Below are positions 1 to 64,000 of a stretch of 64,000 nt of DNA, in pieces (position 1 is the first letter of the stretch; every line of letters begins with the position of its first letter). The DNA is from a virus: IMG/VR virus record IMGVR_UViG_3300008108_000036; one strand, written 5' to 3'. The position numbers were made by a program, and so were the translations under genes. Under the pieces are notes generated by a model. That model did not search any database and had not been told where the DNA came from. It saw nothing but the letters and a program-made list of their open reading frames with translations.

Positions 1-2
1 AC

Positions 3-239
3 GGCACTCACCCTCTCTCAGTAGAAACTATGAAGTTTTTTTCAGAATTTAGAAGGCTTTGTGAACAATTTATTCATAATTATGATAAAATAAAAAAAGT
101 TGGAGAATTTGGAAAATCTGCCAATAGAAAAACGTTCTATACTGCTGATACTTTTTTAAAGCGTTTGCTTTCAATTTTATATATTCCTAAAGCTGGAGAT
201 TTGCAGGGAGCAAATCCTTTTAAAGACAAAATGGAATAA
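3..239 (+). CDS. Hypothetical protein, C-terminal part (frame open to the window edge)
   Basis: Frame of ORF 30..239 has no stop back to position 3. Confidence 0.5.
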   Translation, partial: GTHPLSVETMKFFSEFRRLCEQFIHNYDKIKKVGEFGKSANRKTFYTADTFLKRLLSILYIPKAGDLQGANPFKDKME

Positions 240-264
240 ATGATTAAATATAATAAATAAACAT

Positions 265-618
265 ATGAAAATGACGTTTGATGAAATTTACAATGCTACA
301 CTCGCTGAAAACACAGTTCCAGCTCCAGCAACTCCAATGGCGAATCCAGCCAATTTACAAAAAGATTTACAAGGATTGTTTTTAAAACATAAAGACAATC
401 CAGCCCTTTTTCAAGAACTAGAAAAACAAATGAAGCAAGCTCAACAAGCTGCTCAACAAGCTGCTAAGGCTAATCAACAGCAACAACAGCAGCAACAAGC
501 TGCTGCTAAAACTAACACCCAACAGCCAGCACCTCAACAAAACAACAATACCAACCAGCAACAAAATCAACCTCAAGCTAATAATCAACAACAAAATAAT
601 CAGCAAAAGAAGGTTTAA
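265..618 (+). CDS. Gln/Asn-rich low-complexity late protein, likely head-associated
   Basis: Poly-Q/N C-terminal half; TAAATA at 245-250; leader MKMTFDEIYNATLAE ends in LxE. Confidence 0.7.
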   Translation: MKMTFDEIYNATLAENTVPAPATPMANPANLQKDLQGLFLKHKDNPALFQELEKQMKQAQQAAQQAAKANQQQQQQQQAAAKTNTQQPAPQQNNNTNQQQNQPQANNQQQNNQQKKV

Positions 619-626
619 AGCATGAT

Positions 627-1256
627 ATGAATAGCATGCAGGCTACTAACAAGCCAGGTTTACAAAGAAGTCGTTGCATGTTTTGTGGCTCTATAAATAG
701 AGGAAAGGGTTGCAGATATGGTCCTCATGGAGTACACTTCCATCCAGACGATTCAACGAAGTGTTCTTATTGTGGATCTCCTAGCTTTGGAAGAGGATGT
801 AAAATAAACCCAACTGGAGATTTACATGTGCATGGAGTTACATATAATAATATGTATAGAGAATTTGTGCAAAGCTTTTTGACTAATAAAGTATTAACAG
901 AAGAACTTAAAAAACCTTTTGTCGAATTCGATGCTTATAAATTGGGTATTATTAATGAAAAGGGACAAGCTATAAAAATGCCGATTACCGTTGAAGAGAA
1001 ACAATCATACTCTCCGTTAATTAAAACTCTTCTAAAAATTAAAAGGTTTATTGGCCCTAAAATTGATTTATTTGAAGCAACAACCTCTCTAACAGAATCA
1101 AGCAAACTAAATCGCGAAAGTTTAGACAAATATAAACTGCTGATAGAACATAAAGATAAGATTAGAGATAATATAAATGATTTGTACAAAATTATCGATG
1201 AAGCTAACGCTGCAGGCTTAAGTTTAGAAGATATATTGAATCTTCTTGAAGGTTAA
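627..1256 (+). CDS. Two Cys/His zinc-finger-like repeats fused to a T4-like conserved domain
   Basis: CMFCGS..GKGC..HFH and CSYCGS..GRGC..HVH; later FDAYKLGIINEKG motif. Confidence 0.6.
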   Translation: MNSMQATNKPGLQRSRCMFCGSINRGKGCRYGPHGVHFHPDDSTKCSYCGSPSFGRGCKINPTGDLHVHGVTYNNMYREFVQSFLTNKVLTEELKKPFVEFDAYKLGIINEKGQAIKMPITVEEKQSYSPLIKTLLKIKRFIGPKIDLFEATTSLTESSKLNRESLDKYKLLIEHKDKIRDNINDLYKIIDEANAAGLSLEDILNLLEG

Positions 1257-1269
1257 TAGTTAACAAAGC

Positions 1270-1297
1270 TTGACATAACTCAAAAATAAGATATGAT
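1270..1297 (+). promoter_or_regulatory. Sigma70-type early promoter (leaderless) for the ORF1304-queD-queE operon
   Basis: TTGACA(1270-1275)-N16-TATGAT(1292-1297), ATG 6 nt later. Confidence 0.7.
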
Positions 1298-1303
1298 TCA
1301 TTC

Positions 1304-1585
1304 ATGTCTAAAAATAGTATAAACATTTCGTTAACTGATGAAGATTTTTCTACAGTTCTTTCTGCACTTTTATTTTCTTGCTCTGTGAATATCGTTTCGA
1401 ACACCAGCCAAGAATATCAGCAAAAGTTGTTTGAGTTAGCTAAACGACTAAAAGTATATAAACCGGACGTAAAAATTACTGATATACAATTTTTGAGAGA
1501 AGAAAATTATGAAGATGTTACGACCCAAGAATTATTGAAGGAGTTTGAACAAAATCTGGAAATTATATCTTTTGAAAATATTTAA
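1304..1585 (+). CDS. Hypothetical protein
   Basis: 93 aa ORF behind promoter, abuts queD. Confidence 0.7.
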   Translation: MSKNSINISLTDEDFSTVLSALLFSCSVNIVSNTSQEYQQKLFELAKRLKVYKPDVKITDIQFLREENYEDVTTQELLKEFEQNLEIISFENI

Positions 1586-2071
1586 ATGAAAAAATACACT
1601 TCAACTAAAGTAATCGAATTAGGCTCTTGTGCATTTAGACAATGGAAAGCTGAAGGAACGCACTGTAGATTTGTTCATGGGTATCGATTGATGGCTAAAT
1701 TTTGGTTTGAGTGCTCTAAGCTAGATCATCGGAATTGGGCAGTAAATTTTGGAGGATTAAAAGAACTTAAGCGAATGTTGCAACAACAATTCGACCACAC
1801 GTTGTGTATAGCTGTCGATGATCCTCTTTTAGCTAATTTTCAAGAACTACACAACCAAGGAGGATGCGATATACGAGTAATGGATGCAGTTGGGATTGAA
1901 AAAGTAGCTGAGTGGTGCTTTAAAACCGCAAGATTGTTTTTGGAGTCAAATGAAGAAACATATAAGCGTTGCTGGGTCTCTAAAGTTGAAGTATGGGAAC
2001 ATGAAGAAAATTCAGCAGTATATACAGAAATTGATGATCAACACGGAACAACCGTACGCGAGGAAATTTAA
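1586..2071 (+). CDS. queD: 6-carboxy-5,6,7,8-tetrahydropterin synthase
   Basis: HCRFVHGY, DHT, EK, WEHEENSA motifs; adjacent to queE. Confidence 0.9.
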   Translation: MKKYTSTKVIELGSCAFRQWKAEGTHCRFVHGYRLMAKFWFECSKLDHRNWAVNFGGLKELKRMLQQQFDHTLCIAVDDPLLANFQELHNQGGCDIRVMDAVGIEKVAEWCFKTARLFLESNEETYKRCWVSKVEVWEHEENSAVYTEIDDQHGTTVREEI

Positions 2072-2820
2072 TGACTAATAATTTTTTATTCTTATCTGAT
2101 GATAAAATCTTCTACACATTAGAAGGAGAAGGGGAATATATCGGACAACCTTCTGTTTTTATGCGTATGTCTATGTGCAATCTTACCTGTAAAGGTTTTG
2201 CTTCAGAAAATAGTCCAAATGGTTGTGATTCTTTTATTTCGTGGTCAGTAAAAAATAAAATGTCTTTTGAAGACATTTTTCAATTAATGGAAGAAAAAAA
2301 TTATATCGAGCATCTTCGAAATAATGCTATTTTTAAGCTAACTGGTGGAGAACCATTAATAAATCAAAAGCAACTTCTTAAATTTATTGAAGAATTTATT
2401 GGGCGATATAAATTTGTTCCGAGAATTGATTTTGAAACAAATGCTACATTAATTCCAGATGAACGTTGGATACGAGAATTTAAAGCTACGTTTACTACTT
2501 CTCCGAAACTTACTACTAATGGAGACCCAGAAGAAAAAACATACAAACCAGAGGCTTTGAAGTGGCACGTTAAACACAATTCTGGGTTTAAGTTCGTCAT
2601 TACTTCGGATAAAGACATCGAAGAAATTTGGAGAAAATATGTAAACGACGATAAAGGCATTAATGTCCCACTAAATCGAGTTTGGTTCATGCCTTGTTGT
2701 GGATCAAGAAAAGAACACATCGAAAGAGCTCCTGCTGTTGCTGAATATGCAAAAGCAATGCATGTTAACTTTAGCCCAAGAATGCATCTTCTAATTTGGG
2801 ACATGGCTTTAAAAGTTTGA
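2071..2820 (+). CDS. queE: 7-carboxy-7-deazaguanine synthase (radical SAM)
   Basis: FYTLEGEG, CNLTC-x(11)-CDS, TGGEPL, ETN, SPK, PRMHLLIW. Confidence 0.92.
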   Translation: MTNNFLFLSDDKIFYTLEGEGEYIGQPSVFMRMSMCNLTCKGFASENSPNGCDSFISWSVKNKMSFEDIFQLMEEKNYIEHLRNNAIFKLTGGEPLINQKQLLKFIEEFIGRYKFVPRIDFETNATLIPDERWIREFKATFTTSPKLTTNGDPEEKTYKPEALKWHVKHNSGFKFVITSDKDIEEIWRKYVNDDKGINVPLNRVWFMPCCGSRKEHIERAPAVAEYAKAMHVNFSPRMHLLIWDMALKV

Positions 2821-2850
2821 CATATTCATTAACAAGCGTAAATATACTCC

Positions 2851-3495
2851 ATGCGTATAGCTTTAATGGGTGCTCATTGTGTGGGCAAAACGACACTAAT
2901 AGAACAAATTCTTAAACAATGGCCTATGTATAAAAGGCCTTCTAAGACTTATAGAGAAATTATTAAAGAAAAACAATTATCAATAAACAAACAAGGAACT
3001 AAAGATTCTCAAAAAATAATATTAAATGCTTTAATAGACGAATTGCAAACAGCCAGTACGTCAGACGATAAATTTATTATTTTTGATAGATGCCCTATTG
3101 ATAACGTTGTATATACGTTATGGCATCATGCAAAAGGGACAGAGGGATTTACTTCGGATTTTGTAATGGATTGTAAAACAATTGCAGCTTTCTCACTTAA
3201 ACATATAGATGTAATTTTTTATGTTCCGGCTAGGCCTGAAATTCCGTTAACTCCTAGAGAGGGAAGAGAAGTTGATCCTATTTTTAGAGAAGAGATTGAC
3301 AATATATTTGATTCGATGGTTTCTTCATATGAGAAAAACACAGGAGCGTTTTTTCCTTTAGAAGATTGTCCCGCTGTCATTAGGCTCGACGGACCTCCAG
3401 ACATGAGATTGCCTCAAATGAAACTATACATTAAAGATAGTGGGATTGGATATGGTGAAGAAGACGGCAGCTTAATAGACACTTCAGCAATCTAA
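2851..3495 (+). CDS. P-loop (AAA_28/NadR-type) nucleotide kinase-like protein
   Basis: Walker A GAHCVGKT, FDRCPID. Confidence 0.75.
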   Translation: MRIALMGAHCVGKTTLIEQILKQWPMYKRPSKTYREIIKEKQLSINKQGTKDSQKIILNALIDELQTASTSDDKFIIFDRCPIDNVVYTLWHHAKGTEGFTSDFVMDCKTIAAFSLKHIDVIFYVPARPEIPLTPREGREVDPIFREEIDNIFDSMVSSYEKNTGAFFPLEDCPAVIRLDGPPDMRLPQMKLYIKDSGIGYGEEDGSLIDTSAI

Positions 3496-3944
3496 GCTCT
3501 ACTAAAATTAATCTCTTTAGCGTTTTTAATTTTCAAACGAACAGCAGTTTTAATAAATTGTTTGTTGTTAGTTTTTTGCTGTTGTTCTAAGCATTTTGAT
3601 GCGGCCATTTCTAACTCTGGTGAATCTATTTCATGTATTCCGCAGTAATAAAATGGGGTTTTTTCTAAAAGTTTTGTAATATGCTTTGTAATAAACGTTT
3701 TAAATCTCGAATTAGCTGATTTAGTAGAAATAAATACTACTTTAGGAAAAGAGCTGTTTATTTTATAAAATTTTTCGGCCAGTTCATTTATAAAAAAGCT
3801 TATAATTATTTTTTTTCCATCAGCTGAATTTAATGAAATATTGTGTTTGGTTGCGAATTTTATTGACTGTTTAATTGCTGACTCAAAATACGGATATACA
3901 TCTATAGCACATATTCTAGACTTCGGAAAAATTTTAGTTCTCAT
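3492..3944 (-). CDS. Hypothetical protein
   Basis: 150 aa ORF abutting the GIY-YIG-like gene. Confidence 0.65.
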   Translation of the reverse strand: MRTKIFPKSRICAIDVYPYFESAIKQSIKFATKHNISLNSADGKKIIISFFINELAEKFYKINSSFPKVVFISTKSANSRFKTFITKHITKLLEKTPFYYCGIHEIDSPELEMAASKCLEQQQKTNNKQFIKTAVRLKIKNAKEINFSRA

Positions 3945-4361
3945 CTATTTAAAGTTCTTAGGAACACGACCCAAACGGCAATTTATTATTCCGTTATAAT
4001 AATCTTCTTTTAATAAAACGTCTTCTTGGATTTGCCTTTTTATTTCTTTATATCCTAATTCGAATTTAGAAAAACACCACTCTAAAATTACAAAGCTAAA
4101 GTTTTCTTTGCCGTATTTTTTAATATCTTCATTAAGCTCTTTAGATGACCCAGTATATGTTTTCCAGTCCGATTCTTTTGTGTCGAGACGTTTGCGCTTT
4201 TTTCCTTTAAGTGGTTTTCTTTTTACTTTAAACCTGCATTGCTTCTTACCAATGTACTTTTTTGGACAAACTAAGGCATTATTGGTAATTTCATAAATAA
4301 ACCCGAATGCATCTTCACTAAAGCTTAAATTCTCCGCTAAAATCCAATGTCCTAAATCCAT
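3945..4361 (-). CDS. GIY-YIG-like endonuclease-family protein
   Basis: FGFIYEITN...KYIGKK, YTGSS, YYN. Confidence 0.75.
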   Translation of the reverse strand: MDLGHWILAENLSFSEDAFGFIYEITNNALVCPKKYIGKKQCRFKVKRKPLKGKKRKRLDTKESDWKTYTGSSKELNEDIKKYGKENFSFVILEWCFSKFELGYKEIKRQIQEDVLLKEDYYNGIINCRLGRVPKNFK

Positions 4362-4362
4362 T

Positions 4363-4626
4363 TTACTTTTTTCTGCGTTTTTTTCTGCTTTTTTTCATTC
4401 CATAACGAGTTATTACTCCTCCGTATATACCATAAGGAATTCTAGCATCATCTTTGGCGTAATTGTCACCACTAAAAGCTGTAGATGTTGAATCTATTCC
4501 ATCGCCAAACGACGAACTTGTTGCACCCCCCTCAGAATCCTCATTAATGCTGTTCGTTTTGGTATAACAATCGTTCGATATAAAAGAAAGAGCTGCATTA
4601 TACGCTTCTTTAAAGCTTTTTGTCAT
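4363..4626 (-). CDS. Small late protein, possible head protein
   Basis: Minus-strand TAAATA at 4633-4638; SFKE...INE leader; basic C-terminus. Confidence 0.6.
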   Translation of the reverse strand: MTKSFKEAYNAALSFISNDCYTKTNSINEDSEGGATSSSFGDGIDSTSTAFSGDNYAKDDARIPYGIYGGVITRYGMKKSRKKRRKK

Positions 4627-4648
4627 AAATAATATTTAATAAAAATAT

Positions 4649-4765
4649 ATGAAATTTGACAAATTAGTATCTATGATAATGGAAAAATGTTGGAAGGGAT
4701 ACCAACAAAAGGGAGTAAAGAAGAAGGGCAATAAGGTTGTCCCTAATTGCGTAAAGAAAAAATAA
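4649..4765 (+). CDS. 38-aa CWKGY...VPNCV-motif small protein (absent from the ORF track)
   Basis: Translates MKFDKLVSMIMEKCWKGYQQKGVKKKGNKVVPNCVKKK*; TAAATA at 4626-4631; motif recalled from T4-like phage proteins. Confidence 0.75.
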   Translation: MKFDKLVSMIMEKCWKGYQQKGVKKKGNKVVPNCVKKK

Positions 4766-4771
4766 TAAAGA

Positions 4772-5299
4772 CTAATACCAAGACGGCTTAGAGCGCTTTG
4801 TCCAAGTTGCAAAAGCTTTATCTAACCGAATGTATTGTTTGTATTTGTCTATAGTAGAAAGTTGATCAAAACCAGCAATTTTTCTGCACTTAGATTCTAA
4901 GTTAATAGCGATTGCAAAGGGAGTCAATTCGCTTTTTTTACAATGCTCTGTTTTATCTACATTGCTTTTGCACCATTCTATAAATGATTTGGTAAAATGC
5001 TCGTTAGAAGTTGTCCATCGATAGGTTCGCTCATTAAACATTTCTAAAGCATGATCACAAAGCCACAAAAAGTTTGATGTTGACTCTCTTGTCCATACAG
5101 CACATGGATGATTGTAATACCCTTTGCCAGATTTACGTGGGGATCCTTTTTTAGTCAAAGGAGCTGACAGTAATGTTTGATTAGAAAAGCAATGTTGAAG
5201 CAAAATTGCTGATTCAATTTGCATTTTAGACCTACAATGCTGATCACAAAGCTCTTGAGCTGATATCACTGGATCGTTATTGGTGCAAAAGATATTCAT
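4772..5299 (-). CDS. Pyrimidine-dimer DNA glycosylase/endonuclease V-family protein
   Basis: MNIF..DP..SAQ.LCD.H..KM..ESA, NHPCAVW, YKQY..K..FATW. Confidence 0.75.
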   Translation of the reverse strand: MNIFCTNNDPVISAQELCDQHCRSKMQIESAILLQHCFSNQTLLSAPLTKKGSPRKSGKGYYNHPCAVWTRESTSNFLWLCDHALEMFNERTYRWTTSNEHFTKSFIEWCKSNVDKTEHCKKSELTPFAIAINLESKCRKIAGFDQLSTIDKYKQYIRLDKAFATWTKRSKPSWY

Positions 5300-5342
5300 T
5301 GGCTAAAGTTTCAAACTAAAAATTAAAAAAGACAACAAAATG

Positions 5343-5370
5343 TTGCTTTTTTTAAAAAATAACATAATTT
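5343..5370 (+). promoter_or_regulatory. Early-type promoter driving the non-coding structured segment
   Basis: TTGCTT(5343-5348)-N16-TAATTT(5365-5370); same geometry as the other promoters. Confidence 0.5.
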
Positions 5371-5376
5371 AAAACA

Positions 5377-5702
5377 GTCGCTGTTAGTGCCAGCCAAAGC
5401 GTTTCAACGCGGGTCTTCGTTGGGAGATAAATAAACAGGAGTCAGCGATTAATAAATAAAAACACTACTCGATGTGCGCTTTATGCGTGACCGTTGTTTG
5501 GCCATTGCCAGGACCGCTCAAGCCAGCCCTTACAGAACAACCGAGGGGGCATATTTTTTGCTTTGCAAAATTTTGAAGCTTGTTAACCCGACTGAGACTC
5601 GTTTTATACGGAATTTCAAAGACAGGAGGTTATCCCAATAATGGGGGACCTCCCTCCTTCAATCTGAATAACCGGAACTTAAAGACCTTTTAAGCCTTTT
5701 TT
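5377..5702 (+). ncRNA. Unclassified structured non-coding RNA candidate (~330 nt)
   Basis: No long ORF; GC-richer than flanks; stems GTCGCTG/CAGCGAT, GCGT-TTCA-ACGC, GTTGTTT/GAACAAC, TGGC-CATT-GCCA, TTTGAA/TTCAAA, GGAGGT..TCCCA-ATAA-TGGGG..ACCTCC; ends in a T-run. Confidence 0.6.
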
Positions 5703-5741
5703 GCTGTTGAATAACCTATTTTGACGTATATCATTAACGAT

Positions 5742-6149
5742 ATGGCTGATGCATCTAATCTTTTTCAAGAATATCATGAAAAAATTGAGACGTTTTTGAA
5801 ATTTGATGAATTAAACATTAAAGACTCACAAATGGCACTACCATCCGTTAGACATTATTGGGTAGGTCGGCTAATGTATCACAAACAACAAATTATAAAA
5901 CTCAAAAAAGCAAAAGAAAAAGCAAGCAAAACCATTAAAGCAAAATTAGAAGAAGAATCGCCAGTTACTCTCAGCATTAAAACTATCAGCGAATCCATAG
6001 CAACGAATGAAATTATCTTAAAAATTGATGATGAAATAGCAAATAACGAGTTTTTGGTAGAATATCTCAGCAAGGTCGAAGCTAACTTTAGAGACACTCA
6101 ATACGGAATGACTAATCTTACTAAAATAATTACATTAGAAACGACATGA
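5742..6149 (+). CDS. uvsY: Recombination mediator UvsY-like (start probably ATG 5742)
   Basis: Helical ~135 aa protein upstream of uvsW as in T4-like phages; promoter TTGAAT-N16-TATCAT at 5707-5734. Confidence 0.65.
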   Translation: MADASNLFQEYHEKIETFLKFDELNIKDSQMALPSVRHYWVGRLMYHKQQIIKLKKAKEKASKTIKAKLEEESPVTLSIKTISESIATNEIILKIDDEIANNEFLVEYLSKVEANFRDTQYGMTNLTKIITLETT

Positions 6150-6571
6150 AGATTTCTGCTGGTATTATTTTTTTATTTGACAACAAAGTACTTCTTTGTC
6201 ATCCTACAAACGCTTCTTATAATAACAGCTTTAGTTTTCCAAAAGGACAAGTTGATGAGGGAGAAACGTTTGAAGAAACAGCAATAAGAGAATGCAAGGA
6301 AGAAATTGGAATAAGTTTATATAATCCCAAATTTGCATCCAAATACGAAGTAGAATACTATAATAAAAACAAAAAAAAGATAGTTAAAAAAGTAATATTA
6401 TTTTTATTAAAAATTCATTCTTTATCGGAAATAGGACTGACGAATTTAGTCGTACCGAAAACCCAATTGCAATTAGATGAAATTGATTGGGCCGGGTTTT
6501 TAACAAAACAAGAAAGTGAACTTAAAATTTTTTGGCGTTTTCATGAAGTTTTAAATCAAGTTTTAAGATAA
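6146..6571 (+). CDS. NUDIX hydrolase
   Basis: Nudix box PKGQVDEGETFEETAIRECKEEIG. Confidence 0.9.
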   Translation: MKISAGIIFLFDNKVLLCHPTNASYNNSFSFPKGQVDEGETFEETAIRECKEEIGISLYNPKFASKYEVEYYNKNKKKIVKKVILFLLKIHSLSEIGLTNLVVPKTQLQLDEIDWAGFLTKQESELKIFWRFHEVLNQVLR

Positions 6572-6580
6572 AAATTTTAC

Positions 6581-8020
6581 ATGAATATAACATTTGATTT
6601 TGATACAGTTTCCAGAAAACCTAAAATCATATCCGAATTTTTGCCTCAAATTAGAGAGCATTTTTCAGTAGAAGACAAAGCTTTATTATTTTTAAGAAAA
6701 AGAACTGGCAGAAACTTACCCGTAAGAAAATATGCTATTACAAATAAAGGAATGTATGATTTGCCTTTTACTGGAACTATTTGTCAAGAACTTAAGTCAA
6801 AATTTCCTTCTGCTAAAATCCATTTTACTGATGAGCTAGTAATCCGATTATCAAATAAAAGTATAAACGAAGAGTTAGTCACACTCAACTTTCCACCTAG
6901 AGATTATCAAAAATCTTCTGCCGAAACAGCATTACAAAAAGGAAGAGGGGTGGTAGTTCTTCCAACTTCAGCAGGCAAAACACTTGTAATTGCTTTAATA
7001 ACTTCAACCATTTTAAAACACAGTAGTGATAACGTACTAATTTTAGTTCCAGACATTCAATTAGTTCAACAAACATACAAAGATTTTTTAGAATACGGAA
7101 TTGACGATTCGTTGATTTCTAGATGGACTGGCTCTCATGAATTTACTAACTCAAAAATAGTAATAGCAAACAATCAAATACTTTTATCAGAAAAACAAGA
7201 CCAAAACGTTCTTTCATCGTTTTCGACGATTATTGTTGATGAGTGTCACAAATTCGCTACAGCTGAAAAAATTTCAAAGCTTATTAAGAATTTGAAGTGT
7301 GAAAGAATATTTGGATTTACAGGTTCTTTGCCAGAATCGAAATTTGACGTTTGGTCTATAAACAGAATTTTTGGTTCTATTATCTTTCATAAGAAATCTA
7401 TAGATCTTAGACAGGATAAATATATTTCAAAAGTGCGAGTAGTTTCTTTAGAGCTTAACTATAAAGACATACCACAGTTTTCAAAACCATCCGTTAACGA
7501 CCCAACAGCAGGATATGAAGAAGAAATCACATGGCTTCATACCAACTTGTACAGAAATTCTATAATATCGAAACTAATAAATAAACTTGAAACTAACACT
7601 TTAATATTGGTTGACCGTATAGTACACGGAGAGCATCTTTTGCAGTTTTTACAAGATCACACTAATAAAGAAATATATTTTATACAAGGATCTGTTGAAT
7701 TGGAAGAAAGGGAGAACATGAGAAAGCTTATGGAAGAAAAGTCTGGAGTTGTGTGCATAGCAATTTCTAAAATATTTTCTACAGGTATTTCTATTAAAAA
7801 TTTACATAATATAATATTTGCAGCAATAGGAAAAGCAAGAATTAAAATAATTCAATCAATTGGAAGAAGTTTGAGATTGCATCACACAAAAGAAATAGCC
7901 ACTATATTTGACATAGCAGACACATGCTTAATTTACGGAAAGAAGCATTTTGACGAGAGAGTTAGATTATACGAATCCGAGCGCATTCCCGTTGTTTCTT
8001 CCACGCATTATGAATCGTAA
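6581..8020 (+). CDS. uvsW: UvsW SF2 DNA/RNA-DNA helicase
   Basis: PTSAGKT, DECH, GFTGS, FSTGISIKNLHN, QSIGRSLR. Confidence 0.93.
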   Translation: MNITFDFDTVSRKPKIISEFLPQIREHFSVEDKALLFLRKRTGRNLPVRKYAITNKGMYDLPFTGTICQELKSKFPSAKIHFTDELVIRLSNKSINEELVTLNFPPRDYQKSSAETALQKGRGVVVLPTSAGKTLVIALITSTILKHSSDNVLILVPDIQLVQQTYKDFLEYGIDDSLISRWTGSHEFTNSKIVIANNQILLSEKQDQNVLSSFSTIIVDECHKFATAEKISKLIKNLKCERIFGFTGSLPESKFDVWSINRIFGSIIFHKKSIDLRQDKYISKVRVVSLELNYKDIPQFSKPSVNDPTAGYEEEITWLHTNLYRNSIISKLINKLETNTLILVDRIVHGEHLLQFLQDHTNKEIYFIQGSVELEERENMRKLMEEKSGVVCIAISKIFSTGISIKNLHNIIFAAIGKARIKIIQSIGRSLRLHHTKEIATIFDIADTCLIYGKKHFDERVRLYESERIPVVSSTHYES

Positions 8021-8062
8021 ATTATTGGACGTCGTTGATTTATTTAAAATAATACCTATACT

Positions 8063-8704
8063 TTGCGAGTAATGGAAAAAAAGACAAAAAAACCTGATTT
8101 AAAATCTAAAAAGGTTCAATCTAAAATAGCAAACGTAAAGATTTCTAAACCCAAAGGCAAGTTATTGTTATCTTCTTCAAAAAAGAAACAAGCAGACGAT
8201 TTGCCAGACGAAATAGTTAAAGCTGTAGCTTTACCTCAACAAAAACGCGTGAGAAGAACTAAAGAGGAGCTTAAAGATGTTTATATCGACCCAGTCGAAA
8301 TGGAGCGTAAAATACATGAGTTTTATTCAACGGGAGTGCTTTCCGAGAGTCTTGCAGAAATGGTACAATTAATTGCTGTTAGACTAGGTTTAGCTAGAAA
8401 TTTTTACTCCTACAGCTTTAAAACCGAAATGCAAGGAGACGCAATCGTTAAAATGATGACTGCTTTGAGACGAAAACGATTTAAATGTAATGCTGGCTAC
8501 AATCCTTTTTCTTATTTTACTAAAGTAGCATACCATGCATTTCAAAATTGCATAAAAAAGAACAAAAAAGATTTCGATACAATTAAAAGATATCAAGAAG
8601 AAATGTACGAGAGTTATATATGCAGTGGTTTATTGCCTTCAAAAAAGAATACACACGTTGAGTCTAGTGATGATTATACAGCAGATGGACATTACGAAAA
8701 TTAA
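8063..8704 (+). CDS. Late-transcription sigma factor gp55
   Basis: NFYSYSFKTEMQGDA, NPFSYFTKVAYHAF; synteny with gp47. Confidence 0.85.
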   Translation: MRVMEKKTKKPDLKSKKVQSKIANVKISKPKGKLLLSSSKKKQADDLPDEIVKAVALPQQKRVRRTKEELKDVYIDPVEMERKIHEFYSTGVLSESLAEMVQLIAVRLGLARNFYSYSFKTEMQGDAIVKMMTALRRKRFKCNAGYNPFSYFTKVAYHAFQNCIKKNKKDFDTIKRYQEEMYESYICSGLLPSKKNTHVESSDDYTADGHYEN

Positions 8705-9770
8705 ACCAGCAAACAACAAAATTTTGTTTTTTTCGGATCTACATTTGGGGGTCCATCAAAATTCATCAGCATGGCACCAAACCTGCCTACATGTTGCTGA
8801 TTTTATAGACAATACGATGAAAGATCATAATTTGGATACAATTATTTTTGCTGGAGATACATTTCACGATCGTCATGAAATTGGAGTAAACACACTATCT
8901 ACAGCTAAGCACTTTTTTGATAAGTTGTCTTCCTATAATATACACATTATTCCAGGTAACCATGATGCCTTCTTATCCACCACTTCAGAAGTAAATTCAG
9001 TAGACATTTTGTCTAACGAAAAAATATTTGTACATTCTAAGCCTACTATAATTCAAGCCAACGAACGAAAAATTTTATTTTGTCCGTGGAAATCAAACGT
9101 GAAATCTACCCTTGTTAATTATAAGGTGAATTGTGTCGACATAATTGTCGGTCATTTTGAAATAATAAACTTTAAAATGAATGCTAATAAAATATGCGAT
9201 CATGGTGACTCGGCAGCTGATTTATTGGCAAGTTCTGAGTGCGTAATCACTGGTCATTTTCATTGTAGAGAACACAGAAAATACGAGGATAAGTTTGTGT
9301 TATATCTAGGGTCACCATATGAAATGGATTTTGGGGATAGAGAGCAAAAAAAAGGAGTTACTGTGCTAGACTTAACTGATTTATCTGCTAATTTTATCGA
9401 GAATACTATTACACCAAAACATCATAGATTGACCATTACTGATCTTATTCAAAAAAAACATAAAAATATTTCTGAACTAGTTAAAGGAAATATAGTCAGT
9501 ATTTATGTGGACGTTGATACAGACGCTTTAACTATAGACTTGCTTGTGTCTAAATTATCCCAATATGAACCATTCCAGCTAAGAACAGAGTTTAATATTT
9601 TAGATAAAGCATCAAACTCTGAACAAACAAAAGAAATAGAAAAATTATCTCTTGATATTGAAACCGCATTTTCAGAATTTGTAGAACATATAGAAACAAG
9701 GGCTACAAAAAAGGAGGTTTTAAACAAGTGCATTGAACTATTTAGAACATCACAAAGCTTAATAGAATAA
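8685..9770 (+). CDS. Recombination endonuclease gp47 (Mre11/SbcD-like); start probably ATG 8685
   Basis: SDLHLG, GDTFH, GNHD, GHFH, YLGSPY. Confidence 0.9.
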   Translation: MDITKIKPANNKILFFSDLHLGVHQNSSAWHQTCLHVADFIDNTMKDHNLDTIIFAGDTFHDRHEIGVNTLSTAKHFFDKLSSYNIHIIPGNHDAFLSTTSEVNSVDILSNEKIFVHSKPTIIQANERKILFCPWKSNVKSTLVNYKVNCVDIIVGHFEIINFKMNANKICDHGDSAADLLASSECVITGHFHCREHRKYEDKFVLYLGSPYEMDFGDREQKKGVTVLDLTDLSANFIENTITPKHHRLTITDLIQKKHKNISELVKGNIVSIYVDVDTDALTIDLLVSKLSQYEPFQLRTEFNILDKASNSEQTKEIEKLSLDIETAFSEFVEHIETRATKKEVLNKCIELFRTSQSLIE

Positions 9771-10564
9771 TGTATACAAAATCCCCAAAAATAGGAGTAG
9801 GCATAGTTACTTGCAATAGAGAACATTTTTTTTCTCAATGTTATCAGTCAATGCCTTTGCAAAAAATAAACGAACTTGTAGTTGTTAATGATGGACACCA
9901 ATTAAAAGGGGATTATGAGCACGGAGTATTTATTCACAATAAACCCAGTATGCATGTGGGAGAAAGTAAAAATATAATAATGAGATATTTGTTAGACAAA
10001 GGTTGCGACTATATCTTTACAATTGAGGATGACATTATTCTAACAAATGAGTTGGTTTTTGAAAATTATATAAACGCACATCTAACTACTGGCATACATC
10101 ATTTTAATTTTGGGTTTTCACAAAGAGAGAATTTGAATGAAAAATTTCAACCAATTTATAGAAAAATTGTAGAATATAAAGATGGAAGTAAAATTATTTT
10201 AACAAAACATATTCTTGGAGCTTTTACTTTTTATACTAGGAAAGCTCTTCAAACTATAGGATTGCATCATTATAGTTTTAATCAAGGCCATGGGGATCAT
10301 TTAGAATTAACGTACAGGGCCGCTAAACATGGATTAACTACTCCGTTTTGGTGGTTTGCTGACATTTATAACAGCTGGGAGATGATAAAAAATTTGAGTG
10401 ATTTAACTACAGATTCAACAGTTAGGGATAAAAACACTTTCATAGATAATTTTAATCGAGCTAGAAGTAATTTTAAATTCTTGCACGGATGCGATATTTA
10501 CGATGTTCCTGCAGCTTCAGAGCAAGAAGTAATTAATTATTTAAAAAAACAAACTGTTAGTTAA
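9770..10564 (+). CDS. Glycosyltransferase, GT-A/GT2-like
   Basis: GIVTCNR, VVNDG, IEDD. Confidence 0.8.
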   Translation: MYTKSPKIGVGIVTCNREHFFSQCYQSMPLQKINELVVVNDGHQLKGDYEHGVFIHNKPSMHVGESKNIIMRYLLDKGCDYIFTIEDDIILTNELVFENYINAHLTTGIHHFNFGFSQRENLNEKFQPIYRKIVEYKDGSKIILTKHILGAFTFYTRKALQTIGLHHYSFNQGHGDHLELTYRAAKHGLTTPFWWFADIYNSWEMIKNLSDLTTDSTVRDKNTFIDNFNRARSNFKFLHGCDIYDVPAASEQEVINYLKKQTVS

Positions 10565-10565
10565 C

Positions 10566-11357
10566 ATGGAAAAACTTAAAAAGATTGGAATAGGATTAGT
10601 AACGTATAATCGTCCGGAATTTTATCAGACCGTGTTAAACTCTATTAAGACGTATGGTTCCAATCATTTTTTAGTAATTGTAAATGATGGAAATTTTAAA
10701 TATTGTAACAGCAACGATGGGGATGTTGTTATTCACAACAACGAACAATTAGGAGTAGCTAAATCTAAAAATAAAGCCATAAATTATTTATTGCAAGAAG
10801 AGTGTACAGATTTATTCGTGTTTGAAGATGACGTCATAATAAAGTCTTGCGATGTATTTGATCGATATATAAAAACGTCTGAGGCAACTAATATACCGCA
10901 CTTCAGTTTTGGTCCAGTCGAAATAACAAAAACATACCAACACAACTTAAAACTCACGTGCATGTATTCAGAAGAGTTAGGTATTGATTTATATCATCAC
11001 TCACAAGGAGGATTAATGTATTTTAATATTTCTAAAATGGACAAAAACGATTGTGTGTTCGATGAAAATTACATCAACGCATTCGAACACGTAGATGTAG
11101 AGTACAACTTAATACAAAAACAATTACAACCTCCATTTTGGTATTTTCCTGATATTCATAATAGCTGTCAGTTATTAGAAAGTATTGAAGGCAGTTCGGC
11201 AATTTCTACTATTACTAATAAACCCAAATACAACTCAAACGTACAATATTCAGCTAATTATTTTGTTAAAAAATGGGGTATTTTCACAACCCAAATACCC
11301 GATGTAGGCTCAAAAAAGGTAATCGAAAAACTTAAATTAATCAAACAAAACAAATGA
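10566..11357 (+). CDS. Glycosyltransferase, GT-A/GT2-like (paralog of the upstream gene)
   Basis: GLVTYNRP, IVNDG, GVAKSKN, FEDD, EHVD, PPFWYFPD. Confidence 0.8.
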   Translation: MEKLKKIGIGLVTYNRPEFYQTVLNSIKTYGSNHFLVIVNDGNFKYCNSNDGDVVIHNNEQLGVAKSKNKAINYLLQEECTDLFVFEDDVIIKSCDVFDRYIKTSEATNIPHFSFGPVEITKTYQHNLKLTCMYSEELGIDLYHHSQGGLMYFNISKMDKNDCVFDENYINAFEHVDVEYNLIQKQLQPPFWYFPDIHNSCQLLESIEGSSAISTITNKPKYNSNVQYSANYFVKKWGIFTTQIPDVGSKKVIEKLKLIKQNK

Positions 11358-12151
11358 AACACATTTTAATTGGAACTAGTTCATTCGGTAAATATCAGCG
11401 TCAAGATTTGTGCATAGAAAGCTTACAAAAGCTCACATCATTAAACTCAAACGTAGATTGTTGTCTTGTTCAGCAATTGGAAGACCAAACATCCTACTCA
11501 AATATACGTATACTAAACAAGCTTACTAGAAATTCATCAACTGTATTTAAAACAAACAAAAAAATTCCTTTCATAAACGATATATTCAACGTATTATATT
11601 CCGAATCTACAGACATTTTTGTATTTTGTAATAGCGATATTATTTTAACGCAAAAGTTAATAGATTATATAAATTCAATTGAGGTGCAGGCGTTTGGTAT
11701 ATCAAGAATTGATATTTCTGAAATAAATTCATTGTTAGAACCTGCTCGCATACTAAGAATGGAGCCAGCCGGGTTTGATTGCTGGGTTATAAGTAAACAA
11801 TGGTGGACTAAAAACCAACAGTTATTTCAAGATTTTGTTATTGGCAGACCTTATTTTGACGTAATTTACACAACGCTCATGTTTTTAAACTCAACAAATC
11901 CGTATATAAGCAATGAACATTTAGTGTATCACGTTTTACACGAGAGAGCATGGTTGGACAAAGACGAGTGCTATCATTACAATCGATTACAAAAAGAATT
12001 ATATTATGAAGATATAGAAAAAGTTTGGGGAGAGTGTTGTAACAATACATTTTTGAGAAGAGCTGATTGGGGTAAATTTTTACGAATTAATTCTGATGAA
12101 GCGGATGTGCTGTTAAGCATTAAAAACAATCACAAACCAAAGCAATTTTAA
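11354..12151 (+). CDS. Glycosyltransferase-like protein
   Basis: FCNSDI, GFDC, GRPYFD, H..HE motifs. Confidence 0.55.
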   Translation: MKHILIGTSSFGKYQRQDLCIESLQKLTSLNSNVDCCLVQQLEDQTSYSNIRILNKLTRNSSTVFKTNKKIPFINDIFNVLYSESTDIFVFCNSDIILTQKLIDYINSIEVQAFGISRIDISEINSLLEPARILRMEPAGFDCWVISKQWWTKNQQLFQDFVIGRPYFDVIYTTLMFLNSTNPYISNEHLVYHVLHERAWLDKDECYHYNRLQKELYYEDIEKVWGECCNNTFLRRADWGKFLRINSDEADVLLSIKNNHKPKQF

Positions 12152-12152
12152 T

Positions 12153-13472
12153 ATGAATAGTAAACTAAAGCTAACAGAGGTAACATTGATAATAATCGAC
12201 TGCTTAAATTCAGAATTAGCTGTAGAAGCATTGAATGCCTCATCTACCGATATAGAATTTGCCAAAACAGTATTGTTAAGTGATCAAAAACCATTCAATT
12301 GCACTAATAACATAAGCTTTTTTGAGATACCAAAAATTAAAAATTTGCACGAATATAATCTTTTTTTATTAAAAGAATTACACAAATATATAAACACAAA
12401 TTTTTGCTTATTAATTCAAACGGACGGGTATGTAATTGATGTTAATAAGTGGAGCAACGATTTTTTAAAATATGATTATATTGGCTCACCATGGGTGCCG
12501 ACAGAATGGTTTATGAATAACAAACCTAATGAGTACAGAGTAGGCAATGGTGGGTTTTCATTAAGAAGCAAAAAGCTGCTATCTATTACACATAAATTAC
12601 AAATGCATTCAAATGAAGACGTCTCAATATGTGTTTTCAATCGCAACATATTAGAAGGTAAGGGTATTGCGTTTGCTCCTTTAAATATTGCTAAGAAGTT
12701 TTCTCAAGAAAAACATTGTGAAGATTTAAACGTTGTTGCAGAAAGGGACTGTTTTGGTTTTCACGGTAAGAATTACTCAGAATTCCACAAACAAAAGTGC
12801 AAGGATCTGCATTTCGAGTTTTATAAAAATAGTCTTATTAAAATGGACCAACAAAGATTAATGTTTTTTTTAAAAAACGAAATTGGAGTATCTGAATCTG
12901 AGTATTTTTGTGCCAACTTTGTTGGCAATTTGCAAGTACAGCAAATTCCGGAGGAATATTCTCAATTATTAACTTTTTTTAAGACGTCTAACATTAAAAA
13001 ATATTTAGAACTAGGAGTAGCAAACGGAGGAAGTTTTTTTGTTAATTCTATTTTTCTGCAAAGTACAGCTAGTAAAATCCATTGCGTAGACAGTTTAGAA
13101 TATAAGAACGCTCCACATGTCAAACAAACATATGAAAAGATCTCATCAAAAGTTAACAAACTTAAGGCATTATTTCCAGAAAAAGAATTTAATTTCTTTA
13201 ATCAAACTACCGATGAGTTTTTTTCCAAAAACAACAACAAATACGACTGCATTTTTATAGACGCAGATCACTCGTACCAAGGAGTTAAAAAAGACTACCT
13301 TAACAGCCTCAAATGTATTGAGAGAGGAGGCTATTTAATTTTTCATGATATTAATAATGTCGAAACAGGAGTTGAAACATGCTGGAACGAAATAAGCTCT
13401 AACCATCACGTGATAGGAGTGTTTAGTCATCCTGTAGTTATGAATTGCGGCATAGGTATTATTAGAGTTTAA
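12153..13472 (+). CDS. DUF5672-like GT domain fused to a class I SAM methyltransferase (Methyltransf_24-like)
   Basis: QTDG, YDYIGSPW, VGNGGFSLRS, FGFHG; then LELGVANGGS, FIDADHSY, FHD. Confidence 0.8.
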   Translation: MNSKLKLTEVTLIIIDCLNSELAVEALNASSTDIEFAKTVLLSDQKPFNCTNNISFFEIPKIKNLHEYNLFLLKELHKYINTNFCLLIQTDGYVIDVNKWSNDFLKYDYIGSPWVPTEWFMNNKPNEYRVGNGGFSLRSKKLLSITHKLQMHSNEDVSICVFNRNILEGKGIAFAPLNIAKKFSQEKHCEDLNVVAERDCFGFHGKNYSEFHKQKCKDLHFEFYKNSLIKMDQQRLMFFLKNEIGVSESEYFCANFVGNLQVQQIPEEYSQLLTFFKTSNIKKYLELGVANGGSFFVNSIFLQSTASKIHCVDSLEYKNAPHVKQTYEKISSKVNKLKALFPEKEFNFFNQTTDEFFSKNNNKYDCIFIDADHSYQGVKKDYLNSLKCIERGGYLIFHDINNVETGVETCWNEISSNHHVIGVFSHPVVMNCGIGIIRV

Positions 13473-13559
13473 TATGACACATTGTTTGTTTATATATTTT
13501 CAATAAAACATATTATTAATATTAGTCATGATACTTAATTGACCTGTTGTTGTTTTAAT

Positions 13560-13766
13560 TTAAACTAGGTTATTATTAAACCAATAACCACTAGCGTTTT
13601 TGATTGGATTTATGTTTTAGAAAAAGCCAAAGGGTTTGCATTAGTAGATAGCTGCATTGCAAACTTAGTAGAGCAGATTAAGATGCCTCAACCAAAAATA
13701 TTTTTAGCAAGACAGCCAGCAAAGGCCTACACACAAATTGTACTGGAAAGTTGTAGAATATTATGA
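13560..13766 (+). pseudogene. C-terminal remnant of a glycosyltransferase-like gene
   Basis: Frame reads *VIIKPITTSVFDWIYVLEKAKGFALVDSCIANLVEQ...RIL* after an in-frame TAG, with no start codon; ends overlapping ATG 13763. Confidence 0.55.
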
Positions 13767-14260
13767 ATGAAATTATTAATTATAAAAACAATGTATATCC
13801 TAGGTTTCAAACGTTAGGAAATGCTGCTCAATTTATTATTCCATATGCAAAGCACGTTTGTAAAGGAAAGGGGGTAGATGTTGGCTGCAACAAATTGGAG
13901 TGGTCGTTTCCAAATTCGTTTCCTATAGATCCACTAATCAATCAATATAACGCATTGAATTTTCCAGCTCACTGTGTTAATCTTGATTATATTTTTTCCT
14001 CTCATTGTTTAGAACATATTCCTAATTGGGTGGACGTATTAGATTACTGGACGACGATGCTAAAATCGGGAGGAGTGTTGTTTTTATATTTGCCTGATTA
14101 TTCACAAGAATATTGGAGACCTTGGAACAACAGAAAACACGTTAACATCTTTAATTCTACTATAATTAACGATTATTTAAAACACAAACAATTTGTAAAA
14201 ATATTTTTTTCTGGGGTAGATTTAAATAATTCGTTTGCTATTTTTGGAGAGAAGGCGTAA
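13763..14260 (+). CDS. Class I SAM-dependent methyltransferase
   Basis: GVDVGC, FSSHCLEH, LKSGG.LFLYLP. Confidence 0.8.
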   Translation: MNEIINYKNNVYPRFQTLGNAAQFIIPYAKHVCKGKGVDVGCNKLEWSFPNSFPIDPLINQYNALNFPAHCVNLDYIFSSHCLEHIPNWVDVLDYWTTMLKSGGVLFLYLPDYSQEYWRPWNNRKHVNIFNSTIINDYLKHKQFVKIFFSGVDLNNSFAIFGEKA

Positions 14261-14268
14261 TCCATACA

Positions 14269-14864
14269 ATGGGATATTTAAATCATTTCGATTTAAAAAC
14301 ATTAAACAATACACAAACACTGATGTTTTCGTGGAAACGGGCACTTACGTTGGGGATTCTCTATCATACGCTTTAAGCTGCCATTTTAATGAGTTATATA
14401 GTATAGAATTATTAAAAAAGTATTATAATCTTTGTGTTAGCAAGTTTAAATCTAACAAAAATGTCAATTTATTTCATTCTAATTCGGCAGATGGGTTGCG
14501 AACAGTGTTGCAGAAAAATGCAAAATAAAAAACGTCGTTTTGGCTAGATGCTCATTTACCCGATTTTTATTATTCTATTTTTACTACCAACAATTACTTA
14601 AATGACGACATACCATATATACCTTTGAAAGAAGAATTAAAATTAATAGTTCAGCATAAAAACATAAGTGACGATGTAATATTAATAGATGATTTAAGGA
14701 TGTATGAAACTAGGAATTTTGGATCAGGAAACTGCGATGGACTGCTAAAACATAAAGAATATACAGAAGGAATAACAATTGTATATGATTTACTTTCTTC
14801 TACTCACAATATCAATAAGCCTTACGAACACGAAGGATATATTACATGTATTCCCAAAAATTGA
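14269..14864 (+). pseudogene. Disrupted methyltransferase-like gene (FVETGT...FWLDAH family)
   Basis: ATG 14269 is out of frame with FVETGT (shift near the A-run at ~14295); in-frame TAA at 14526-14528 precedes KTSFWLDAH, which runs on into ORF 14625..14864. Confidence 0.7.
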
Positions 14865-14973
14865 CCTCTACATCAAGGTTTTTATAAAACCTTTATAAAC
14901 GTATAATTATATTTTTTTGTTGTTTTAGTAAAACCCCGTTGCTTTTCATTCAAAACTAATTATTATTGAGTCA

Positions 14974-16791
14974 ATGCGCTTTATAACCTTTAAGTCATTA
15001 GAAGGAAAAAACTTTTTATCTTTTGGTGATGATTTAGCAAAAATTGCCTTGCACCAAGGAGTAAACACAATTGTTGGAACAAATTACGATAAAGAAGATT
15101 CAAAAAACGGAGCAGGCAAATCCTCAATAACAGAGCTTTTATATTATTGTTTATATGGCGTTACGCTTAGAGAAATACCGAAAGACAACATACAAAACAG
15201 CGTTACAAACAAAAAAACAGAAACCTCTCTTACTTTTGATGTCGAATCAAACGGAATTGTAGACTCTTATGCTATAACCAGAAAGTTAAACCCAACAAAA
15301 TGTCAAATATTCAAAAATGGAGAAGAAATTACCAGATCTACCCTTGCTAAAACTAATGAGTTAATTCAAAGCATAATTAGAACATCTTCTACTATATTTC
15401 AAAATTCGGTTATAATGGTAGCAAATTCAACTTTACCGTTTATGGCTATGTCTAAAGTTGATAAAAGAAAGTTTATCGAAAGCATTTTAGGACTGGAGGC
15501 ATTTTCATCAATGGTCTTAAGAGCGAGAGATGAATATAATAGCACAAAAAAAGAATACGAAATTCAATATTCTCTACTGGAGCAGCTTCAAACAGAGCTA
15601 AACTTTAATAACAATCAATTTTTAAACTACGAATCATTAAAAGAAGAAAGAATAAACGTTTTAAGAGAAAAGATAAAAAAAATAAAAGAAGAAATATCGA
15701 CACTCGAAGGCCAGTTATCTGAGCCCTCTACCAAAGTAGATTGTTTGGAGGAACGATTAGTCGAATTAAACTCTCACATTGCAGAGGCGCAAGAAAAGCA
15801 ATCGTCTCTTACAACAAAACAAATTAAAGCTGAATCCGAATTAAAAAACATCTTAAAGCAAATTGAAAAAATTAATGCAAATAAAGATCAATGTCCAACA
15901 TGTCTTCGAAATTACTCAGAAGAACACATTGCTCACGCGGAAGATACTTTGCTAAAGCTGACCACAAATCGCAACTTGTTTGAACAAGCTATTTCAAAAT
16001 TAATAAAAGAATTAACTTCGATCAAACAAGGGTTAAAAACCTCACAGCAAAGCAAACTCGAAGCCGAACAACAAATAAAAATAAGAGACAGTATAAAAAC
16101 GTCCAACGACATTATATCGGCCAAACTGGAACATCTCAAACGAAATCATGAAGATTTGAATGTTGAAATAGGAAAAATTAATGCAGAACAAAACGATCCG
16201 TTACAACAAAAAATAGCAGAGTTGACTACCAACATAACAATTAAAAACGAGTTAGTCGCAAAACTAAATAACGAGTTAAATGTACTGGAATCCGTAAAAT
16301 TTGTTCTTTCTGAAGAAGGAATTAAGTCATTCATTGTAAAAAAAATATTAACAATTTTAAACTCGAGGTTAGCTTTTTATTTAAAAAAACTTGAAGCTAA
16401 TTGTCTGTGCAAATTCAACGAATTTTTTGAGGAAGAGATTATTGATGAAAAAGGAAAACAAAAATCATATTTTAATTTTTCTGGAGGAGAGAAAAAAAGA
16501 ATAGACATAGCTTGTTTATTTGCATTTGCTGACATCAGAAGACTTCAAGGTGATGTAAATTTTAGCACTATTTTTTATGATGAACTTTTTGACTCCTCTT
16601 TAGATGATAGAGGAGTAGCTTTAACAGTTAAAGTGCTGCAAGACCGATTTAATGAATACAAAGAATCTTGTTATATCATAACGCATAGAGGGGTTCACGG
16701 AACCTTTAAGTCAAATCATACTATTCATGTAATCAAGCGAAATGGTGTTTCGAGTATTTGTAATAACTCTTCTGATAGATATTTAAATTAA
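14974..16791 (+). CDS. Recombination ATPase gp46 (Rad50/SbcC-like)
   Basis: NFLSFG, NGAGKS, CPTC zinc hook, FSGGEKKR, DELFD; promoter TTGCTT-N16-TATTAT at 14939-14966. Confidence 0.93.
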   Translation: MRFITFKSLEGKNFLSFGDDLAKIALHQGVNTIVGTNYDKEDSKNGAGKSSITELLYYCLYGVTLREIPKDNIQNSVTNKKTETSLTFDVESNGIVDSYAITRKLNPTKCQIFKNGEEITRSTLAKTNELIQSIIRTSSTIFQNSVIMVANSTLPFMAMSKVDKRKFIESILGLEAFSSMVLRARDEYNSTKKEYEIQYSLLEQLQTELNFNNNQFLNYESLKEERINVLREKIKKIKEEISTLEGQLSEPSTKVDCLEERLVELNSHIAEAQEKQSSLTTKQIKAESELKNILKQIEKINANKDQCPTCLRNYSEEHIAHAEDTLLKLTTNRNLFEQAISKLIKELTSIKQGLKTSQQSKLEAEQQIKIRDSIKTSNDIISAKLEHLKRNHEDLNVEIGKINAEQNDPLQQKIAELTTNITIKNELVAKLNNELNVLESVKFVLSEEGIKSFIVKKILTILNSRLAFYLKKLEANCLCKFNEFFEEEIIDEKGKQKSYFNFSGGEKKRIDIACLFAFADIRRLQGDVNFSTIFYDELFDSSLDDRGVALTVKVLQDRFNEYKESCYIITHRGVHGTFKSNHTIHVIKRNGVSSICNNSSDRYLN

Positions 16792-16808
16792 ACTCCCTAA
16801 ATACACAC

Positions 16809-18023
16809 ATGACTTCTGTAGTTCATTATGGCATTAAACAAGTTTTAGGAGCTCCTATTGGGATTCCGTTAGGAACTCCATTGGCTGGACACTCTTATGT
16901 GGTAAACACACCATTGCCTCCTACTCCTGGCAGTGGACTTAGAAGAGCTATGAACTATCTTGCAGATCATGGAGGTTGCGGTTATTATAGATGTATCGCT
17001 CCAAATTTGCTTCTTAATTTAAATCAAAAAGCTGTAATTACAGAGTCTACTGCTATGGTTTTAGACCCAAATTTTTACCAAACGGTAGAAGCAGTAAAAT
17101 TTCAAAGACAAGCAACTCCACATCAAAACAAATTTGTAAAATTCCTACATCAACTAAAGTCTAAACAAAAAATTAAACTTATATACGAAGTGGATGATGT
17201 AGTCTTTGCAGAAGATATTCCTTTATACAACAAAAATAGAGAAGCATTTACAGACCCAACAATTCAAACCTCTATTAAAGAAATGCTGTCAATAATGGAT
17301 GAGATCGTAGTTACTTCCGAATACTTTAGAGATTATATGATTGAAAAATCAGGTAATAAGAACGTAACTTCTATACCAAACTATTTAATGAAGTGGTGGT
17401 TTGACCGTTATTATAATTTGGGAGATTTAGGGAAAAGATTCGAGAAAAACAAAAAGAAGCCAATTATAGCAATATTTGCTTCTGGCACACACGTAGATGT
17501 GGCAAATAGAAACAACCAGCAAGATGATTTCAGTTTAGTAGTTCCGTTCATTATAAAAACAAAAACGGAATACGATTGGCATTTTTACGGCTCTTTTCCT
17601 CAAGCTCTTAAACCGTATATAGACCGTAAAGAAATGAAGTATTTTCCGTGGGTTGATTTGACAAAGTTCCCAGAAACAATGGCCAATTCAAACGCTCAAC
17701 TAACATTTGCTTGTTTGCAGGACAACAACTTCAATAGATGCAAATCTAATATTAAATTAATTGAATCAGGAGCGTTAGGAATTCCTTGCGTATGTCCAGA
17801 CATGGTTACATACAAAGATGCTTTTTTAAAGTATACTACAGGAACAGAATTTATAGATTGCATAAAAACCGCTTTGAAAAATCAAACAGTATATTTAGAT
17901 TTTTGTAAAAAGTCACGACAACATGCCGAACAATTTTGGTTAGATGATGATAAAAACTTGATGAAATTCTACGAAAGTTATTTTACAGATTTTAAATCTC
18001 CTCAACGTAAATTTATTAGTTGA
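16809..18023 (+). CDS. GT-B-type glycosyltransferase, late promoter
   Basis: GGCGYYR, YEVDD, FNRCKSNIKLIESGALGIP; TAAATA at 16798-16803. Confidence 0.75.
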   Translation: MTSVVHYGIKQVLGAPIGIPLGTPLAGHSYVVNTPLPPTPGSGLRRAMNYLADHGGCGYYRCIAPNLLLNLNQKAVITESTAMVLDPNFYQTVEAVKFQRQATPHQNKFVKFLHQLKSKQKIKLIYEVDDVVFAEDIPLYNKNREAFTDPTIQTSIKEMLSIMDEIVVTSEYFRDYMIEKSGNKNVTSIPNYLMKWWFDRYYNLGDLGKRFEKNKKKPIIAIFASGTHVDVANRNNQQDDFSLVVPFIIKTKTEYDWHFYGSFPQALKPYIDRKEMKYFPWVDLTKFPETMANSNAQLTFACLQDNNFNRCKSNIKLIESGALGIPCVCPDMVTYKDAFLKYTTGTEFIDCIKTALKNQTVYLDFCKKSRQHAEQFWLDDDKNLMKFYESYFTDFKSPQRKFIS

Positions 18024-18054
18024 TTGTCTATATATTTTTCTGTAATATTGTTGC

Positions 18055-20607
18055 ATGTATAGGTCTGCAACCTACAATCCATTTAACGAATCGGTCTTTT
18101 TAAGAACTTGGTCAGAAGATGGTGTACGCATAGACACAGAAATTCCGTTTAGACCTTATTTTTATGTTGAACAAGAAGGAGCTAAAGACGCTACCTCGAT
18201 TTTTAAAACTTCTCTTGTAAAAAAAATTTTTAAAAATAGTTTAGAGCGAAAAAAATACTTAGATAATACGTCTCTAACGAGAATTTTTCACAATTTAGGA
18301 CCAGAGCAACAATTCTTAATTGAAATGTACAAAGAGGTCAATAATGACCCAACTTTTTCTAAATTTCCACTTAAAGTTTTTTTGCTCGACATTGAAGTTG
18401 ATACTACATACGACTCATCGTTTCCCACTCCTGAGAAAGCAGCTGTTCCAATAAATTTAATCACAGTATATGACACTCTAACGAAAACTACTCATACTTG
18501 GGGATTAGGAAACCACTATAAACCTTCTTCTACTGATTGTATATACCACAGATGCGACACCGAGCAAAACTTGATTTTACAGTTCATGGATTTTTGGAAA
18601 GCTGATTATCCTGACATTGCCTCTGGTTGGAATAGTAGCGGTTTTGATTTTCCTTACATAATCAACCGTTTTGCTAAATTATTTGGAGAAGATTTTGTGA
18701 ATCAACTATCTCCAGTCGGCTCAGTAAGAGGAAGAAAAGTATTTACAGACATGGGCAGAGAAATGACTGTTTGGTCGGTTAGTGGAATTTCTCTGATAGA
18801 TTACATGGATTTATACAAAACGTTTTCTCCAGGAGAAAGAGAATCATTTAGTCTAAATTATATTTCGGAATTAGAGTTAGGAGAAGGGAAAATTGCTCAC
18901 AACGCTGTCAGCTTAGGAGAATTGGCTCACACTGATTGGAAACTTTTCGTTGATTATAATATTCAAGATGTACACCTTTTAGTTAAATTGGAAGAAAAAC
19001 TAAAATTTCTAGAAATTGCAAGAATGTTGTCATATAAAGGTTGCACTAATTTTGAAGCAGCATTAGGAAAGGTAGCAATTGTTACTGGAGCGGTATCTAT
19101 TCAGGCATCTAAACAGGGATATATTATTCCTACTTTTCTTCACAAACAAGAACGAGAATCGTATGAGGGAGGCTTTGTAAGAGATCCAGAAAGAGGAATT
19201 CAAAAAGCAATAGTCAGTTTTGACGTAAATTCACTATATCCAAACACGATTATTACTTTAAACATTTCACCAGAAACAAAAATAGGTAAAATTGTAGATG
19301 GAGAGTTTGGTGTTACATCAGAACTTACTATTCGTTTGGTAAATAACAAATTACACAAATTAACTACAGAAAATTTTAAACAATTTTTATCAAAAGAAAA
19401 GGTTGCAGTATCCTCTGCTGGAGTTTTGTACTCTCAAAAAGATAAAGGCGTAATTCCGAATTTGATTGATCAAATATATAAAGAACGAGTTGACACAAAA
19501 ACAGAATTATCCAAGCTCAAAAAAACAGGCAAAAAAGACAAGTCAAGTATGTTAAAATTAACATACTATGACACTCTTCAATATACTTTAAAGATTTTGT
19601 TGAACTCAATTTACGGAACGTTTGCTAATAAGCATTCTGCTTTAATGGATATTGATAATGCAACATCCATCACAGCCACTGGACAAAACGTTGCTAGAGC
19701 AGGAAGTAGTATATTAGATAATTTTGTAAAACAAAAATACGGAATAACTGACTCGATTACAAAATATGGAGATACCGACTCAGTATATATATCATTAGAT
19801 TCTGTCCTTAAAAAATGCCAATTGGAATTAATAAAAGAAGATAAAATTAATGATGAAGTACACAACATTGTCAATGAGCTTGATCAACACGTAAATCAAG
19901 AAATATTAAATTGGGCAAGGAGAGAATTATTTTCTATTGATCCTCGATATGTGTTTAAAAGAGAAGTTATATCAGATGTTGGCATCTTTTTACAAAAAAA
20001 GAGATACATTCTTCACGTATTAGACGAAGAAGGAGTACCGGTAGATAAATTTAAATATACAGGGATAGAATTAGTAAGATCCACAACACCTAAAAAGGTT
20101 AAGAAATTTTTAGAAAGCATTATAAAAACTGCGTTATTGACACAAAATTTAAAAAAAACAAACGAAGTGTTCAGACAAAGTTATGAGGAATTTTGTAAGC
20201 TAGACCCCAATGATGTAGCAGCAAGAACTTCAATTAATAATCTTGAAAAATATACTCAAGAATCATCTTTGTATAAATACAAAAAAGGAACTCCTTCTCA
20301 CGTTAAAGGAGCAATTGCCTATAACATTTTAATAAAAGAGCTTAAACTTGACGATAAATTCGAAGCTATTCAATCTTCACAAAAAGTAAAAAAGTTATAT
20401 TGTGCAAAAAATAAATACGGCTTAGATGCCATTTCTTATGTTACTACCTTGCCTAAGGAGTTTAATATTAAAGTTGATTGGGATAAAATGTTTTCAAAGT
20501 TGGTTACACAACCAACAGAAAGATTATATGATGCTATCGGATGGCATTTGCCAGCCATAGGAAAAGATACTCAAACTGATTTATTCGATTTGCTTGGAGA
20601 TAATTAA
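18055..20607 (+). CDS. Family B DNA polymerase gp43
   Basis: DIEVD exonuclease motif, SFDVNSLYP, KILLNSIYG, YGDTDS, KKRY. Confidence 0.97.
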   Translation: MYRSATYNPFNESVFLRTWSEDGVRIDTEIPFRPYFYVEQEGAKDATSIFKTSLVKKIFKNSLERKKYLDNTSLTRIFHNLGPEQQFLIEMYKEVNNDPTFSKFPLKVFLLDIEVDTTYDSSFPTPEKAAVPINLITVYDTLTKTTHTWGLGNHYKPSSTDCIYHRCDTEQNLILQFMDFWKADYPDIASGWNSSGFDFPYIINRFAKLFGEDFVNQLSPVGSVRGRKVFTDMGREMTVWSVSGISLIDYMDLYKTFSPGERESFSLNYISELELGEGKIAHNAVSLGELAHTDWKLFVDYNIQDVHLLVKLEEKLKFLEIARMLSYKGCTNFEAALGKVAIVTGAVSIQASKQGYIIPTFLHKQERESYEGGFVRDPERGIQKAIVSFDVNSLYPNTIITLNISPETKIGKIVDGEFGVTSELTIRLVNNKLHKLTTENFKQFLSKEKVAVSSAGVLYSQKDKGVIPNLIDQIYKERVDTKTELSKLKKTGKKDKSSMLKLTYYDTLQYTLKILLNSIYGTFANKHSALMDIDNATSITATGQNVARAGSSILDNFVKQKYGITDSITKYGDTDSVYISLDSVLKKCQLELIKEDKINDEVHNIVNELDQHVNQEILNWARRELFSIDPRYVFKREVISDVGIFLQKKRYILHVLDEEGVPVDKFKYTGIELVRSTTPKKVKKFLESIIKTALLTQNLKKTNEVFRQSYEEFCKLDPNDVAARTSINNLEKYTQESSLYKYKKGTPSHVKGAIAYNILIKELKLDDKFEAIQSSQKVKKLYCAKNKYGLDAISYVTTLPKEFNIKVDWDKMFSKLVTQPTERLYDAIGWHLPAIGKDTQTDLFDLLGDN

Positions 20608-20613
20608 TCCTAG

Positions 20614-20880
20614 ATGAAGCAATACGAACAGATTGCATCTTACATTAGTTATCGCGACCTGTATTTGACTTTAAAATCAATTATACAAGAAGATGTTTAT
20701 TTAGACGATTGTTTGTATCATGAAAAATCCGAAGAAATAGTTTACATGTTGGAATCTTATGATTTAGTATGGATTGCATCAGATGGTAGATTGTTAATTA
20801 CATCAAAAGGGGAAAAAGTATTTAGTTATCTAACCACTTCAGTTGCTTTTTCAAAAAATAGTGATAAGCTTATCTTTTGA
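20614..20880 (+). CDS. Hypothetical protein
   Basis: 88 aa ORF in operon position. Confidence 0.55.
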   Translation: MKQYEQIASYISYRDLYLTLKSIIQEDVYLDDCLYHEKSEEIVYMLESYDLVWIASDGRLLITSKGEKVFSYLTTSVAFSKNSDKLIF

Positions 20881-20882
20881 AT

Positions 20883-21236
20883 ATGAACAATACACAAAAC
20901 CCAACAATTTTTTTAGATAACATTGGAAGAACAATTCTAGGAGTTACTCGCAACGAAACTACAGATGAGCTTTCTGTGGAAAATCCAGCCTTAATTTTGA
21001 TTCAAGCCAACCCTCAAACCAATCAGTTACAACTACAAATTATTCCGTTATTCTTTAAAGAATTCCAAGAAGAAAAACACAAACCTACTGTTTGGAATTT
21101 CAAAAAAGCCTCAATCACAACAACTACAGGTCTGGCATTATCGCCACAATTAATTGGACAATACAATCAACTATTTTCTATTCCAGAGGCTCAACCAACC
21201 GAATCTCCAACTGTTGTTAAATTGTTTGATGAATAA
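20883..21236 (+). CDS. Conserved small protein between gp43 and uvsX (Sm-like fold suspected)
   Basis: GRTILG...VENPALI...IIPLFF; promoter TTGCTT-N16-TAAGCT at 20843-20870. Confidence 0.6.
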   Translation: MNNTQNPTIFLDNIGRTILGVTRNETTDELSVENPALILIQANPQTNQLQLQIIPLFFKEFQEEKHKPTVWNFKKASITTTTGLALSPQLIGQYNQLFSIPEAQPTESPTVVKLFDE

Positions 21237-21262
21237 CTGATCTTCAAATCAATTTTTTTTAC

Positions 21263-21292
21263 AAAGGGGAGAATAATTTCTCCCCTTTTTTT
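21263..21292 (+). terminator. Rho-independent terminator
   Basis: AAAGGGGAGAA-loop-TTCTCCCCTTT followed by a T-run. Confidence 0.8.
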
Positions 21293-21334
21293 GTTTGTTG
21301 ATAATTCATTTACATAGTAGATCATATTTTCAAT

Positions 21335-22453
21335 ATGAATAATCTAAAACACATATTTGGAGATGTAGATAAAATGAACCCCGACGGAGGAACTATTGAT
21401 GAAAACTGTATTTCGACTCCTTCTGATTGGATTGACACTGGTTCAAAAGCTTTAAATGCAATTATATCCGGATCCTTATATAAAGGAGTTCCGGTTGGGC
21501 GCATTACGGGATTTTCAGGACCCTCAGGAGCAGGCAAGACTTTAATTATTAATAAAATTTTAGCTAATGCTCAGAAAAAGGGATATATTGCAGTTATTTG
21601 GGATTCCGAAGTGGCTGTAGACAAAGATAGCGCTCGAAATGTAGGGTTAGACCTTAAGAAAACTAAATATTATCCTGTAGAAACAATTGAAGATTGCAGA
21701 AATCAAATTAGCACATTTTTGGACGCGGTTATAGCTGCAAATGACCCTTCTCTTAAATTTATTATTTCAATTGATTCTCTTGGCAATCTAGCATCTTCTA
21801 AAGAAATCGAAGATGCCCGAAAAGGCAAAGATGCAGCGGATGTTGGCCAAAGAGCAAAGGCCACAAAAAGCATGATGAGAGCCATTACGTATAAAGCAGC
21901 AAAGGCTGGTGTTCCAATTCTATTTTCAAACCACATCTACGAAGGAATGGAAATGTTTCCGAGTTTAATTAAAAACCAAGCTGGTGGAAAAGGACCAATA
22001 TATCTTGCCTCAATTCTTGTGCAGCTTTCGACAAGACAAGAAAAGACTTCAGAAAATCCTAATGAAAGTTCGATAGCGATTGCCAATAACGTTTCTGGTG
22101 TTACTATGAGTGCAATGACCGTTAAAAACAGAGTCGTTCCTCCATTTTTGAAGACGGAATTGTACCTAAATTTTAAAACTGGATTAGACGAAAACACTGG
22201 AGTGTTTGATCTGGCTGTTGCATTAGGTGTGTTAGAGCAAACAGGCAGTACATACCAATTCAATGGCGAAAAATTAGGTTATAGAAAAAATATCGAAAAA
22301 GATAAATCATTTTGGGAAAAAATATTTCCTTCACTTGAAACCAAGCTGAATGAAGAGCTTAGATATGGAACAGTTGATGCTCCAATTAGTGAATCAGAAG
22401 ACGATGATGACTCCAACGATGAAGAAGTAAAGAAAAAGACCGTTAAGCAGTAA
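21335..22453 (+). CDS. uvsX: UvsX RecA-like recombinase
   Basis: IDTGS..LNAIISG, GPSGAGKT, DSE, IDSLGNL, GGKG, KNR. Confidence 0.93.
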   Translation: MNNLKHIFGDVDKMNPDGGTIDENCISTPSDWIDTGSKALNAIISGSLYKGVPVGRITGFSGPSGAGKTLIINKILANAQKKGYIAVIWDSEVAVDKDSARNVGLDLKKTKYYPVETIEDCRNQISTFLDAVIAANDPSLKFIISIDSLGNLASSKEIEDARKGKDAADVGQRAKATKSMMRAITYKAAKAGVPILFSNHIYEGMEMFPSLIKNQAGGKGPIYLASILVQLSTRQEKTSENPNESSIAIANNVSGVTMSAMTVKNRVVPPFLKTELYLNFKTGLDENTGVFDLAVALGVLEQTGSTYQFNGEKLGYRKNIEKDKSFWEKIFPSLETKLNEELRYGTVDAPISESEDDDDSNDEEVKKKTVKQ

Positions 22454-22454
22454 T

Positions 22455-23246
22455 ATGATATATAAAGCAAAAGTAATAAATGGATTTGCGTCATCTCTTC
22501 CAGCGATAGTAGGCAAAACTTTTAATTTTACTGACAATGTAAATGTGTTGTTCGGCAGCAACGGTTGCGGCAAGTCCACTCTTCTTAAATGCATTAAATC
22601 TTATTGTGCAATAGAGCACGGAGGTTGGAGCAGGATTGGGAACTTTTTAACGCTTGGTGCAAGCACCTCTAGTCAATTTCCGTTTGTGTATAGAGCTTAT
22701 ACTCCCTCTAAAGAATGTGATACGTTAGTTCATTGGGATGGAACAGCTACTTTGTTTTACGACAGAGAAATAAACAGCGACGATATTACATGGTTCTATA
22801 ATAACGACATTCTTAAAAGAGAAGGATTTACAACAGAATCAGAGCAACTACAACGAATGGCTGACAAGCCTTCTTCTGGCCAAACTAGAATGGAAGTTCT
22901 GAATAAAATCTTTGAATCTGCTCATTATCCTCCAGACTTTACTGCTTCTACTCCTAACAAGAACAATAGTTATGAGCAAATGGAAGTGTCTTACATTAAT
23001 AGCTTACCAAGAAATGGTAGAGTTACGATTATGTTAGACGAACCTGAAAAGTCACTTTCTATACCAAAACAAATTGAGTTATTTGAAGCTCTTCGACAAC
23101 AATCAAGACGAGGCATTCAGTTTATTATTGCTACTCACTCTCCTTTTATTTTGTTTGAAAATGATTTTAATATTATCGACATGGAACAAGGGTATGTAGA
23201 TATTTGTAAAAATGCCATTAAAATGTTGCAGTCAAAAACTATTTGA
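22455..23246 (+). CDS. Stand-alone ABC-family ATPase (AAA_21-like)
   Basis: GSNGCGKST, SSGQ signature, MLDEPE, IIATHSP. Confidence 0.85.
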   Translation: MIYKAKVINGFASSLPAIVGKTFNFTDNVNVLFGSNGCGKSTLLKCIKSYCAIEHGGWSRIGNFLTLGASTSSQFPFVYRAYTPSKECDTLVHWDGTATLFYDREINSDDITWFYNNDILKREGFTTESEQLQRMADKPSSGQTRMEVLNKIFESAHYPPDFTASTPNKNNSYEQMEVSYINSLPRNGRVTIMLDEPEKSLSIPKQIELFEALRQQSRRGIQFIIATHSPFILFENDFNIIDMEQGYVDICKNAIKMLQSKTI

Positions 23247-23251
23247 TGCAA

Positions 23252-24616
23252 ATGACAAACAAGCCAGCAGCCTCATCCAAAATAGACTTGGATTTTTTTG
23301 AAACTATACTATTGTATAATGCATTAACTGATCAAGAATATCTTAGTTCTATTATTGGTTATATAGATCAATCACACTTTAACGATAAAAATATCGGACG
23401 AGTAGTTAAGCAAATTAGTGGATTCTTTTCAGAAAGAGGGACCGTTCCGAGCGTTTCTGAAATTAAAGCTCGACTAGTGGTAGAAGAAGATAAAAAAGCA
23501 TTAGCCGAAATTAAAGCCCGATTAGCATCATTGGAGGGTCCTTTTAACAAGGAAGAATTAATTCAAAACACGGAACGTTTTTTTAAAGAACGTCATGTAT
23601 ACAAAACAATAGTTAATATAGCTGAAAAAATTTCAGATCAAAATTTAAACATAGAAGAAGTTCTGGTAGAATTTGAGGCAGCATATAATATCTCCTTAAA
23701 AGAAAATTTAGGACATTGGTATTTTGAAGATATTGACAAGCATATTAAAGAACTGATAGCTATATATAATCCAATTCCGACTGGTTGGAAGTTTTTCGAT
23801 GAAAGAACTGAAGGAGGGTTATTTCCTAAAACTCTAACGGTTTTTGCTGGACAGGTAAATGTAGGCAAATCTATTGTATTAGGGAATATTGCTACTAATA
23901 TGCTTTTAGCAGACAAAAATGTGCTACTCATTTCACTAGAAATGTCTGAATTCATGTATGCTAAAAGAATTAGCACACAACTCACTCAAATTCCGCATAA
24001 TGATCTTAAAACTTTTACAGAAGAGCTTAAAGAGCAAATTAAGCACATTCAAAAAAGCATAAGTGGAAATTTGGTCATAAAAGAATACCCACCAAAGACC
24101 GTTACTGTAAGGCAAATAGATAGCTATATAACAAAACTACATCACAAAGGATTTAAACCGGACATTGTTGTTGTAGATTATATTAATTTAATTCAACCTA
24201 TTTCGAAGAATTTAAATTCTTATGAATCCGTTAAGGAAATAGCAGAACAACTAAGAGCACTAGCATTCAAATATAAAATTCCAGTAGTATCAGCAACACA
24301 ATTAAACAGAGGAGCATTTAATACAGCATCTCCGGGAATGGAGGGAATTTCTGAAAGCATTGGATTAGCAGCAACCTGTGATGTGATCTGTTCATTGTGG
24401 CAAGAAGATGAAGATAGAGAGCTTGGAATTATAAACATGGGAATGCAAAAAAACAGATTTGGCCCAAACTTTGGCTCAGCAGCTTTTAAGTGCAATTATA
24501 ATACCCTTACTTTAAAAGAAACTAACGCCGACTATTTTGCATCAGATGGCGACTCAACTGAAGACACAATAAAAAACGCAGACGAAGTGTTAAATAGCTT
24601 GTCTGAAGATGAGTGA
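23252..24616 (+). CDS. Replicative helicase gp41 (DnaB-like)
   Basis: GQVNVGKS, SLEMSE, KEYPP, VDY, ATQLNR, SESIGL, KNRFG. Confidence 0.93.
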   Translation: MTNKPAASSKIDLDFFETILLYNALTDQEYLSSIIGYIDQSHFNDKNIGRVVKQISGFFSERGTVPSVSEIKARLVVEEDKKALAEIKARLASLEGPFNKEELIQNTERFFKERHVYKTIVNIAEKISDQNLNIEEVLVEFEAAYNISLKENLGHWYFEDIDKHIKELIAIYNPIPTGWKFFDERTEGGLFPKTLTVFAGQVNVGKSIVLGNIATNMLLADKNVLLISLEMSEFMYAKRISTQLTQIPHNDLKTFTEELKEQIKHIQKSISGNLVIKEYPPKTVTVRQIDSYITKLHHKGFKPDIVVVDYINLIQPISKNLNSYESVKEIAEQLRALAFKYKIPVVSATQLNRGAFNTASPGMEGISESIGLAATCDVICSLWQEDEDRELGIINMGMQKNRFGPNFGSAAFKCNYNTLTLKETNADYFASDGDSTEDTIKNADEVLNSLSEDE

Positions 24617-25496
24617 TCCAAAAAAAATACAAGTCGTCACACATAATGACTTAGACGGAGTTTGCTCCTATCTTGCTTTGTGCTGGCTTTATGACTTTAA
24701 ATTAAACGTACTAAGCACTACTCCTAAAAAATTGCAAACTGATTGCGAAAAACTTTACGAAAACGCAAGCTGTTGGGAAAAAATTTATTTTTTGGATTTA
24801 GATGTAACTAAAATTGGAGATTTAATCGACAACCCAAATACAGTAGTAATAGATCACCATAAGACAAACATCTATCAATTTAAAAATGCAACAACGTGCA
24901 TAACCAACGAGTCGAGCTGCTCTAAATTAATTTATAATAATTTAATAAAAAAAAGCAATAAACAAATAACTTCTGCTCAAAAAACGCTTATCGGTTTAGC
25001 AGATGATTGGGACTCAAATAAAAGATTAACTTCTTTATCTTCCGAACTAAACATTGTATATCATTCAATGTCAAACAAGTTTACTTCTTTTGTTGAAGAT
25101 TATTATAAAGGTTTTGCTCCATTTGATAAGTTTAAAATCAATACTATAAGCTTGTATAAAAAGCATTGCTCGGAATACATCAATCAATTAACTCCTTTCT
25201 TTGGTTATATTGATTTTGAAGAAAATAAAAATGTAAAAGTAGGAGCAGTGTTTTGTGATAAGTTTGTACAAGAGTGTTGTGACTTTTTATTAAAAGAACA
25301 TCAAGCGGAAATTGCTATAGCTGTTATGGTCGATCAAAAAAGAATTGCCGTTAGAAGAAACGATGAGAAATCCAAAATAGACGTGTCCAAATTCGTTCAG
25401 CGGATTGCATCTGGAGGTGGACATGAATCAGCAGCAGGTGGAAATTTAACAGAAGAGTTTATTGAATTTACTAAGTTGTTGAAAGAAACGCACTAA
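24609..25496 (+). CDS. DHH/DHHA1 phosphoesterase
   Basis: HNDLDG, LDL, IDHH, GGGHESAAG. Confidence 0.88.
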   Translation: MSDPKKIQVVTHNDLDGVCSYLALCWLYDFKLNVLSTTPKKLQTDCEKLYENASCWEKIYFLDLDVTKIGDLIDNPNTVVIDHHKTNIYQFKNATTCITNESSCSKLIYNNLIKKSNKQITSAQKTLIGLADDWDSNKRLTSLSSELNIVYHSMSNKFTSFVEDYYKGFAPFDKFKINTISLYKKHCSEYINQLTPFFGYIDFEENKNVKVGAVFCDKFVQECCDFLLKEHQAEIAIAVMVDQKRIAVRRNDEKSKIDVSKFVQRIASGGGHESAAGGNLTEEFIEFTKLLKETH

Positions 25497-25511
25497 AGCA
25501 TAATTAACTGA

Positions 25512-25853
25512 ATGGTTTCTTCAATTTTGACTGACGGCAAGATGTCTACAGCATCTCCTACAGAGTTATTAAATGCAAAAGAATTCGTATTAGGTTTGCA
25601 CAAAGCCGGTTCTTTATTTTCTATGTTGGAAAATAAAAAAATAAATTCCACATTTCTTTTTGTGCTTTTATTAGAAAATAAAGATTATCAATTATTTTTT
25701 ACGGAAATTACAGCTTCAGCTAATTTTAAAGATGCATTGCTTTCTTTGTTGCTTTTATATCCAACTTTAGTAAAATCAAAGTTTACTAAATCTGCATTAA
25801 AACAACTCAATGTCAAATCAACTAACGGATCTCGAAAAGCACTTATACAATAA
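25512..25853 (+). CDS. Hypothetical protein
   Basis: 113 aa ORF in the replication cluster. Confidence 0.6.
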   Translation: MVSSILTDGKMSTASPTELLNAKEFVLGLHKAGSLFSMLENKKINSTFLFVLLLENKDYQLFFTEITASANFKDALLSLLLLYPTLVKSKFTKSALKQLNVKSTNGSRKALIQ

Positions 25854-26490
25854 ACACTTAGCAGTTACTAAAAGTTGCAACGGCAAACCTTTCCGCTTAA
25901 AAAAAGATTTTTCTGATATATACAATACTGAAAAGCACAAATACTTAAAACGGATTTCTATTTTGTTTCAAAAACATCCTGAAATTAGTCCGGACACCTT
26001 CTTTCAAGCTCCTTATAAATTATACCCGGACGTGACTTATTTTGGGTTAGATTACTTTTCTTCTATGAGAGCTGTAAAGGCTTATACTACATATAAGAAG
26101 CAAATTTTTTTACAAGACCCTGACAGTCAATTGGAACAAATAAAAGAATCTTTACCATTTATAGCAAAATTTTGTATCGGCAATGGGTTACATTTACATC
26201 AATATTCAATCCATAGGTCTTCTGATCTATATAGCTGGATGACTCACTATAAACAAAACAAAATTAATCTTTATGTTATGTTCGAGTTTCCAAATATATT
26301 TTCATCGCTACAAGAATTAACTGAAGACGTTCAACGTTTTTTTGTTAGAGATTTTATTGAGCAATTTAAAAACCTTCATGGTCTGTATAATAACTCAACT
26401 CAAGCTAAACCATATCTTAAAAAAGCCCTTCCCATTTTAGGAAATTTTATTTCCAGAGAGTTGACTACAAATAAAAACAGTATAATCTAA
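25810..26490 (+). CDS. Conserved hypothetical protein (position and size match gp59 helicase loader; unverified)
   Basis: 226 aa immediately upstream of gp32. Confidence 0.5.
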   Translation: MSNQLTDLEKHLYNKHLAVTKSCNGKPFRLKKDFSDIYNTEKHKYLKRISILFQKHPEISPDTFFQAPYKLYPDVTYFGLDYFSSMRAVKAYTTYKKQIFLQDPDSQLEQIKESLPFIAKFCIGNGLHLHQYSIHRSSDLYSWMTHYKQNKINLYVMFEFPNIFSSLQELTEDVQRFFVRDFIEQFKNLHGLYNNSTQAKPYLKKALPILGNFISRELTTNKNSII

Positions 26491-26499
26491 TACCAACTT

Positions 26500-27435
26500 A
26501 TGAGCAAAATCAATACAAAATCAATGTTCGATGCAATTAAAACATCCCTCACTTCAGACAAAGAAAGTGGTGGAGGAAATGGTCTATACAAAGAAGTTCT
26601 TAAATTCGTTCCAGGCAATTCATATCAAGTTCGCTTGGTACCAAATCCAAATGCTCCTAAGGAAACGATTTTCCATTATTACAACCACGCTTGGACTTCA
26701 AATTCTACAGGCAAGTTTATCACAGCAATGTGCCCAACAACATTTGGAGATACGTGCCCAATTGACTCATACTATTTGAAAACTTATCGCACAGGAACAG
26801 AAGCAGAAAAGTCAGCAGCAGCTATGCTGTCTCGAAAAGAAGGGTGGCTTGTTAACGTTTATGTGATTTCTGATCCAACTACTCCTGAGAATGAAGGAAA
26901 AGTAAAAATTTTGAGATACGGTAAAGAACTAACAAAAATTATTGAGAGCGCTTTGACTGGAGATGATTCTGGGGAGTTTGGAGTAGAAAAAATATTTGAC
27001 GTCGCTAACGGGGCAACGTTGAGAATTAAGTGTGAAAGTAGAACTGGAGCAAACAAAAACGCCAAGCAGTATGTAACCTATGCTTCATCCAAATTTCTAA
27101 CACCAAACAATTTAGGACTTTCGGATGCTCAAATTGAAGAAATTCACAATTCAGTTCATGACCTGAAGTCTTTGAACAAGCAAACCACTTCTGCAGAAAT
27201 GCAGAGATTGCTAGACGAACACTTCTTCAACCTAACAACAGGTTCATCTGTTGATCCAGACGATGAATATTCGTCGATTAGAAACGAAAAACCAGACACC
27301 GTCATTAGACGGTCTTCTCAAGAAATTGAGTCGGTATTTAGCGAATCTAGCTCTAAGTCTTCTAGTAAGAATGACGTGAATGAAACTGACGAAACAACGG
27401 ACGAAGCGTTGAAAAAACTTCTCGCAGATCTATAA
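26500..27435 (+). CDS. Single-stranded DNA-binding protein gp32
   Basis: VRLVP, CPTTFGDTCPI, NVYVISDP..PENEGKVKI, acidic tail ending ADL. Confidence 0.9.
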   Translation: MSKINTKSMFDAIKTSLTSDKESGGGNGLYKEVLKFVPGNSYQVRLVPNPNAPKETIFHYYNHAWTSNSTGKFITAMCPTTFGDTCPIDSYYLKTYRTGTEAEKSAAAMLSRKEGWLVNVYVISDPTTPENEGKVKILRYGKELTKIIESALTGDDSGEFGVEKIFDVANGATLRIKCESRTGANKNAKQYVTYASSKFLTPNNLGLSDAQIEEIHNSVHDLKSLNKQTTSAEMQRLLDEHFFNLTTGSSVDPDDEYSSIRNEKPDTVIRRSSQEIESVFSESSSKSSSKNDVNETDETTDEALKKLLADL

Positions 27436-27444
27436 TATAGAAAT

Positions 27445-29325
27445 ATGAGTAAAATAATTGGTATTGATTTAGGAACTACTAATTCGTGCGTTGCTGTAAT
27501 AGATGGAGATCAACCTCTAGTTTTAGAAAATTCAGAAGGATCTAGAACCACTCCGTCTGTGGTAGCATTTACTAAAAGCGGAGAGAGACTAGTTGGACAA
27601 TCAGCAAAAAGACAAGCTATAACAAACCCTTCAAACACCATATATTCTGTGAAAAGGTTTATGGGAATGAAATATGATGAAGTGTCCGAAGAGATTAAAA
27701 AGGTTCCCTACAAAGTAGTTAGAGCACAAAATGGAGACGCTCATATTCAGGTTGAAGTTAATAACGAAACAAAGACGTATTCTCCTCCAGAAATTTCAGC
27801 AATGATTTTAGCAAAATTAAAGTCAGACGCAGAAGCCAAGCTGGGAGAAACCATTACAGAGGCAGTAATAACCGTACCTGCATATTTTAATGATTCTCAA
27901 CGCAGCGCTACAAAGGATGCTGGAAAAATAGCTGGGTTAGACGTTAAAAGAATTATTAATGAACCAACAGCAGCCTCATTGGCTTATGGGTTGGAAAGTA
28001 AAAAGGACGAAAAAATCGCCGTGTATGATTTAGGAGGAGGAACTTTTGATATTTCCGCTTTAGAAATATCTGATGGAGTATTTGAAGTTTGTTCAACTAA
28101 TGGTGACACACATTTAGGAGGAGATGACTGGGATAATAAAATAGTTGAATGGATTATTTCTGAATTTAAGATAGACTCAGGAATTGATCTGTCTAAGCAA
28201 TCCGATGCAATTCAACGCATCAAAGAAGAAAGCGAAAGAGCTAAAATTGCCCTATCGTCAGCACAAGAATATGAAATCAATCTTCCATTTATTACTGCCG
28301 ACTCAACTGGACCAAAACACATACAAAAAAAGTTAACTCGTTCTAAATTGGAACAAATTACAGATGATCTGTTTGAAAGAACTATTCAGCCCGTAAAAAA
28401 TTGTTTGAAGGATGCTAAATGGATGGTTGGAGATATTGATGAATTAGTATTGGTCGGAGGAATGACTCGGATGCCTAAAGTCATAGATACAGCTAGAAGT
28501 TTAGTTAGCAAAGAGCCTCACAAAGGGGTAAATCCCGATGAAGTCGTTGCAATTGGTGCCGCAATTCAAGGAGGTGTATTAAAGGGAGATGTTAAAGACG
28601 TACTCTTGCTGGATGTTACTCCTTTAACTCTTGCAATAGAAACAGCAGGAGGAGTTGCTACGGCGATGATTCCAAGAAACACAACAATTCCTACAAAGAA
28701 GACGAATACTTTTTCTACTTACTCTGACAACCAACCTGGAGTTGAAATAAAAGTACTGCAAGGAGAAAGACCTTTAAGTAGAGATAACAAAAGTTTAGGA
28801 ACCTTTCACTTGGACGGAATTCCTCCAGCACCAAGAGGCGTACCTCAAATTGAAGTTACGTTTGACATCGATGCAAATGGAATCCTAAACGTGTCTGCAA
28901 AAGAGCTTGGTTCAGGCAAAGAGCAAAAAATTTCGATAACAGGCTCTAGTGGCTTATCTAAAGATGAGGTAGACAGATTGCAAAAAGAAGCAGAGCAATA
29001 TGCTGAAGAAGATAAAAAAGCAAAAGAAACTATAGAAATTAGAAATAACGCAGATTCCACAGTGTATCAATGCGAAAAGCAACTTACTGAAATATCCGAA
29101 AAAATCGATGAAGCAACAAAAAGCTCGATTAGTAGTTTAATTGAAAATGCTAAAAATTCAATTAAAGGAGATGATTTAGAAGCAATAAAAAAATCATGCG
29201 ACGAACTTCAACACGCTATGCAAGAAGCTGTAAAAAAAGCGTACGAACAAACAAATTCTTCAGACACTAAAACACAACAAGCAAAAGATCCGAATGTAAT
29301 TGATGCAGATTTTGAGGTTGAATAA
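27445..29325 (+). CDS. dnaK: Hsp70 chaperone DnaK
   Basis: [44 protein letters not shown]. Confidence 0.98.
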
Positions 29326-29379
29326 ACCTCTCTTAAACAATGAAACACCAAACAACACAAAACAAACTAAATTAAACAT

Positions 29380-31351
<1,972 letters not shown>

Positions 31352-31370
31352 GTTAATCTACATAAAACTA

Positions 31371-31407
31371 AAAAATGCTCTGATTAAGTTCAGAGCATTT
31401 TTTTTTT
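31371..31407 (+). terminator. Rho-independent terminator after groEL
   Basis: AAAAATGCTCTGA-loop-TCAGAGCATTTTT plus T-run. Confidence 0.85.
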
Positions 31408-31464
31408 ACCAACAATAGATTTTGTAGGTTGATTAAGTTGTATTTTAATTTACTATATAAAGAT

Positions 31465-32493
31465 ATGCAGAAAGACCAACAACAAGCGATGAAGCTATCC
31501 GAACTAACTGACTACTCTGTCCATATGCCTCACTTAAAATTTGAATATGACAGAGATTTTTATCCAGAAGATAATGAATTACCAGATCCTCAGGTAAATC
31601 CTGTAATTCCAGGAGCAAGGGTTCCTATTAATAAAGTTGGTGTATCCGGAGTAGATTTGCCTGTAAACTTTATTAGAAGAGACGGTAGCACAGAAAAGCT
31701 AACCACCTCAGTTTCTTTGTACGGTTCGCTTGACAGTCCTAACTCAAAAGGCCTGAATTTGAGTCGCTTTCCTATCGTAATGCACGAACAAATTGCAAAT
31801 CATTTGTCGATTGAGGGAATCAAGCTGATATTAGATGAGCTTCAAAAAAAGCAAGGATCTAAAGATATATATTGCAAAATGAAGTTTAAATACCCATGGA
31901 CTCAAAAAGCTTTGAGAACCAGAAAAGAATTACCAAGCGATGCTCCAACGGATCAAATCTTTAAAGTCGTAGATGGCGTAAATCTCAGTCACGAAAAGTT
32001 AGAAGGATACATTTTTTATGATTGTGTACTTGAAGGCCAAAAACACAATTTGGAATACAAATTCTTTTTGACTGTTAACTATGTTTACAGTTCAACTTGT
32101 CCATGCTCTTTTGAATTAGCTCAAGATGCTATTACTAGAAGAGGTAGAGCAGCAAACGGTCACAGTCAAAGATCAATAGCTAAGATTACGGTTCAATTTG
32201 ATCCTAATAAACCAATTTTTATAGAAGACGTCGTTGAGATGGCTAGACAACAAGTACCAACAGAAGTAGTGGTTATTTGTAAGCGTAGAGACGAACAAGC
32301 GTTTGCTGAGCTAAATGGTTCAAATCTTTTATTCACCGAAGATGCAATTAGATTGTTGTACGAGGGTTTAGATAATTTGTACGTCGAAAAAAGAATTTCA
32401 GATTTTAGTGTTGTTACTGACCACATTGAGTCTTTACATCCTTGGTCAGCAACAGCAGTTATAAGAAAAGGAATACCAGGAGGATTACATTAA
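31465..32493 (+). CDS. folE2: GTP cyclohydrolase IB (FolE2); start probably ATG 31465
   Basis: LPDPQ, INKVGV, KGLNLSR, SSTCPCS, HSQRS, KRRDE, EDAIR, ESLH; promoter TTGATT-N16-TACTAT at 31429-31456. Confidence 0.9.
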   Translation: MQKDQQQAMKLSELTDYSVHMPHLKFEYDRDFYPEDNELPDPQVNPVIPGARVPINKVGVSGVDLPVNFIRRDGSTEKLTTSVSLYGSLDSPNSKGLNLSRFPIVMHEQIANHLSIEGIKLILDELQKKQGSKDIYCKMKFKYPWTQKALRTRKELPSDAPTDQIFKVVDGVNLSHEKLEGYIFYDCVLEGQKHNLEYKFFLTVNYVYSSTCPCSFELAQDAITRRGRAANGHSQRSIAKITVQFDPNKPIFIEDVVEMARQQVPTEVVVICKRRDEQAFAELNGSNLLFTEDAIRLLYEGLDNLYVEKRISDFSVVTDHIESLHPWSATAVIRKGIPGGLH

Positions 32494-32499
32494 TAAATT

Positions 32500-32943
32500 A
32501 TGATTACTGAAGACAAACTCGCAGCAGCAACGATGGCTCAAATTTTCGGAAGTGAGCTTTTGAGAGTAGATCAAACAACCATGTCTGGTGAAGGACAAAG
32601 TATACCAGCAACCAGAATAGACCCTAAGAAAATTTTATTGGAAGGAACATCTAATAATCAACTTAGGATGTCACAAAAAGAGCAACAAATGATTGAAATG
32701 CTTCAAAGAGAAGCTGAATTGTCACATCCAATTCCTCAAGCTCCTATTGACCAATCAGCTCCTACAACTCTTCCTCAATCTTACGTTACTAACTTGCCTC
32801 AACAAAGTGCAGTTGTTGCAGATGCTGAGGTTAAAGACTATCTAAAATCAATTAGCGAAAGTCTTAAAAGAATTGCAGATCATGTTTGCAACAACGAACA
32901 GCAATCGATAACTATCAGAAAAAGAAATATTTTTGCTAAATGA
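32500..32943 (+). CDS. Hypothetical protein
   Basis: 147 aa ORF. Confidence 0.65.
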   Translation: MITEDKLAAATMAQIFGSELLRVDQTTMSGEGQSIPATRIDPKKILLEGTSNNQLRMSQKEQQMIEMLQREAELSHPIPQAPIDQSAPTTLPQSYVTNLPQQSAVVADAEVKDYLKSISESLKRIADHVCNNEQQSITIRKRNIFAK

Positions 32944-33659
32944 ATTTTAAAATTTCAAAAACTCATTTATTAGAGTTTTTGTTGGGTCCGGTTTCAAAAC
33001 TTTCGGACAACATTTGCTTATCTTTTGATAATAAAACCGGTGCAGTTAAAACATTAGTAACATCAACTGATAATTCTTTAGTTTTAATTGCTAAGCTGCC
33101 TTGCTCAACAGATTTTAACGAAAAATGCGTAATCCCAGACTGTAAAACGTTTTTACGGCTATTTTCTAATATAAACGATCCTGAAATAAATCTTAGTATT
33201 TGTGATAACTATGTCGAATACAAGAGTAATGACTTATCATTTAAATATCATTTATTAGATGAATCATACGTGATTAATAAAAGATCGTTAAGTGAAGAAA
33301 AAATAAACAATTTAAAATTTGATACGACATTCACTATTAATAAGCGCTTTTTTTCAGAAATTGCTAAATTTCATTCTATATTGCCAGATTCTGAAAAATT
33401 ATACTTTTATAACGATAAGCGAAAAGTAATGGCGAAGATAGGAGACGAACAAAAAGCTAATTCTAATGAATTGACGTTGGTGGCTTCAAATAGTTTTAGT
33501 GGTTCTGTTTTAACAACAGAATCTCCTATTAACATACAAAATATAATGTTGATGTCATTCGCAGAAGACGAGGTGGAGGTTAGTTTAAACCATGAGTTAA
33601 AAGTATATAAATTCAGCACAAGCTTAGTATCATATATTGCTTTTGGCTTGGTTAAGTAA
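32940..33659 (+). CDS. Sliding clamp gp45-like
   Basis: 239 aa, PCNA-like pattern (IPD.KTFL, FKYHL, SYIA), T4-like context. Confidence 0.7.
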   Translation: MNFKISKTHLLEFLLGPVSKLSDNICLSFDNKTGAVKTLVTSTDNSLVLIAKLPCSTDFNEKCVIPDCKTFLRLFSNINDPEINLSICDNYVEYKSNDLSFKYHLLDESYVINKRSLSEEKINNLKFDTTFTINKRFFSEIAKFHSILPDSEKLYFYNDKRKVMAKIGDEQKANSNELTLVASNSFSGSVLTTESPINIQNIMLMSFAEDEVEVSLNHELKVYKFSTSLVSYIAFGLVK

Positions 33660-33709
33660 TTTTACTTGCGAGTAGATAGATTTATTTGCCGTCTGCTCTA
33701 AATAAGTTT

Positions 33710-34036
33710 ATGGCTAATAAATTAACAACACTTGGATATACTCTTAAGCGTTTAAGAGACTCAGGTTATGTGGCTCATAAATTATTTTCTGATTATAGTG
33801 AGTCAGATACTCGCTCCTGGACAATTATGATTGATCCTGGAGGAGCTTCTGTGTTTTGTACGTGTTATGTTAATGATCCATATATAGGAGAAACGTTTTT
33901 TGAATTGTACGACGGTAATCAGTTTATTCCAACGAGACTTAAAATTCAAACGTCTTCGTTTGAAGTTATAGTAGAACAATTAGTCAAACTTGGAATTGTT
34001 GGAACTAATCCGATAAACATCGATAATTCTAAATAA
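33710..34036 (+). CDS. Conserved hypothetical protein
   Basis: ATG 33710, MANKLTTLGYTLKRLRDSGY. Confidence 0.65.
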   Translation: MANKLTTLGYTLKRLRDSGYVAHKLFSDYSESDTRSWTIMIDPGGASVFCTCYVNDPYIGETFFELYDGNQFIPTRLKIQTSSFEVIVEQLVKLGIVGTNPINIDNSK

Positions 34037-34042
34037 TTTGAT

Positions 34043-34411
34043 ATGTCACCTGAAGACAATCCTGACGAATCCGTTTCTGGCAAACATAGAAAAGGTAAAC
34101 CTGCAGTTAAACCAAAAAGATCAAAAAAAATAACTTCAGAAGAACTAGCAGCTCAGTTAATCGAACAAAAAAAACAACAAGCAATTTCTAAGCTTAGCCA
34201 ACAGGAGTTTCTTCAACAAAAAAGAAAGTTTAAAGATGTGAGCCACTTAGCATCAATAGCTGAAGAATATTTGAGTAGTTTTGCTTTAATAGGGTACTCA
34301 CTTCAAGATGAAAAAGTTGTAGTGCTCAACATGCCAACATCAAAAGACGAAGCAGCTTTAGTAGATTTAATACGAGCTACTTTTGTAGACTTAGCTAGCA
34401 ATCGACCGTAA
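34043..34411 (+). CDS. Hypothetical late protein
   Basis: TAAATA at 34030-34035. Confidence 0.65.
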   Translation: MSPEDNPDESVSGKHRKGKPAVKPKRSKKITSEELAAQLIEQKKQQAISKLSQQEFLQQKRKFKDVSHLASIAEEYLSSFALIGYSLQDEKVVVLNMPTSKDEAALVDLIRATFVDLASNRP

Positions 34412-34431
34412 TATCATAAATAAACCGGATT

Positions 34432-36441
34432 ATGTCCGACGCAATGTTATCTAGAGGTAGAGGCAGACCAAAAGGAGCGAAAAACAAACCAAAGAGAGGT
34501 CGACCAAAAGGATCTACCAAAAAAGTTATACAAACATCTCAGCAGAAAAGTGCTCTTTATTTGGAGCCGAATAAAGCACAACACACTCAAACTGCTGAAA
34601 GCGAATCGAGTTTAGATTCTTATTTAGACGATTCGAAGTTACTTGAACAAGGATTTAACTTGGATACGAATAAGATCATTAATAATGATCCCATAAATGC
34701 TTCGTTTTTTTATAGAGGATCTAAACATGTACCTATAGCAGGAGCTCAATATGAGTTTACTGCTGATATGATAACGGAAATGAAAAAATGCAAAGATGAT
34801 ATTGTGTATTTTGCAGAAAATTATTTTTTCATTGTTAGTTTAGATAGAGGTAAAGAAAAAATTTCTTTATATGAAGCTCAAAAAAGAGTATTAAGAACTT
34901 TCGTAAGAGAAAGACACGCCGTTGTATGCTCTTCAAGACAAATTGGTAAGTCAACGATGCTTACGGTATTTTCTTTATGGATGGTGTGCTTTAATACAGA
35001 TTATAGAGCAGCTATTGTTGCAAACAAAGAAACTACTGCAATTAACATTTTCAAACGGATAAGAATGGCTTATGAACAGCTTCCGAATTTTATTAAGCCT
35101 GGTGTTAAAGAATACGGAAAAACCGGATTAACGTTAGGAAACGACTCCAGCATTATTGTATCAACCACTACAGCTACGTCAATTAGAGGTGACTCGCTAA
35201 ATTGTGTTCTACTAGACGAGGCAGCATATATTGAAAGTCATCTTTTAGAGGATTTTTGGTCTTCTGTTATTCCTACAGTATCTTCAGGCAAAAATTCAAA
35301 AATATTAGTAGTTAGTACTCCTAATGGCATCGGCAATAAATTCTACGAAATATATTCTGGAGCGGAGGCTGGAAAGTTAAAGCAATGGAAATCGGAAAGA
35401 ATTGATTGGTGGGATGTTCCGGGGAGAGACGAAGCTTGGAAATTGACTCAAATCGAATTGCTAGGCTCGGAAGAAAAGTTTTTAGAGGAATATAATAACA
35501 CGTTTTTAGACGAGGCATCTTCTGCTGTTGGAGCCTCAGTAATTGAAGCGTTTAAACAAAATAAAAAAGAACCAATTTGGACTTCAGAATCAGGAGATTA
35601 CAATGTGTATGAAACTCCCAACAAAAGCCGCTTGTACGTAATAGGAGTAGACGTTGGAGAAGGAATTGGACGTGCAGCTTCAGTAGCTCAAGTGTTAGAC
35701 GTTACAGACCTACAGCACATTACACAAGTGGCTGTGTTTGGATCATCTACAATTGAACCATATCAATTTGCAAACAAGCTGTTAACATTAGCTAATTCGT
35801 GGGGCGCCCCTCCAATGTTGATAGAACGCAACAACTGTGGTGCTCAATTGATTGATGCTTTATTTCATCATCACAAATACGAAAAGTTAGTTTCATATTC
35901 AAAAATTTCCGAGCAAGACAGGTATAATAAAACAAGAAATATTGGAGTGCTATCTCATACTAATATACGTTTTGATGGAATTCAAAACATGAGATATTGG
36001 GTAAATCACCTTCAATGTGTTGCAATCAATGATGTAACTACAATTTCCGAGTTTGAGACATTTGTTCGGTTTCCGAATGGAAAATTTCGCAAAAAAAATG
36101 ATGCGTTTTTTGACGACCGAATAATGGCGTTAGTTTGGGCTTTATTCATTTTAACCCCAGAAATTTGTCAAGAATTTTTTACCATAGCCGATTACGACGA
36201 TCAGCAAAGGCCATTAAAAATAGAAAACAACGGCTATTGGGAAATTGATCCTGAAAAGTTTTTATTAAAAGAGTTAAACGAACACCAGAAATACATTACT
36301 GACGTTAAGCAATCTAGCGATGCTCCAGTGTTTCCGGTTCTAGGTGTTACTCAACAAGAACTTGATGAGCTTGATAAGTATTCTTTAGACGTAGATCAAT
36401 TAATAGAATCTGGCTATCAATTTTTTAATCCAAACAATTAA
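34432..36441 (+). CDS. Terminase large subunit gp17 with N-terminal AT-hook extension
   Basis: SRQIGKST, LLDEAA, STPNG, GVDVGEG, ERNN, DD; N-terminus GRGRPKG..KRGRPKG. Confidence 0.95.
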   Translation: MSDAMLSRGRGRPKGAKNKPKRGRPKGSTKKVIQTSQQKSALYLEPNKAQHTQTAESESSLDSYLDDSKLLEQGFNLDTNKIINNDPINASFFYRGSKHVPIAGAQYEFTADMITEMKKCKDDIVYFAENYFFIVSLDRGKEKISLYEAQKRVLRTFVRERHAVVCSSRQIGKSTMLTVFSLWMVCFNTDYRAAIVANKETTAINIFKRIRMAYEQLPNFIKPGVKEYGKTGLTLGNDSSIIVSTTTATSIRGDSLNCVLLDEAAYIESHLLEDFWSSVIPTVSSGKNSKILVVSTPNGIGNKFYEIYSGAEAGKLKQWKSERIDWWDVPGRDEAWKLTQIELLGSEEKFLEEYNNTFLDEASSAVGASVIEAFKQNKKEPIWTSESGDYNVYETPNKSRLYVIGVDVGEGIGRAASVAQVLDVTDLQHITQVAVFGSSTIEPYQFANKLLTLANSWGAPPMLIERNNCGAQLIDALFHHHKYEKLVSYSKISEQDRYNKTRNIGVLSHTNIRFDGIQNMRYWVNHLQCVAINDVTTISEFETFVRFPNGKFRKKNDAFFDDRIMALVWALFILTPEICQEFFTIADYDDQQRPLKIENNGYWEIDPEKFLLKELNEHQKYITDVKQSSDAPVFPVLGVTQQELDELDKYSLDVDQLIESGYQFFNPNN

Positions 36442-36445
36442 CAAC

Positions 36446-37021
36446 ATGGAGTGCATAAACCCTGAAATACAGTCTCCTTTAAATTTATCATCAAAAGATA
36501 AATTTATTCTTGTATTAACTCTTCCGCAAGCTTTAAGAGAGCTTAAAAGTCAGGATCCATTACTCGATGTAGAGTATTTGCAAATGACTGTATATGGCTC
36601 AGTGGTTCCTGATACTTCAGTGCCTCCAATAGAAGTTAGATACGGAGGGCAAAGTACTAATTTCTCTTCTTATTCTAGACCAAATTATGCTCCGTTAACC
36701 GTGAATTTCATGATTGACAATGAGTTTAAGAACTATTATATTTTATGGAAATGGCTAGCAATTCTAAATGATCCAAGAGAGAGTTTGTATAAAGGACCAA
36801 ACAAACGAGCAGACCAATACAACACAGAGTATCAAACAAATTTCGTAATTCAAGCTATGAATGAATACAATGGAATTTCTATGGAATTTCATTATTATAA
36901 TGCGTTTATAACAGGATTAAAGGGTATATCATACTCTTACAAAGATAGTGAATTAGCAGAAACTTCAGCTGAATTTAGTTTCGGACAACTTGATCTAGTT
37001 AAGCCAATTAAACAAAATTAA
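36446..37021 (+). CDS. Tail tube terminator/tail completion protein (gp3-like)
   Basis: LTVNFMIDNEFKNY..LWKW, NAF.T.L....Y tube-family pattern. Confidence 0.7.
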   Translation: MECINPEIQSPLNLSSKDKFILVLTLPQALRELKSQDPLLDVEYLQMTVYGSVVPDTSVPPIEVRYGGQSTNFSSYSRPNYAPLTVNFMIDNEFKNYYILWKWLAILNDPRESLYKGPNKRADQYNTEYQTNFVIQAMNEYNGISMEFHYYNAFITGLKGISYSYKDSELAETSAEFSFGQLDLVKPIKQN

Positions 37022-37067
37022 ATACCCTTAGAAAAAAAAATATCAACAGAATAGATAAGTAATTTAT

Positions 37068-39227
37068 ATGAGAATCATCACATCACCAGGCGTTCAAATC
37101 ACAGAAAAAGATTTATCATTAAAAGCCAACATGCCAGCCGGAACAAACATTTTAGTTTCTGGTTTTGCTAATCAGGGTCCAGTAAATGAACCAATCATGA
37201 TTACATCAGCAACAGAATTCGAAAACGTATATGGCACACCAACAACACCAGCTGAAAGATATTTTTATTATACTTGTAAAGAAGTATTAAATTCTCCAGG
37301 AGTATTAACAACTCTTCGTTTACCTTATGGTGCAGGAGATGGATCAGAGGTTGCTGAAAATGTGCACACCGCTCTTTTTTATCCAATGATGGAAGAAACA
37401 ATAGACGTAGACGGCAAATTTGGATATCCTGTTGGTGCTGGAACAATAACTCAATGGAGAATTGGCAAACCAGTTGCGATGAATTTAACAGATGATGAAT
37501 ATGAACTAGCTCAAAAAGGAAACATTGATTGGGCAGAAACCTCCAACGGGAACACAGTCATTAAAGATAGCAATGGATATAATGCAGGGTTTGTGGTATT
37601 AAATGACGCTCATGCTGTAGTTAATGAAATGTCAGAAGGATATTACTTTGGACTTTGTGACAACCTTGCTGTTTTATCTTCAGATTCTCCTGACTTTGAA
37701 TCAATTCAAAAAGCATGGACTTTAAATGATGATACAGGAACTTTATATGACCTCCCAGAATCACGTTTAGATTTTCATTTAGCTGCAACAAAAGAAGATA
37801 GCGATAATGGAATAACCTCAGTTTCAGAATCACTAGAAAAAGTTGGTTTCGTTGGATATGAAACTCCTTCTTTTCACGATCACATTTCTTTAGGTCTCTT
37901 TAAAGTTAGACGCTCTACTGTAGATCCTTCTTTACTAACTTTAGGTACTACGGAAAGATATATTGGCTCATTTGACCTAAACAGACGAGTAGCTAATCAA
38001 AGAGGAGGTATGCCAGTAAGTTCTTTCTTAGAAGACATTATTAACAACGCTTCTCCAGCTTTTAAAATTTTCATTAATCCAAAAGTTTCTAATGATTTCG
38101 TTTGGTCTGTTGCAAGCAAGTCGGAGCCTACTGCAAGAATTGCCGTTGATGACGAAGCTAAAGCGTTATTTCCTGTAGGAACGTTTTCGCCTAACACTCG
38201 TGCTGCTGATGACGCCAAAATAATTGGTGTTGTTCCAGGAAAGCTCGACAGAGCATTAAGAACTTTAGAAGCAATCGACGACGTAACAATCGATGTAGTA
38301 ACAGACGGAGGTCTTTCAACTATATATGCATGTACAGAGACTCCTGGAGTTGCATCATTTAATGACGAGACATACGTTGCCGATCCAAAAGCACCAGCTT
38401 TACTAGAAAATTGGCAGTCTGTTGCGAATATGTTAATAAATTTCTCGCAAAACATTCGTAAGGATTGCATGACAATCGTCGATCCGCTACGTCAAACATT
38501 CGTAAACGGAAGAGACTCCAAAACAATTGATTTAAAGTCTAAAACATTTACAGATGATATTTATTCACCTTTAAGAAAGCAAGCATCAATCGAATCCAAT
38601 TATACAGCAATGTATGCAAACTGGATTAAAATCAGCGATTTATTCACTGGAAGAAAACTTTGGGTTCCTTTCTCAGGATATGCAGCTGCTATTTATGCTA
38701 GAACAGATGCAGTCGAAAATCCTTGGGCAGCTCCAGCTGGTATGACAAGAGGAACATTCCTCTGCTTAGATGTAGCTTTAAACCCAAATCAAAAGCAAAG
38801 AGATAGACTATATGAGATCGGAACAAACCCAGTCGTATTTTTTAACGGAGACGGTTATGTTGTAATGGGACAAAAAACACTACAAAAGAAACCTTCAGCA
38901 TTTGATCGCGTAAACGTTCGTAGATTATTCTTATTCTTAGAACGCGCAGTTCAAAGAACCGTTAAATACTTTGTGTTTGAACCAAACACAGACTTAACAA
39001 GAGCTCGTGTAAAAGCAGTTATAGATCCAATTTTTGCATATGCAAAATATTCACAAGGATTATATGACTATATGATTGTAGTAGACTCTAGAAATAACAC
39101 TCCTGATACAATTGATCAAAACGAGCTTATTGTGGACATCTACATCAAACCAGTTAGAACTGCTGAATTTATCTTAGTAAACTTCATTGCAACACGCACT
39201 GGACAGAACTTCACAGAATTAGTTTAA
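37068..39227 (+). CDS. Tail sheath protein gp18
   Basis: SPGVQITEKDLS, WAAPAG..RG, GQKTLQ, FDRVNVRRLF, FEPN, IYIKP.RTAEFI. Confidence 0.96.
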   Translation: MRIITSPGVQITEKDLSLKANMPAGTNILVSGFANQGPVNEPIMITSATEFENVYGTPTTPAERYFYYTCKEVLNSPGVLTTLRLPYGAGDGSEVAENVHTALFYPMMEETIDVDGKFGYPVGAGTITQWRIGKPVAMNLTDDEYELAQKGNIDWAETSNGNTVIKDSNGYNAGFVVLNDAHAVVNEMSEGYYFGLCDNLAVLSSDSPDFESIQKAWTLNDDTGTLYDLPESRLDFHLAATKEDSDNGITSVSESLEKVGFVGYETPSFHDHISLGLFKVRRSTVDPSLLTLGTTERYIGSFDLNRRVANQRGGMPVSSFLEDIINNASPAFKIFINPKVSNDFVWSVASKSEPTARIAVDDEAKALFPVGTFSPNTRAADDAKIIGVVPGKLDRALRTLEAIDDVTIDVVTDGGLSTIYACTETPGVASFNDETYVADPKAPALLENWQSVANMLINFSQNIRKDCMTIVDPLRQTFVNGRDSKTIDLKSKTFTDDIYSPLRKQASIESNYTAMYANWIKISDLFTGRKLWVPFSGYAAAIYARTDAVENPWAAPAGMTRGTFLCLDVALNPNQKQRDRLYEIGTNPVVFFNGDGYVVMGQKTLQKKPSAFDRVNVRRLFLFLERAVQRTVKYFVFEPNTDLTRARVKAVIDPIFAYAKYSQGLYDYMIVVDSRNNTPDTIDQNELIVDIYIKPVRTAEFILVNFIATRTGQNFTELV

Positions 39228-39272
39228 TCAACTTAACCCGTCAAATATAACAATCAACAATAAATAAAATAT

Positions 39273-39917
39273 ATGGCATCCTCAACTAAAAGAAATTTAA
39301 CAGACTTCTACGACAATGCAATCAGAAGAGATTTCGCGAGAGTTTTTCAGTTCTCTCTTCTGCAAATCGGCAATACAAGCTTTCTTGATGACGATCAATT
39401 AGTATACGTAGAAACAGCAGCATTACCAGGAAAATCAATCAACAACGTTGCTGTTCCTTACATGGGTCTTCAATTTAACGTTCCTGGCACAATATCGTAT
39501 CCAGGATCTGACTCATATAATATTCAGTTCCGTTGCGATGCTGATTATCAAATACGTGGTCAGCTCGAAGAAGCTCTCAGACAAGTTTGGGACGACAACA
39601 CATCAACTGGCGAATACGGAATCCCAAGCACTGCTAGTATTATGTCTTTAGCATTATATGACAAAGGCTCTAAATTTACCGACGATAGGAAAAACATTCG
39701 TCAGTATGACTTTTATGGAATGTATGTCAAAACTCTTAGCGACGCTCAATACGACATTAAAGATAATGGAGCAATCGTAACGATTACTGCAACCATTGCA
39801 TATCAATACTGGAGAGTAACGGGCGGTTCCAACAGCACAGCAGAGAACAGAGCAAGTAACATTGCTGCACCACTTCCTTCCCTCCGCAATCAAGTCAGTC
39901 CTCAACCAACTGCTTAA
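39273..39917 (+). CDS. Tail tube protein gp19
   Basis: TAALPG, VPYMG, PG, T.AYQYW; follows the sheath gene. Confidence 0.85.
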   Translation: MASSTKRNLTDFYDNAIRRDFARVFQFSLLQIGNTSFLDDDQLVYVETAALPGKSINNVAVPYMGLQFNVPGTISYPGSDSYNIQFRCDADYQIRGQLEEALRQVWDDNTSTGEYGIPSTASIMSLALYDKGSKFTDDRKNIRQYDFYGMYVKTLSDAQYDIKDNGAIVTITATIAYQYWRVTGGSNSTAENRASNIAAPLPSLRNQVSPQPTA

Positions 39918-39942
39918 TACACCATATATTATATATAAAATT

Positions 39943-39975
39943 AAAAAGACCCGGAAATACCGGGTCTTTTTTTTT
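39943..39975 (+). terminator. Rho-independent terminator
   Basis: AAAAGACCCGG-AAATA-CCGGGTCTTTT plus T-run. Confidence 0.88.
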
Positions 39976-40010
39976 GTTGAAATGTTTACTCTCTCTAGTA
40001 TAGTCTTAAT

Positions 40011-40364
40011 GTGAAAAAAGTTATAAAGCCGGCCGAAAGAGAGGAAAGCGTTCACTACTCTGATGTTTCAGGAAAAATGTTTGGAGAATGTGGTCCGTCT
40101 GTAGAAGTTAAAATTGAATTTAATTACGAATCTGCACATGATGGTTCTTCATTAGTCTTTCATCTAACAGATGAAGAAGTTCTAGAATGGCTAAAAGAGT
40201 TAAAGCCTAAGCTAAACGAAAATTATAAAAGCACTCTTCAAGCTCAATTAAAAAAAGAAGAACAAAAATATGACGATAGCGTACAGAGTAGAGACTGGAT
40301 GAGCTGCAATTATTATCACAATTCGTCAGAATTGCTGCACTTTATGTTAGACCTCCATGAATAA
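40011..40364 (+). CDS. Hypothetical early protein (GTG start)
   Basis: Promoter TTGAAA(39977)-N16-TATAGT, GTG 6 nt later. Confidence 0.65.
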   Translation: MKKVIKPAEREESVHYSDVSGKMFGECGPSVEVKIEFNYESAHDGSSLVFHLTDEEVLEWLKELKPKLNENYKSTLQAQLKKEEQKYDDSVQSRDWMSCNYYHNSSELLHFMLDLHE

Positions 40365-41262
40365 AAATATATTAATTTTAGGCAAAGGATATATTGGCAC
40401 ATATTTAGCTTCATACCTAAAATCCAACAATAACAATGTAGTCCATATATCCAAATCAGATTTAGATTACACTAACCCAGCAAACTTTGAGCTTTTGCTT
40501 AAAAAGCACAATGAAACATATCATGGCAGAATTGATTGGGTAATAAACTGCTCAGCGTATACTGGCAATCCAAGCATAGATAGCTGTGAAGATCATAAAG
40601 AAGATTGCTTCAATTACAATGTCTTAGTCCCCTTGCACCTAACTAAGGTGTGTAATAACATAAACATACCAATAATACATTTTTCTACAGGATGTTTATA
40701 TGAAGGTTATGAAAAAATTTTTACCGAACAAGATGTGCCTAATCTTGGTATAGATTGTTACGGTTCTTCATTCTATTCTAAAACTAAAGATTGTTTTGAA
40801 AGATTATCTAGTTCTATGCAAAGGCATATTTTCAGAATTAGACTGCCTTTTAACGGGGTTTATGAACCAAAAAACTACTTATTTAAACTCATAAACTATG
40901 ATAACATAACTTCAAATCAAAACTCTATAACATGCGTTGATGATCTGTTAGTATTTGTGGACAAATTTACAGACTTATCAGACAAACTCCCACAAACTGG
41001 AATTTATAATGTAGTAAATACAGGGTCAGTTGACAATTTTACCGTGTTAGACATGCTTAAAGAACGAGGTATTTCAAACAAAAAATGGAAATTTATTTCT
41101 GAATTAGAACTTAATCTTAAAGCAAAACGAAGTAACTGCATCATTTCTACTGAAAAAATTAAGTTGCTTAATTTAGAATTACCGTCTGTTACAACTAGTT
41201 TAAAAAAATCTATAGATTTAATATATAAACAGTGGACCAAACTGAATAAGGGAGTAAAGTAA
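40357..41262 (+). CDS. RmlD-like NAD(P)-dependent nucleotide-sugar reductase/epimerase
   Basis: LGKGYIG, STGC.Y, FYSKTK (YxxxK), RIRLP. Confidence 0.85.
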   Translation: MNKNILILGKGYIGTYLASYLKSNNNNVVHISKSDLDYTNPANFELLLKKHNETYHGRIDWVINCSAYTGNPSIDSCEDHKEDCFNYNVLVPLHLTKVCNNINIPIIHFSTGCLYEGYEKIFTEQDVPNLGIDCYGSSFYSKTKDCFERLSSSMQRHIFRIRLPFNGVYEPKNYLFKLINYDNITSNQNSITCVDDLLVFVDKFTDLSDKLPQTGIYNVVNTGSVDNFTVLDMLKERGISNKKWKFISELELNLKAKRSNCIISTEKIKLLNLELPSVTTSLKKSIDLIYKQWTKLNKGVK

Positions 41263-41267
41263 TTTTT

Positions 41268-41870
41268 ATGGGAATGTTCGACTACATTAATTGCAAATAT
41301 CCTTTGCCTGTACCGCAAGAGTTGCTGGGTTTAAATGTAGATTGGTCTTCTAAGGAATTTCAAACAAAAGATTTAGAAAATTATTTAGGAAATTATGTAA
41401 TATCAGAAGACGGTCAGCTCTTAGAACACATTGAAGAGAAAGAATACATTCCTTACACAGAAGAGGAAAGAAAAGCTAAAGGAGCCAAATCCTGGGATTT
41501 TTGGAAAGATGTTGTAACTAAGAATGTATATGACAAAAAAATTGAACATCACGGCACAATTAGCTTTTATACGGACGTGAGCATTACAGATGAAGAAGAT
41601 GCATTTGTAGATTTTCGGGCATATTTCATTTATGGTAAATTAGATAAAATTGATTTTATTAACATGCAAAAGACTAAATCATCTTCAGTTAGAATGCATG
41701 AATGGGACAAAAAAAGAGAAGAAGAAAAATCTAAATTGTGGTTTAAAACAAAATCAGTTCTATCATATCTCGGATGGAAATGGTTTTGGAAAAAAGTCGC
41801 AAACGTTAGCTATAAAATCTCTAGAATGTTCTCTTCAATTCAATATTTTATTACAAGATATTTTATTTAA
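41268..41870 (+). CDS. Conserved hypothetical phage protein
   Basis: MGMFDYINCKYPLP...FQTKDL. Confidence 0.7.
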   Translation: MGMFDYINCKYPLPVPQELLGLNVDWSSKEFQTKDLENYLGNYVISEDGQLLEHIEEKEYIPYTEEERKAKGAKSWDFWKDVVTKNVYDKKIEHHGTISFYTDVSITDEEDAFVDFRAYFIYGKLDKIDFINMQKTKSSSVRMHEWDKKREEEKSKLWFKTKSVLSYLGWKWFWKKVANVSYKISRMFSSIQYFITRYFI

Positions 41871-41873
41871 ATT

Positions 41874-42092
41874 ATGAATTGTATTTCAGAACATTCCCAA
41901 GGTTCAATTAAATTTGTTTACTACAATGCTGGACAAAGCTTTTCTGAGTTAAGTTCTCCAGAAACAAAAATTTGCTACGAAATAAATGCAGAATGCAATT
42001 TAACAGAAGCTTGTAAGGCGTTTGAGAATTTTTTGCTTGCATGCGGATTTAGATTAAATGAAGGGGAGACATTAAAAATAACAACCGAATAA
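41874..42092 (+). CDS. Hypothetical protein
   Basis: 72 aa, FENFLLACGF. Confidence 0.6.
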   Translation: MNCISEHSQGSIKFVYYNAGQSFSELSSPETKICYEINAECNLTEACKAFENFLLACGFRLNEGETLKITTE

Positions 42093-42094
42093 AT

Positions 42095-42376
42095 ATGATA
42101 AAAAAAACAGTACAACGCTCTGAAGAATGTTTTGTTCAATTTACTGAAGATGAACTAGCTCAATTAAACATTAAAGCTGGAGACAAATTTTCTTGTGAGA
42201 TTGATGATGGAGGAATTCTTCTTAAAAAATATGCAACATTAGATTTAGACATCTCAGAATGGTCTAGAAATGTATTAGAAATGTTGATAGCAGAGTCAGT
42301 TGAACAAGACGTATCGGTAAATGAAGTTATTTGTAATATTGTTAGTAAATTTATAAAGGAGTCTGATGTCAAGTGA
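42095..42376 (+). CDS. AbrB/MazE-like small DNA-binding protein (tentative)
   Basis: QLNIKAGDKF.CEIDDGGILL pattern. Confidence 0.45.
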   Translation: MIKKTVQRSEECFVQFTEDELAQLNIKAGDKFSCEIDDGGILLKKYATLDLDISEWSRNVLEMLIAESVEQDVSVNEVICNIVSKFIKESDVK

Positions 42377-42656
42377 TGAGATTAGAGGGTACAAGCCTTT
42401 ATTTGAGTTAGGAGTCTATGAAGACGTTCATCCTGCAGTAAAAGTAATCGATGAGTGCGATATTTGTCCTGGAGTATTAGCGTCATTTGTTACAGTATTG
42501 TTTGAAACTGTAATGCGCTCTGTTCCTGATAATAAACAAATAGAATTCGAGGAACGCTTTAATGAAGCTCTTGAAGTCTTAATGAAAGAACGTTTTAACT
42601 ATGACGTTTCAATTAAATATCCAGACGACGTAGAAGATGACGAAGAGGATGAATGA
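42366..42656 (+). CDS. Hypothetical acidic protein
   Basis: 96 aa ORF overlapping its neighbours. Confidence 0.6.
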   Translation: MSSDEIRGYKPLFELGVYEDVHPAVKVIDECDICPGVLASFVTVLFETVMRSVPDNKQIEFEERFNEALEVLMKERFNYDVSIKYPDDVEDDEEDE

Positions 42657-43071
42657 TAAATCTTCTAGAATTTCGTGGGAAGAATATGCATTAAGGATTG
42701 CAGAAGTTGGTGCTTTAAGAAGTGAGGATCCTTACGTTAAAGTAGGAGCTTGTGCATTAGATTTTTCTAATAGGGTAATCGGAGTAGCTTATAATGGGCT
42801 AGCTAGCGGAATTGTTCAGACTAATGATTTTTGGAACAATAGAGATTGCAGAAGACCTTTTGTTATACATGCTGAAGTAAATTTGTTATCTTTAGTAAAA
42901 AGAGGGGAATGCCGAATTTTAGCATGTACTTTGCTTCCTTGCTCGAGCTGCGCTGCTATGATTTCGTCTTACAACATCCAAAAGGTAGTATATAGAGACG
43001 TATATCACAGAGATACTAAAGCGTTTGAAATTTTTCGATTTAACGGCATTGAATGCCAGCAAATTTGTTAA
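42637..43071 (+). CDS. dCMP deaminase family
   Basis: RSEDP..KVGA, YNG, HAE, PCSSC. Confidence 0.9.
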   Translation: MTKRMNDKSSRISWEEYALRIAEVGALRSEDPYVKVGACALDFSNRVIGVAYNGLASGIVQTNDFWNNRDCRRPFVIHAEVNLLSLVKRGECRILACTLLPCSSCAAMISSYNIQKVVYRDVYHRDTKAFEIFRFNGIECQQIC

Positions 43072-43086
43072 TTAACCTTACGATCG

Positions 43087-43584
43087 TTAACGTCCGATGT
43101 TAACTCTTAATGCTCCCATAATTTCTTCTGGGTGTTCATTTTGAACCACTTTTAGTACAAGCTTAAGAGTGGGTTCGTCGAAAATATTACGCTCAGAATA
43201 TGTTTTGATGAATTCTTTTAACTCATTAGCGTTTAATTTTGAATATCTATAAGGAACTTCAAGGTCAAATTTTTCCTCAATTGCTCTAATAAGATCTAAG
43301 ATTTCATCTCTTGAAACTCCACTATAAAACCTGTTTGTTCTTGCAACTGATACGTTTTTAGCTGGTAAATTTGTTGTCTCCTCAGTTTCTTGAGGCAAGC
43401 TTTGCTCATTAACTTTTTTTAACTGAGCTTCAACTAATTCAATAAACGGAGTTTTTTCTTCTTCTATAATTGCACCAGCAAAAGGAGATTGTTTAATAAG
43501 TTGAATGTCTTCTGAAGTTAACGTTTCTTTGTTACCAAAGACATAAATTTCAGCTAATTCTCTTGCTTTTCTGTGATTATTCAT
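43087..43584 (-). CDS. Hypothetical protein
   Basis: 165 aa, downstream of the MoxR gene. Confidence 0.65.
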   Translation of the reverse strand: MNNHRKARELAEIYVFGNKETLTSEDIQLIKQSPFAGAIIEEEKTPFIELVEAQLKKVNEQSLPQETEETTNLPAKNVSVARTNRFYSGVSRDEILDLIRAIEEKFDLEVPYRYSKLNANELKEFIKTYSERNIFDEPTLKLVLKVVQNEHPEEIMGALRVNIGR

Positions 43585-43596
43585 ATATTTTATCTT

Positions 43597-45060
43597 TTAT
43601 CTTTTTAAAACTTTTTTAATTCTTGGTAAGGAATCTTCAGCAAAAGTTTTTTTAACTTTTGAATCATAATCTCCTCTTAATAAGAAGGTCATCATTTTAT
43701 CTAATTGTTCAACAGTAAAATCTTTTTTAAAGTGTGAAAATAAATTAGTTTTCCACTCATCTTTAAACGCATTTGTTATTTTAGCAATTCCTATTAAAAC
43801 CCCTTGATCTGACTCAGATAGTTCTTCGGTTTTTTCAGCTCTTACTAAAACAGGCTTTAATTTAGCTAAAACAAACATCAATAAAGCATGGAGTTTATCT
43901 CGATCAGTTTTTTGCAAAGATTCATCTTCTGCAGAGCTAACTATTGCAGCATAATCAAACGATTTAAAATGCTTCATGAAAGCATCAAATGCTCTAGCCC
44001 AAACATCTCCACATAATCCAGCAGCACTTTGTTTGATTGCGACAATCTTAGGAGTTTGAATTGGCATTCCTTGAGCTTTAGCTTCTTGATAATGCTGATC
44101 AATATTTCTAATTTTTTGCGATAAATTCATGATAGCTCTAGGAGAAGCCCATTGTTTATGAGTTTCAGCTCCAGCAAATCCACCTGAAGGCTTTGGATTA
44201 AAGTTTTCTTCTGGGTGAGATTTTACAAATGCTATAATTCTTTTATCAACTCCAGACTTTTCTGCATAGTCTAACCATTGCTCAGCATCAGCTATTAGGA
44301 TACCTTGGTCGAAACGATTCGTAAAAGCAAACGGTAAAGGATTTCCGCCAAATTCAGCTCCCAAGTTACCAGCAGCTACGACCGCAAAATCATCAGATAA
44401 AGTAATGTTTCCTACTTTTTTATCTACAATTTTGTACAAAGCTTTAATCATAGCATCTGATGCATTATTGCATTCATCTAAAAATAAAATACCATCAGCT
44501 GTAGGTTGAGCCATAACATAAAGCCATTTAGGCATTTGAGTCTCCAACCATTCATCTTTCTTTGACATATCTGGAATGCCTGCTAAGTCTGTTGGATCTA
44601 AAGAATCAGCTCGTACGTCAATGTAAAGAAAATATTTAGAAGGATCTTTAATGATTTCTCTTTGCTTTTCATTGGAAATCTTATCCCAATCAACGGCTAT
44701 TTTTCCTTTTGCTTTGCCCATTGATAGTGTAAACGACTGTACCATTTGACTTTTACCAATACCAGGATCGCCGTAAATTAAAAGAGGCTTTTTAGTTCTG
44801 TATGCTAACGATATAAAATCATGCATTCTCATGTAATCCCAAGAAGGCAAACCAGTCTTTTGGTCTGTTTCTACTACAGTACCTTCATCCCATTCCATAT
44901 CTTGAAATGCTGGATCTATCTCATCATTTAAATCTTCAATCGTGCTGTCTGCAGCTTGCTTAATGTCGTCAGCAATTTGATCTTTTTTTGACGCTTCAGA
45001 TAGGAGAAGATCTTTATACAACTTAGTAAAACTTCCCTTTTTAATGTTTTTCAATTCCAT
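43597..45060 (-). CDS. MoxR-like AAA+ ATPase
   Basis: GDPGIGKS, DLAGIP, LFLDE, AAGN, NRF, SPR; TAAATA upstream. Confidence 0.88.
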   Translation of the reverse strand: MELKNIKKGSFTKLYKDLLLSEASKKDQIADDIKQAADSTIEDLNDEIDPAFQDMEWDEGTVVETDQKTGLPSWDYMRMHDFISLAYRTKKPLLIYGDPGIGKSQMVQSFTLSMGKAKGKIAVDWDKISNEKQREIIKDPSKYFLYIDVRADSLDPTDLAGIPDMSKKDEWLETQMPKWLYVMAQPTADGILFLDECNNASDAMIKALYKIVDKKVGNITLSDDFAVVAAGNLGAEFGGNPLPFAFTNRFDQGILIADAEQWLDYAEKSGVDKRIIAFVKSHPEENFNPKPSGGFAGAETHKQWASPRAIMNLSQKIRNIDQHYQEAKAQGMPIQTPKIVAIKQSAAGLCGDVWARAFDAFMKHFKSFDYAAIVSSAEDESLQKTDRDKLHALLMFVLAKLKPVLVRAEKTEELSESDQGVLIGIAKITNAFKDEWKTNLFSHFKKDFTVEQLDKMMTFLLRGDYDSKVKKTFAEDSLPRIKKVLKR

Positions 45061-45088
45061 AGGATTATTTATTTATTTTGAGCTAATT

Positions 45089-46888
45089 TTAATGGTACAC
45101 ATCAATTTCATGCACTGGTCCAAATTTATCTAGAGGAGACTTTGATCCCTTTTCTACAATTAAAAAGAGTTTGTTTTTAATATTAGGAAGATCAGGATTA
45201 CTTTCTATATAACCGTCAGTAAATACAATAAATCCATTAAATTTCTTTACTGGATACTTTTTATCCAAATAATGTTTTACTGAAGACAATGTTGTACCTC
45301 CACCTTCATAGGGCAAATTTTGTAAAGCTTGTAAAATCTGCTGAGAATTAGTTTTAGATGAATCTATGTCTATATCACCATAAACTTCACTATGCCACAA
45401 AATAACCTTCATTTTTACTTTAGGATAAGCTTTTATAACATTCAACAATTCTGAAACAAATAAAGCAATCACATTTTCTGAAATAGAACCACTAGTATCC
45501 AAAGCCACTACAGTTTCAATTTTGGTTGATTCGTTTCTTACTCCAGGAGCATAATATCCAGCAGCAAATGCTCTTTTTTTAGGCCTCATCCAAGTAGGAC
45601 GTGTTTTTTCCATTCCTACTACAAAATTTCTTAATAGTTGCTTCCAATTTGTCTTTGTTTCAAAGACTTGTTTGCTTAAAGATCTCGGACCTCCCTTACC
45701 TAAACCTCTTGAAGCGATTGCTGTTAAAGTTGATTGAACTTTGTCTTTAACCTTAGATTCAGCATTTTTTCCACCATCTGGCTTATAGTCAGGATCATCT
45801 GTTGGAGTATCTAAAGGAGTAGGAGCTTGTTCTCCTTGAGTAATATGCTTATCAAAACTTTCTCTTTTTTTTGCTATTTGGTCAATAATGTCCGACAAAT
45901 TACCTTTGATCTTAGCTTCACCTTGATTTTTTTTGCTGTTCTTTTTTTCTTGTTCACTGTCGCCGCTATCTTCTATTTTTACTTTAGCATTTTTATCTAA
46001 AGCATAATCCTCACCTTCCTTGCAATCAGAATCTCCACCTTTTTTTAAAGTAATTTCTCCTGAAAGTATTGGCATAACATCAGTAGAAGGAACTCCAGTT
46101 GCTAATGATTCAGTTTTAATGTCGTCCCAATCTATATCAAGAATTTGTTTTCCAGGCTGGTTTCCCTTTACAGCTTTAACCGTTCCGTCTCTTCCGTCGA
46201 CCTTTGAACGTACTCGGTCACCAACTTGGTATACTTTCTTTTTAGGATCTTCTCCTTCTTGTTTTGGATCCTTTTTCTTATTTTTATTATCTTTATCTAT
46301 AGCTTTTTCTAGTTCGTCATATAATCCTTCAGCACTCATGTCTGTTATATCAACTTCAAGAATCGTAGCATTTGTTGTAGGATCTTTTAAAATAGCAAAA
46401 TATGAATCTCCTCGTTTTTCCGGAATCAAACCACCTTTAGGAAGTTGCATGTTCATCTCGATTAGATCTTTATTCATTACAAAATCCGTAGCTATATTCC
46501 ACTTATTCATGTCTCTAGTCTTTTGTCTGAAAAACGAAAGAGTCATGATGTGCAAACATTCGTGAGCCAACACCCCTAAAGTTTCTTCTTCTGACATGCT
46601 TAACGTAAATTTTGGATTCATGTAAATGTTACCAAAATCATCAACAGCCATGGTAGGTAAATCATTAGTAGGAACAGTTTTAAGCTTAGCTAACAAAATT
46701 CCAAACCAAGGATAATCTCTATAAAGTATTGTTTTGCACCGAGTCAAACGGAAATCAAATTCTTTAAATAAATTTTCATCCATCATTGTTGAAGAATTTT
46801 GTTCTTGCTGATTAGCCGTTTCTTCAGAAATAAGCACCTTGTTTTTATATACAGCAAAGATACTTTCATCGAGATTTTTAAAATACAT
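45089..46888 (-). CDS. DUF2201-type metallopeptidase plus VWA domain protein
   Basis: TMAVD, LAHECLH, WNIATD; DTSGS MIDAS, GGGT, FTDG. Confidence 0.88.
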   Translation of the reverse strand: MYFKNLDESIFAVYKNKVLISEETANQQEQNSSTMMDENLFKEFDFRLTRCKTILYRDYPWFGILLAKLKTVPTNDLPTMAVDDFGNIYMNPKFTLSMSEEETLGVLAHECLHIMTLSFFRQKTRDMNKWNIATDFVMNKDLIEMNMQLPKGGLIPEKRGDSYFAILKDPTTNATILEVDITDMSAEGLYDELEKAIDKDNKNKKKDPKQEGEDPKKKVYQVGDRVRSKVDGRDGTVKAVKGNQPGKQILDIDWDDIKTESLATGVPSTDVMPILSGEITLKKGGDSDCKEGEDYALDKNAKVKIEDSGDSEQEKKNSKKNQGEAKIKGNLSDIIDQIAKKRESFDKHITQGEQAPTPLDTPTDDPDYKPDGGKNAESKVKDKVQSTLTAIASRGLGKGGPRSLSKQVFETKTNWKQLLRNFVVGMEKTRPTWMRPKKRAFAAGYYAPGVRNESTKIETVVALDTSGSISENVIALFVSELLNVIKAYPKVKMKVILWHSEVYGDIDIDSSKTNSQQILQALQNLPYEGGGTTLSSVKHYLDKKYPVKKFNGFIVFTDGYIESNPDLPNIKNKLFLIVEKGSKSPLDKFGPVHEIDVYH

Positions 46889-46905
46889 ATTGATAATTAT
46901 TCTAA

Positions 46906-47763
46906 ATGAAGAATTTTTCGCACTTTTTTAAACAAGCTTTAAATGAATCAAAGTTCAGAGACGTTGATGAAAATTTAATCAATAATATTAAAGATACAGT
47001 AAAAACGTATAATCTTGTTTATAAAAAACTTAGTAAATCAGATGCTAAATTACTTACCACGAAAATAGATCAAGATTCTGACTGGTGGGAATACTTTAAA
47101 GAGGCAAAAGTAGATAGAATGGCAGAAATAAAACAATTCAGATTTAAAGATTTAACAAAAAACAAAAATAAAAAAGTCTCAATTATAGTAGCATATGGAG
47201 GGACAGATAGCACTTACGCCTACTACGATGAAGATAACGAAATTGTAGTATTAAATCACGATCAAATAAAAGGTTTATCAGATTTAGAAATTGAAGCAAT
47301 AATAACGCACGAATTAACACACGGATTTCAAGAATACAAAACCAGCTCCGATCCATATAAAAAAGCAATAAAAAAAATGTCAAAAGGATTGCCATACAAC
47401 AGACAAACATATTTTTATGAGCCGTTAGAATTTGACGCACATGCAACAGAATTAGCTCATAGAATTAGAGAAGAATTTTATTCCAGAAAAGAAGCAATCG
47501 AAAACGCTATTTTACCAGAAACTAAAAAAGTATTAGAACGAAAACTTGAAAAATTTTTACTAGAGTTAAATTTATTTTCAAGATCTGATCGCAAATCATA
47601 TTTAGAATATAAAGAGTTACCATTACCACAATTTTGTTCTACACATGAAGATTTTTTAGAAACAGTAGCAAAAAATCCAAATCTATGGAGAAAACTTAAA
47701 GAAAAGCTTGCCTCTTTATATATAGATCTAACAACTGAAGAGGAAGAAGAAAAGCAAAACTAA
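46906..47763 (+). CDS. HExxH zinc metallopeptidase-like head protein
   Basis: ITHELTH...EFDAH; leader MKNFSHFFKQALNE. Confidence 0.65.
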   Translation: MKNFSHFFKQALNESKFRDVDENLINNIKDTVKTYNLVYKKLSKSDAKLLTTKIDQDSDWWEYFKEAKVDRMAEIKQFRFKDLTKNKNKKVSIIVAYGGTDSTYAYYDEDNEIVVLNHDQIKGLSDLEIEAIITHELTHGFQEYKTSSDPYKKAIKKMSKGLPYNRQTYFYEPLEFDAHATELAHRIREEFYSRKEAIENAILPETKKVLERKLEKFLLELNLFSRSDRKSYLEYKELPLPQFCSTHEDFLETVAKNPNLWRKLKEKLASLYIDLTTEEEEEKQN

Positions 47764-47801
47764 AAGCTTGACTTGAATTCAAATTTGACGAAGCTAATTT
47801 T

Positions 47802-48455
47802 GTGAAGTTTTTATTTTATAAACCAATTTTAGTTCAAACCAAGAACGACGAGGATATTTGTTTTTGGTCAGATATGCATTTCGGACATGCGTGTGAAAGA
47901 TGGCCAATTCCTTTGTGGAAAATGAGAGGGTTTGATTCAGTGCATCAGCATGATGAGATGCTTATAGAAAGATGGAATAGTAAAACATCAGAGCACACGA
48001 TAGGATTTCAGCTTGGAGATTTTATTTTTGGCCATTCTGCTGTCGATCGTTGCAAAGAAATTTTAAATAAATTGAACTTCAATACTCTTTATTTGCAGCC
48101 AGGAAATCATCACTCCGGATGGAGACATATTTTTGAAGAAATTCATGGAAATGTTTGGGATATTAATGAAAGTAAAAGGGTAGTATTTGTTCCAAATTAT
48201 GCTGAAGTGGTTGCTAACGGACAACCGATTGTAATATGCCATTATCCTTTAGCTTCTTTTAATGGACAAGCAAGAGGTTCATGGATGCTTCACGGTCATT
48301 GTCACGGCAATCTTTATAAAAGTGAAATAGGACAACCCCTGTACAAGACAAGAACCTTAGACGTTGGTGTTGAAAAGGCGCCTTTTCCTTTATCATTGAC
48401 TGATTTGAAAGGAATATTAGGAACTAAAGAAAATTTGACCTACGACAAAGCATAA
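47802..48455 (+). CDS. Calcineurin-like metallophosphoesterase
   Basis: SDMHFGH, LGDF, GNH, HYP, HGHCH, DVGV. Confidence 0.88.
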   Translation: MKFLFYKPILVQTKNDEDICFWSDMHFGHACERWPIPLWKMRGFDSVHQHDEMLIERWNSKTSEHTIGFQLGDFIFGHSAVDRCKEILNKLNFNTLYLQPGNHHSGWRHIFEEIHGNVWDINESKRVVFVPNYAEVVANGQPIVICHYPLASFNGQARGSWMLHGHCHGNLYKSEIGQPLYKTRTLDVGVEKAPFPLSLTDLKGILGTKENLTYDKA

Positions 48456-48460
48456 TCCGC

Positions 48461-49036
48461 ATGTCACTAACACACAAACGAGTATTAATTTTAAATAAAA
48501 GTTGGATGGCCATTAACACATCTACTGTTAGACATGCTATTTCATTAATCTTTGCTGGACAAGCTAAAGGCATTTTAATATCAGATAATAAAATCCATGC
48601 ATTAGGGTGGGATGAATGGAAAAACGTGCAACCAACAGAAACTGAAGCATCAATTGGTACAGTGAATCAGAAAATAAAATTGCCCTCAATTGTAGTAATG
48701 AATTTCTGTGATAAAATTCCAAAACAAGCCATTAAGTTTACACAAAACAATTTATGGGAAAGAGATAATTTTACCTGCCAATACACTGGCAAAAAAGTAA
48801 CAAGACAGACAGGAAATATAGATCATATAATTCCTAAATCATTAGGTGGAAGAACCTCTTGGGAGAACTGTGTAATTGCTTGCAAAGAAATTAATGCGCA
48901 AAAAAGCGACAAAACTCCTGAACAAGCTGGACTAAAACTTATTAGAAAACCAACGAGACCAAAAGTTATGCCAGTGTCTTTTTTTATAAAAAATAAAGAA
49001 AACAACTTAGATTGGAATTGCTTTTTGCACTCTTAG
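48461..49036 (+). CDS. HNH endonuclease (McrA-like)
   Basis: VLILN, RDNFTCQY, DHIIPKSLGG..SWEN, N..K. Confidence 0.88.
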   Translation: MSLTHKRVLILNKSWMAINTSTVRHAISLIFAGQAKGILISDNKIHALGWDEWKNVQPTETEASIGTVNQKIKLPSIVVMNFCDKIPKQAIKFTQNNLWERDNFTCQYTGKKVTRQTGNIDHIIPKSLGGRTSWENCVIACKEINAQKSDKTPEQAGLKLIRKPTRPKVMPVSFFIKNKENNLDWNCFLHS

Positions 49037-49179
49037 CATTTAGTTATTTTTTATGCAGAAAAATAAGCTGTCATATAAGCTTGAATTGTGTATGTTTAGT
49101 ATAAGTTGGATTTTAATTCTTGTAATAATTTTTATCAGTTGTATTATGTTCGGGCTTTTTAAAAAAATTAATATAAAAT

Positions 49180-49881
49180 ATGGAATATTTAGATAACACA
49201 AAACCTCTCATTTTTTTAGGAGACCATCATGGTCAGTGGTCAGAGCTAGATTGGATTATTTCTAAAAGAAATATACAAGACTGCTATATTTGCAGTGTTG
49301 GTGATTCAGGGATTGGATTTAGCTCGAAGGCAATTCAACAAAAAAAAATCGATTATCTCAACGAAGAATTCAAGCGCAAAAACATTATTTTTCTATCCAT
49401 TAGAGGTAACCACGATGACCCTTCTTATTTTACAGGACCACTTAAACCGGATTTGTCGAATTTTAAGTTAATTGAAGACTACACGACAATGATGTATAAG
49501 GATAAAAAATTTCAATTCATTGGTGGAGCGATTTCTATTGATCGTACTGGCAGGCAAGAAGGAGCTTCATATTGGACTGAAGAGTCAGTAAAATTTATAA
49601 GAGAAAAATGTGAGAAGGTAGATGTGCTAGTTACTCACACTACTATGTCGTTTTGTTTTCCACAAGCATTTAATGAAATGGTGTACGGATGGGCCAGAGA
49701 AGATGCATACTTGTTAGAAGATCTAACAGAAGAAAGATCTATAATGGACGAAATTTTTAAAATTTGCAATCCATCTTTGCAAATTTACGGCCATTTTCAT
49801 TCAAGTTGGTCCGAAAAAATTAATAATTGCAATCACAAATTATTAGACATCAACGAATTATGGCAGCCGAATTTTGAGTAA
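49180..49881 (+). CDS. Metallophosphoesterase
   Basis: GDHHG, GDSG, RGNHD, GGAISID, TH, GHFH. Confidence 0.88.
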   Translation: MEYLDNTKPLIFLGDHHGQWSELDWIISKRNIQDCYICSVGDSGIGFSSKAIQQKKIDYLNEEFKRKNIIFLSIRGNHDDPSYFTGPLKPDLSNFKLIEDYTTMMYKDKKFQFIGGAISIDRTGRQEGASYWTEESVKFIREKCEKVDVLVTHTTMSFCFPQAFNEMVYGWAREDAYLLEDLTEERSIMDEIFKICNPSLQIYGHFHSSWSEKINNCNHKLLDINELWQPNFE

Positions 49882-49924
49882 TCGACTTTTTTAAAAAAGT
49901 CAACATTCACATCCTAAAAACCTT

Positions 49925-50356
49925 TTGTTTTTTTATAAGTACTTTAGAGACCTATCTCTAAAGCACATGACTACAGAAGAAGCCATAACACTCATAAATG
50001 ACAAAAGAACTACAATTGATGCAATTTGTGCTCAATTGTTTAGTCATGTTGAGTCATATCAGCAAACTAGAGAAGATTATTACATGCAAGAGTTTGAAGA
50101 CAAGGTTTCTTCTAATCCTGACGAATTCGATCCGGAAAGAATTGATGAGTATACGGAATCAATTTTTGGAGAAATAGCTTCCGATTCGAGAGAGTTTATT
50201 AAAGAGTATATAAGTAATCTTTCTGACGGACTTTTGGATGCAATTAATGACGGAAAAGTAGACAAAAAGTCATGTAAATTGTTTTTAACAATTTTATCCG
50301 TAATGGAAGATGTGCTAATTAAAGCATTTAATGCTGAAGGTCCTTCAGCAGCTTAA
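49925..50356 (+). CDS. Hypothetical protein (start may be ATG ~49967)
   Basis: Acidic helical ORF. Confidence 0.55.
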   Translation: MFFYKYFRDLSLKHMTTEEAITLINDKRTTIDAICAQLFSHVESYQQTREDYYMQEFEDKVSSNPDEFDPERIDEYTESIFGEIASDSREFIKEYISNLSDGLLDAINDGKVDKKSCKLFLTILSVMEDVLIKAFNAEGPSAA

Positions 50357-50790
50357 TAACGAATTCTTCTTGCAACCTCAGCTAGATTATCCATAGCAAT
50401 TGCAATTTTTTGTTGCTGCCATACTTCTAAAGAGCCACCTTGTGCACATACAGTTGCGATTTTGGTAACACTCTCTCTAATAGAGTTTAAGTTGTCAACA
50501 TTCATGTCGTGAGTTTCGTCATCACAACAATCGTCTAATGAAAAAGCTTTTGGAGAAGCAGAAGGTTCGCTAATAGAAACTGTAGACATTTCTGTTGGTT
50601 CCGGCATAACTTCACTTCCAATATCTTCAATCGTCTCTTCTTCTGGAGAAATCGAATCCTCGTCATCAGATTGGACTTCTAATTCGCCATCAACCTCATC
50701 TTTTTCTTGTTCATCAGAAGGAACCGAAGGAAGTTTTTGATTAATTGATAGATATGCTCGTTCTAAGAGTAAAGAATCTTTAGTTTTCAT
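50353..50790 (-). CDS. Acidic late (head-associated) protein
   Basis: Perfect TATAAATA at 50796-50803 (minus strand); MKTKDSLLLERAY leader; LEVWQQQKI. Confidence 0.7.
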   Translation of the reverse strand: MKTKDSLLLERAYLSINQKLPSVPSDEQEKDEVDGELEVQSDDEDSISPEEETIEDIGSEVMPEPTEMSTVSISEPSASPKAFSLDDCCDDETHDMNVDNLNSIRESVTKIATVCAQGGSLEVWQQQKIAIAMDNLAEVARRIRY

Positions 50791-50827
50791 TTATGTATTT
50801 ATACTTTTATTAGTAATTTTTTACTAA

Positions 50828-51610
50828 TTATATTTTAGTTGGAGTTGGAGTTGGAGTAAGTGTATTGGTAGGAGTTGGAGTGATTGTAGGGGTAGGCGTA
50901 ACACTTGGAGTGACCGTAGGAGTAGGAGTAAGTGTATTAGTAGGAGTTGGAGTGATTGTAGGGGTGGGGGTAACAGTTCTTGTTGGAGTTGGTGAAGGAA
51001 TAACTCCCACATCTCCCTCAATCATTAAGAAGCCGCTAGTCTGAGATCCTGTTTCGCCATCTAAAAACCATTTACCACTGTCCATGTGATAAGCCGTCAC
51101 AAAAGCATATTGATCCTTAATGTATACATAACTAGGATCAGGTGATGTTCGCACCTCTGCATCAACTCCTTCAATAAAAGAAACTTCTCCAGTTCCCAAT
51201 CTTAAAAATTTTACAGTAACTCCAGGAGAAACCCCAACAGGCAAACAAACAGTCAAGTCTTGATTCGAACTCAGAGTTACAACTCTGTTGTGAAACGCAT
51301 CTACCGCAGTAATACTTTGAGTATAAGCTAACGGCTTTTGTGGATTAAGCAAACTACTGCCAGCAAATTCTCCAGACAACGTTCTCGTAGAATTATCATA
51401 AAATAAATTAATAGTTGCAGAATCTTTTATACGAATTGTATCGTATAACAACTCATTAAAATCTATAATGTATCTTTCTACTTGTTCTATTCCAACTAAA
51501 AACGTAGAACCAGATACTCTTCTGGTAGTTCCTCCTCTTGCTACAACAAACTGATCGGTTTCCTTTATATTAGGATTTGAAGGAAGATCTGTAATTTTTA
51601 TACCAATCAT
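50828..51610 (-). CDS. Virion/fibre-like protein with C-terminal Pro-Thr repeat
   Basis: KITDLP N-terminus, beta-rich body (W.L.G), (TP)n tail. Confidence 0.7.
   Translation of the reverse strand: MIGIKITDLPSNPNIKETDQFVVARGGTTRRVSGSTFLVGIEQVERYIIDFNELLYDTIRIKDSATINLFYDNSTRTLSGEFAGSSLLNPQKPLAYTQSITAVDAFHNRVVTLSSNQDLTVCLPVGVSPGVTVKFLRLGTGEVSFIEGVDAEVRTSPDPSYVYIKDQYAFVTAYHMDSGKWFLDGETGSQTSGFLMIEGDVGVIPSPTPTRTVTPTPTITPTPTNTLTPTPTVTPSVTPTPTITPTPTNTLTPTPTPTKI
50835..51000 (-). repeat. PT-coding repeats including a ~41 bp near-perfect duplicate at 72 bp spacing
   Basis: ggagtaagtgtatt(g/a)gtaggagttggagtgattgtaggggt at ~50853 and ~50925. Confidence 0.85.
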
Positions 51611-51646
51611 AAAGCGCGATGTTTTATTTAGTCTGAAACTTTTGTT

Positions 51647-51883
51647 TTATTCACTCAAACAATCAACATATAACAAAGAGTCTTCTGAAGCACTTAAAAA
51701 GACATCTAATCCATCAAAATTAATGGTTTCTTCTCTTACTAAATAAACATCTGTATTTTCCTCTAGCACTAAAGCACACTGAGTCTCTTCAGGTAATTGA
51801 CAGCTTTTGTAGTCAAAATTTAAGCCAGTGTTGCCAGAAGTTTTGATTATATTAGGAGGAATATTTTTAGGTAAACAAAACAT
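51647..51883 (-). CDS. Small late protein
   Basis: Minus-strand TAAATA at 51891-51896. Confidence 0.55.
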   Translation of the reverse strand: MFCLPKNIPPNIIKTSGNTGLNFDYKSCQLPEETQCALVLEENTDVYLVREETINFDGLDVFLSASEDSLLYVDCLSE

Positions 51884-51951
51884 TTTACACTATTTATCCT
51901 ACATTGCAGTGAAAAAAAGTTCTTATATGATTAAATAAAGGAATAATACTT

Positions 51952-52632
51952 ATGGGATTAAAGTTTTTAACCACAGATCTACACGAAGAGCTAGACTTTT
52001 TGCTTGAAGAAAAAAATCCAAACGAGCCGCAAAAATGTTTCATTACAGGCCCTTATATGATGGCTGAGAAACAAAATCAAAACGGAAGAATATATGCTCT
52101 CGATGAAATGACGAAGGAGGTAGAGAGATATACTTCAGGAATGATTAATACTAGACGAGCCATCGGAGAGATGAATCACCCTCAGTCTACCGAAGTAAAT
52201 CCTGTAAACGCTTGTCATTTAGTTGTAGAGTTAAAACAAAACGGCAATTTCTTTATGGGTAAGTCTCTAATTTTAGATACTCCAATGGGATTGTTGCTTA
52301 AAAGTTTAGTTAAAGACAAAATACAAATGGGAATTTCTACAAGAGGCTTAGGCAATCTTACCGAATCTTCTCAAGGAAAGCGTGTTTCGAACTTTCATTT
52401 AATTTGCTTGGATGTTGTTCATCAACCTTCTGTACAAAATGCAATGTTGGAGTCCATTTTAGAATCAAAAGAATGGGTAGTAGGTCCAGATGGGACTATT
52501 ATAGAGGCTTCTGCTAAGGCTTTAGAAAATTTAAAAGAAGGAATTTCATCTCTACCTAAACACGAAGCAAATGTATTCCTTAAAGAGCATTTGTTAAAAT
52601 TCATCAATTCTTTAAAGACTGCTACAAAATAA
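51952..52632 (+). CDS. Prohead protease gp21
   Basis: NQNGRIY, GEMNHP, TPMG, GISTRGLG, DVVHQPS. Confidence 0.95.
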   Translation: MGLKFLTTDLHEELDFLLEEKNPNEPQKCFITGPYMMAEKQNQNGRIYALDEMTKEVERYTSGMINTRRAIGEMNHPQSTEVNPVNACHLVVELKQNGNFFMGKSLILDTPMGLLLKSLVKDKIQMGISTRGLGNLTESSQGKRVSNFHLICLDVVHQPSVQNAMLESILESKEWVVGPDGTIIEASAKALENLKEGISSLPKHEANVFLKEHLLKFINSLKTATK

Positions 52633-52636
52633 TTAT

Positions 52637-52804
52637 ATGAAAACTATAGCTTCAATTAAAGACCCTTCAATCAAAACTGCATGCAAGCAGTTTGTTACTG
52701 ATATTGTAGATAAAAACTACAGTAATGCCAATTCAGCCCTGCAAAAAATGATAGAAATTAAACTATCAGAAAGAATCAAATCTACTCTTGCAGAAAAAAA
52801 ATAA
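52637..52804 (+). CDS. 55-aa prohead core protein, gp67-like (absent from the ORF track)
   Basis: MKTIASIKDPSIKTACKQFVTDIVDKNYSNANSALQKMIEIKLSERIKSTLAEKK*, between gp21 and gp22. Confidence 0.65.
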   Translation: MKTIASIKDPSIKTACKQFVTDIVDKNYSNANSALQKMIEIKLSERIKSTLAEKK

Positions 52805-52829
52805 CATTAAAAGATAAATAAAATACAGC

Positions 52830-53897
52830 ATGAACGTTAAAACTATTCTCGAGGAACAATTTAAGGACTTGATTTCCGAAGAGACTCTTACAACAATTGA
52901 AGAGGCTTTTCAGAATGCAGTCACTGAAAAAGTTGATGAAAAAGTAAAAGAAGAAACCAACAAATTCAATGAGAAGTTCAACGAAAAGCTTGAATTAGAA
53001 AAAGAAAATATCAAGCAAACTCTTGACGAACAATACACTGAAAAATTACAATTGGTTATCGAAAAGATCGATGCAGATCATACTGAAAAACTTCAACATG
53101 TAGTTGAAAAGATCGATGCGGATCACACAGAGAAGCTTAAAAAACTCGTAGAAGCTATCGATACAGATCATGCAGTAAAACTTCAGAAGCTCGTTAAAAA
53201 CATTGACGTTAAACATACATCAATGTTAAAACAAGTAATTGAAAAATATGAAAACGAGCTAAACAATGAAGCGACTTCTTTTCAAGAAAGAATTGTAGAA
53301 GAAGTTTCTAACTATTTAGATTTGTATTTAGACAAAAACGTTCCAACGGAGCAAATATCCGAAGCAGTATCAAACGTAAAAGCTGCAAAGCAATTAGACG
53401 AGATTCGTAAAATCGTTGGAATTAATGAGGAGTTTGTTGACAGTGAAATTAAAGAAGCTCTCACTGACGGAAAGCAAACAATTGATTCTCTTAGAGCGGA
53501 ATTGAATGAAGCTCTAAAAGAAAATACTGATTTAAATCAAAAAATCAAAAAAGCTGAAGCTCATATTTTGTTAGAGCAAAAAACAGCTGAAATGCCTTCA
53601 ACAAAAAAATCTTTTATCAACCGTTTACTCAAAAATAAAGCTCCTGAGTACATCGAAGAAAACTTTAACTATGTAGTTGAAATGTTTGACAAAGAAACAC
53701 AGAACGAAGTCGAATTGGTTCAAGAAAGTGTCAAAACAAATTTCGACAAAACAGCCTCTATCGTGGTAGATAGACCACAAATTATTGAGGAAGAAACAAA
53801 TTTTAACAATGAGATTGAACGCGCTCCTTCAGGTGAAGGCGTAAGCGGCTATCTGAACGAGATGAAAAAAATTAGTGGATCAAGATTCACGAAATAA
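52830..53897 (+). CDS. Prohead scaffold gp22
   Basis: Coiled coil, VSNYLD, position upstream of the MCP. Confidence 0.88.
   Translation: MNVKTILEEQFKDLISEETLTTIEEAFQNAVTEKVDEKVKEETNKFNEKFNEKLELEKENIKQTLDEQYTEKLQLVIEKIDADHTEKLQHVVEKIDADHTEKLKKLVEAIDTDHAVKLQKLVKNIDVKHTSMLKQVIEKYENELNNEATSFQERIVEEVSNYLDLYLDKNVPTEQISEAVSNVKAAKQLDEIRKIVGINEEFVDSEIKEALTDGKQTIDSLRAELNEALKENTDLNQKIKKAEAHILLEQKTAEMPSTKKSFINRLLKNKAPEYIEENFNYVVEMFDKETQNEVELVQESVKTNFDKTASIVVDRPQIIEEETNFNNEIERAPSGEGVSGYLNEMKKISGSRFTK
53016..53240 (+). repeat. Five 45-bp/15-aa tandem repeats in gp22
   Basis: QTLDEQYTEKLQLVI/EKIDADHTEKLQHVV/EKIDADHTEKLKKLV/EAIDTDHAVKLQKLV/KNIDVKHTSMLKQVI. Confidence 0.85.
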
Positions 53898-53931
53898 TTT
53901 CATTTTACAATAAATAAGGAGACAAAAAACT

Positions 53932-55365
53932 ATGGCTAACATCATGCACATCAATAAAGACACAGCTGAACGCCTTGTCGAAAAGTGGACACCAATTTTG
54001 GATTTCACTTCAAACAAAGTTGCTCAGATTGAAAACGAAACAACACGTTTAAACACAGCTATCCTCTTGGAAAACCAAGAAAGATGGTGCTTAAACGAAG
54101 GTAATACAGCCTCCTCCGGCGGAGTTTTTGGCACAACCAACGCAAATAGTCCTGGAGCATTTAGTGGAGACACTTATGCAAAAGGTGATGCACGTTTACC
54201 AAAAGTTCTTATCCCAATGATTCGCCGTACATTCCCAGAACTCATCACAAATGAGATCGTCGGTGTACAGCCAATGACTGGACCAGTCGGACTTGCTTTT
54301 GCAATGCGTTATAAGTATGAAGATTCCGCTCTCGGATATTCTGCTAATGGCGACGGAAACAATGGCAGCGGCTCTATTGCAGCTAATGGATCCAATGGAA
54401 AAGAAATCGGTTACAACTACCTTAACACTGCATTCACAGGTGCATCTTCAGAAGCTTTAAGCGGAAAAGATGGCGTTTGGGATAACTTTGCAGAAGATAA
54501 TGGAGTTGGAGCATTAATTTCTCAATTTGAGCTCAGCTCAAAAATTCCACAGATCACTGTTTCGTTCGAGAAAACAGCCGTTGAAGCACTAACCCGTAGG
54601 TTAGCAGCTAAATGGTCAGTTGAGCTCGAACAAGATCTTAAGAACATGAATGGTATCGATATCGATTCCGAGCTTACCAACACCATGTCATATGAAATCC
54701 AGGCTGAGATCGACCGCGAGATGATCGCTCGTATGATCCAAGTCTGCCTCAATGCTGGTGAAAACGTTGGTTATTCAACATGGTCTGCTATCTCTGCTGA
54801 CGGACGTTGGTCCGGGGAACGCGCACGCGACTTTTACAACAGAATCGTTGTAGAAGCAAACCGTGTCGCTATTCGCAACCGTCGTGGTGCCGCTAATTTC
54901 ATTATCGCCACCCCACGTATTTGCGCTATCCTCGAAACATTACCAAACTTCTCATGGCAGTCGGTTTCAGGCAATGTAAATACCGCACCAGTTGGTATTG
55001 CTAAGGTCGGTTCGATTGGTGGTCGTTTCCAAATCTATCGTGACACTCGTACAGAAGCTCAACTTAACGCAGGATACAATCCAGCAGGTAAGGGATATGC
55101 AGCTACTCGTACGAATCCAGTTGATTATGCCCTTCTTGGATACAAAGGCACAGAATACTACGACAGTGGTATCCTCTATTGCCCATACATCCCTGTAATG
55201 GTTCAACGCACGATCGGTCCAAACGACTTCTCCCCACGCGTAGGCTTGCTTACAAGATACGGTGTAGTTGATCACATCTTTGGTGCATCACTCTACTACC
55301 ACCTTGTAATTTGCAAAGGCTTGGGTCAATCATTCGTTCCTGGTCAAGCAGCAACTTATCTCTAA
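53932..55365 (+). CDS. Major capsid protein gp23
   Basis: LLENQ, IRRTFP, GVQPMTGPVGL.FAMR, ELEQDL, EIDRE, YCPYIP, TRYG; SD AAGGAG. Confidence 0.97.
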   Translation: MANIMHINKDTAERLVEKWTPILDFTSNKVAQIENETTRLNTAILLENQERWCLNEGNTASSGGVFGTTNANSPGAFSGDTYAKGDARLPKVLIPMIRRTFPELITNEIVGVQPMTGPVGLAFAMRYKYEDSALGYSANGDGNNGSGSIAANGSNGKEIGYNYLNTAFTGASSEALSGKDGVWDNFAEDNGVGALISQFELSSKIPQITVSFEKTAVEALTRRLAAKWSVELEQDLKNMNGIDIDSELTNTMSYEIQAEIDREMIARMIQVCLNAGENVGYSTWSAISADGRWSGERARDFYNRIVVEANRVAIRNRRGAANFIIATPRICAILETLPNFSWQSVSGNVNTAPVGIAKVGSIGGRFQIYRDTRTEAQLNAGYNPAGKGYAATRTNPVDYALLGYKGTEYYDSGILYCPYIPVMVQRTIGPNDFSPRVGLLTRYGVVDHIFGASLYYHLVICKGLGQSFVPGQAATYL

Positions 55366-55395
55366 TAGAGACAAAGCTGTAAACAGCGTACTTTT

Positions 55396-55432
55396 AGAAA
55401 CCCTGTTCGAAAGAACAGGGTTTCTTTTTTTT
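55396..55432 (+). terminator. Rho-independent terminator after the MCP
   Basis: AGAAACCCTGTTC-GAAA-GAACAGGGTTTCT plus T-run. Confidence 0.9.
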
Positions 55433-55456
55433 ATCTATGACGTATAATTAAAATAT

Positions 55457-55609
55457 ATGAGCAAAAATCAAGCAGGCAAAGGAGATAAACCTCGTCCAGT
55501 TAATAAACAAACGTTTAATAACAACTTTGATGAAATTTCCTGGGTAGATAAAAAAAATACTCCAAAGGAAATAAAAAGCAAAAAAGGAAAAACTAGCTAC
55601 AAGTATTAA
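55457..55609 (+). CDS. 50-aa small phage protein (absent from the ORF track)
   Basis: MSKNQAGKGDKPRPVNKQTFNNNFDEISW... Confidence 0.6.
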   Translation: MSKNQAGKGDKPRPVNKQTFNNNFDEISWVDKKNTPKEIKSKKGKTSYKY

Positions 55610-55973
55610 TAGGAAGCAACTGCATTTCTAATATCTTATCGAAATAGCTTGATGATATTTTTTTAGCAGGTTTGGGAATAACAGAAGTGCCAAGAGAGCA
55701 TAAACGATAATCAAAATACATTAATCCTTCACTTTCATACACTTCTGTTCGAAATGGAAACGGAATTTCAAAATTTTCTCTTGGGTTTTTATCTGTTGCT
55801 AGTGAAATTTGAATATAATAATGAGCCTTGCAAAACAACAGTAGCCTGCCCTGCTTAATTGTTCTGTTATTTACTGTAAATTTTACTGGTTGCTGTAAAC
55901 ATTTTATCAAAAATGCCTCACCTGGAATTTCACAAGTAATAAAATCTTGTATATTATATTCGTCTTTATTCAT
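55593..55973 (-). CDS. Hypothetical protein
   Basis: 126 aa, ATGA-coupled. Confidence 0.65.
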   Translation of the reverse strand: MNKDEYNIQDFITCEIPGEAFLIKCLQQPVKFTVNNRTIKQGRLLLFCKAHYYIQISLATDKNPRENFEIPFPFRTEVYESEGLMYFDYRLCSLGTSVIPKPAKKISSSYFDKILEMQLLPINTCS

Positions 55974-56356
55974 GTGTTCATAAACCTAGCCTTGTGATCT
56001 GCTGACATCGTATTTAAGCATTCATAAAAATACTTCCAAAAACTAGCAGGATCAGGAGACGTTTTAATTGTTGCAATTAAATCCACATCATCACAATTTA
56101 TCATTCTCCAATTTTGCATGAAAATATCCCATGCTACTAATAAATTTTTTGAAGCAGGACTATATTTTAAATGATTATTAGGACGAATGAATTTCAAAAT
56201 ACGTTTTCCGGGAGTAGATAACAGTAAACGCTTATCTAATGTACACAACATTCTTCTATACTCATTAAACCCTTCTTTGCTCTTGCGACGACGGAAACGT
56301 AGTTCTGCAGCATTCGTTCCCAATAATAACATTAAAGATGTTCGGCCTATTCTCAT
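55970..56356 (-). CDS. SH3/WYL_2-like conserved phage protein (tentative)
   Basis: ELRFRRR..RRMLCTL..VAWDI...WRMI. Confidence 0.55.
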   Translation of the reverse strand: MRIGRTSLMLLLGTNAAELRFRRRKSKEGFNEYRRMLCTLDKRLLLSTPGKRILKFIRPNNHLKYSPASKNLLVAWDIFMQNWRMINCDDVDLIATIKTSPDPASFWKYFYECLNTMSADHKARFMNT

Positions 56357-56730
56357 TTAGAATTTGAACAAATACCGAAAATTCTCTCTTCATTTAAAAA
56401 GATAACAGTCTTTCCACCTTTTTGTATACCTATAATTCCTTTATCCCCAGGAAAAATAACATGATGTCCCGCTTTAACTTGTTTAGCATTTGGGCCGACA
56501 AGAAGGACTTTACCCACTCTCCATGCCTTTTTATCTACTACTTCATTAGGCAAAATGATGCCATTTCTGATTAAAGACTTTCCGTCTGTTGCAACGTCTG
56601 CATATTCTGCCATAATAACATCTCCAAGAAGTTCTGTAACCTCAAAATCTTCTGGTAGAGGGCAGTCTTGGTAGGGATCTAAATCAGCAATTCCGTTATT
56701 TTCTCGTGGTAGTACTGGTAATGAGCTCAT
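56353..56730 (-). CDS. Divergent phage-type GroES-like co-chaperonin
   Basis: DVIMAE, NGIILP, GKVLLVGPNAKQVKAG..VIFP, LNEERIFG. Confidence 0.8.
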   Translation of the reverse strand: MSSLPVLPRENNGIADLDPYQDCPLPEDFEVTELLGDVIMAEYADVATDGKSLIRNGIILPNEVVDKKAWRVGKVLLVGPNAKQVKAGHHVIFPGDKGIIGIQKGGKTVIFLNEERIFGICSNSK

Positions 56731-56812
56731 ATTTAGTAATTAAAACCTTTTTGTATCAAGTCAACATTTTTCCCTACCATTTGCGTTTATAAAAGATAAA
56801 TAATACCATATT

Positions 56813-58090
56813 ATGTCCATTGAGCCGTTTTTTACGTTTTTTCAGTCTTCTTCTAATAAACGACAGAAATTAAATGAAGGGGGAAATGTTAAGATTGAAA
56901 CAAAATCTGGAGAAAGTGTTTTAGCAGACAGAATAGATTTAACTGTTGTATCTCGCATGGAATTAAGCAAAAAGCTATTATCATTTTTTCATAAATTAAA
57001 TGAAGTGTTTGAGCAAAAATTCAATATCAAGATTTGGACGAACCCTTCCATATTAGATAATGGACAGGCTTTTAATGGTTCTTCTGAACATTTTTTTAAT
57101 GCAGCAATTTCAGATAAAGAATTTAAACAATATAAAACAAAAGTAGGGGACATAGATATAACAGTTCCTGAAGACAGAAAGGAAATGCTACATCAATTGC
57201 TTCAGGAGTTAGAAGGTAAAAAATTAACAAGTTCGGCTAGATTCGTTGGTTCCAAACAAGACACTGTCGGTGAAGGACATCAGATTAATAGTTTAGTGAA
57301 CATAGATAATAAATTGAATGTTCAAATAGATTTCGAATTTTCAAGCTATGATGAAGAAGTTCCTAGCAAATTTGCAAAATTCAGTCACAGTTCAGACTGG
57401 GAAGACATTAAAGCAGGGTTTAAAGGAGTTTTACACAAATATTTATTACAATCAATTGCAAGTATTTCCGAAGTTAAAACAGAAGATCAAGCAGTGTTAC
57501 TCACTCCAGCTTCTTCTGCAAATAATATAAAAATAACTAAAACTTTTCCGGACCGAGGCTTAACTTTTAAAAAATTTTCCGTAGGAAGAGGTTTGAGAAC
57601 AGATGCTTATTCTACAGTACTAAAAGACGATGGAACTCCACTGCAAGTAGATGGACGAACAGCATATAAAGTTAAGCCTCCAACAGAATCTACATATATA
57701 CAAGATCCTGAACAAATAGCAAAAACAATTTTTGGACCTAAGTTTACGCGAGAAGAGTTGCCTAAACTCAATTCTTTTGTAGGAATTATAGATTTATGCA
57801 ATCAGTACTTTGATGAAAAAGATAAGAAAAGATTACTAAAAGATTTTAGTAGAAGATTATTTGGACAAGGCTCCCAAGGATTAGAAAGAGATAATCCCAA
57901 AGGGGATTTTGATATTAAGCGAGCAGGATATGAAAAACTTAAACAAGACCTTAAACTATCTGAGTTTTCTAATTTACCTGAAACGTACGAAATTTTAATG
58001 CAAGAGGATGATGCCAAGTTGACTCCTTTTCAAATTAGTGTTAAAAATTACTACAAGCAATACGGAACAAGAAGTAGAACTTCAAAATGA
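56813..58090 (+). CDS. Pol-beta-superfamily nucleotidyltransferase-like head protein
   Basis: NGSS...GDIDI...QIDFE; leader ending LNE-GGN; TAAATA at 56797-56802. Confidence 0.7.
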   Translation: MSIEPFFTFFQSSSNKRQKLNEGGNVKIETKSGESVLADRIDLTVVSRMELSKKLLSFFHKLNEVFEQKFNIKIWTNPSILDNGQAFNGSSEHFFNAAISDKEFKQYKTKVGDIDITVPEDRKEMLHQLLQELEGKKLTSSARFVGSKQDTVGEGHQINSLVNIDNKLNVQIDFEFSSYDEEVPSKFAKFSHSSDWEDIKAGFKGVLHKYLLQSIASISEVKTEDQAVLLTPASSANNIKITKTFPDRGLTFKKFSVGRGLRTDAYSTVLKDDGTPLQVDGRTAYKVKPPTESTYIQDPEQIAKTIFGPKFTREELPKLNSFVGIIDLCNQYFDEKDKKRLLKDFSRRLFGQGSQGLERDNPKGDFDIKRAGYEKLKQDLKLSEFSNLPETYEILMQEDDAKLTPFQISVKNYYKQYGTRSRTSK

Positions 58091-60054
58091 AACAATTTTT
58101 TTTAGTTATAGGAGGTCCAGGATCTGGTAAAAATTTTTACGTAAATCACTTTATACCTCGACCCACTACAATAGTTGACATTGACGAAATTAAATCCCAA
58201 ATCGGAACTACAGAAGCAATATCAAATTTAAAAGAAATCTTAACAAATAAATTTAAAGAAGGCATAGAAACAATTGCCCATCCATCTTTAGGAGCTAAAG
58301 CAGTAGTCAATGTAAATAAACTAAAATTAGCTAAAATGTTTGGTTACAAAACAATTGTAGTTTTTGTAGAAAACAATTTAAAACAAGCAATTAAGAATAT
58401 TAATATGAGAGTTGCTAACGGAGGACATAAAGTCCCAATCGAAAAGGTCAAACAATCTTACAAAGAAATCGACAATGCTTTTAAAGAAACTAAATCGTTA
58501 GGATCAGATGTTATAGATGAATTTATTTTATATAAATCTAATTCCAATGTAAGTGAGTCATTTTCGAGCTTTTTTGTTAAGCAAACCAAACGTTTGATTA
58601 AAGAATCTGAAATGCTCGATATTTCTATTCTTAATATAGATAAAGCAAAGAAACAAATAGTAGGCTTGCTAGATATTCCTGTAATAGTTACAGAAAAAAC
58701 AGATGGAGTTAAAATTACAATAGTAAGAAATAATAACGACAAGTCTGATAACTGGAAAGACAATTGGATTGTATCTTATAAAGGAAATGTAATACATACA
58801 GAAGATTTCTCAGGGGTAGATCCAGAAACAGAAAAGCAATCGTTGTCTTCTTCTATTGGTGTCACACAGTTTAAAAAAATTTTTAATATTTTAGAACAAG
58901 CAAATTTAAAAAAAAGCATAAAAGAAATTCCTAAAAATACAGAGTTGTTTTTTGAATTCTTAATGAGAAAGCCAACCTTGACAAGACAATATAAAAAATA
59001 CCATGAGCTTATATTGCTTGCATCTTCTCCTACAAGTTATAAAGAAGAATTTGGAAGATTAACAACATCTTCTAATGAATTTAACACAGCAGATAGAGAT
59101 CGTTTTGCAAAAATTTTAAACGTACAAGTCCCGACAATTTTATTTAAAGGAACTTTGCGAAAATTGGTTGATTCCGAAAATCCAGATGAAATTATAAGGC
59201 AACTTAAAGACAAATTTTTAAACGTAGAATCATCTTTCGGAGGAACGATGGAAGGAGTTGTATTAGAGTTTGATAACGGTCAATTTTTAAAAATATTACA
59301 AGCGGATCAACATGATAAACAAATTCGCTCACAGATTAAAATAAGCCACGGGCCAAACAATCCAGAAAAATACTATCAAGATATTAGAAAAATCGCTGAG
59401 CTTGCATTGAAAGACATAAGTCCGATTAGAGATATTAAGAAATCTTTAGCGGAATTATCGCATTGGGTTTTTTCAGATACTAGTGCAACATTGTTTAAAG
59501 ATTTGGACCCTAATAAAACCGCTTTAAACGCAAAAGACGATGTGTTTTTAACAGCTAAAATGTTACTACTAAGAAAGCTTCCAGGTAATAACAATGCTTT
59601 ATTTTTAGGAAGGTTTAGTCCTCTGACAATTGCTCACTATCAAATAATAAAAGATGCAATTAAAAAATACGATCATGTTTGTGTTAATATTGTTAAGGCA
59701 AAACAAGATAGCCGCAATCCATTTCCACTAGAATTGCAAGAAGAAATGTTGACTAAATGTTTTGGTAACTCAATTGAAATTACTATTTCAGAAACAGGCA
59801 ATCTCGTTAGAATTTTGCAAAAACCTTCTAAAGTTATTAGTGTAGTATTGGCTGGATCTGACAGATTTGAGGATTACGCCAATCAATTGAAAATAAATGC
59901 TCCGGATGTTAAAGTGGTCGAAATACCAAGAGTAGACGAAGTTTCTGGAACATCCGTCAGAAAAGCTTTAACTGAAAACGATTTTAACAAATTTAAATTA
60001 AACACTCCTTCAGAAATTTGGGATATGTTTAACGAATTACGCAAGTTCGTTTAA
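58087..60054 (+). CDS. Tri-domain protein: zeta/AAA_33-like kinase, ATP-dependent ligase-like domain, cytidylyltransferase-like domain
   Basis: GGPGSGK...GGHKVP; TEKTDG, FFEF, EGVVL, LKI; GRFSPLTIAH, NPF, GSDR, SGTSVR. Confidence 0.75.
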   Translation: MKQFFLVIGGPGSGKNFYVNHFIPRPTTIVDIDEIKSQIGTTEAISNLKEILTNKFKEGIETIAHPSLGAKAVVNVNKLKLAKMFGYKTIVVFVENNLKQAIKNINMRVANGGHKVPIEKVKQSYKEIDNAFKETKSLGSDVIDEFILYKSNSNVSESFSSFFVKQTKRLIKESEMLDISILNIDKAKKQIVGLLDIPVIVTEKTDGVKITIVRNNNDKSDNWKDNWIVSYKGNVIHTEDFSGVDPETEKQSLSSSIGVTQFKKIFNILEQANLKKSIKEIPKNTELFFEFLMRKPTLTRQYKKYHELILLASSPTSYKEEFGRLTTSSNEFNTADRDRFAKILNVQVPTILFKGTLRKLVDSENPDEIIRQLKDKFLNVESSFGGTMEGVVLEFDNGQFLKILQADQHDKQIRSQIKISHGPNNPEKYYQDIRKIAELALKDISPIRDIKKSLAELSHWVFSDTSATLFKDLDPNKTALNAKDDVFLTAKMLLLRKLPGNNNALFLGRFSPLTIAHYQIIKDAIKKYDHVCVNIVKAKQDSRNPFPLELQEEMLTKCFGNSIEITISETGNLVRILQKPSKVISVVLAGSDRFEDYANQLKINAPDVKVVEIPRVDEVSGTSVRKALTENDFNKFKLNTPSEIWDMFNELRKFV

Positions 60055-60405
60055 GCTATTTTGCAGCTCTATAATTTCTCGTTTAGACAACTCCAAATTA
60101 GAAGACATCACATCAAGTTTCGTTAGATTAATATCTTCTTCTGGTTTTTCTTTTTGTTCTTTAATCTTTTTGAAATATATTATTTTTGGAATAGAAGCTG
60201 TTTTCGGAAACAAAGCCAACATTGTTTTGTAATGGAGCTCTTTATTCTCTAATAATACTTTACTATTAAAATGGTTTAAAGTTTCTGCAACTGTAGGATT
60301 AATAAAGCTTAACCACCGACTAGTTAAAAACGGTACATATTCGTCTAATAATAAATCTCCTTTTTTATCTACTAAAATATCTTTTAAATAATCAAAAATT
60401 GTCAC
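60037..60405 (-). CDS. Clamp loader small subunit gp62-like
   Basis: IFDYLKDI...YVPFLTSRWLS...YFKK...ELSKRE pattern. Confidence 0.65.
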   Translation of the reverse strand: MTIFDYLKDILVDKKGDLLLDEYVPFLTSRWLSFINPTVAETLNHFNSKVLLENKELHYKTMLALFPKTASIPKIIYFKKIKEQKEKPEEDINLTKLDVMSSNLELSKREIIELQNSLNELA

Positions 60406-60928
60406 GTTGGGATTCTAAAAATATACTTTTAGTTAGATAATGAAATGCTCCAATTGCTTTTTCTTGAAATTGTTTTAGTTTATCTTCTTCTAGCGAAATT
60501 GAATATAGCAAGTCAGAATTGTGAGGACAAAGAGAAAATATGTTATGAAATAAAGTTGAATTTTTTACATGGTTAGCAACCGATATGGAGCTTTGACGTT
60601 TTTCTATAAAGACTATACTTTCATCTACATAACAACTTTTACCAACAAGCTCGCATAGAATAGAGCCAATTTGAGCTGTAAACAATCTTTGAAAACATAC
60701 TCCTCCGAACATAGCAACGTTAGGAAGATCAGCAGCAAATACTAATACTTTCGAAAGCGTTTTTTCTCCAACAATTAGAGGAGCAACAAACGACAAAATA
60801 TTACCATAAGGTGATGCGTCATTACCTAAAAACAAATGAGACCAACGTCTTTTAGTCAGAACCCAGTCATATACTTCATGTTCATTCAACAACACTTTAG
60901 ATTCTTCAATACTTAATATCATACGCAA
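60392..60928 (-). CDS. DUF366-like (BPL/LplA-fold) protein, tentative
   Basis: GNILSFVAP, FQRLF, SISVA pattern recalled from DUF366. Confidence 0.45.
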   Translation of the reverse strand: MRMILSIEESKVLLNEHEVYDWVLTKRRWSHLFLGNDASPYGNILSFVAPLIVGEKTLSKVLVFAADLPNVAMFGGVCFQRLFTAQIGSILCELVGKSCYVDESIVFIEKRQSSISVANHVKNSTLFHNIFSLCPHNSDLLYSISLEEDKLKQFQEKAIGAFHYLTKSIFLESQRDNF

Positions 60929-61590
60929 AACATTTGTTTAAATTTAACATTAGCTACTTTCCAGCTAGTTGCTAACATCGAATCACCCAATCCATAATGC
61001 ACAGCTCGTATTGGAAGAACACCACACGTAACTTTTTTCTCATTTGCACTTAAACAAAAACAAATATCGTAAAAATGAAATCCAAAAGCTTCATTAAAAT
61101 ACAATTCGTGTTCAACCATTTCTGTCACTTTGCATGAGATAAATAATCCATCTATTATTAGAGCTCTCGAATCCGTTGGTCCAAACTTTGTTGTAAATGT
61201 TTTTCCGTCACAGATATGAGCAACTTCTCCAACAAAATCTTCCGGTTTACTGGCTAAATGCCACGCTAAATGCTCTGCATTTTTATCAAAACTTTTCGTT
61301 CCTGCAAGTCCAGTAATAGAATAAGGACTACTCATTAATTTTTCATACAAAAACAAATCCTCTAAAATCACATCATCATGAACAAACAACACAGTCCAAT
61401 CAAGATATAAAGGATTGTTTAAAATTTTGTTATAGCACTCAGACAATCCTAATTCATTATTTTTAAATACGTGACTTGTAATATTTGTGTTATTGTCGAG
61501 TTGTTTTTTTAAGCTCGAATATATGGGTCTGCGTTCAAACTCGCTATCGGTTTTAGCTTTAGTGCATACTACTATTAGTAATTGATTCAT
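60919..61590 (-). CDS. GT-A glycosyltransferase-like protein
   Basis: GLSECYN, FVHDDV, GLAG, IDGLF, FHFYD. Confidence 0.8.
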   Translation of the reverse strand: MNQLLIVVCTKAKTDSEFERRPIYSSLKKQLDNNTNITSHVFKNNELGLSECYNKILNNPLYLDWTVLFVHDDVILEDLFLYEKLMSSPYSITGLAGTKSFDKNAEHLAWHLASKPEDFVGEVAHICDGKTFTTKFGPTDSRALIIDGLFISCKVTEMVEHELYFNEAFGFHFYDICFCLSANEKKVTCGVLPIRAVHYGLGDSMLATSWKVANVKFKQMFCV

Positions 61591-62378
61591 ATGTTTTGGT
61601 ATTTAGTCTTTAGGTACTCTATATTCAATCTAGCTAATGTTTGTTCATCTCTTGTTAGCGTTTTATTAAAATATTCATTTGTTGTAGGAATTCTGGTAGT
61701 TATTCCATCGCTAAATTTTATTCCGTTGATTGCAGCCAATATTGTATAACAACTATCAGAGCTTCTAATATTAGATATTTTATTATCTAAATAATAATCG
61801 AATTCGTTATGTTCTCCCATTCCTAACAAATGTAAAGGTTTATTTACAAGATTTTTATTGTTTAGCTCTTGAACGCACTGGTTTCTAGATAATCCTATCA
61901 ATACATCATTAGTAGCATTATTCCAACATTTAGGAACAGCTATTTTGCTCAATCCAATGCAGGTAACATAAGGACAAGATTGCATTGCAGCAAAACATTC
62001 TAACCATTCATATTTCGTCTTTCCTTGAGGGCAAGCAAAAAGAGATGTATGCCTCAACATACCATTGCTTTCTATTTTTTTTACAAATGAATAAAAATTA
62101 TTCAAAGTAAATTTTTTATCAAAAAGAACGTCAGGAGCAATTACTTCATTTGGTTTAAGCTCGGTTACTACTTCTAATAATACATCTTCAGTGACCAAAC
62201 TCTCTTCTGCAGCTCCATTATCTAATGTTATAAAGGCATCAGGTACATTTTTTCTTAGCTTTAAAAAATAATTTCTATATTCTTTATCGTTAATATAATG
62301 ATGACACAAAGCAAAGTATCTATCTCCATAGTCCATCATGTTTAAATGTTTGTTAGGAGGAATGCAATAGAATTTCAT
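61587..62378 (-). CDS. dpdA: DpdA-like DNA guanine transglycosylase (TGT fold)
   Basis: LDNGAAE, APDV, PQG, HLLG, RSSDS; deazaguanine genes in the same genome. Confidence 0.75.
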   Translation of the reverse strand: MKFYCIPPNKHLNMMDYGDRYFALCHHYINDKEYRNYFLKLRKNVPDAFITLDNGAAEESLVTEDVLLEVVTELKPNEVIAPDVLFDKKFTLNNFYSFVKKIESNGMLRHTSLFACPQGKTKYEWLECFAAMQSCPYVTCIGLSKIAVPKCWNNATNDVLIGLSRNQCVQELNNKNLVNKPLHLLGMGEHNEFDYYLDNKISNIRSSDSCYTILAAINGIKFSDGITTRIPTTNEYFNKTLTRDEQTLARLNIEYLKTKYQNI

Positions 62379-62803
62379 AATGATTTTTGTAATATGTATT
62401 GTTTAACTTGAATTATTCCTAAATTAATATCTCCAAGTTCAGCTTCTTCAAATGTTTGCGAATCTCCTTCTCGTGCTCTATTTTCGTAACGCTTTTTTCT
62501 TTCATTTTTTGGACATTCCACCCAAAGCATAGTTGAATTCGGAAAAGCTTCTAAAATTTCTTTTTGTCTAACGCCAGAAACTACTAAATCCGTATTTTCT
62601 ACCAATGAACTCTGAAGTGCTAAGCATTGAATAATTTGATTGGCTAAATGTTTAGAATCTTGAAGTGATTTTCTGTCTGTCGTATTTTTCAAATGGCGAA
62701 CAACGTCTCCTACTTCAATGTAAGTTCCTTTGCATATTTGAGCTAAAGCTTTTGAATAAAGCGTTTTACCTGAACAAAGTTGCCCACAGACAAAAGATAT
62801 CAT
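62375..62803 (-). CDS. Small P-loop NMP-kinase-like protein
   Basis: GQLCSGKT, GDVVR, VVSGVRQ, R..RY..R. Confidence 0.75.
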   Translation of the reverse strand: MISFVCGQLCSGKTLYSKALAQICKGTYIEVGDVVRHLKNTTDRKSLQDSKHLANQIIQCLALQSSLVENTDLVVSGVRQKEILEAFPNSTMLWVECPKNERKKRYENRAREGDSQTFEEAELGDINLGIIQVKQYILQKSL

Positions 62804-63144
62804 TTGTATACTTTAGCTCCGTTTTCGTTATCTTCAAGCACTTCTACGGTCTCACAATCAAAGTTGCTTAATAATTCTTCTGCAATCATTTCACAGGATT
62901 TCGATCCAAGCTCTCCGGGCTTACCGTACTTTTGCTCAAGATATTGTTGAACTTGTCGTTTAAATAAAATAATCTCAACATCTCTGTCGTCATGTGCTAC
63001 TCGCTTTTCTAATCGAATGTGAAAAATATGTCTGTGTCGATCAAACAGAAAGTGTATTTCTGGGTTATTAGGAAGAGCCTCTTTAACTCCTTGCCAATTA
63101 TGAAATGCTTCGAATTGAAGATTAATAACAACGGTTGTAGTCAT
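62800..63144 (-). CDS. QueD-paralogous T-fold protein, DpdL-like (putative CDG decarboxylase)
   Basis: FEAFHNW, LFDRHRHIF (LxxxHRHxF), SCEMIA, EDNENGA. Confidence 0.7.
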   Translation of the reverse strand: MTTTVVINLQFEAFHNWQGVKEALPNNPEIHFLFDRHRHIFHIRLEKRVAHDDRDVEIILFKRQVQQYLEQKYGKPGELGSKSCEMIAEELLSNFDCETVEVLEDNENGAKVYK

Positions 63145-63150
63145 TTTTTC

Positions 63151-63178
63151 AATCTACTATGGAAACTTTAAAATTCAA
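63151..63178 (-). promoter_or_regulatory. Early promoter (leaderless) of the dpdL-dpdA operon
   Basis: Minus strand TTGAAT-N16-TAGATT, ATG 6 nt later. Confidence 0.65.
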
Positions 63179-63191
63179 CATTTTGGTATAA

Positions 63192-63231
63192 AACAAAAGC
63201 CTCTTTGTTTTTATGCAAAGAGGCTTTTGTT
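63192..63231. terminator. 16-bp inverted repeat, probably a bidirectional terminator
   Basis: AACAAAAGCCTCTTTG-N8-CAAAGAGGCTTTTGTT. Confidence 0.8.
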
Positions 63232-63244
63232 GGTGAGGTGTTGG

Positions 63245-63478
63245 TTAAGCTTTTACCGCAGCAAATCGGCCAAGTTCATCTCGAACGTTATAAAAACGCT
63301 CACGAAGAACTGCACTATTTGTTCGGTCCAAAAAACCGATAAACTCATAGCGACTAGGGTTAATTTTGCGTTGAACCATTTTGGTCTTTTCTGCAACAGT
63401 AAGACTAGAATGGATTGTGTGTTTGCCTGTAATAGCCTGAATAGGCTTGATTCGTGTATGTGTTAGTGATGTATTCAT
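63245..63478 (-). CDS. Small basic early protein, monocistronic
   Basis: Promoter TTGACA(63515-63510)-N16-GAATCT; terminator downstream; RDELGRF motif. Confidence 0.65.
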   Translation of the reverse strand: MNTSLTHTRIKPIQAITGKHTIHSSLTVAEKTKMVQRKINPSRYEFIGFLDRTNSAVLRERFYNVRDELGRFAAVKA

Positions 63479-63515
63479 CAGAAATGAAGATTCTCTGATT
63501 AGATTAAAATGTCAA

Positions 63516-63998
63516 CTAATAATTAATTTCGTTTCTAGTATTAAAAAAGTCTTCAATATATTGGCTATAACGTTTTCCTGACGAGCTTAATTGTATTTGT
63601 CCGCCAGGCAAAAGTTTGAGGTCCGTTGATACATCGAATTTATACTTAGTGAATAAGTCCATTCTTGAATTATATTTTCGCGTTTTTAAATTTCCGTGAT
63701 ATCTGTGATATATAGTTCCAGGCACATATCCAATTTCAACATCCTTAAACTTATCGCAAAAATCAAAAAAAGGCTGACCATAATGTTTATAAATAGGGTG
63801 ATTTTTATTTTGTCTAATTGCTTCTACTATTACACAGTCTCCTCCTCCTATAATGCCTCTTTCAAATAATTTACCAAATTTATTAAAAAATGTTCTATTA
63901 ATAGCCCAAGCTTGACCAGGATGCATTGCAGCTCCGTTTTTTGGACCTTTTCCTAAAGCTCCACAACAAAAGCTAATCGTTCCAGATTTTTTTTTGTC
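63516..63998 (-). CDS. Glycosyltransferase-like protein, C-terminal part (runs off the window)
   Basis: HPGQAWA, IIGGGD, GTIYHRYHG, Y..R; frame open to the edge. Confidence 0.6.
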   Translation of the reverse strand, partial: DKKKSGTISFCCGALGKGPKNGAAMHPGQAWAINRTFFNKFGKLFERGIIGGGDCVIVEAIRQNKNHPIYKHYGQPFFDFCDKFKDVEIGYVPGTIYHRYHGNLKTRKYNSRMDLFTKYKFDVSTDLKLLPGGQIQLSSSGKRYSQYIEDFFNTRNEINY

Positions 63999-64000
63999 TA

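Follow-up and report, generated by a model that had tools for sequence, protein, structure and literature searches.

A conserved, structured RNA of about 325 nt beside the uvsY-like and uvsW genes of uncultivated T4-like phages

We analysed a 64-kb stretch of DNA (64,000 nt, hereafter the window) from the IMG/VR virus record IMGVR_UViG_3300008108_000036. In this window, a 421-nt gap without open reading frames (5300-5720) lies between a minus-strand ORF of 175 aa (4772-5299) and a plus-strand ORF of 135 aa (5742-6149). The gap is the second longest among those between ORFs of at least 90 aa, in agreement with a sequence-only reading that had ranked it among the longest intergenic stretches. 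That reading had also called it visibly GC-richer, and the GC content of 5376-5690 is indeed 0.45 against 0.337 for the whole window. This segment is the sole non-coding one of the eight GC-richest 300-nt segments. The GC-richest segments of all (0.47-0.54) lie inside ORFs of 540 aa and 477 aa (29729-31351 and 53932-55365), both of which are probably highly expressed; the 477-aa ORF is among the few genes preceded by a Shine-Dalgarno-like AAGGAG. Only seven of the 57 long ORFs have a Shine-Dalgarno-like word (GGAG, GAGG or AGGA) within 20 nt before the start, and the gene leaders in the window are A-rich. Translation initiation in the host probably proceeds largely without Shine-Dalgarno pairing, though the early promoters are of the TTGACA type.

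A UvsW-like helicase is encoded at 6581-8020 (PHROG E-value 5e-75), and the other neighbours include a gp55-like late sigma factor, a NUDIX hydrolase and a SegE-type GIY-YIG protein. By these surrounding genes, the source genome is that of a T4-type phage. Even the best-matching deposited phages share only about 31% identity with it in UvsW and in DNA polymerase, and the phage is, on this sequence comparison, far from any cultured one. The 135-aa ORF had been named uvsY in the sequence-only reading. Its position beside uvsW fits the name, while a direct match in Pfam, PHROG or tblastn searches was not obtained. Two homologues from sister phages, 25-28% identical to it, match the Pfam UvsY family over the full length with 19-22 bits, below the cut-off of 22.8 bits. 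The ORF is thus only a probable uvsY, since the assignment is based on position and on sub-threshold hits of distant homologues, and we refer to it as uvsY-like.

On the upstream side, the 175-aa ORF flanks the RNA promoter described below and occurs in the source genome only, among the loci that include this flank. It matches the Pfam family Pyr_excise (pyrimidine-dimer DNA glycosylase) weakly (E-value 0.013, below the cut-off), and phrog_624 weakly as well. A hairpin with 15-bp arms (5323-5355) comes with this insertion and overlaps the −35 element of the RNA promoter, converting TTGACA to TTGCTT. The ORF and hairpin together resemble a mobile cassette for early genes, of the promoter/stem-loop type. 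Further upstream, the window encodes a small protein on the minus strand (4363-4626) with a Gly/Ser-rich middle, a DNYAK..P...G.ITR.G motif and a Lys/Arg tail (KKSRKKRRKK), for which our searches found no family. A 67-aa homologue is found at the same place in the phage L007 (3376-3579, minus strand), which lacks the RNA. A link between the RNA and this small basic-tailed protein was therefore rejected.

We collected 36 distinct full-length copies of the gap element, and several truncated ones, from IMG/VR and from JGI, TARA and ENA metagenome contigs, using UvsW and short DNA patterns as queries. The full-length copies make up our alignment A4; among them, L064 is nearly identical to the window's own copy. 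The carriers are uncultivated T4-like phage contigs from freshwater, brackish and marine environments. Gene order is constant: a P-loop kinase gene on the plus strand is followed by three minus-strand genes (for a 150-aa protein, a SegE-like protein and the small Lys/Arg-tailed protein), the RNA on the plus strand, and then the plus-strand genes for the uvsY-like protein, sometimes a NUDIX hydrolase, UvsW and gp55. Throughout, the element occupies one strand switch, between the small basic-tailed gene (minus) and the uvsY-like, uvsW and gp55 genes (plus). The NUDIX gene between uvsY-like and uvsW exists only in some genomes (the window, L001 and L044). The element is single-copy in each genome, including a complete 217-kb relative with terminal repeats. 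Median nucleotide identity to the window is 81.7% for the element versus 69.6-75.1% for the flanking genes (uvsY-like, uvsW, gp55, SegE-like and kinase), which makes it better conserved than any other DNA of the neighbourhood; across all 36 copies, 109 of its 323 positions do not vary.

Insertions on either side have left the element undisturbed. In the window the 175-aa ORF was inserted upstream; in relatives a 213-aa gene, a 373-aa gene or a convergent 455-aa gene was inserted downstream. The spacer between the element and the uvsY-like gene is a hot spot of accessory-gene insertion in these relatives, with an ORF of about 213 aa in L021, L023, L026, L038 and L045, a 373-aa ORF in L014 and the convergent 455-aa ORF in L041.

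The distribution of the element is narrow. A blastn search with the gap against 50,697 deposited phage genomes gave no match, and by this comparison the RNA is absent from cultured phages. An exact two-part pattern had zero matches in 185,579 prokaryote genomes, so that no host or prophage copy was seen there. A covariance model of the core (R1), run with filters off on the distant T4-like contigs L005-L008 and on the rest of the window, returned noise (E-values of at least 0.55). In L007 and L005, the junction between the small basic-tailed gene (minus) and uvsY (plus) is only 35-70 nt long and contains no RNA. Because these more distant T4-like phages keep the junction without it, the RNA is, on present sequences, a clade-specific module and not a general part of the uvsY region. 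Loose-pattern DNA matches in L028, L029, L031, L033, L035-L037, L039 and L040 fall inside unrelated coding regions and were set aside as chance.

Comparison of the copies indicates that this stretch is a real gene for an intricately folded non-coding RNA of about 325 nt, encoded on the plus strand (5375-5702; conserved core 5376-5677). In relatives, the length reaches about 380 nt. The copies share no ORF, their variable columns are spread evenly over the codon phases (71/67/69), and gap runs in the alignment are mostly 1 nt long. We tested a hand-curated structure on A4 and found that 95.8% of the cells are standard pairs. Twenty-two pairs change on both sides, compared with 10.1±1.7 in shuffled alignments (none of 500 reached 22). 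Double-change cells number 113, against 25.7±5.0 after shuffling, and sliding the 3' partners by 1-3 columns leaves no more than 23. In the ten helices that vary, some by G-U changes, 206 cells depart from the commonest pair and 83% of these still pair. The 199 G-U cells would become A-C mismatches on the opposite strand, which places the RNA on the plus strand. The pattern is that generally expected of a structured non-coding RNA: compensatory changes, on one strand, without a coding signal. Covariation among homologues upstream of uvsY, which had been suggested as a check, thus turned out to be strong. Single-sequence folding energy is no more stable than that of shuffled sequences (z-scores of −0.75 for the plus and −1.35 for the minus strand). 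The case for structure is therefore comparative and not thermodynamic. Several core helices never vary, since the sequences come from one fairly narrow clade.

The overall fold supported by the alignment comprises a 5' domain with three hairpins, an A-rich linker, a three-way junction of P7, P5 and P8 accompanied by the hairpins P3 and P4, the hairpin P9 and a C/U tract. In the 5' domain (5377-5449), P1 (5377-5383/5443-5449), with double changes in three pairs, encloses P2, P2a and P2b. P2 (5393-5395/5412-5414) also has double changes, its pair 24-46 reading GU, AU or CG, and contains the inner hairpin P2a (5399-5401/5408-5410). All four pairs of P2b (5415-5418/5423-5426) covary. In L038 and L044, the entire P1 is swapped for different complementary strands, and 8 nt of the following single-stranded linker UAAUAAAUAAAAACACUA (5450-5467), in which most A positions are invariant, are missing. 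The hairpin P3 (GCGC/GCGU, 5476-5479/5485-5488) has double changes in three of its four pairs and P4 (UGGC/GCCA, 5499-5502/5507-5510) in two, including GC to AU in seven copies; both are paired in 100% of the cells. In the three-way junction (5519-5582), P7 (5519-5523/5578-5582; GC to AU in four copies) encloses P5 (5526-5531/5545-5550; CG to UA in seven copies and CG to AU in two) and the variable hairpin P8 (5553-5561/5565-5573), which has six double-change pairs. P8 is deleted in L004, and the P2b loop is enlarged by 19 nt in L058. Peripheral loops thus accept insertion or deletion, while the junctions and the P5 loop are frozen; the swap of the whole P1, the P2b-loop insert and the loss of P8 are, as judged from the alignment, behaviour typical of peripheral elements.

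Downstream of the junction, a near-invariant stretch, UUAACCCGACYGAGACUCGUUUUAUACGGA (5583-5612), leads into a variable linker, and no helix with double changes was found in 5583-5624 in A4. The hairpin P9 (GGAGGUUAUCCC/GGGGGACCUCC, 5625-5636/5642-5653) is paired in 96% of the cells, with six pairs varying on one side only, from G-U to G-C or A-U. An invariant C/U tract, ACCUCCCUCCYUC (5648-5660), overlaps its 3' strand. It is followed by CCGGA (5672-5676), the second of two CGGA words, the first being ACGGA (5608-5612). In L041 (8505-8823, minus strand) and L045 (23-344, plus strand), both words read AGGAG and the downstream G tract described below is missing; this replacement is a single event, in a shared 3' module. 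The AGGAG of these two copies is complementary to the invariant C/U tract.

Most of the helices that the sequence-only reading had drawn by eye are recovered here. Compensatory changes are seen in its GTCGCTG/CAGCGAT helix with the two enclosed hairpins, in TGGC/GCCA and in GCCCT/GGGGC. Its GGAGGT..ACCTCC hairpin fits the plus strand, with changes confined to G-U to G-C or A-U; its TTTGAA/TTCAAA pairing is not conserved among the copies and was given up. Three helices of our own were dropped as well: CGA/UCG around CUGAGAC (C-A mismatches in seven copies), CUG/CGG at 5664-5675 (without support) and a long-range GUGA/UCGU helix (which clashes with P3).

We then investigated the invariant positions of the core. 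The 13-nt loop of P5, AYAGRACAACCGA, is identical in all 36 copies. Two upstream words, CUCG (5468-5471) and GUUGU (5493-5497), are complementary to the contiguous ACAAC-CGAG of this loop. CUCG would form a helix, Pa, with CGAG (5542-5545), its four pairs being invariant in 36 of 36 copies, and GUUGU would form another, Pb, with ACAAC (5537-5541), likewise invariant. Pa and Pb are candidate pseudoknots with the supported helices P5 and P7, and pairing of the loop with both words would stack on P5. Both had already been drawn in the sequence-only reading, as CTCG/CGAG and GTTGTTT/GAACAAC. Alternatively, GUUGU could extend P4, and both pairings fit the sparse variation nearby.

A second feature of the core is a pair of distant pyrimidines, 5593 and 5658 (the latter inside the C/U tract), that always change together. 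Twenty-four copies have U/U and the other 12 have C/C, with no exception; the window, for example, has U/U and its sister L030 has C/C. Only one other pair of columns in the alignment has higher mutual information than theirs (0.92). On a tree from which these two columns were left out, about six joint changes are found, at least two of which are forced by well-supported branches. One possibility is the register GACUGAG/CUCCUUC (5590-5596/5654-5660), which has five conserved Watson-Crick pairs and would put 5593 and 5658 in a symmetric 2×2 pyrimidine loop stacked on P9. In the general form GACYGAG/CUCCYUC, this helix shows no Watson-Crick double changes.

We then examined the two ends of the RNA. 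In relatives, the −35 element reads GTTGACA, and TTGAC lies exactly 34 nt upstream of the first P1 base in 28 of the 35 copies with enough flank. A −10-like hexamer (GATATT, GACATT or TAAATT) follows 16-17 nt downstream of TTGAC. Given the fixed distance of these elements from P1, the transcript is predicted to start 1-5 nt before P1 (5377). The window's promoter (5343-5369, plus strand) has TTGCTT at −35 (5343-5348) and an ATAATT −10-like element at about 5364-5369; TTGCTT is found only in this copy, next to the genome-specific insertion. The sequence-only reading, which had the RNA start about 6 nt after a promoter of early geometry, is upheld by the TTGACA-type promoter of the relatives and the predicted start.

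The 3' end is less sharply defined. That reading let the RNA end in a T run, and a T6 run (5697-5702) does follow a weak AU hairpin (CUUAAAG-ACC-UUUUAAG, 5678-5694), while a consensus terminator scan made no call at 5678-5702. This region is the likely 3' end or an attenuation point. A run of at least five T residues lies 20-62 nt past CCGGA in 26 of 36 copies. A G tract, AAAGGGGCGGGG, is found 25-40 nt past the core in about two thirds of the relatives; it is able to base-pair with the invariant C/U tract, and GTAGA and a T run come after it. The window's copy has no G tract. In L014, insertion of the 373-aa gene separates the G tract from the GTAGA/T-run motif, and no T run exists between the RNA and the next gene; the motif, like a T4-late-like TATAAATT, has remained beside uvsY. 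Read-through into uvsY-uvsW-gp55 is plausible, because the T-run motif of L014 travels with uvsY and not with the RNA. The sole promoter-like site before the uvsY-like gene of the window is TTGAAT-16-TATCAT (in the 5707-5742 region), which ends at 5734, 8 nt from the ATG, and would give a nearly leaderless mRNA. At nine loci, a T4-late-type TATAAAT(T/A) lies about 11-16 nt before the uvsY-like start, preceded in relatives by a conserved GT(A/G)GA and T-run motif. Its location ahead of the start suggests an independent promoter for the uvsY-like gene.

We also searched for known families. Scans of the whole window with the Rfam 15 covariance models, which include RNase P, tmRNA, 6S, group I and II introns, GOLLD, ROOL, HEARO, Polynucleobacter-1 and riboswitches, gave zero matches at gathering thresholds. 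At E-values up to 10, the region 5250-5800 returned only terminator-like chance matches at the 5320-5355 hairpin, the best with an E-value of 0.42 and 21.7 bits against a cut-off of 48 bits. Five other members gave nothing within the RNA at E-values up to 1, so that no Rfam family was matched in the six members scanned. ARAGORN found no tRNA or tmRNA in the 64-kb window. Consistent with these scans, the RNA lacks the hallmarks of tRNA, tmRNA and RNase P, as had been noted by eye. We found no published description of it in the literature. The suggestion of a new class of phage non-coding RNA is well borne out: the stretch is better conserved than the genes around it, its helices covary, its G-U pairs fit a single strand, its promoter keeps a constant spacing, and Rfam 15 has no match for it.

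What the RNA might do has to be judged from its fold, its place and its history. Our first choice, which we regard as an even call, is a stand-alone RNA gene that acts through its fold. We prefer it because a complex fold with frozen junctions is under selection, because the module keeps its own promoter, because it has come intact through gene insertions on either side (including that of the convergent gene of L041), and because its size and complexity exceed those of known cis regulators. An uncertain 3' end and a next gene of the same orientation at 35 of 36 loci weigh against it. These two points speak for an alternative in which the RNA is the folded 5' part of an early transcript running into uvsY-like, uvsW and gp55, controlling read-through (by attenuation, riboswitch-like sensing or processive antitermination) or mRNA stability. 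The RNA indeed lies directly upstream of, and on the same strand as, the downstream block at those 35 loci, and its 3' hairpin and T run are weak or, in some copies, absent, with none before the next gene in L014. Three pairing partners are open to the C/U tract (the 5' strand of P9, the GAGGGGG of P5/Pa and the G tract before the T run), and such alternatives among G/C-U-rich pairings resemble a terminator/antiterminator choice. However, with some 320 nt and at least ten helices, the RNA is far above known cis regulators and has no match among the Rfam riboswitches and leaders. The adjacent downstream gene varies (uvsY-like, the 213-aa ORF, the 373-aa ORF or the convergent 455-aa ORF of L041), the late-type TATAAAT(T/A) at nine loci suggests that the uvsY-like gene has its own promoter, the window's copy lacks the G tract, and sister phages express the same block from a 35-70-nt junction without the RNA. 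On balance, we consider a leader function unlikely; what weight it keeps comes from the orientation that the RNA shares with the downstream genes, from its weak signals for termination and from the alternative pairings of the C/U tract.

The location upstream of the 135-aa uvsY-like gene adjoining uvsW also recalls an origin, and the sequence-only reading had offered a structured origin-primer RNA as its other option. In T4, ori(uvsY) fires from a promoter transcript that forms an R-loop, which UvsW removes. Here, the transcript would prime or open an origin beside uvsY, as at T4 ori(uvsY)/oriF or with ColE1 RNA II, and the UvsW encoded just downstream would remove the RNA-DNA hybrid. The position is like that of oriF, with a promoter-driven transcript at a strand switch adjoining uvsY-like and uvsW. 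Each genome has a single copy of the RNA, and the 3' G tract of about two thirds of the members would give a stable rG:dC hybrid. On the other hand, T4 oriF consists of a MotA-dependent middle promoter and an AT-rich unwinding element and requires no conserved RNA fold; in a middle promoter, a MotA box (TGCTT) at −30 replaces the −35 element. The promoter here is of the TTGACA −35 type and not of the MotA-box type (TTGAC at −35 in 28 of 35 copies), and the transcribed DNA has 45% GC in a window of 34% GC. The 60 nt past the RNA are ordinary in duplex stability (41% of windows are less stable), and there are no iterons or repeats. The GC-skew check suggested with the origin idea came out against it, as the cumulative skew does not turn at the locus in the complete 217-kb relative, though T4-like phages may show no turn anyway. 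The window's copy lacks the G tract, and the junction exists in sister phages that have no RNA there. Covariation reveals selection for a folded RNA, which priming by a simple R-loop would not require. We find an origin role doubtful, and leave it a small share of our belief because the position recalls T4 oriF and many members have the G tract. Least probable by far is that the stretch works only as DNA, for instance as a site of protein binding or recombination, or that it is a protein gene that has decayed or been recoded. Long invariant runs could be protein-binding DNA, and the window's copy contains ORFs of 34-55 aa; yet eight helices show compensatory double changes, a large number of G-U pairs are meaningful for just one strand, there is no common reading frame or codon periodicity, indels are mostly 1 nt, and Pfam finds nothing in the 55-aa ORF. 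The alignment essentially excludes this explanation.

For the stand-alone RNA, we propose the following course of events. The host RNA polymerase would transcribe it early in infection from the TTGACA-type promoter, whose placement would let the transcript begin at the first helix. The P5 loop ACAACCGAG would then pair, probably, with the two invariant upstream words to form a pseudoknot, and the RNA may act through its fold on another component, as a scaffold, a decoy or a catalytic RNA. Its partner could be a protein or a nucleic acid, and it would not act as a DNA signal. The fixed place by uvsY-like, uvsW and gp55 hints that the RNA may be connected with replication, with recombination or with the early-to-late switch. 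A search of the rest of the window for targets by complementarity of at least 11 nt gave AT-rich words only. The idea that the CCUCC tract mimics an anti-Shine-Dalgarno sequence is unsupported, as only seven of 57 phage genes have a Shine-Dalgarno-like word. A bolder version, and a long shot, is a pseudoknotted RNA machine, either a ribozyme or a subunit of an early-infection ribonucleoprotein, working on replication or recombination intermediates or on the host polymerase. Two features would be read in this light: a third of the positions are frozen across phages with proteins that are only 65-78% identical, and the joint changes of 5593/5658 would point to a core resembling an active site or to two contacts gripping the partner.

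Comparison with known systems helps to place the RNA. T4 ori(uvsY)/oriF is alike in having a promoter-driven transcript by uvsY and uvsW at a transcription-unit boundary of a T4-type genome; the RNA here differs in its TTGACA promoter, GC-rich DNA and selected fold, and shows no unwinding element or skew. In ColE1, the fold of RNA II decides whether a persistent RNA-DNA hybrid forms. ColE1/pMB1 RNA II resembles our RNA as a molecule of several hundred nucleotides whose secondary structure matters, and the G-rich segment of many members could anchor a hybrid in a similar way. It differs in that here there is no antisense partner of the RNA I type and no sequence or Rfam relation, the window's copy has no G tract, and a replication role is putative. 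Whatever its role, the RNA adjoins genes for recombination-dependent replication and late transcription in a lineage of ~200-kb T4-like phages that are common in lakes, and thus bears on origin organisation in T4-type phages outside the enterobacterial model. The 36-sequence alignment, the tested secondary structure and the specific frozen elements make the RNA directly accessible to experiment.

Among viral RNAs, the IMG/VR structured-RNA catalogue published in 2023 (PMC10690425) describes DNAVirus_N motifs of 29-151 nt. These share with our RNA the intergenic IMG/VR source and the covariation evidence (PMC10690425), and the ~325-nt RNA differs from them in length. As the motifs do not exceed 151 nt, the catalogue could contain fragments of the RNA at most. 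On the sequence evidence, we rate the RNA as a new family of a kind already known, the large structured RNAs of phages with a puzzling function. To our knowledge, few bacterial or phage RNAs above 300 nt with many helices and frozen junctions have been described. Such large RNAs with an understood function are mostly ribozymes or ribonucleoprotein cores, while GOLLD, ROOL, OLE and raiA are long-standing puzzles. GOLLD and ROOL, which belong to the large 'ornate' RNAs, are often carried by phages and prophages. Like our RNA, GOLLD (RF01998) and ROOL (RF03087) are large, multi-helix, phage-encoded non-coding RNAs known mainly from metagenomes, and they bear pseudoknots, those of our RNA being candidates. 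They are two to three times longer, and their covariance models do not match it. To these large structured RNAs, the family adds a compact, single-copy and promoter-defined example.

What the first reader, a model, noticed from the sequence alone, without database searches (positions are those of the whole stretch)
60037..63178. Coupled operon dpdL-like / kinase / dpdA / glycosyltransferase / DUF366-like / gp62: a possible new deazaguanine DNA hypermodification
Seen: six minus-strand genes with overlapping junctions (mostly ATGA) behind one early promoter. Known: DpdA transglycosylases insert 7-deazaguanines into phage DNA, and DpdL (a QueD paralog whose signature I recall as LxxxHRHxF, here LFDRHRHIF) was proposed to decarboxylate CDG to 7-deazaguanine. 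The described pathways I know do not need an NMP-kinase-like gene between dpdL and dpdA, or a GT-A enzyme and a DUF366-like protein directly after dpdA. Inference: the phage makes dDG/dCDG and may decorate it further (glycosylation, or ligase-type activation of the carboxyl), or run a nucleotide-level salvage step. The link to a clamp-loader subunit hints at coupling to replication.
Basis: partly seen in the sequence, partly recalled or inferred. Interest (0 to 1): 0.88.

Follow-up and report, generated by a model that had tools for sequence, protein, structure and literature searches.

The report
Phage 7-deazaguanine DNA modification operon
An uncultured T4-like water phage carries the three-gene set known from phage phiST, whose DNA has every G replaced by 7-deazaguanine, placed in front of a resident sugar-transferase/DUF366/clamp-loader block. 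The small kinase-like gene in that set, ignored so far, sits next to every DpdA3 gene examined and may be a missing part of the pathway.

Summary
The six overlapping minus-strand genes are real and conserved. The first three are a known module. DpdL is 43% identical to phiST DpdL and keeps the LxxxHRHxF motif. A P-loop NMP-kinase-like protein (K1) is the homolog of phiST CGPG_00066. DpdA3 is 38% identical to phiST DpdA3. With folE2, queD and queE in the same window, and no queC or queF in a complete relative, the predicted product is 2'-deoxy-7-deazaguanine, as measured in phiST.

Two points go beyond the 2023 description. First, every DpdA3 gene I examined (eight lineages or contexts) has an adjacent NMP-kinase-like gene, K1 or an AAA_28-type K2. 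Most clusters outside the T4-like clade also carry nucleotide hydrolases or phosphoribosyltransferases. This reopens the question of whether replacement happens before or after replication.

Second, GT-A, DUF366 and gp62-like form a resident block. In sister T4-like phages the same block is preceded by queC-gat or by glycan genes. The link of GT and DUF366 to dpdA is therefore mainly positional, and no extra hypermodification is shown.

An "early promoter" and a coupling to replication are not supported. The scan had already noted queD-queE with a second kinase on this genome.

The parts
62800..63144 (-). dpdL: QueD-paralog, proposed CDG decarboxylase (114 aa)
   Evidence: 43% identity to phiST DpdL CGPG_00067 (E 4e-25). 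phrog_17812 E 3e-28. The motif L-F-D-R-H-R-H-I-F is conserved in relatives, in contrast to C-x-x-x-H-G-Y in the phage's own QueD.
62375..62803 (-). K1: P-loop NMP-kinase-like protein (142 aa), homolog of phiST CGPG_00066
   Evidence: Pfam AAA_18 39.3 bits, above the cut-off of 29.4. 30-33% identity to phiST CGPG_00066 and MA9V-3 XQU63046. Profile against PDB: Sulfolobus AdkA-like SSO1041 at E 2e-6, UMP/CMP kinase at 0.02. Invariant GxxCSGK, G-D/S-I/V-V-R, G-x-R-Q and R-Y-x-x-R...D.
61587..62378 (-). dpdA3: 7-deazaguanine transglycosylase of subfamily DpdA3 (263 aa)
   Evidence: 37.6% identity over 258 aa to phiST CGPG_00065 (E 4e-56). That protein is named DpdA3 in PMC10516641. phrog_20335 E 5e-56. 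Groups with phiST, MA9V-3 and G007 at 100/99 support.
60919..61590 (-). GT-A fold glycosyltransferase-like protein, PF13712 family (223 aa)
   Evidence: AF2 model pLDDT 95. Foldseek top hits are the UDP-binding majastridin 2qgi/2nxv (TM 0.70), then GT-A transferases. Invariant H-D-D (DxD) among 34 relatives. Relatives pass the PF13712 cut-off.
60392..60922 (-). compact DUF366 family protein (176 aa from the ATG at 60922)
   Evidence: Aligns end to end with true PF04017 proteins. AF2 model pLDDT 94.5. Foldseek top hit is 2ddz (PH0223, TM 0.72), then biotin and lipoate protein ligases.
60037..60405 (-). gp62-like protein (probable clamp-loader small subunit, 122 aa)
   Evidence: A profile of 20 relatives has T4 gp62 chains as its three best PDB hits, but only at E 0.015-0.018. 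It follows DUF366 in 80 of 80 loci.
63192..63231 (-). intrinsic-terminator hairpin ending the upstream gene orf77
   Evidence: 16-bp stem, dG -22.9 kcal/mol, z -8.96, followed by a U-run. Hairpins at the same place in relatives.
63145..63191 (-). short gap that must hold the operon's promoter; class unknown
   Evidence: No sigma-70 match above threshold. A TATAnT-like box lies 6-10 nt before the ATG in most relatives; the window has TAGATT.
63245..63478 (-). orf77: conserved small gene always upstream of dpdL in this clade
   Evidence: 49-79% identity, same position in relatives. No family match.
1586..2071 (+). queD (supplies CPH4)
   Evidence: 42% identity to phiST QueD. Best NCBIfam hit is QueD.
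2071..2820 (+). queE (makes CDG)
   Evidence: Best NCBIfam hits are QueE models. Weak match to phiST QueE.
2851..3495 (+). K2: AAA_28-type P-loop kinase next to queE
   Evidence: Pfam AAA_28 E 1.7e-14. Homologous to the kinases next to DpdA3 in CP220 (gp057), immuto_2-6A (gp203), G001 and G002.
31429..32493 (+). folE2 (GTP cyclohydrolase IB)
   Evidence: Pfam GCHY-1 E 1e-52.

Best explanation
The operon is a composite of two parts. Part one (dpdL-K1-dpdA3) is the 7-deazaguanine (dDG) cassette first seen in Cellulophaga phage phiST. In this T4-like clade it occupies the slot that holds queC-gat in sister phages. Part two (GT-A, DUF366, gp62-like) is a resident block of the T4-like backbone.

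Proposed working: FolE2, QueD and QueE turn GTP into 7-carboxy-7-deazaguanine. DpdL removes the carboxyl to give 7-deazaguanine, as proposed in the literature but never shown. DpdA3 exchanges guanine for this base. The phage DNA therefore probably carries dDG in place of most or all dG, which protects it from restriction.

K1 is inferred to be a required third component. Most likely it is a nucleoside-monophosphate kinase that phosphorylates a 7-deazaguanine (deoxy)nucleotide, so that the base enters DNA at least partly through the dNTP pool. That would explain the complete replacement typical of DpdA3 phages.

GT-A and DUF366 are active-looking enzymes expressed with the cassette. Their substrate is unknown, and they are probably not needed to make dDG.

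Shown here: gene identities, folds and synteny. Inferred: all chemistry in this phage.
For: Identity of the trio with the phiST module. phiST DNA has 302,000 dDG per 10^6 nucleotides and no dG (PMC10516641).

Precursor genes are in the window. The complete relative G003 has no queC, gat, queF, formyltransferase or GNAT.

Cassette nature: the DpdA3 tree separates {window clade, phiST, MA9V-3, G007} from {T4-like types I and III, immuto, CP220} at 100/99. The same backbone slot holds queC-gat or glycan genes in sisters.

Kinase link: the K1 tblastn search hits exactly the six phage records that the DpdA3 search hits. K1 lies between DpdL and DpdA3 in four lineages. A K2 kinase lies within two genes downstream of DpdA3 in CP220, immuto_2-6A, G001 and G002. 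phiST, MA9V-3 and G007 have K1 but no K2. NMP-kinase motifs and PDB hits.

Nucleotide enzymes in or near DpdA3 clusters: MazG, PRA-PH-like, HD, DCD-like and PRTase.

The authors could not obtain dDG from dpdL plus dpdA alone and say other enzymes may be needed. A modified-dGTP route was proposed earlier for Campylobacter phages (PMC6884629).
Against: There is no chemistry on this uncultured phage. DpdL activity has never been demonstrated. The TGT fold of this DpdA3 was not modelled here, and Pfam and PDB profile searches give no TGT hit.

A phiST-like fragment (L133) keeps K1 beside the DNA polymerase without dpdL or dpdA3, so K1 can exist without the cassette.

The complete relative G003 shows no MazG, MazG-like, PRA-PH or HD dNTPase and no PRTase. 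A dGTP-excluding step, expected for a pool-level route, is therefore not visible in this clade.

The 2023 paper argues for post-replicative insertion.
Confidence: 0.62

Rival explanations
1. K1 (and K2 in other phages) is not a nucleotide kinase but an ATPase helper of DpdA3. It would be analogous to bacterial DpdB, whose ATP hydrolysis is needed for DpdA to insert preQ0 into DNA. Replacement would then be entirely post-replicative.
For: DpdA needs the ATPase DpdB in vitro (PMC10164549). The strict adjacency of a P-loop gene to every DpdA3 fits a protein partner as well as a pathway enzyme. No dGTPase or PRTase is detectable in G003.
Against: DpdB is a ParB-like NTPase, unrelated in fold to K1 and K2. 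K1 keeps motifs typical of the NMP-acceptor site and LID of NMP kinases, and its nearest solved relatives are adenylate-kinase-like and UMP/CMP kinases. Other DpdA3 clusters carry PRTases and dNTP hydrolases.
Confidence: 0.22
2. GT-A and DUF366 act on the deazaguanine base or nucleotide and produce a further decorated, still undescribed DNA base. Possible routes are a sugar adduct or an adenylate-mediated amide of CDG.
For: ATGA coupling of dpdA3/GT and GT/DUF366. Both look like functional enzymes: invariant DxD, high-confidence GT-A and ligase-like folds. In 44 of 45 DUF366 loci with at least 6 kb of upstream flank, deazaguanine genes lie within the locus. No ThyA-type hydroxymethylase exists that could give another acceptor base.
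Against: The block is equally conserved behind queC-gat, which makes a different base. The GT is replaced by a glycan cluster in type III. DUF366 is lost in four relatives that keep the cassette. Neither gene accompanies dpdA3 in phiST, MA9V-3, CP220 or immuto. dDG has no hydroxyl or carboxyl to decorate. DUF366 lacks the glycine-rich and lysine motifs of biotin ligases on sequence inspection. All loci belong to one clade with conserved synteny, so the co-occurrence is not independent evidence.
Confidence: 0.12
3. K1 is a general phage (d)NMP kinase for nucleotide supply that merely travels with replication genes. Its position between dpdL and dpdA3 would have no functional meaning.
For: L133 has K1 next to the split Pol III alpha without any deazaguanine gene. 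In phiST the module lies beside the polymerase genes.
Against: In the T4-like clade K1 occurs only inside the cassette, although that clade already has K2. K1 was found only in DpdA3-bearing cultured phages. The order dpdL-K1-dpdA3 is kept in four lineages at 28-33% K1 identity.
Confidence: 0.15

Closest known systems
dDG module of Cellulophaga phage phiST (CGPG_00068-00065: MazG-like, DpdL, CGPG_00066, DpdA3; NAR 2023, PMC10516641)
   Same: Same three genes in the same order (DpdL 43%, K1 30%, DpdA3 38% identity). Same precursor set (FolE, QueD, QueE) without QueC. The same DpdA3 subclade.
   Different: The host genome is a roughly 200-kb T4-like phage, not a 79-kb siphovirus-like phage. There is no MazG-like gene. 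It has FolE2 instead of FolE. It carries an extra AAA_28 kinase next to queE. GT-A and DUF366 are translationally coupled downstream. The product has not been measured here.
[quoted passage not shown]
   Same: A DpdA3-family enzyme with a P-loop NMP-kinase-like gene within two genes downstream. Complete replacement of G was reported for these phages.
   Different: They belong to the other DpdA3 subclade and use the K2 kinase family instead of K1. They have other tailoring enzymes (formyltransferase, QueF) and no DpdL.
Bacterial Dpd system, DpdA with the ATPase DpdB (PMC10164549)
   Same: A TGT-family DNA transglycosylase that needs a nucleotide-hydrolysing partner.
   Different: DpdB is ParB-like, whereas K1 is adenylate-kinase-like. 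bDpdA modifies under 0.1% of G at specific sites, and its substrate is preQ0.
T4 hydroxymethylcytosine pathway (dCTPase gp56, dCMP hydroxymethylase gp42, dNMP kinase gp1, DNA glucosyltransferases); from general knowledge
   Same: It is the logical template for the pool-level reading: exclude the normal dNTP, make the modified dNMP, use a dedicated kinase, then a sugar transferase.
   Different: No hydroxymethylase and no recognisable dGTPase are present here. The T4 glucosyltransferases are GT-B, whereas this GT is GT-A. No acceptor hydroxyl exists on dDG.
PH0223 of Pyrococcus horikoshii (PDB 2DDZ, Pfam DUF366) and biotin/lipoate protein ligases
   Same: Same fold (TM 0.72 to 2ddz, 0.5-0.56 to the ligases). 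Sequence continuity with PF04017 proteins.
   Different: The phage protein is a shortened version lacking two insertions. The ligase signature motifs were not found. No function is known for any DUF366 member (no literature found).
Majastridin (Rhodobacter blasticus ATPase-operon ORF6, PDB 2QGI/2NXV) and Pfam PF13712
   Same: GT-A fold with a DxD motif; the closest solved structure binds UDP.
   Different: 15% identity. The acceptor is unknown for both.

Membership tests
DpdL (proposed CDG decarboxylase) | Sequence homology to phiST DpdL (QueD/T-fold paralog) | tested here: met
   43% identity, E 4e-25. phrog_17812 E 3e-28.
DpdL (proposed CDG decarboxylase) | Signature LxxxHRHxF in place of QueD's CxxxHGH (PMC10516641) | tested here: met
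   L-F-D-R-H-R-H-I-F in the window. The motif is kept in all 10 DpdL rows and differs in the two QueD rows.
DpdL (proposed CDG decarboxylase) | Genome encodes FolE, QueD, QueE and a DpdA but no QueC | tested here: met
   folE2, queD and queE are in the window. There is no QueC, Gat or QueF in the window or in the complete relative G003.
DpdL (proposed CDG decarboxylase) | Decarboxylation of CDG to 7-deazaguanine | not testable with these tools
   Not shown for any member. Heterologous tests failed.
DpdA3 transglycosylase | Homology to phiST CGPG_00065 and the Campylobacter-phage DpdA3 proteins | tested here: met
   37.6% identity, E 4e-56 to phiST. The profile reaches the G001 and G002 homologs at E 1e-16 to 1e-21, and these are 47-50% identical to the immuto and CP220 proteins. 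Tree.
DpdA3 transglycosylase | TGT (TIM-barrel) fold with catalytic aspartates | tested here: inconclusive
   No Pfam TGT hit; DUF6610 at E 0.005 only. No TGT chain in the PDB profile search. An Atlas neighbour cluster has PF23859 DpdA on 17% of its members. The fold rests on the published HHpred result for the phiST ortholog (98.8%).
DpdA3 transglycosylase | Complete replacement of dG in virion DNA | not testable with these tools
P-loop NMP kinase (adenylate-kinase-like) | Walker A loop and membership of an NMP-kinase-type Pfam family | tested here: met
   GxxCSGK is invariant. AAA_18 scores 39.3 bits against a cut-off of 29.4.
P-loop NMP kinase (adenylate-kinase-like) | NMP-site and LID arginines; similarity to solved NMP kinases | tested here: met
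   Invariant R36, R79, R105, R109 and D114. 3lw7/3h0k AdkA-like at E 2e-6, 1qf9 UMP/CMP kinase at 0.02. Assigning these residues to specific sites rests on general knowledge of adenylate kinase.
P-loop NMP kinase (adenylate-kinase-like) | Phosphoryl transfer to a nucleoside monophosphate; substrate identity | not testable with these tools
   Needs an enzyme assay.
GT-A glycosyltransferase (Pfam PF13712) | GT-A fold | tested here: met
   Model pLDDT 95. 2qgi TM 0.70, E 6e-10; many GT-A enzymes below it.
GT-A glycosyltransferase (Pfam PF13712) | DxD metal and nucleotide-sugar motif | tested here: met
   H71-D72-D73 are invariant in 34 sequences.
GT-A glycosyltransferase (Pfam PF13712) | Score above the Pfam gathering threshold | tested here: inconclusive
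   The window protein scores 23.5 bits, below the cut-off of 27. The homolog in L065 scores 52.1 bits, and many relatives carry PF13712.
DUF366 (PF04017) | Sequence membership | tested here: met
   The window protein scores 17.7 bits, below the cut-off of 29.9. It aligns over its full length with PF04017-positive proteins, which match its profile at E 1e-23 to 1e-25. Syntenic homologs score 67-72 bits.
DUF366 (PF04017) | Fold of PH0223 (2DDZ) | tested here: met
   TM 0.72, E 1e-8.
Biotin/lipoate protein ligase | Glycine-rich ATP/biotin loop and catalytic lysine (recalled from BirA) | tested here: not met
   No such motif appears among the invariant or near-invariant columns of 70 relatives (Y18, F45, F77, R79, L80, F160; G40, E65, P67, C76, G86). 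There is fold likeness only.
T4 gp62 clamp-loader small subunit | Sequence similarity to T4 gp62 | tested here: inconclusive
   The top three PDB hits of the profile are gp62 chains, at E 0.015-0.018. No Pfam, PHROG or NCBIfam hit.
T4 gp62 clamp-loader small subunit | Adjacent to gp44 as in T4 | tested here: not met
   Its neighbours are DUF366 upstream and a convergent kinase/RNA-ligase/NMNAT-like gene downstream.

The most novel reading that the evidence does not exclude
DpdA3-type systems, including this one, work at the level of the nucleotide pool. A dedicated NMP-kinase-like enzyme (K1 or K2) phosphorylates a 7-deazaguanine (deoxy)nucleotide made by base exchange or phosphoribosyl transfer, and the polymerase then writes the base into DNA. 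This would be why only DpdA3 phages reach 100% replacement. The kinase would be the 'unknown enzyme' missing from the failed reconstitutions.
Probability: 0.3. Interest if true: 0.85.

Novelty: new variant of a known kind. Interest (0 to 1): 0.6.

Why it matters
7-deazaguanine replacement is one of the few cases where a phage rewrites a whole base of its DNA. The DpdA3 route, the only one that reaches 100%, has resisted reconstitution (PMC10516641). Its mode, before or after replication, is unsettled.

An NMP-kinase-like gene accompanies every DpdA3 gene examined. In the dDG subgroup it sits between dpdL and dpdA3, in phages as different as phiST and a T4-like myovirus. This gives a concrete, cheap experiment: add the kinase to the reconstitution.

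The finding also extends dDG-type DNA to an abundant, uncultured freshwater T4-like lineage. It shows deazaguanine 'tailoring' genes being swapped as cassettes at one genomic slot. And it flags a widespread GT-A/DUF366 pair of unknown function that always lies beside these genes.

Tried and rejected
- The 289-aa minus-strand gene upstream of queC in type I loci, tested as the missing DpdA. It starts with the head-cargo N-tag and is not a DpdA.
- DNA similarity to cultured phages: none. The GT has no tblastn match in cultured phages.
- DUF366 has one tblastn match, in 'Microcystis phage MaAM05', in a bacterial-looking context that taught nothing.
- Literature on DUF366/PH0223: nothing relevant.
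The control genomes show it in two methanogens, but no context was available.
- GT as a hydroxymethyl-pyrimidine glycosyltransferase: no ThyA-type enzyme in complete relatives.
- Search for a dGTP-excluding enzyme in the clade (MazG, MazG-like, PRA-PH, HD): none. Search for a PRTase in G003: none.
- PDB profile searches for the GT, DUF366 and DpdA3: no useful sequence hit.
- NCBIfam: nothing for the six proteins.
- ESM Atlas for DUF366: scores below 0.9 and a poor model.
Gene contexts of the metagenomic homologs and any expression data could therefore not be obtained.

Full report
**1. Observation**

Six co-directional minus-strand ORFs occupy 63144..60037. Read from the sequence, four junctions are ATGA overlaps: dpdL/K1, K1/dpdA3, dpdA3/GT and GT/DUF366-like. 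For the last one the likely start is the ATG at 60922, six bases inside the TTG start listed mechanically. The fifth junction is a 14-nt overlap (GTG...TGA). Upstream, a 16-bp hairpin with a U-tail (63192-63231, dG -22.9 kcal/mol, z -9) ends the preceding small gene. The operon therefore starts its own transcript in the 47-nt gap before dpdL.

A sigma-70-type promoter is not detectable above chance. Relatives share only a TATAnT-like box 6-10 nt before the ATG. 'One early promoter' is therefore unproven.

**2. Identity of the first three genes**

Pfam alone is nearly blind to them, but PHROGs and tblastn are not.

- The 263-aa protein matches phrog_20335 (E 5e-56). It is 37.6% identical over 258 residues to CGPG_00065 of Cellulophaga phage phiST and to a protein of Chryseobacterium phage MA9V-3.
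- The 114-aa protein is 43% identical to phiST CGPG_00067.
- The 142-aa P-loop protein is 30-33% identical to phiST CGPG_00066 and MA9V-3 XQU63046.

PMC10516641 names CGPG_00065 DpdA3 and CGPG_00067 DpdL, the proposed CDG decarboxylase with signature LxxxHRHxF. It measured 302,000 dDG per 10^6 nucleotides and no dG in phiST DNA. The window protein carries L-F-D-R-H-R-H-I-F, conserved in all relatives and distinct from the phage's own QueD.

The window also encodes queD, queE and folE2. A complete 217-kb relative with terminal repeats (G003) has the same set. It has no queC, gat, queF, formyltransferase or GNAT. The predicted end product is therefore 7-deazaguanine, as in phiST.

**3. The kinase-like gene**

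The 2023 paper set CGPG_00066 aside because other deazaguanine phages lacked it, and the word 'kinase' does not occur in its text. Here its family (K1) is found between dpdL and dpdA3 in four separate lineages:

- the T4-like clade, about 20 contigs;
- the phiST group;
- MA9V-3;
- the 79.6-kb contig G007 (L132).

In the cultured-phage collection, the K1 search hits exactly the six records that the DpdA3 search hits.

K1 passes the AAA_18 threshold. It has invariant GxxCSGK, G-D/S-I/V-V-R, G-x-R-Q and R-Y-x-x-R...D motifs. Its best solved relatives are an adenylate-kinase-like protein of Sulfolobus (E 2e-6) and UMP/CMP kinase.

The other DpdA3 phages have a different kinase family, K2 (AAA_28-like), at the equivalent place:

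- CP220 gp057 lies directly after DpdA3.
- immuto_2-6A gp203 lies after DpdA3 and the formyltransferase.
- T4-like type III (G001) has DpdA3-like, GNAT, K2, QueF.
- T4-like type I (G002) has DNA polymerase, DpdA3-like, formyltransferase, K2.

K2 is also the kinase next to queE in this window. phiST, MA9V-3 and G007 have K1 but no K2. Thus every DpdA3 gene examined, in eight lineages or contexts, has an NMP-kinase-like neighbour.

Many of these clusters also hold nucleotide enzymes:

- MazG-like in phiST;
- PRA-PH/MazG-type 'hydrolase' and a PRTase in immuto;
- an HD plus AAA_33 fusion in CP220;
- dCTP-deaminase/dUTPase-like proteins in MA9V-3 and G007, and a PRTase in G007;
- PRTases elsewhere in phiST and G001.

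**4. What this suggests, and its limits**

All three DpdA3 phages analysed chemically show complete replacement. [quoted passage not shown] A modified-dGTP route had been proposed for the Campylobacter phages.

The recurrent kinase, hydrolase and PRTase genes fit a route that passes through the nucleotide pool, with K1 as the kinase for the deaza-nucleotide.

Three points speak against it.

- The complete relative G003 has no recognisable MazG, MazG-like, PRA-PH or HD enzyme and no PRTase. It has only a DCD/dUTPase-like gene far from the cassette.
- A phiST-like fragment (L133) keeps K1 beside a split Pol III alpha with no dpdL or dpdA3 on its 29 kb.
- A P-loop partner could instead be an ATPase helper, since bacterial DpdA needs the ATPase DpdB.

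I rank the kinase reading first because K1 keeps acceptor-site and LID motifs and resembles true NMP kinases. It remains an inference.

**5. GT-A, DUF366 and gp62-like**

The GT model (pLDDT 95) is a GT-A fold. It is closest to the UDP-binding majastridin (TM 0.70) and has an invariant H-D-D motif. Relatives pass the PF13712 threshold.

The DUF366-like protein aligns end to end with true PF04017 proteins. Its model (pLDDT 94.5) matches PH0223/2DDZ (TM 0.72), then biotin and lipoate protein ligases. The ligase motifs are not among its conserved columns.

The last gene is probably gp62: T4 gp62 chains are the three best PDB hits, at E 0.015-0.018.

Searching viral contigs with the DUF366 profile gave 148 loci, of which 80 were kept.

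- gp62-like follows DUF366 in 80 of 80 loci, and the PF13712 GT precedes it in 70 of 80.
- Downstream, the same backbone genes follow (o152, a Cpn10-like gene, o110, a helicase). In the window these lie at 56.7-55.6 kb, after an inserted pair of plus-strand genes.

What stands upstream of the block differs between clades:

- dpdL-K1-dpdA3 in this clade ('type II');
- queC-gat plus two small genes in most others ('type I');
- three GT2 genes, a methyltransferase and UDP-galactopyranose mutase without the PF13712 GT in 'type III'.

DUF366 is missing in four type II contigs, where the GT abuts gp62 (L008, L009, L011, L122). Neither GT nor DUF366 lies near dpdA3 in phiST, MA9V-3, CP220 or immuto.

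So GT-DUF366-gp62 is a resident block and dpdL-K1-dpdA3 is an exchangeable cassette in front of it.

The DpdA3 tree agrees. The window clade groups with phiST, MA9V-3 and G007. The DpdA3-like genes of its T4-like sisters, located elsewhere in their genomes, group with immuto and CP220. The split has 100/99 support (unrooted, with G007 on a long branch).

Deazaguanine genes lie within 44 of 45 DUF366 loci that have at least 6 kb of upstream flank. All these loci belong to one syntenic clade, however, so this is weak evidence for a shared function.

A role of the GT in glycosylating hydroxymethyl-pyrimidines is excluded by the lack of a ThyA-type enzyme. What the GT and DUF366 do remains open. 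A further decoration of the base is possible but unsupported.

**6. Comparison and novelty**

The core is a new member of the phiST-type dDG system, in a very different and abundant phage lineage. Hundreds of metagenomic homologs of K1, GT and DUF366 exist.

The following are new relative to the published description:

- the conserved kinase;
- the split of DpdA3 into a DpdL/K1 subclade and a K2 subclade;
- the cassette swap at one slot;
- the translational coupling to a GT-A/DUF366 pair.

I file it as a new variant of a known kind.

**7. Tools not available**

Noticed in passing
L095 (G001:C1:21642-25277), ORFs 1447-2259, 2256-2801, 2798-3358, 3366-3635: A complete T4-like genome has DpdA3-like, a GNAT acetyltransferase, a K2 kinase and QueF in a row. 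This suggests an N-acetylated preQ1-type DNA base, which is not among the eight described derivatives.
   Followed up: partly
L096 (G002:C1:63477-67085): DNA polymerase, then DpdA3-like, an 80-aa ORF, a formyltransferase (DpdN-like) and a K2 kinase, as in Flavobacterium phage immuto_2-6A. The same phage also has queC-gat next to GT-DUF366, so two different tailoring sets sit in one genome.
   Followed up: partly
L132 (G007), 339-5289: A fourth dDG-type lineage: queE, folE, a type I phosphoribosyltransferase, a dCTP-deaminase/dUTPase-like gene and a histone-deacetylase-family gene, then dpdL-K1-dpdA3.
   Followed up: partly
L002 4647-5528 (Chryseobacterium phage MA9V-3, XQU63047): DpdL is fused to an N-terminal domain of about 180 aa with no Pfam match.
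   Followed up: no
L133 3974-8131: A phiST-like contig keeps the K1 kinase next to a split Pol III alpha (PHP/NTPase part and finger/HhH part as two ORFs), but has no dpdL or dpdA3 on its 29 kb.
   Followed up: partly
L044 3553-7985: In type III phages the slot before DUF366-gp62 holds three GT2 glycosyltransferases, a CmcI/TylF-like methyltransferase and UDP-galactopyranose mutase. This is a phage-borne glycan (galactofuranose?) cluster.
   Followed up: no
window 58087-60054 (+): A 655-aa protein combines an N-terminal P-loop kinase-like part, an RNA-ligase domain and a C-terminal cytidylyltransferase/NMNAT-like domain. It is convergent with gp62-like and inserted, with its upstream 425-aa neighbour, into the backbone of only some relatives.
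   Followed up: no
window 27445-31351 (+): Phage-encoded DnaK (Hsp70, E 2e-258) and GroEL-type chaperonin in the G+C-richer stretch. A Cpn10-like gene lies at 56353-56730.
   Followed up: no
window 31429-32493 versus G003 64.8 kb: This phage has GTP cyclohydrolase FolE2, whereas its complete relative G003 has a type I FolE in the corresponding part of the genome. This is a non-orthologous replacement within the clade.
   Followed up: no
L009 439-1123; L011 5158-7570; L017 5415-6099: Insertions of 0.7-2.4 kb between dpdL and K1 in some relatives break the ATGA coupling. Their content was not examined; they may be homing endonucleases. A SegE-like GIY-YIG gene lies at window 3945-4361.
   Followed up: no
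G003 versus G001 (whole records): The two complete T4-like genomes show a complementary pattern. G003 has the PF13712 GT but no PRTase; G001 has a PRTase but no PF13712 GT. With n = 2 this is only a lead.
   Followed up: no
window 63516-63998 (-), runs off the window: The partial gene upstream of orf77 has a homolog at the same place in L007. It has no family match. It looked glycosyltransferase-like by eye only.
   Followed up: no
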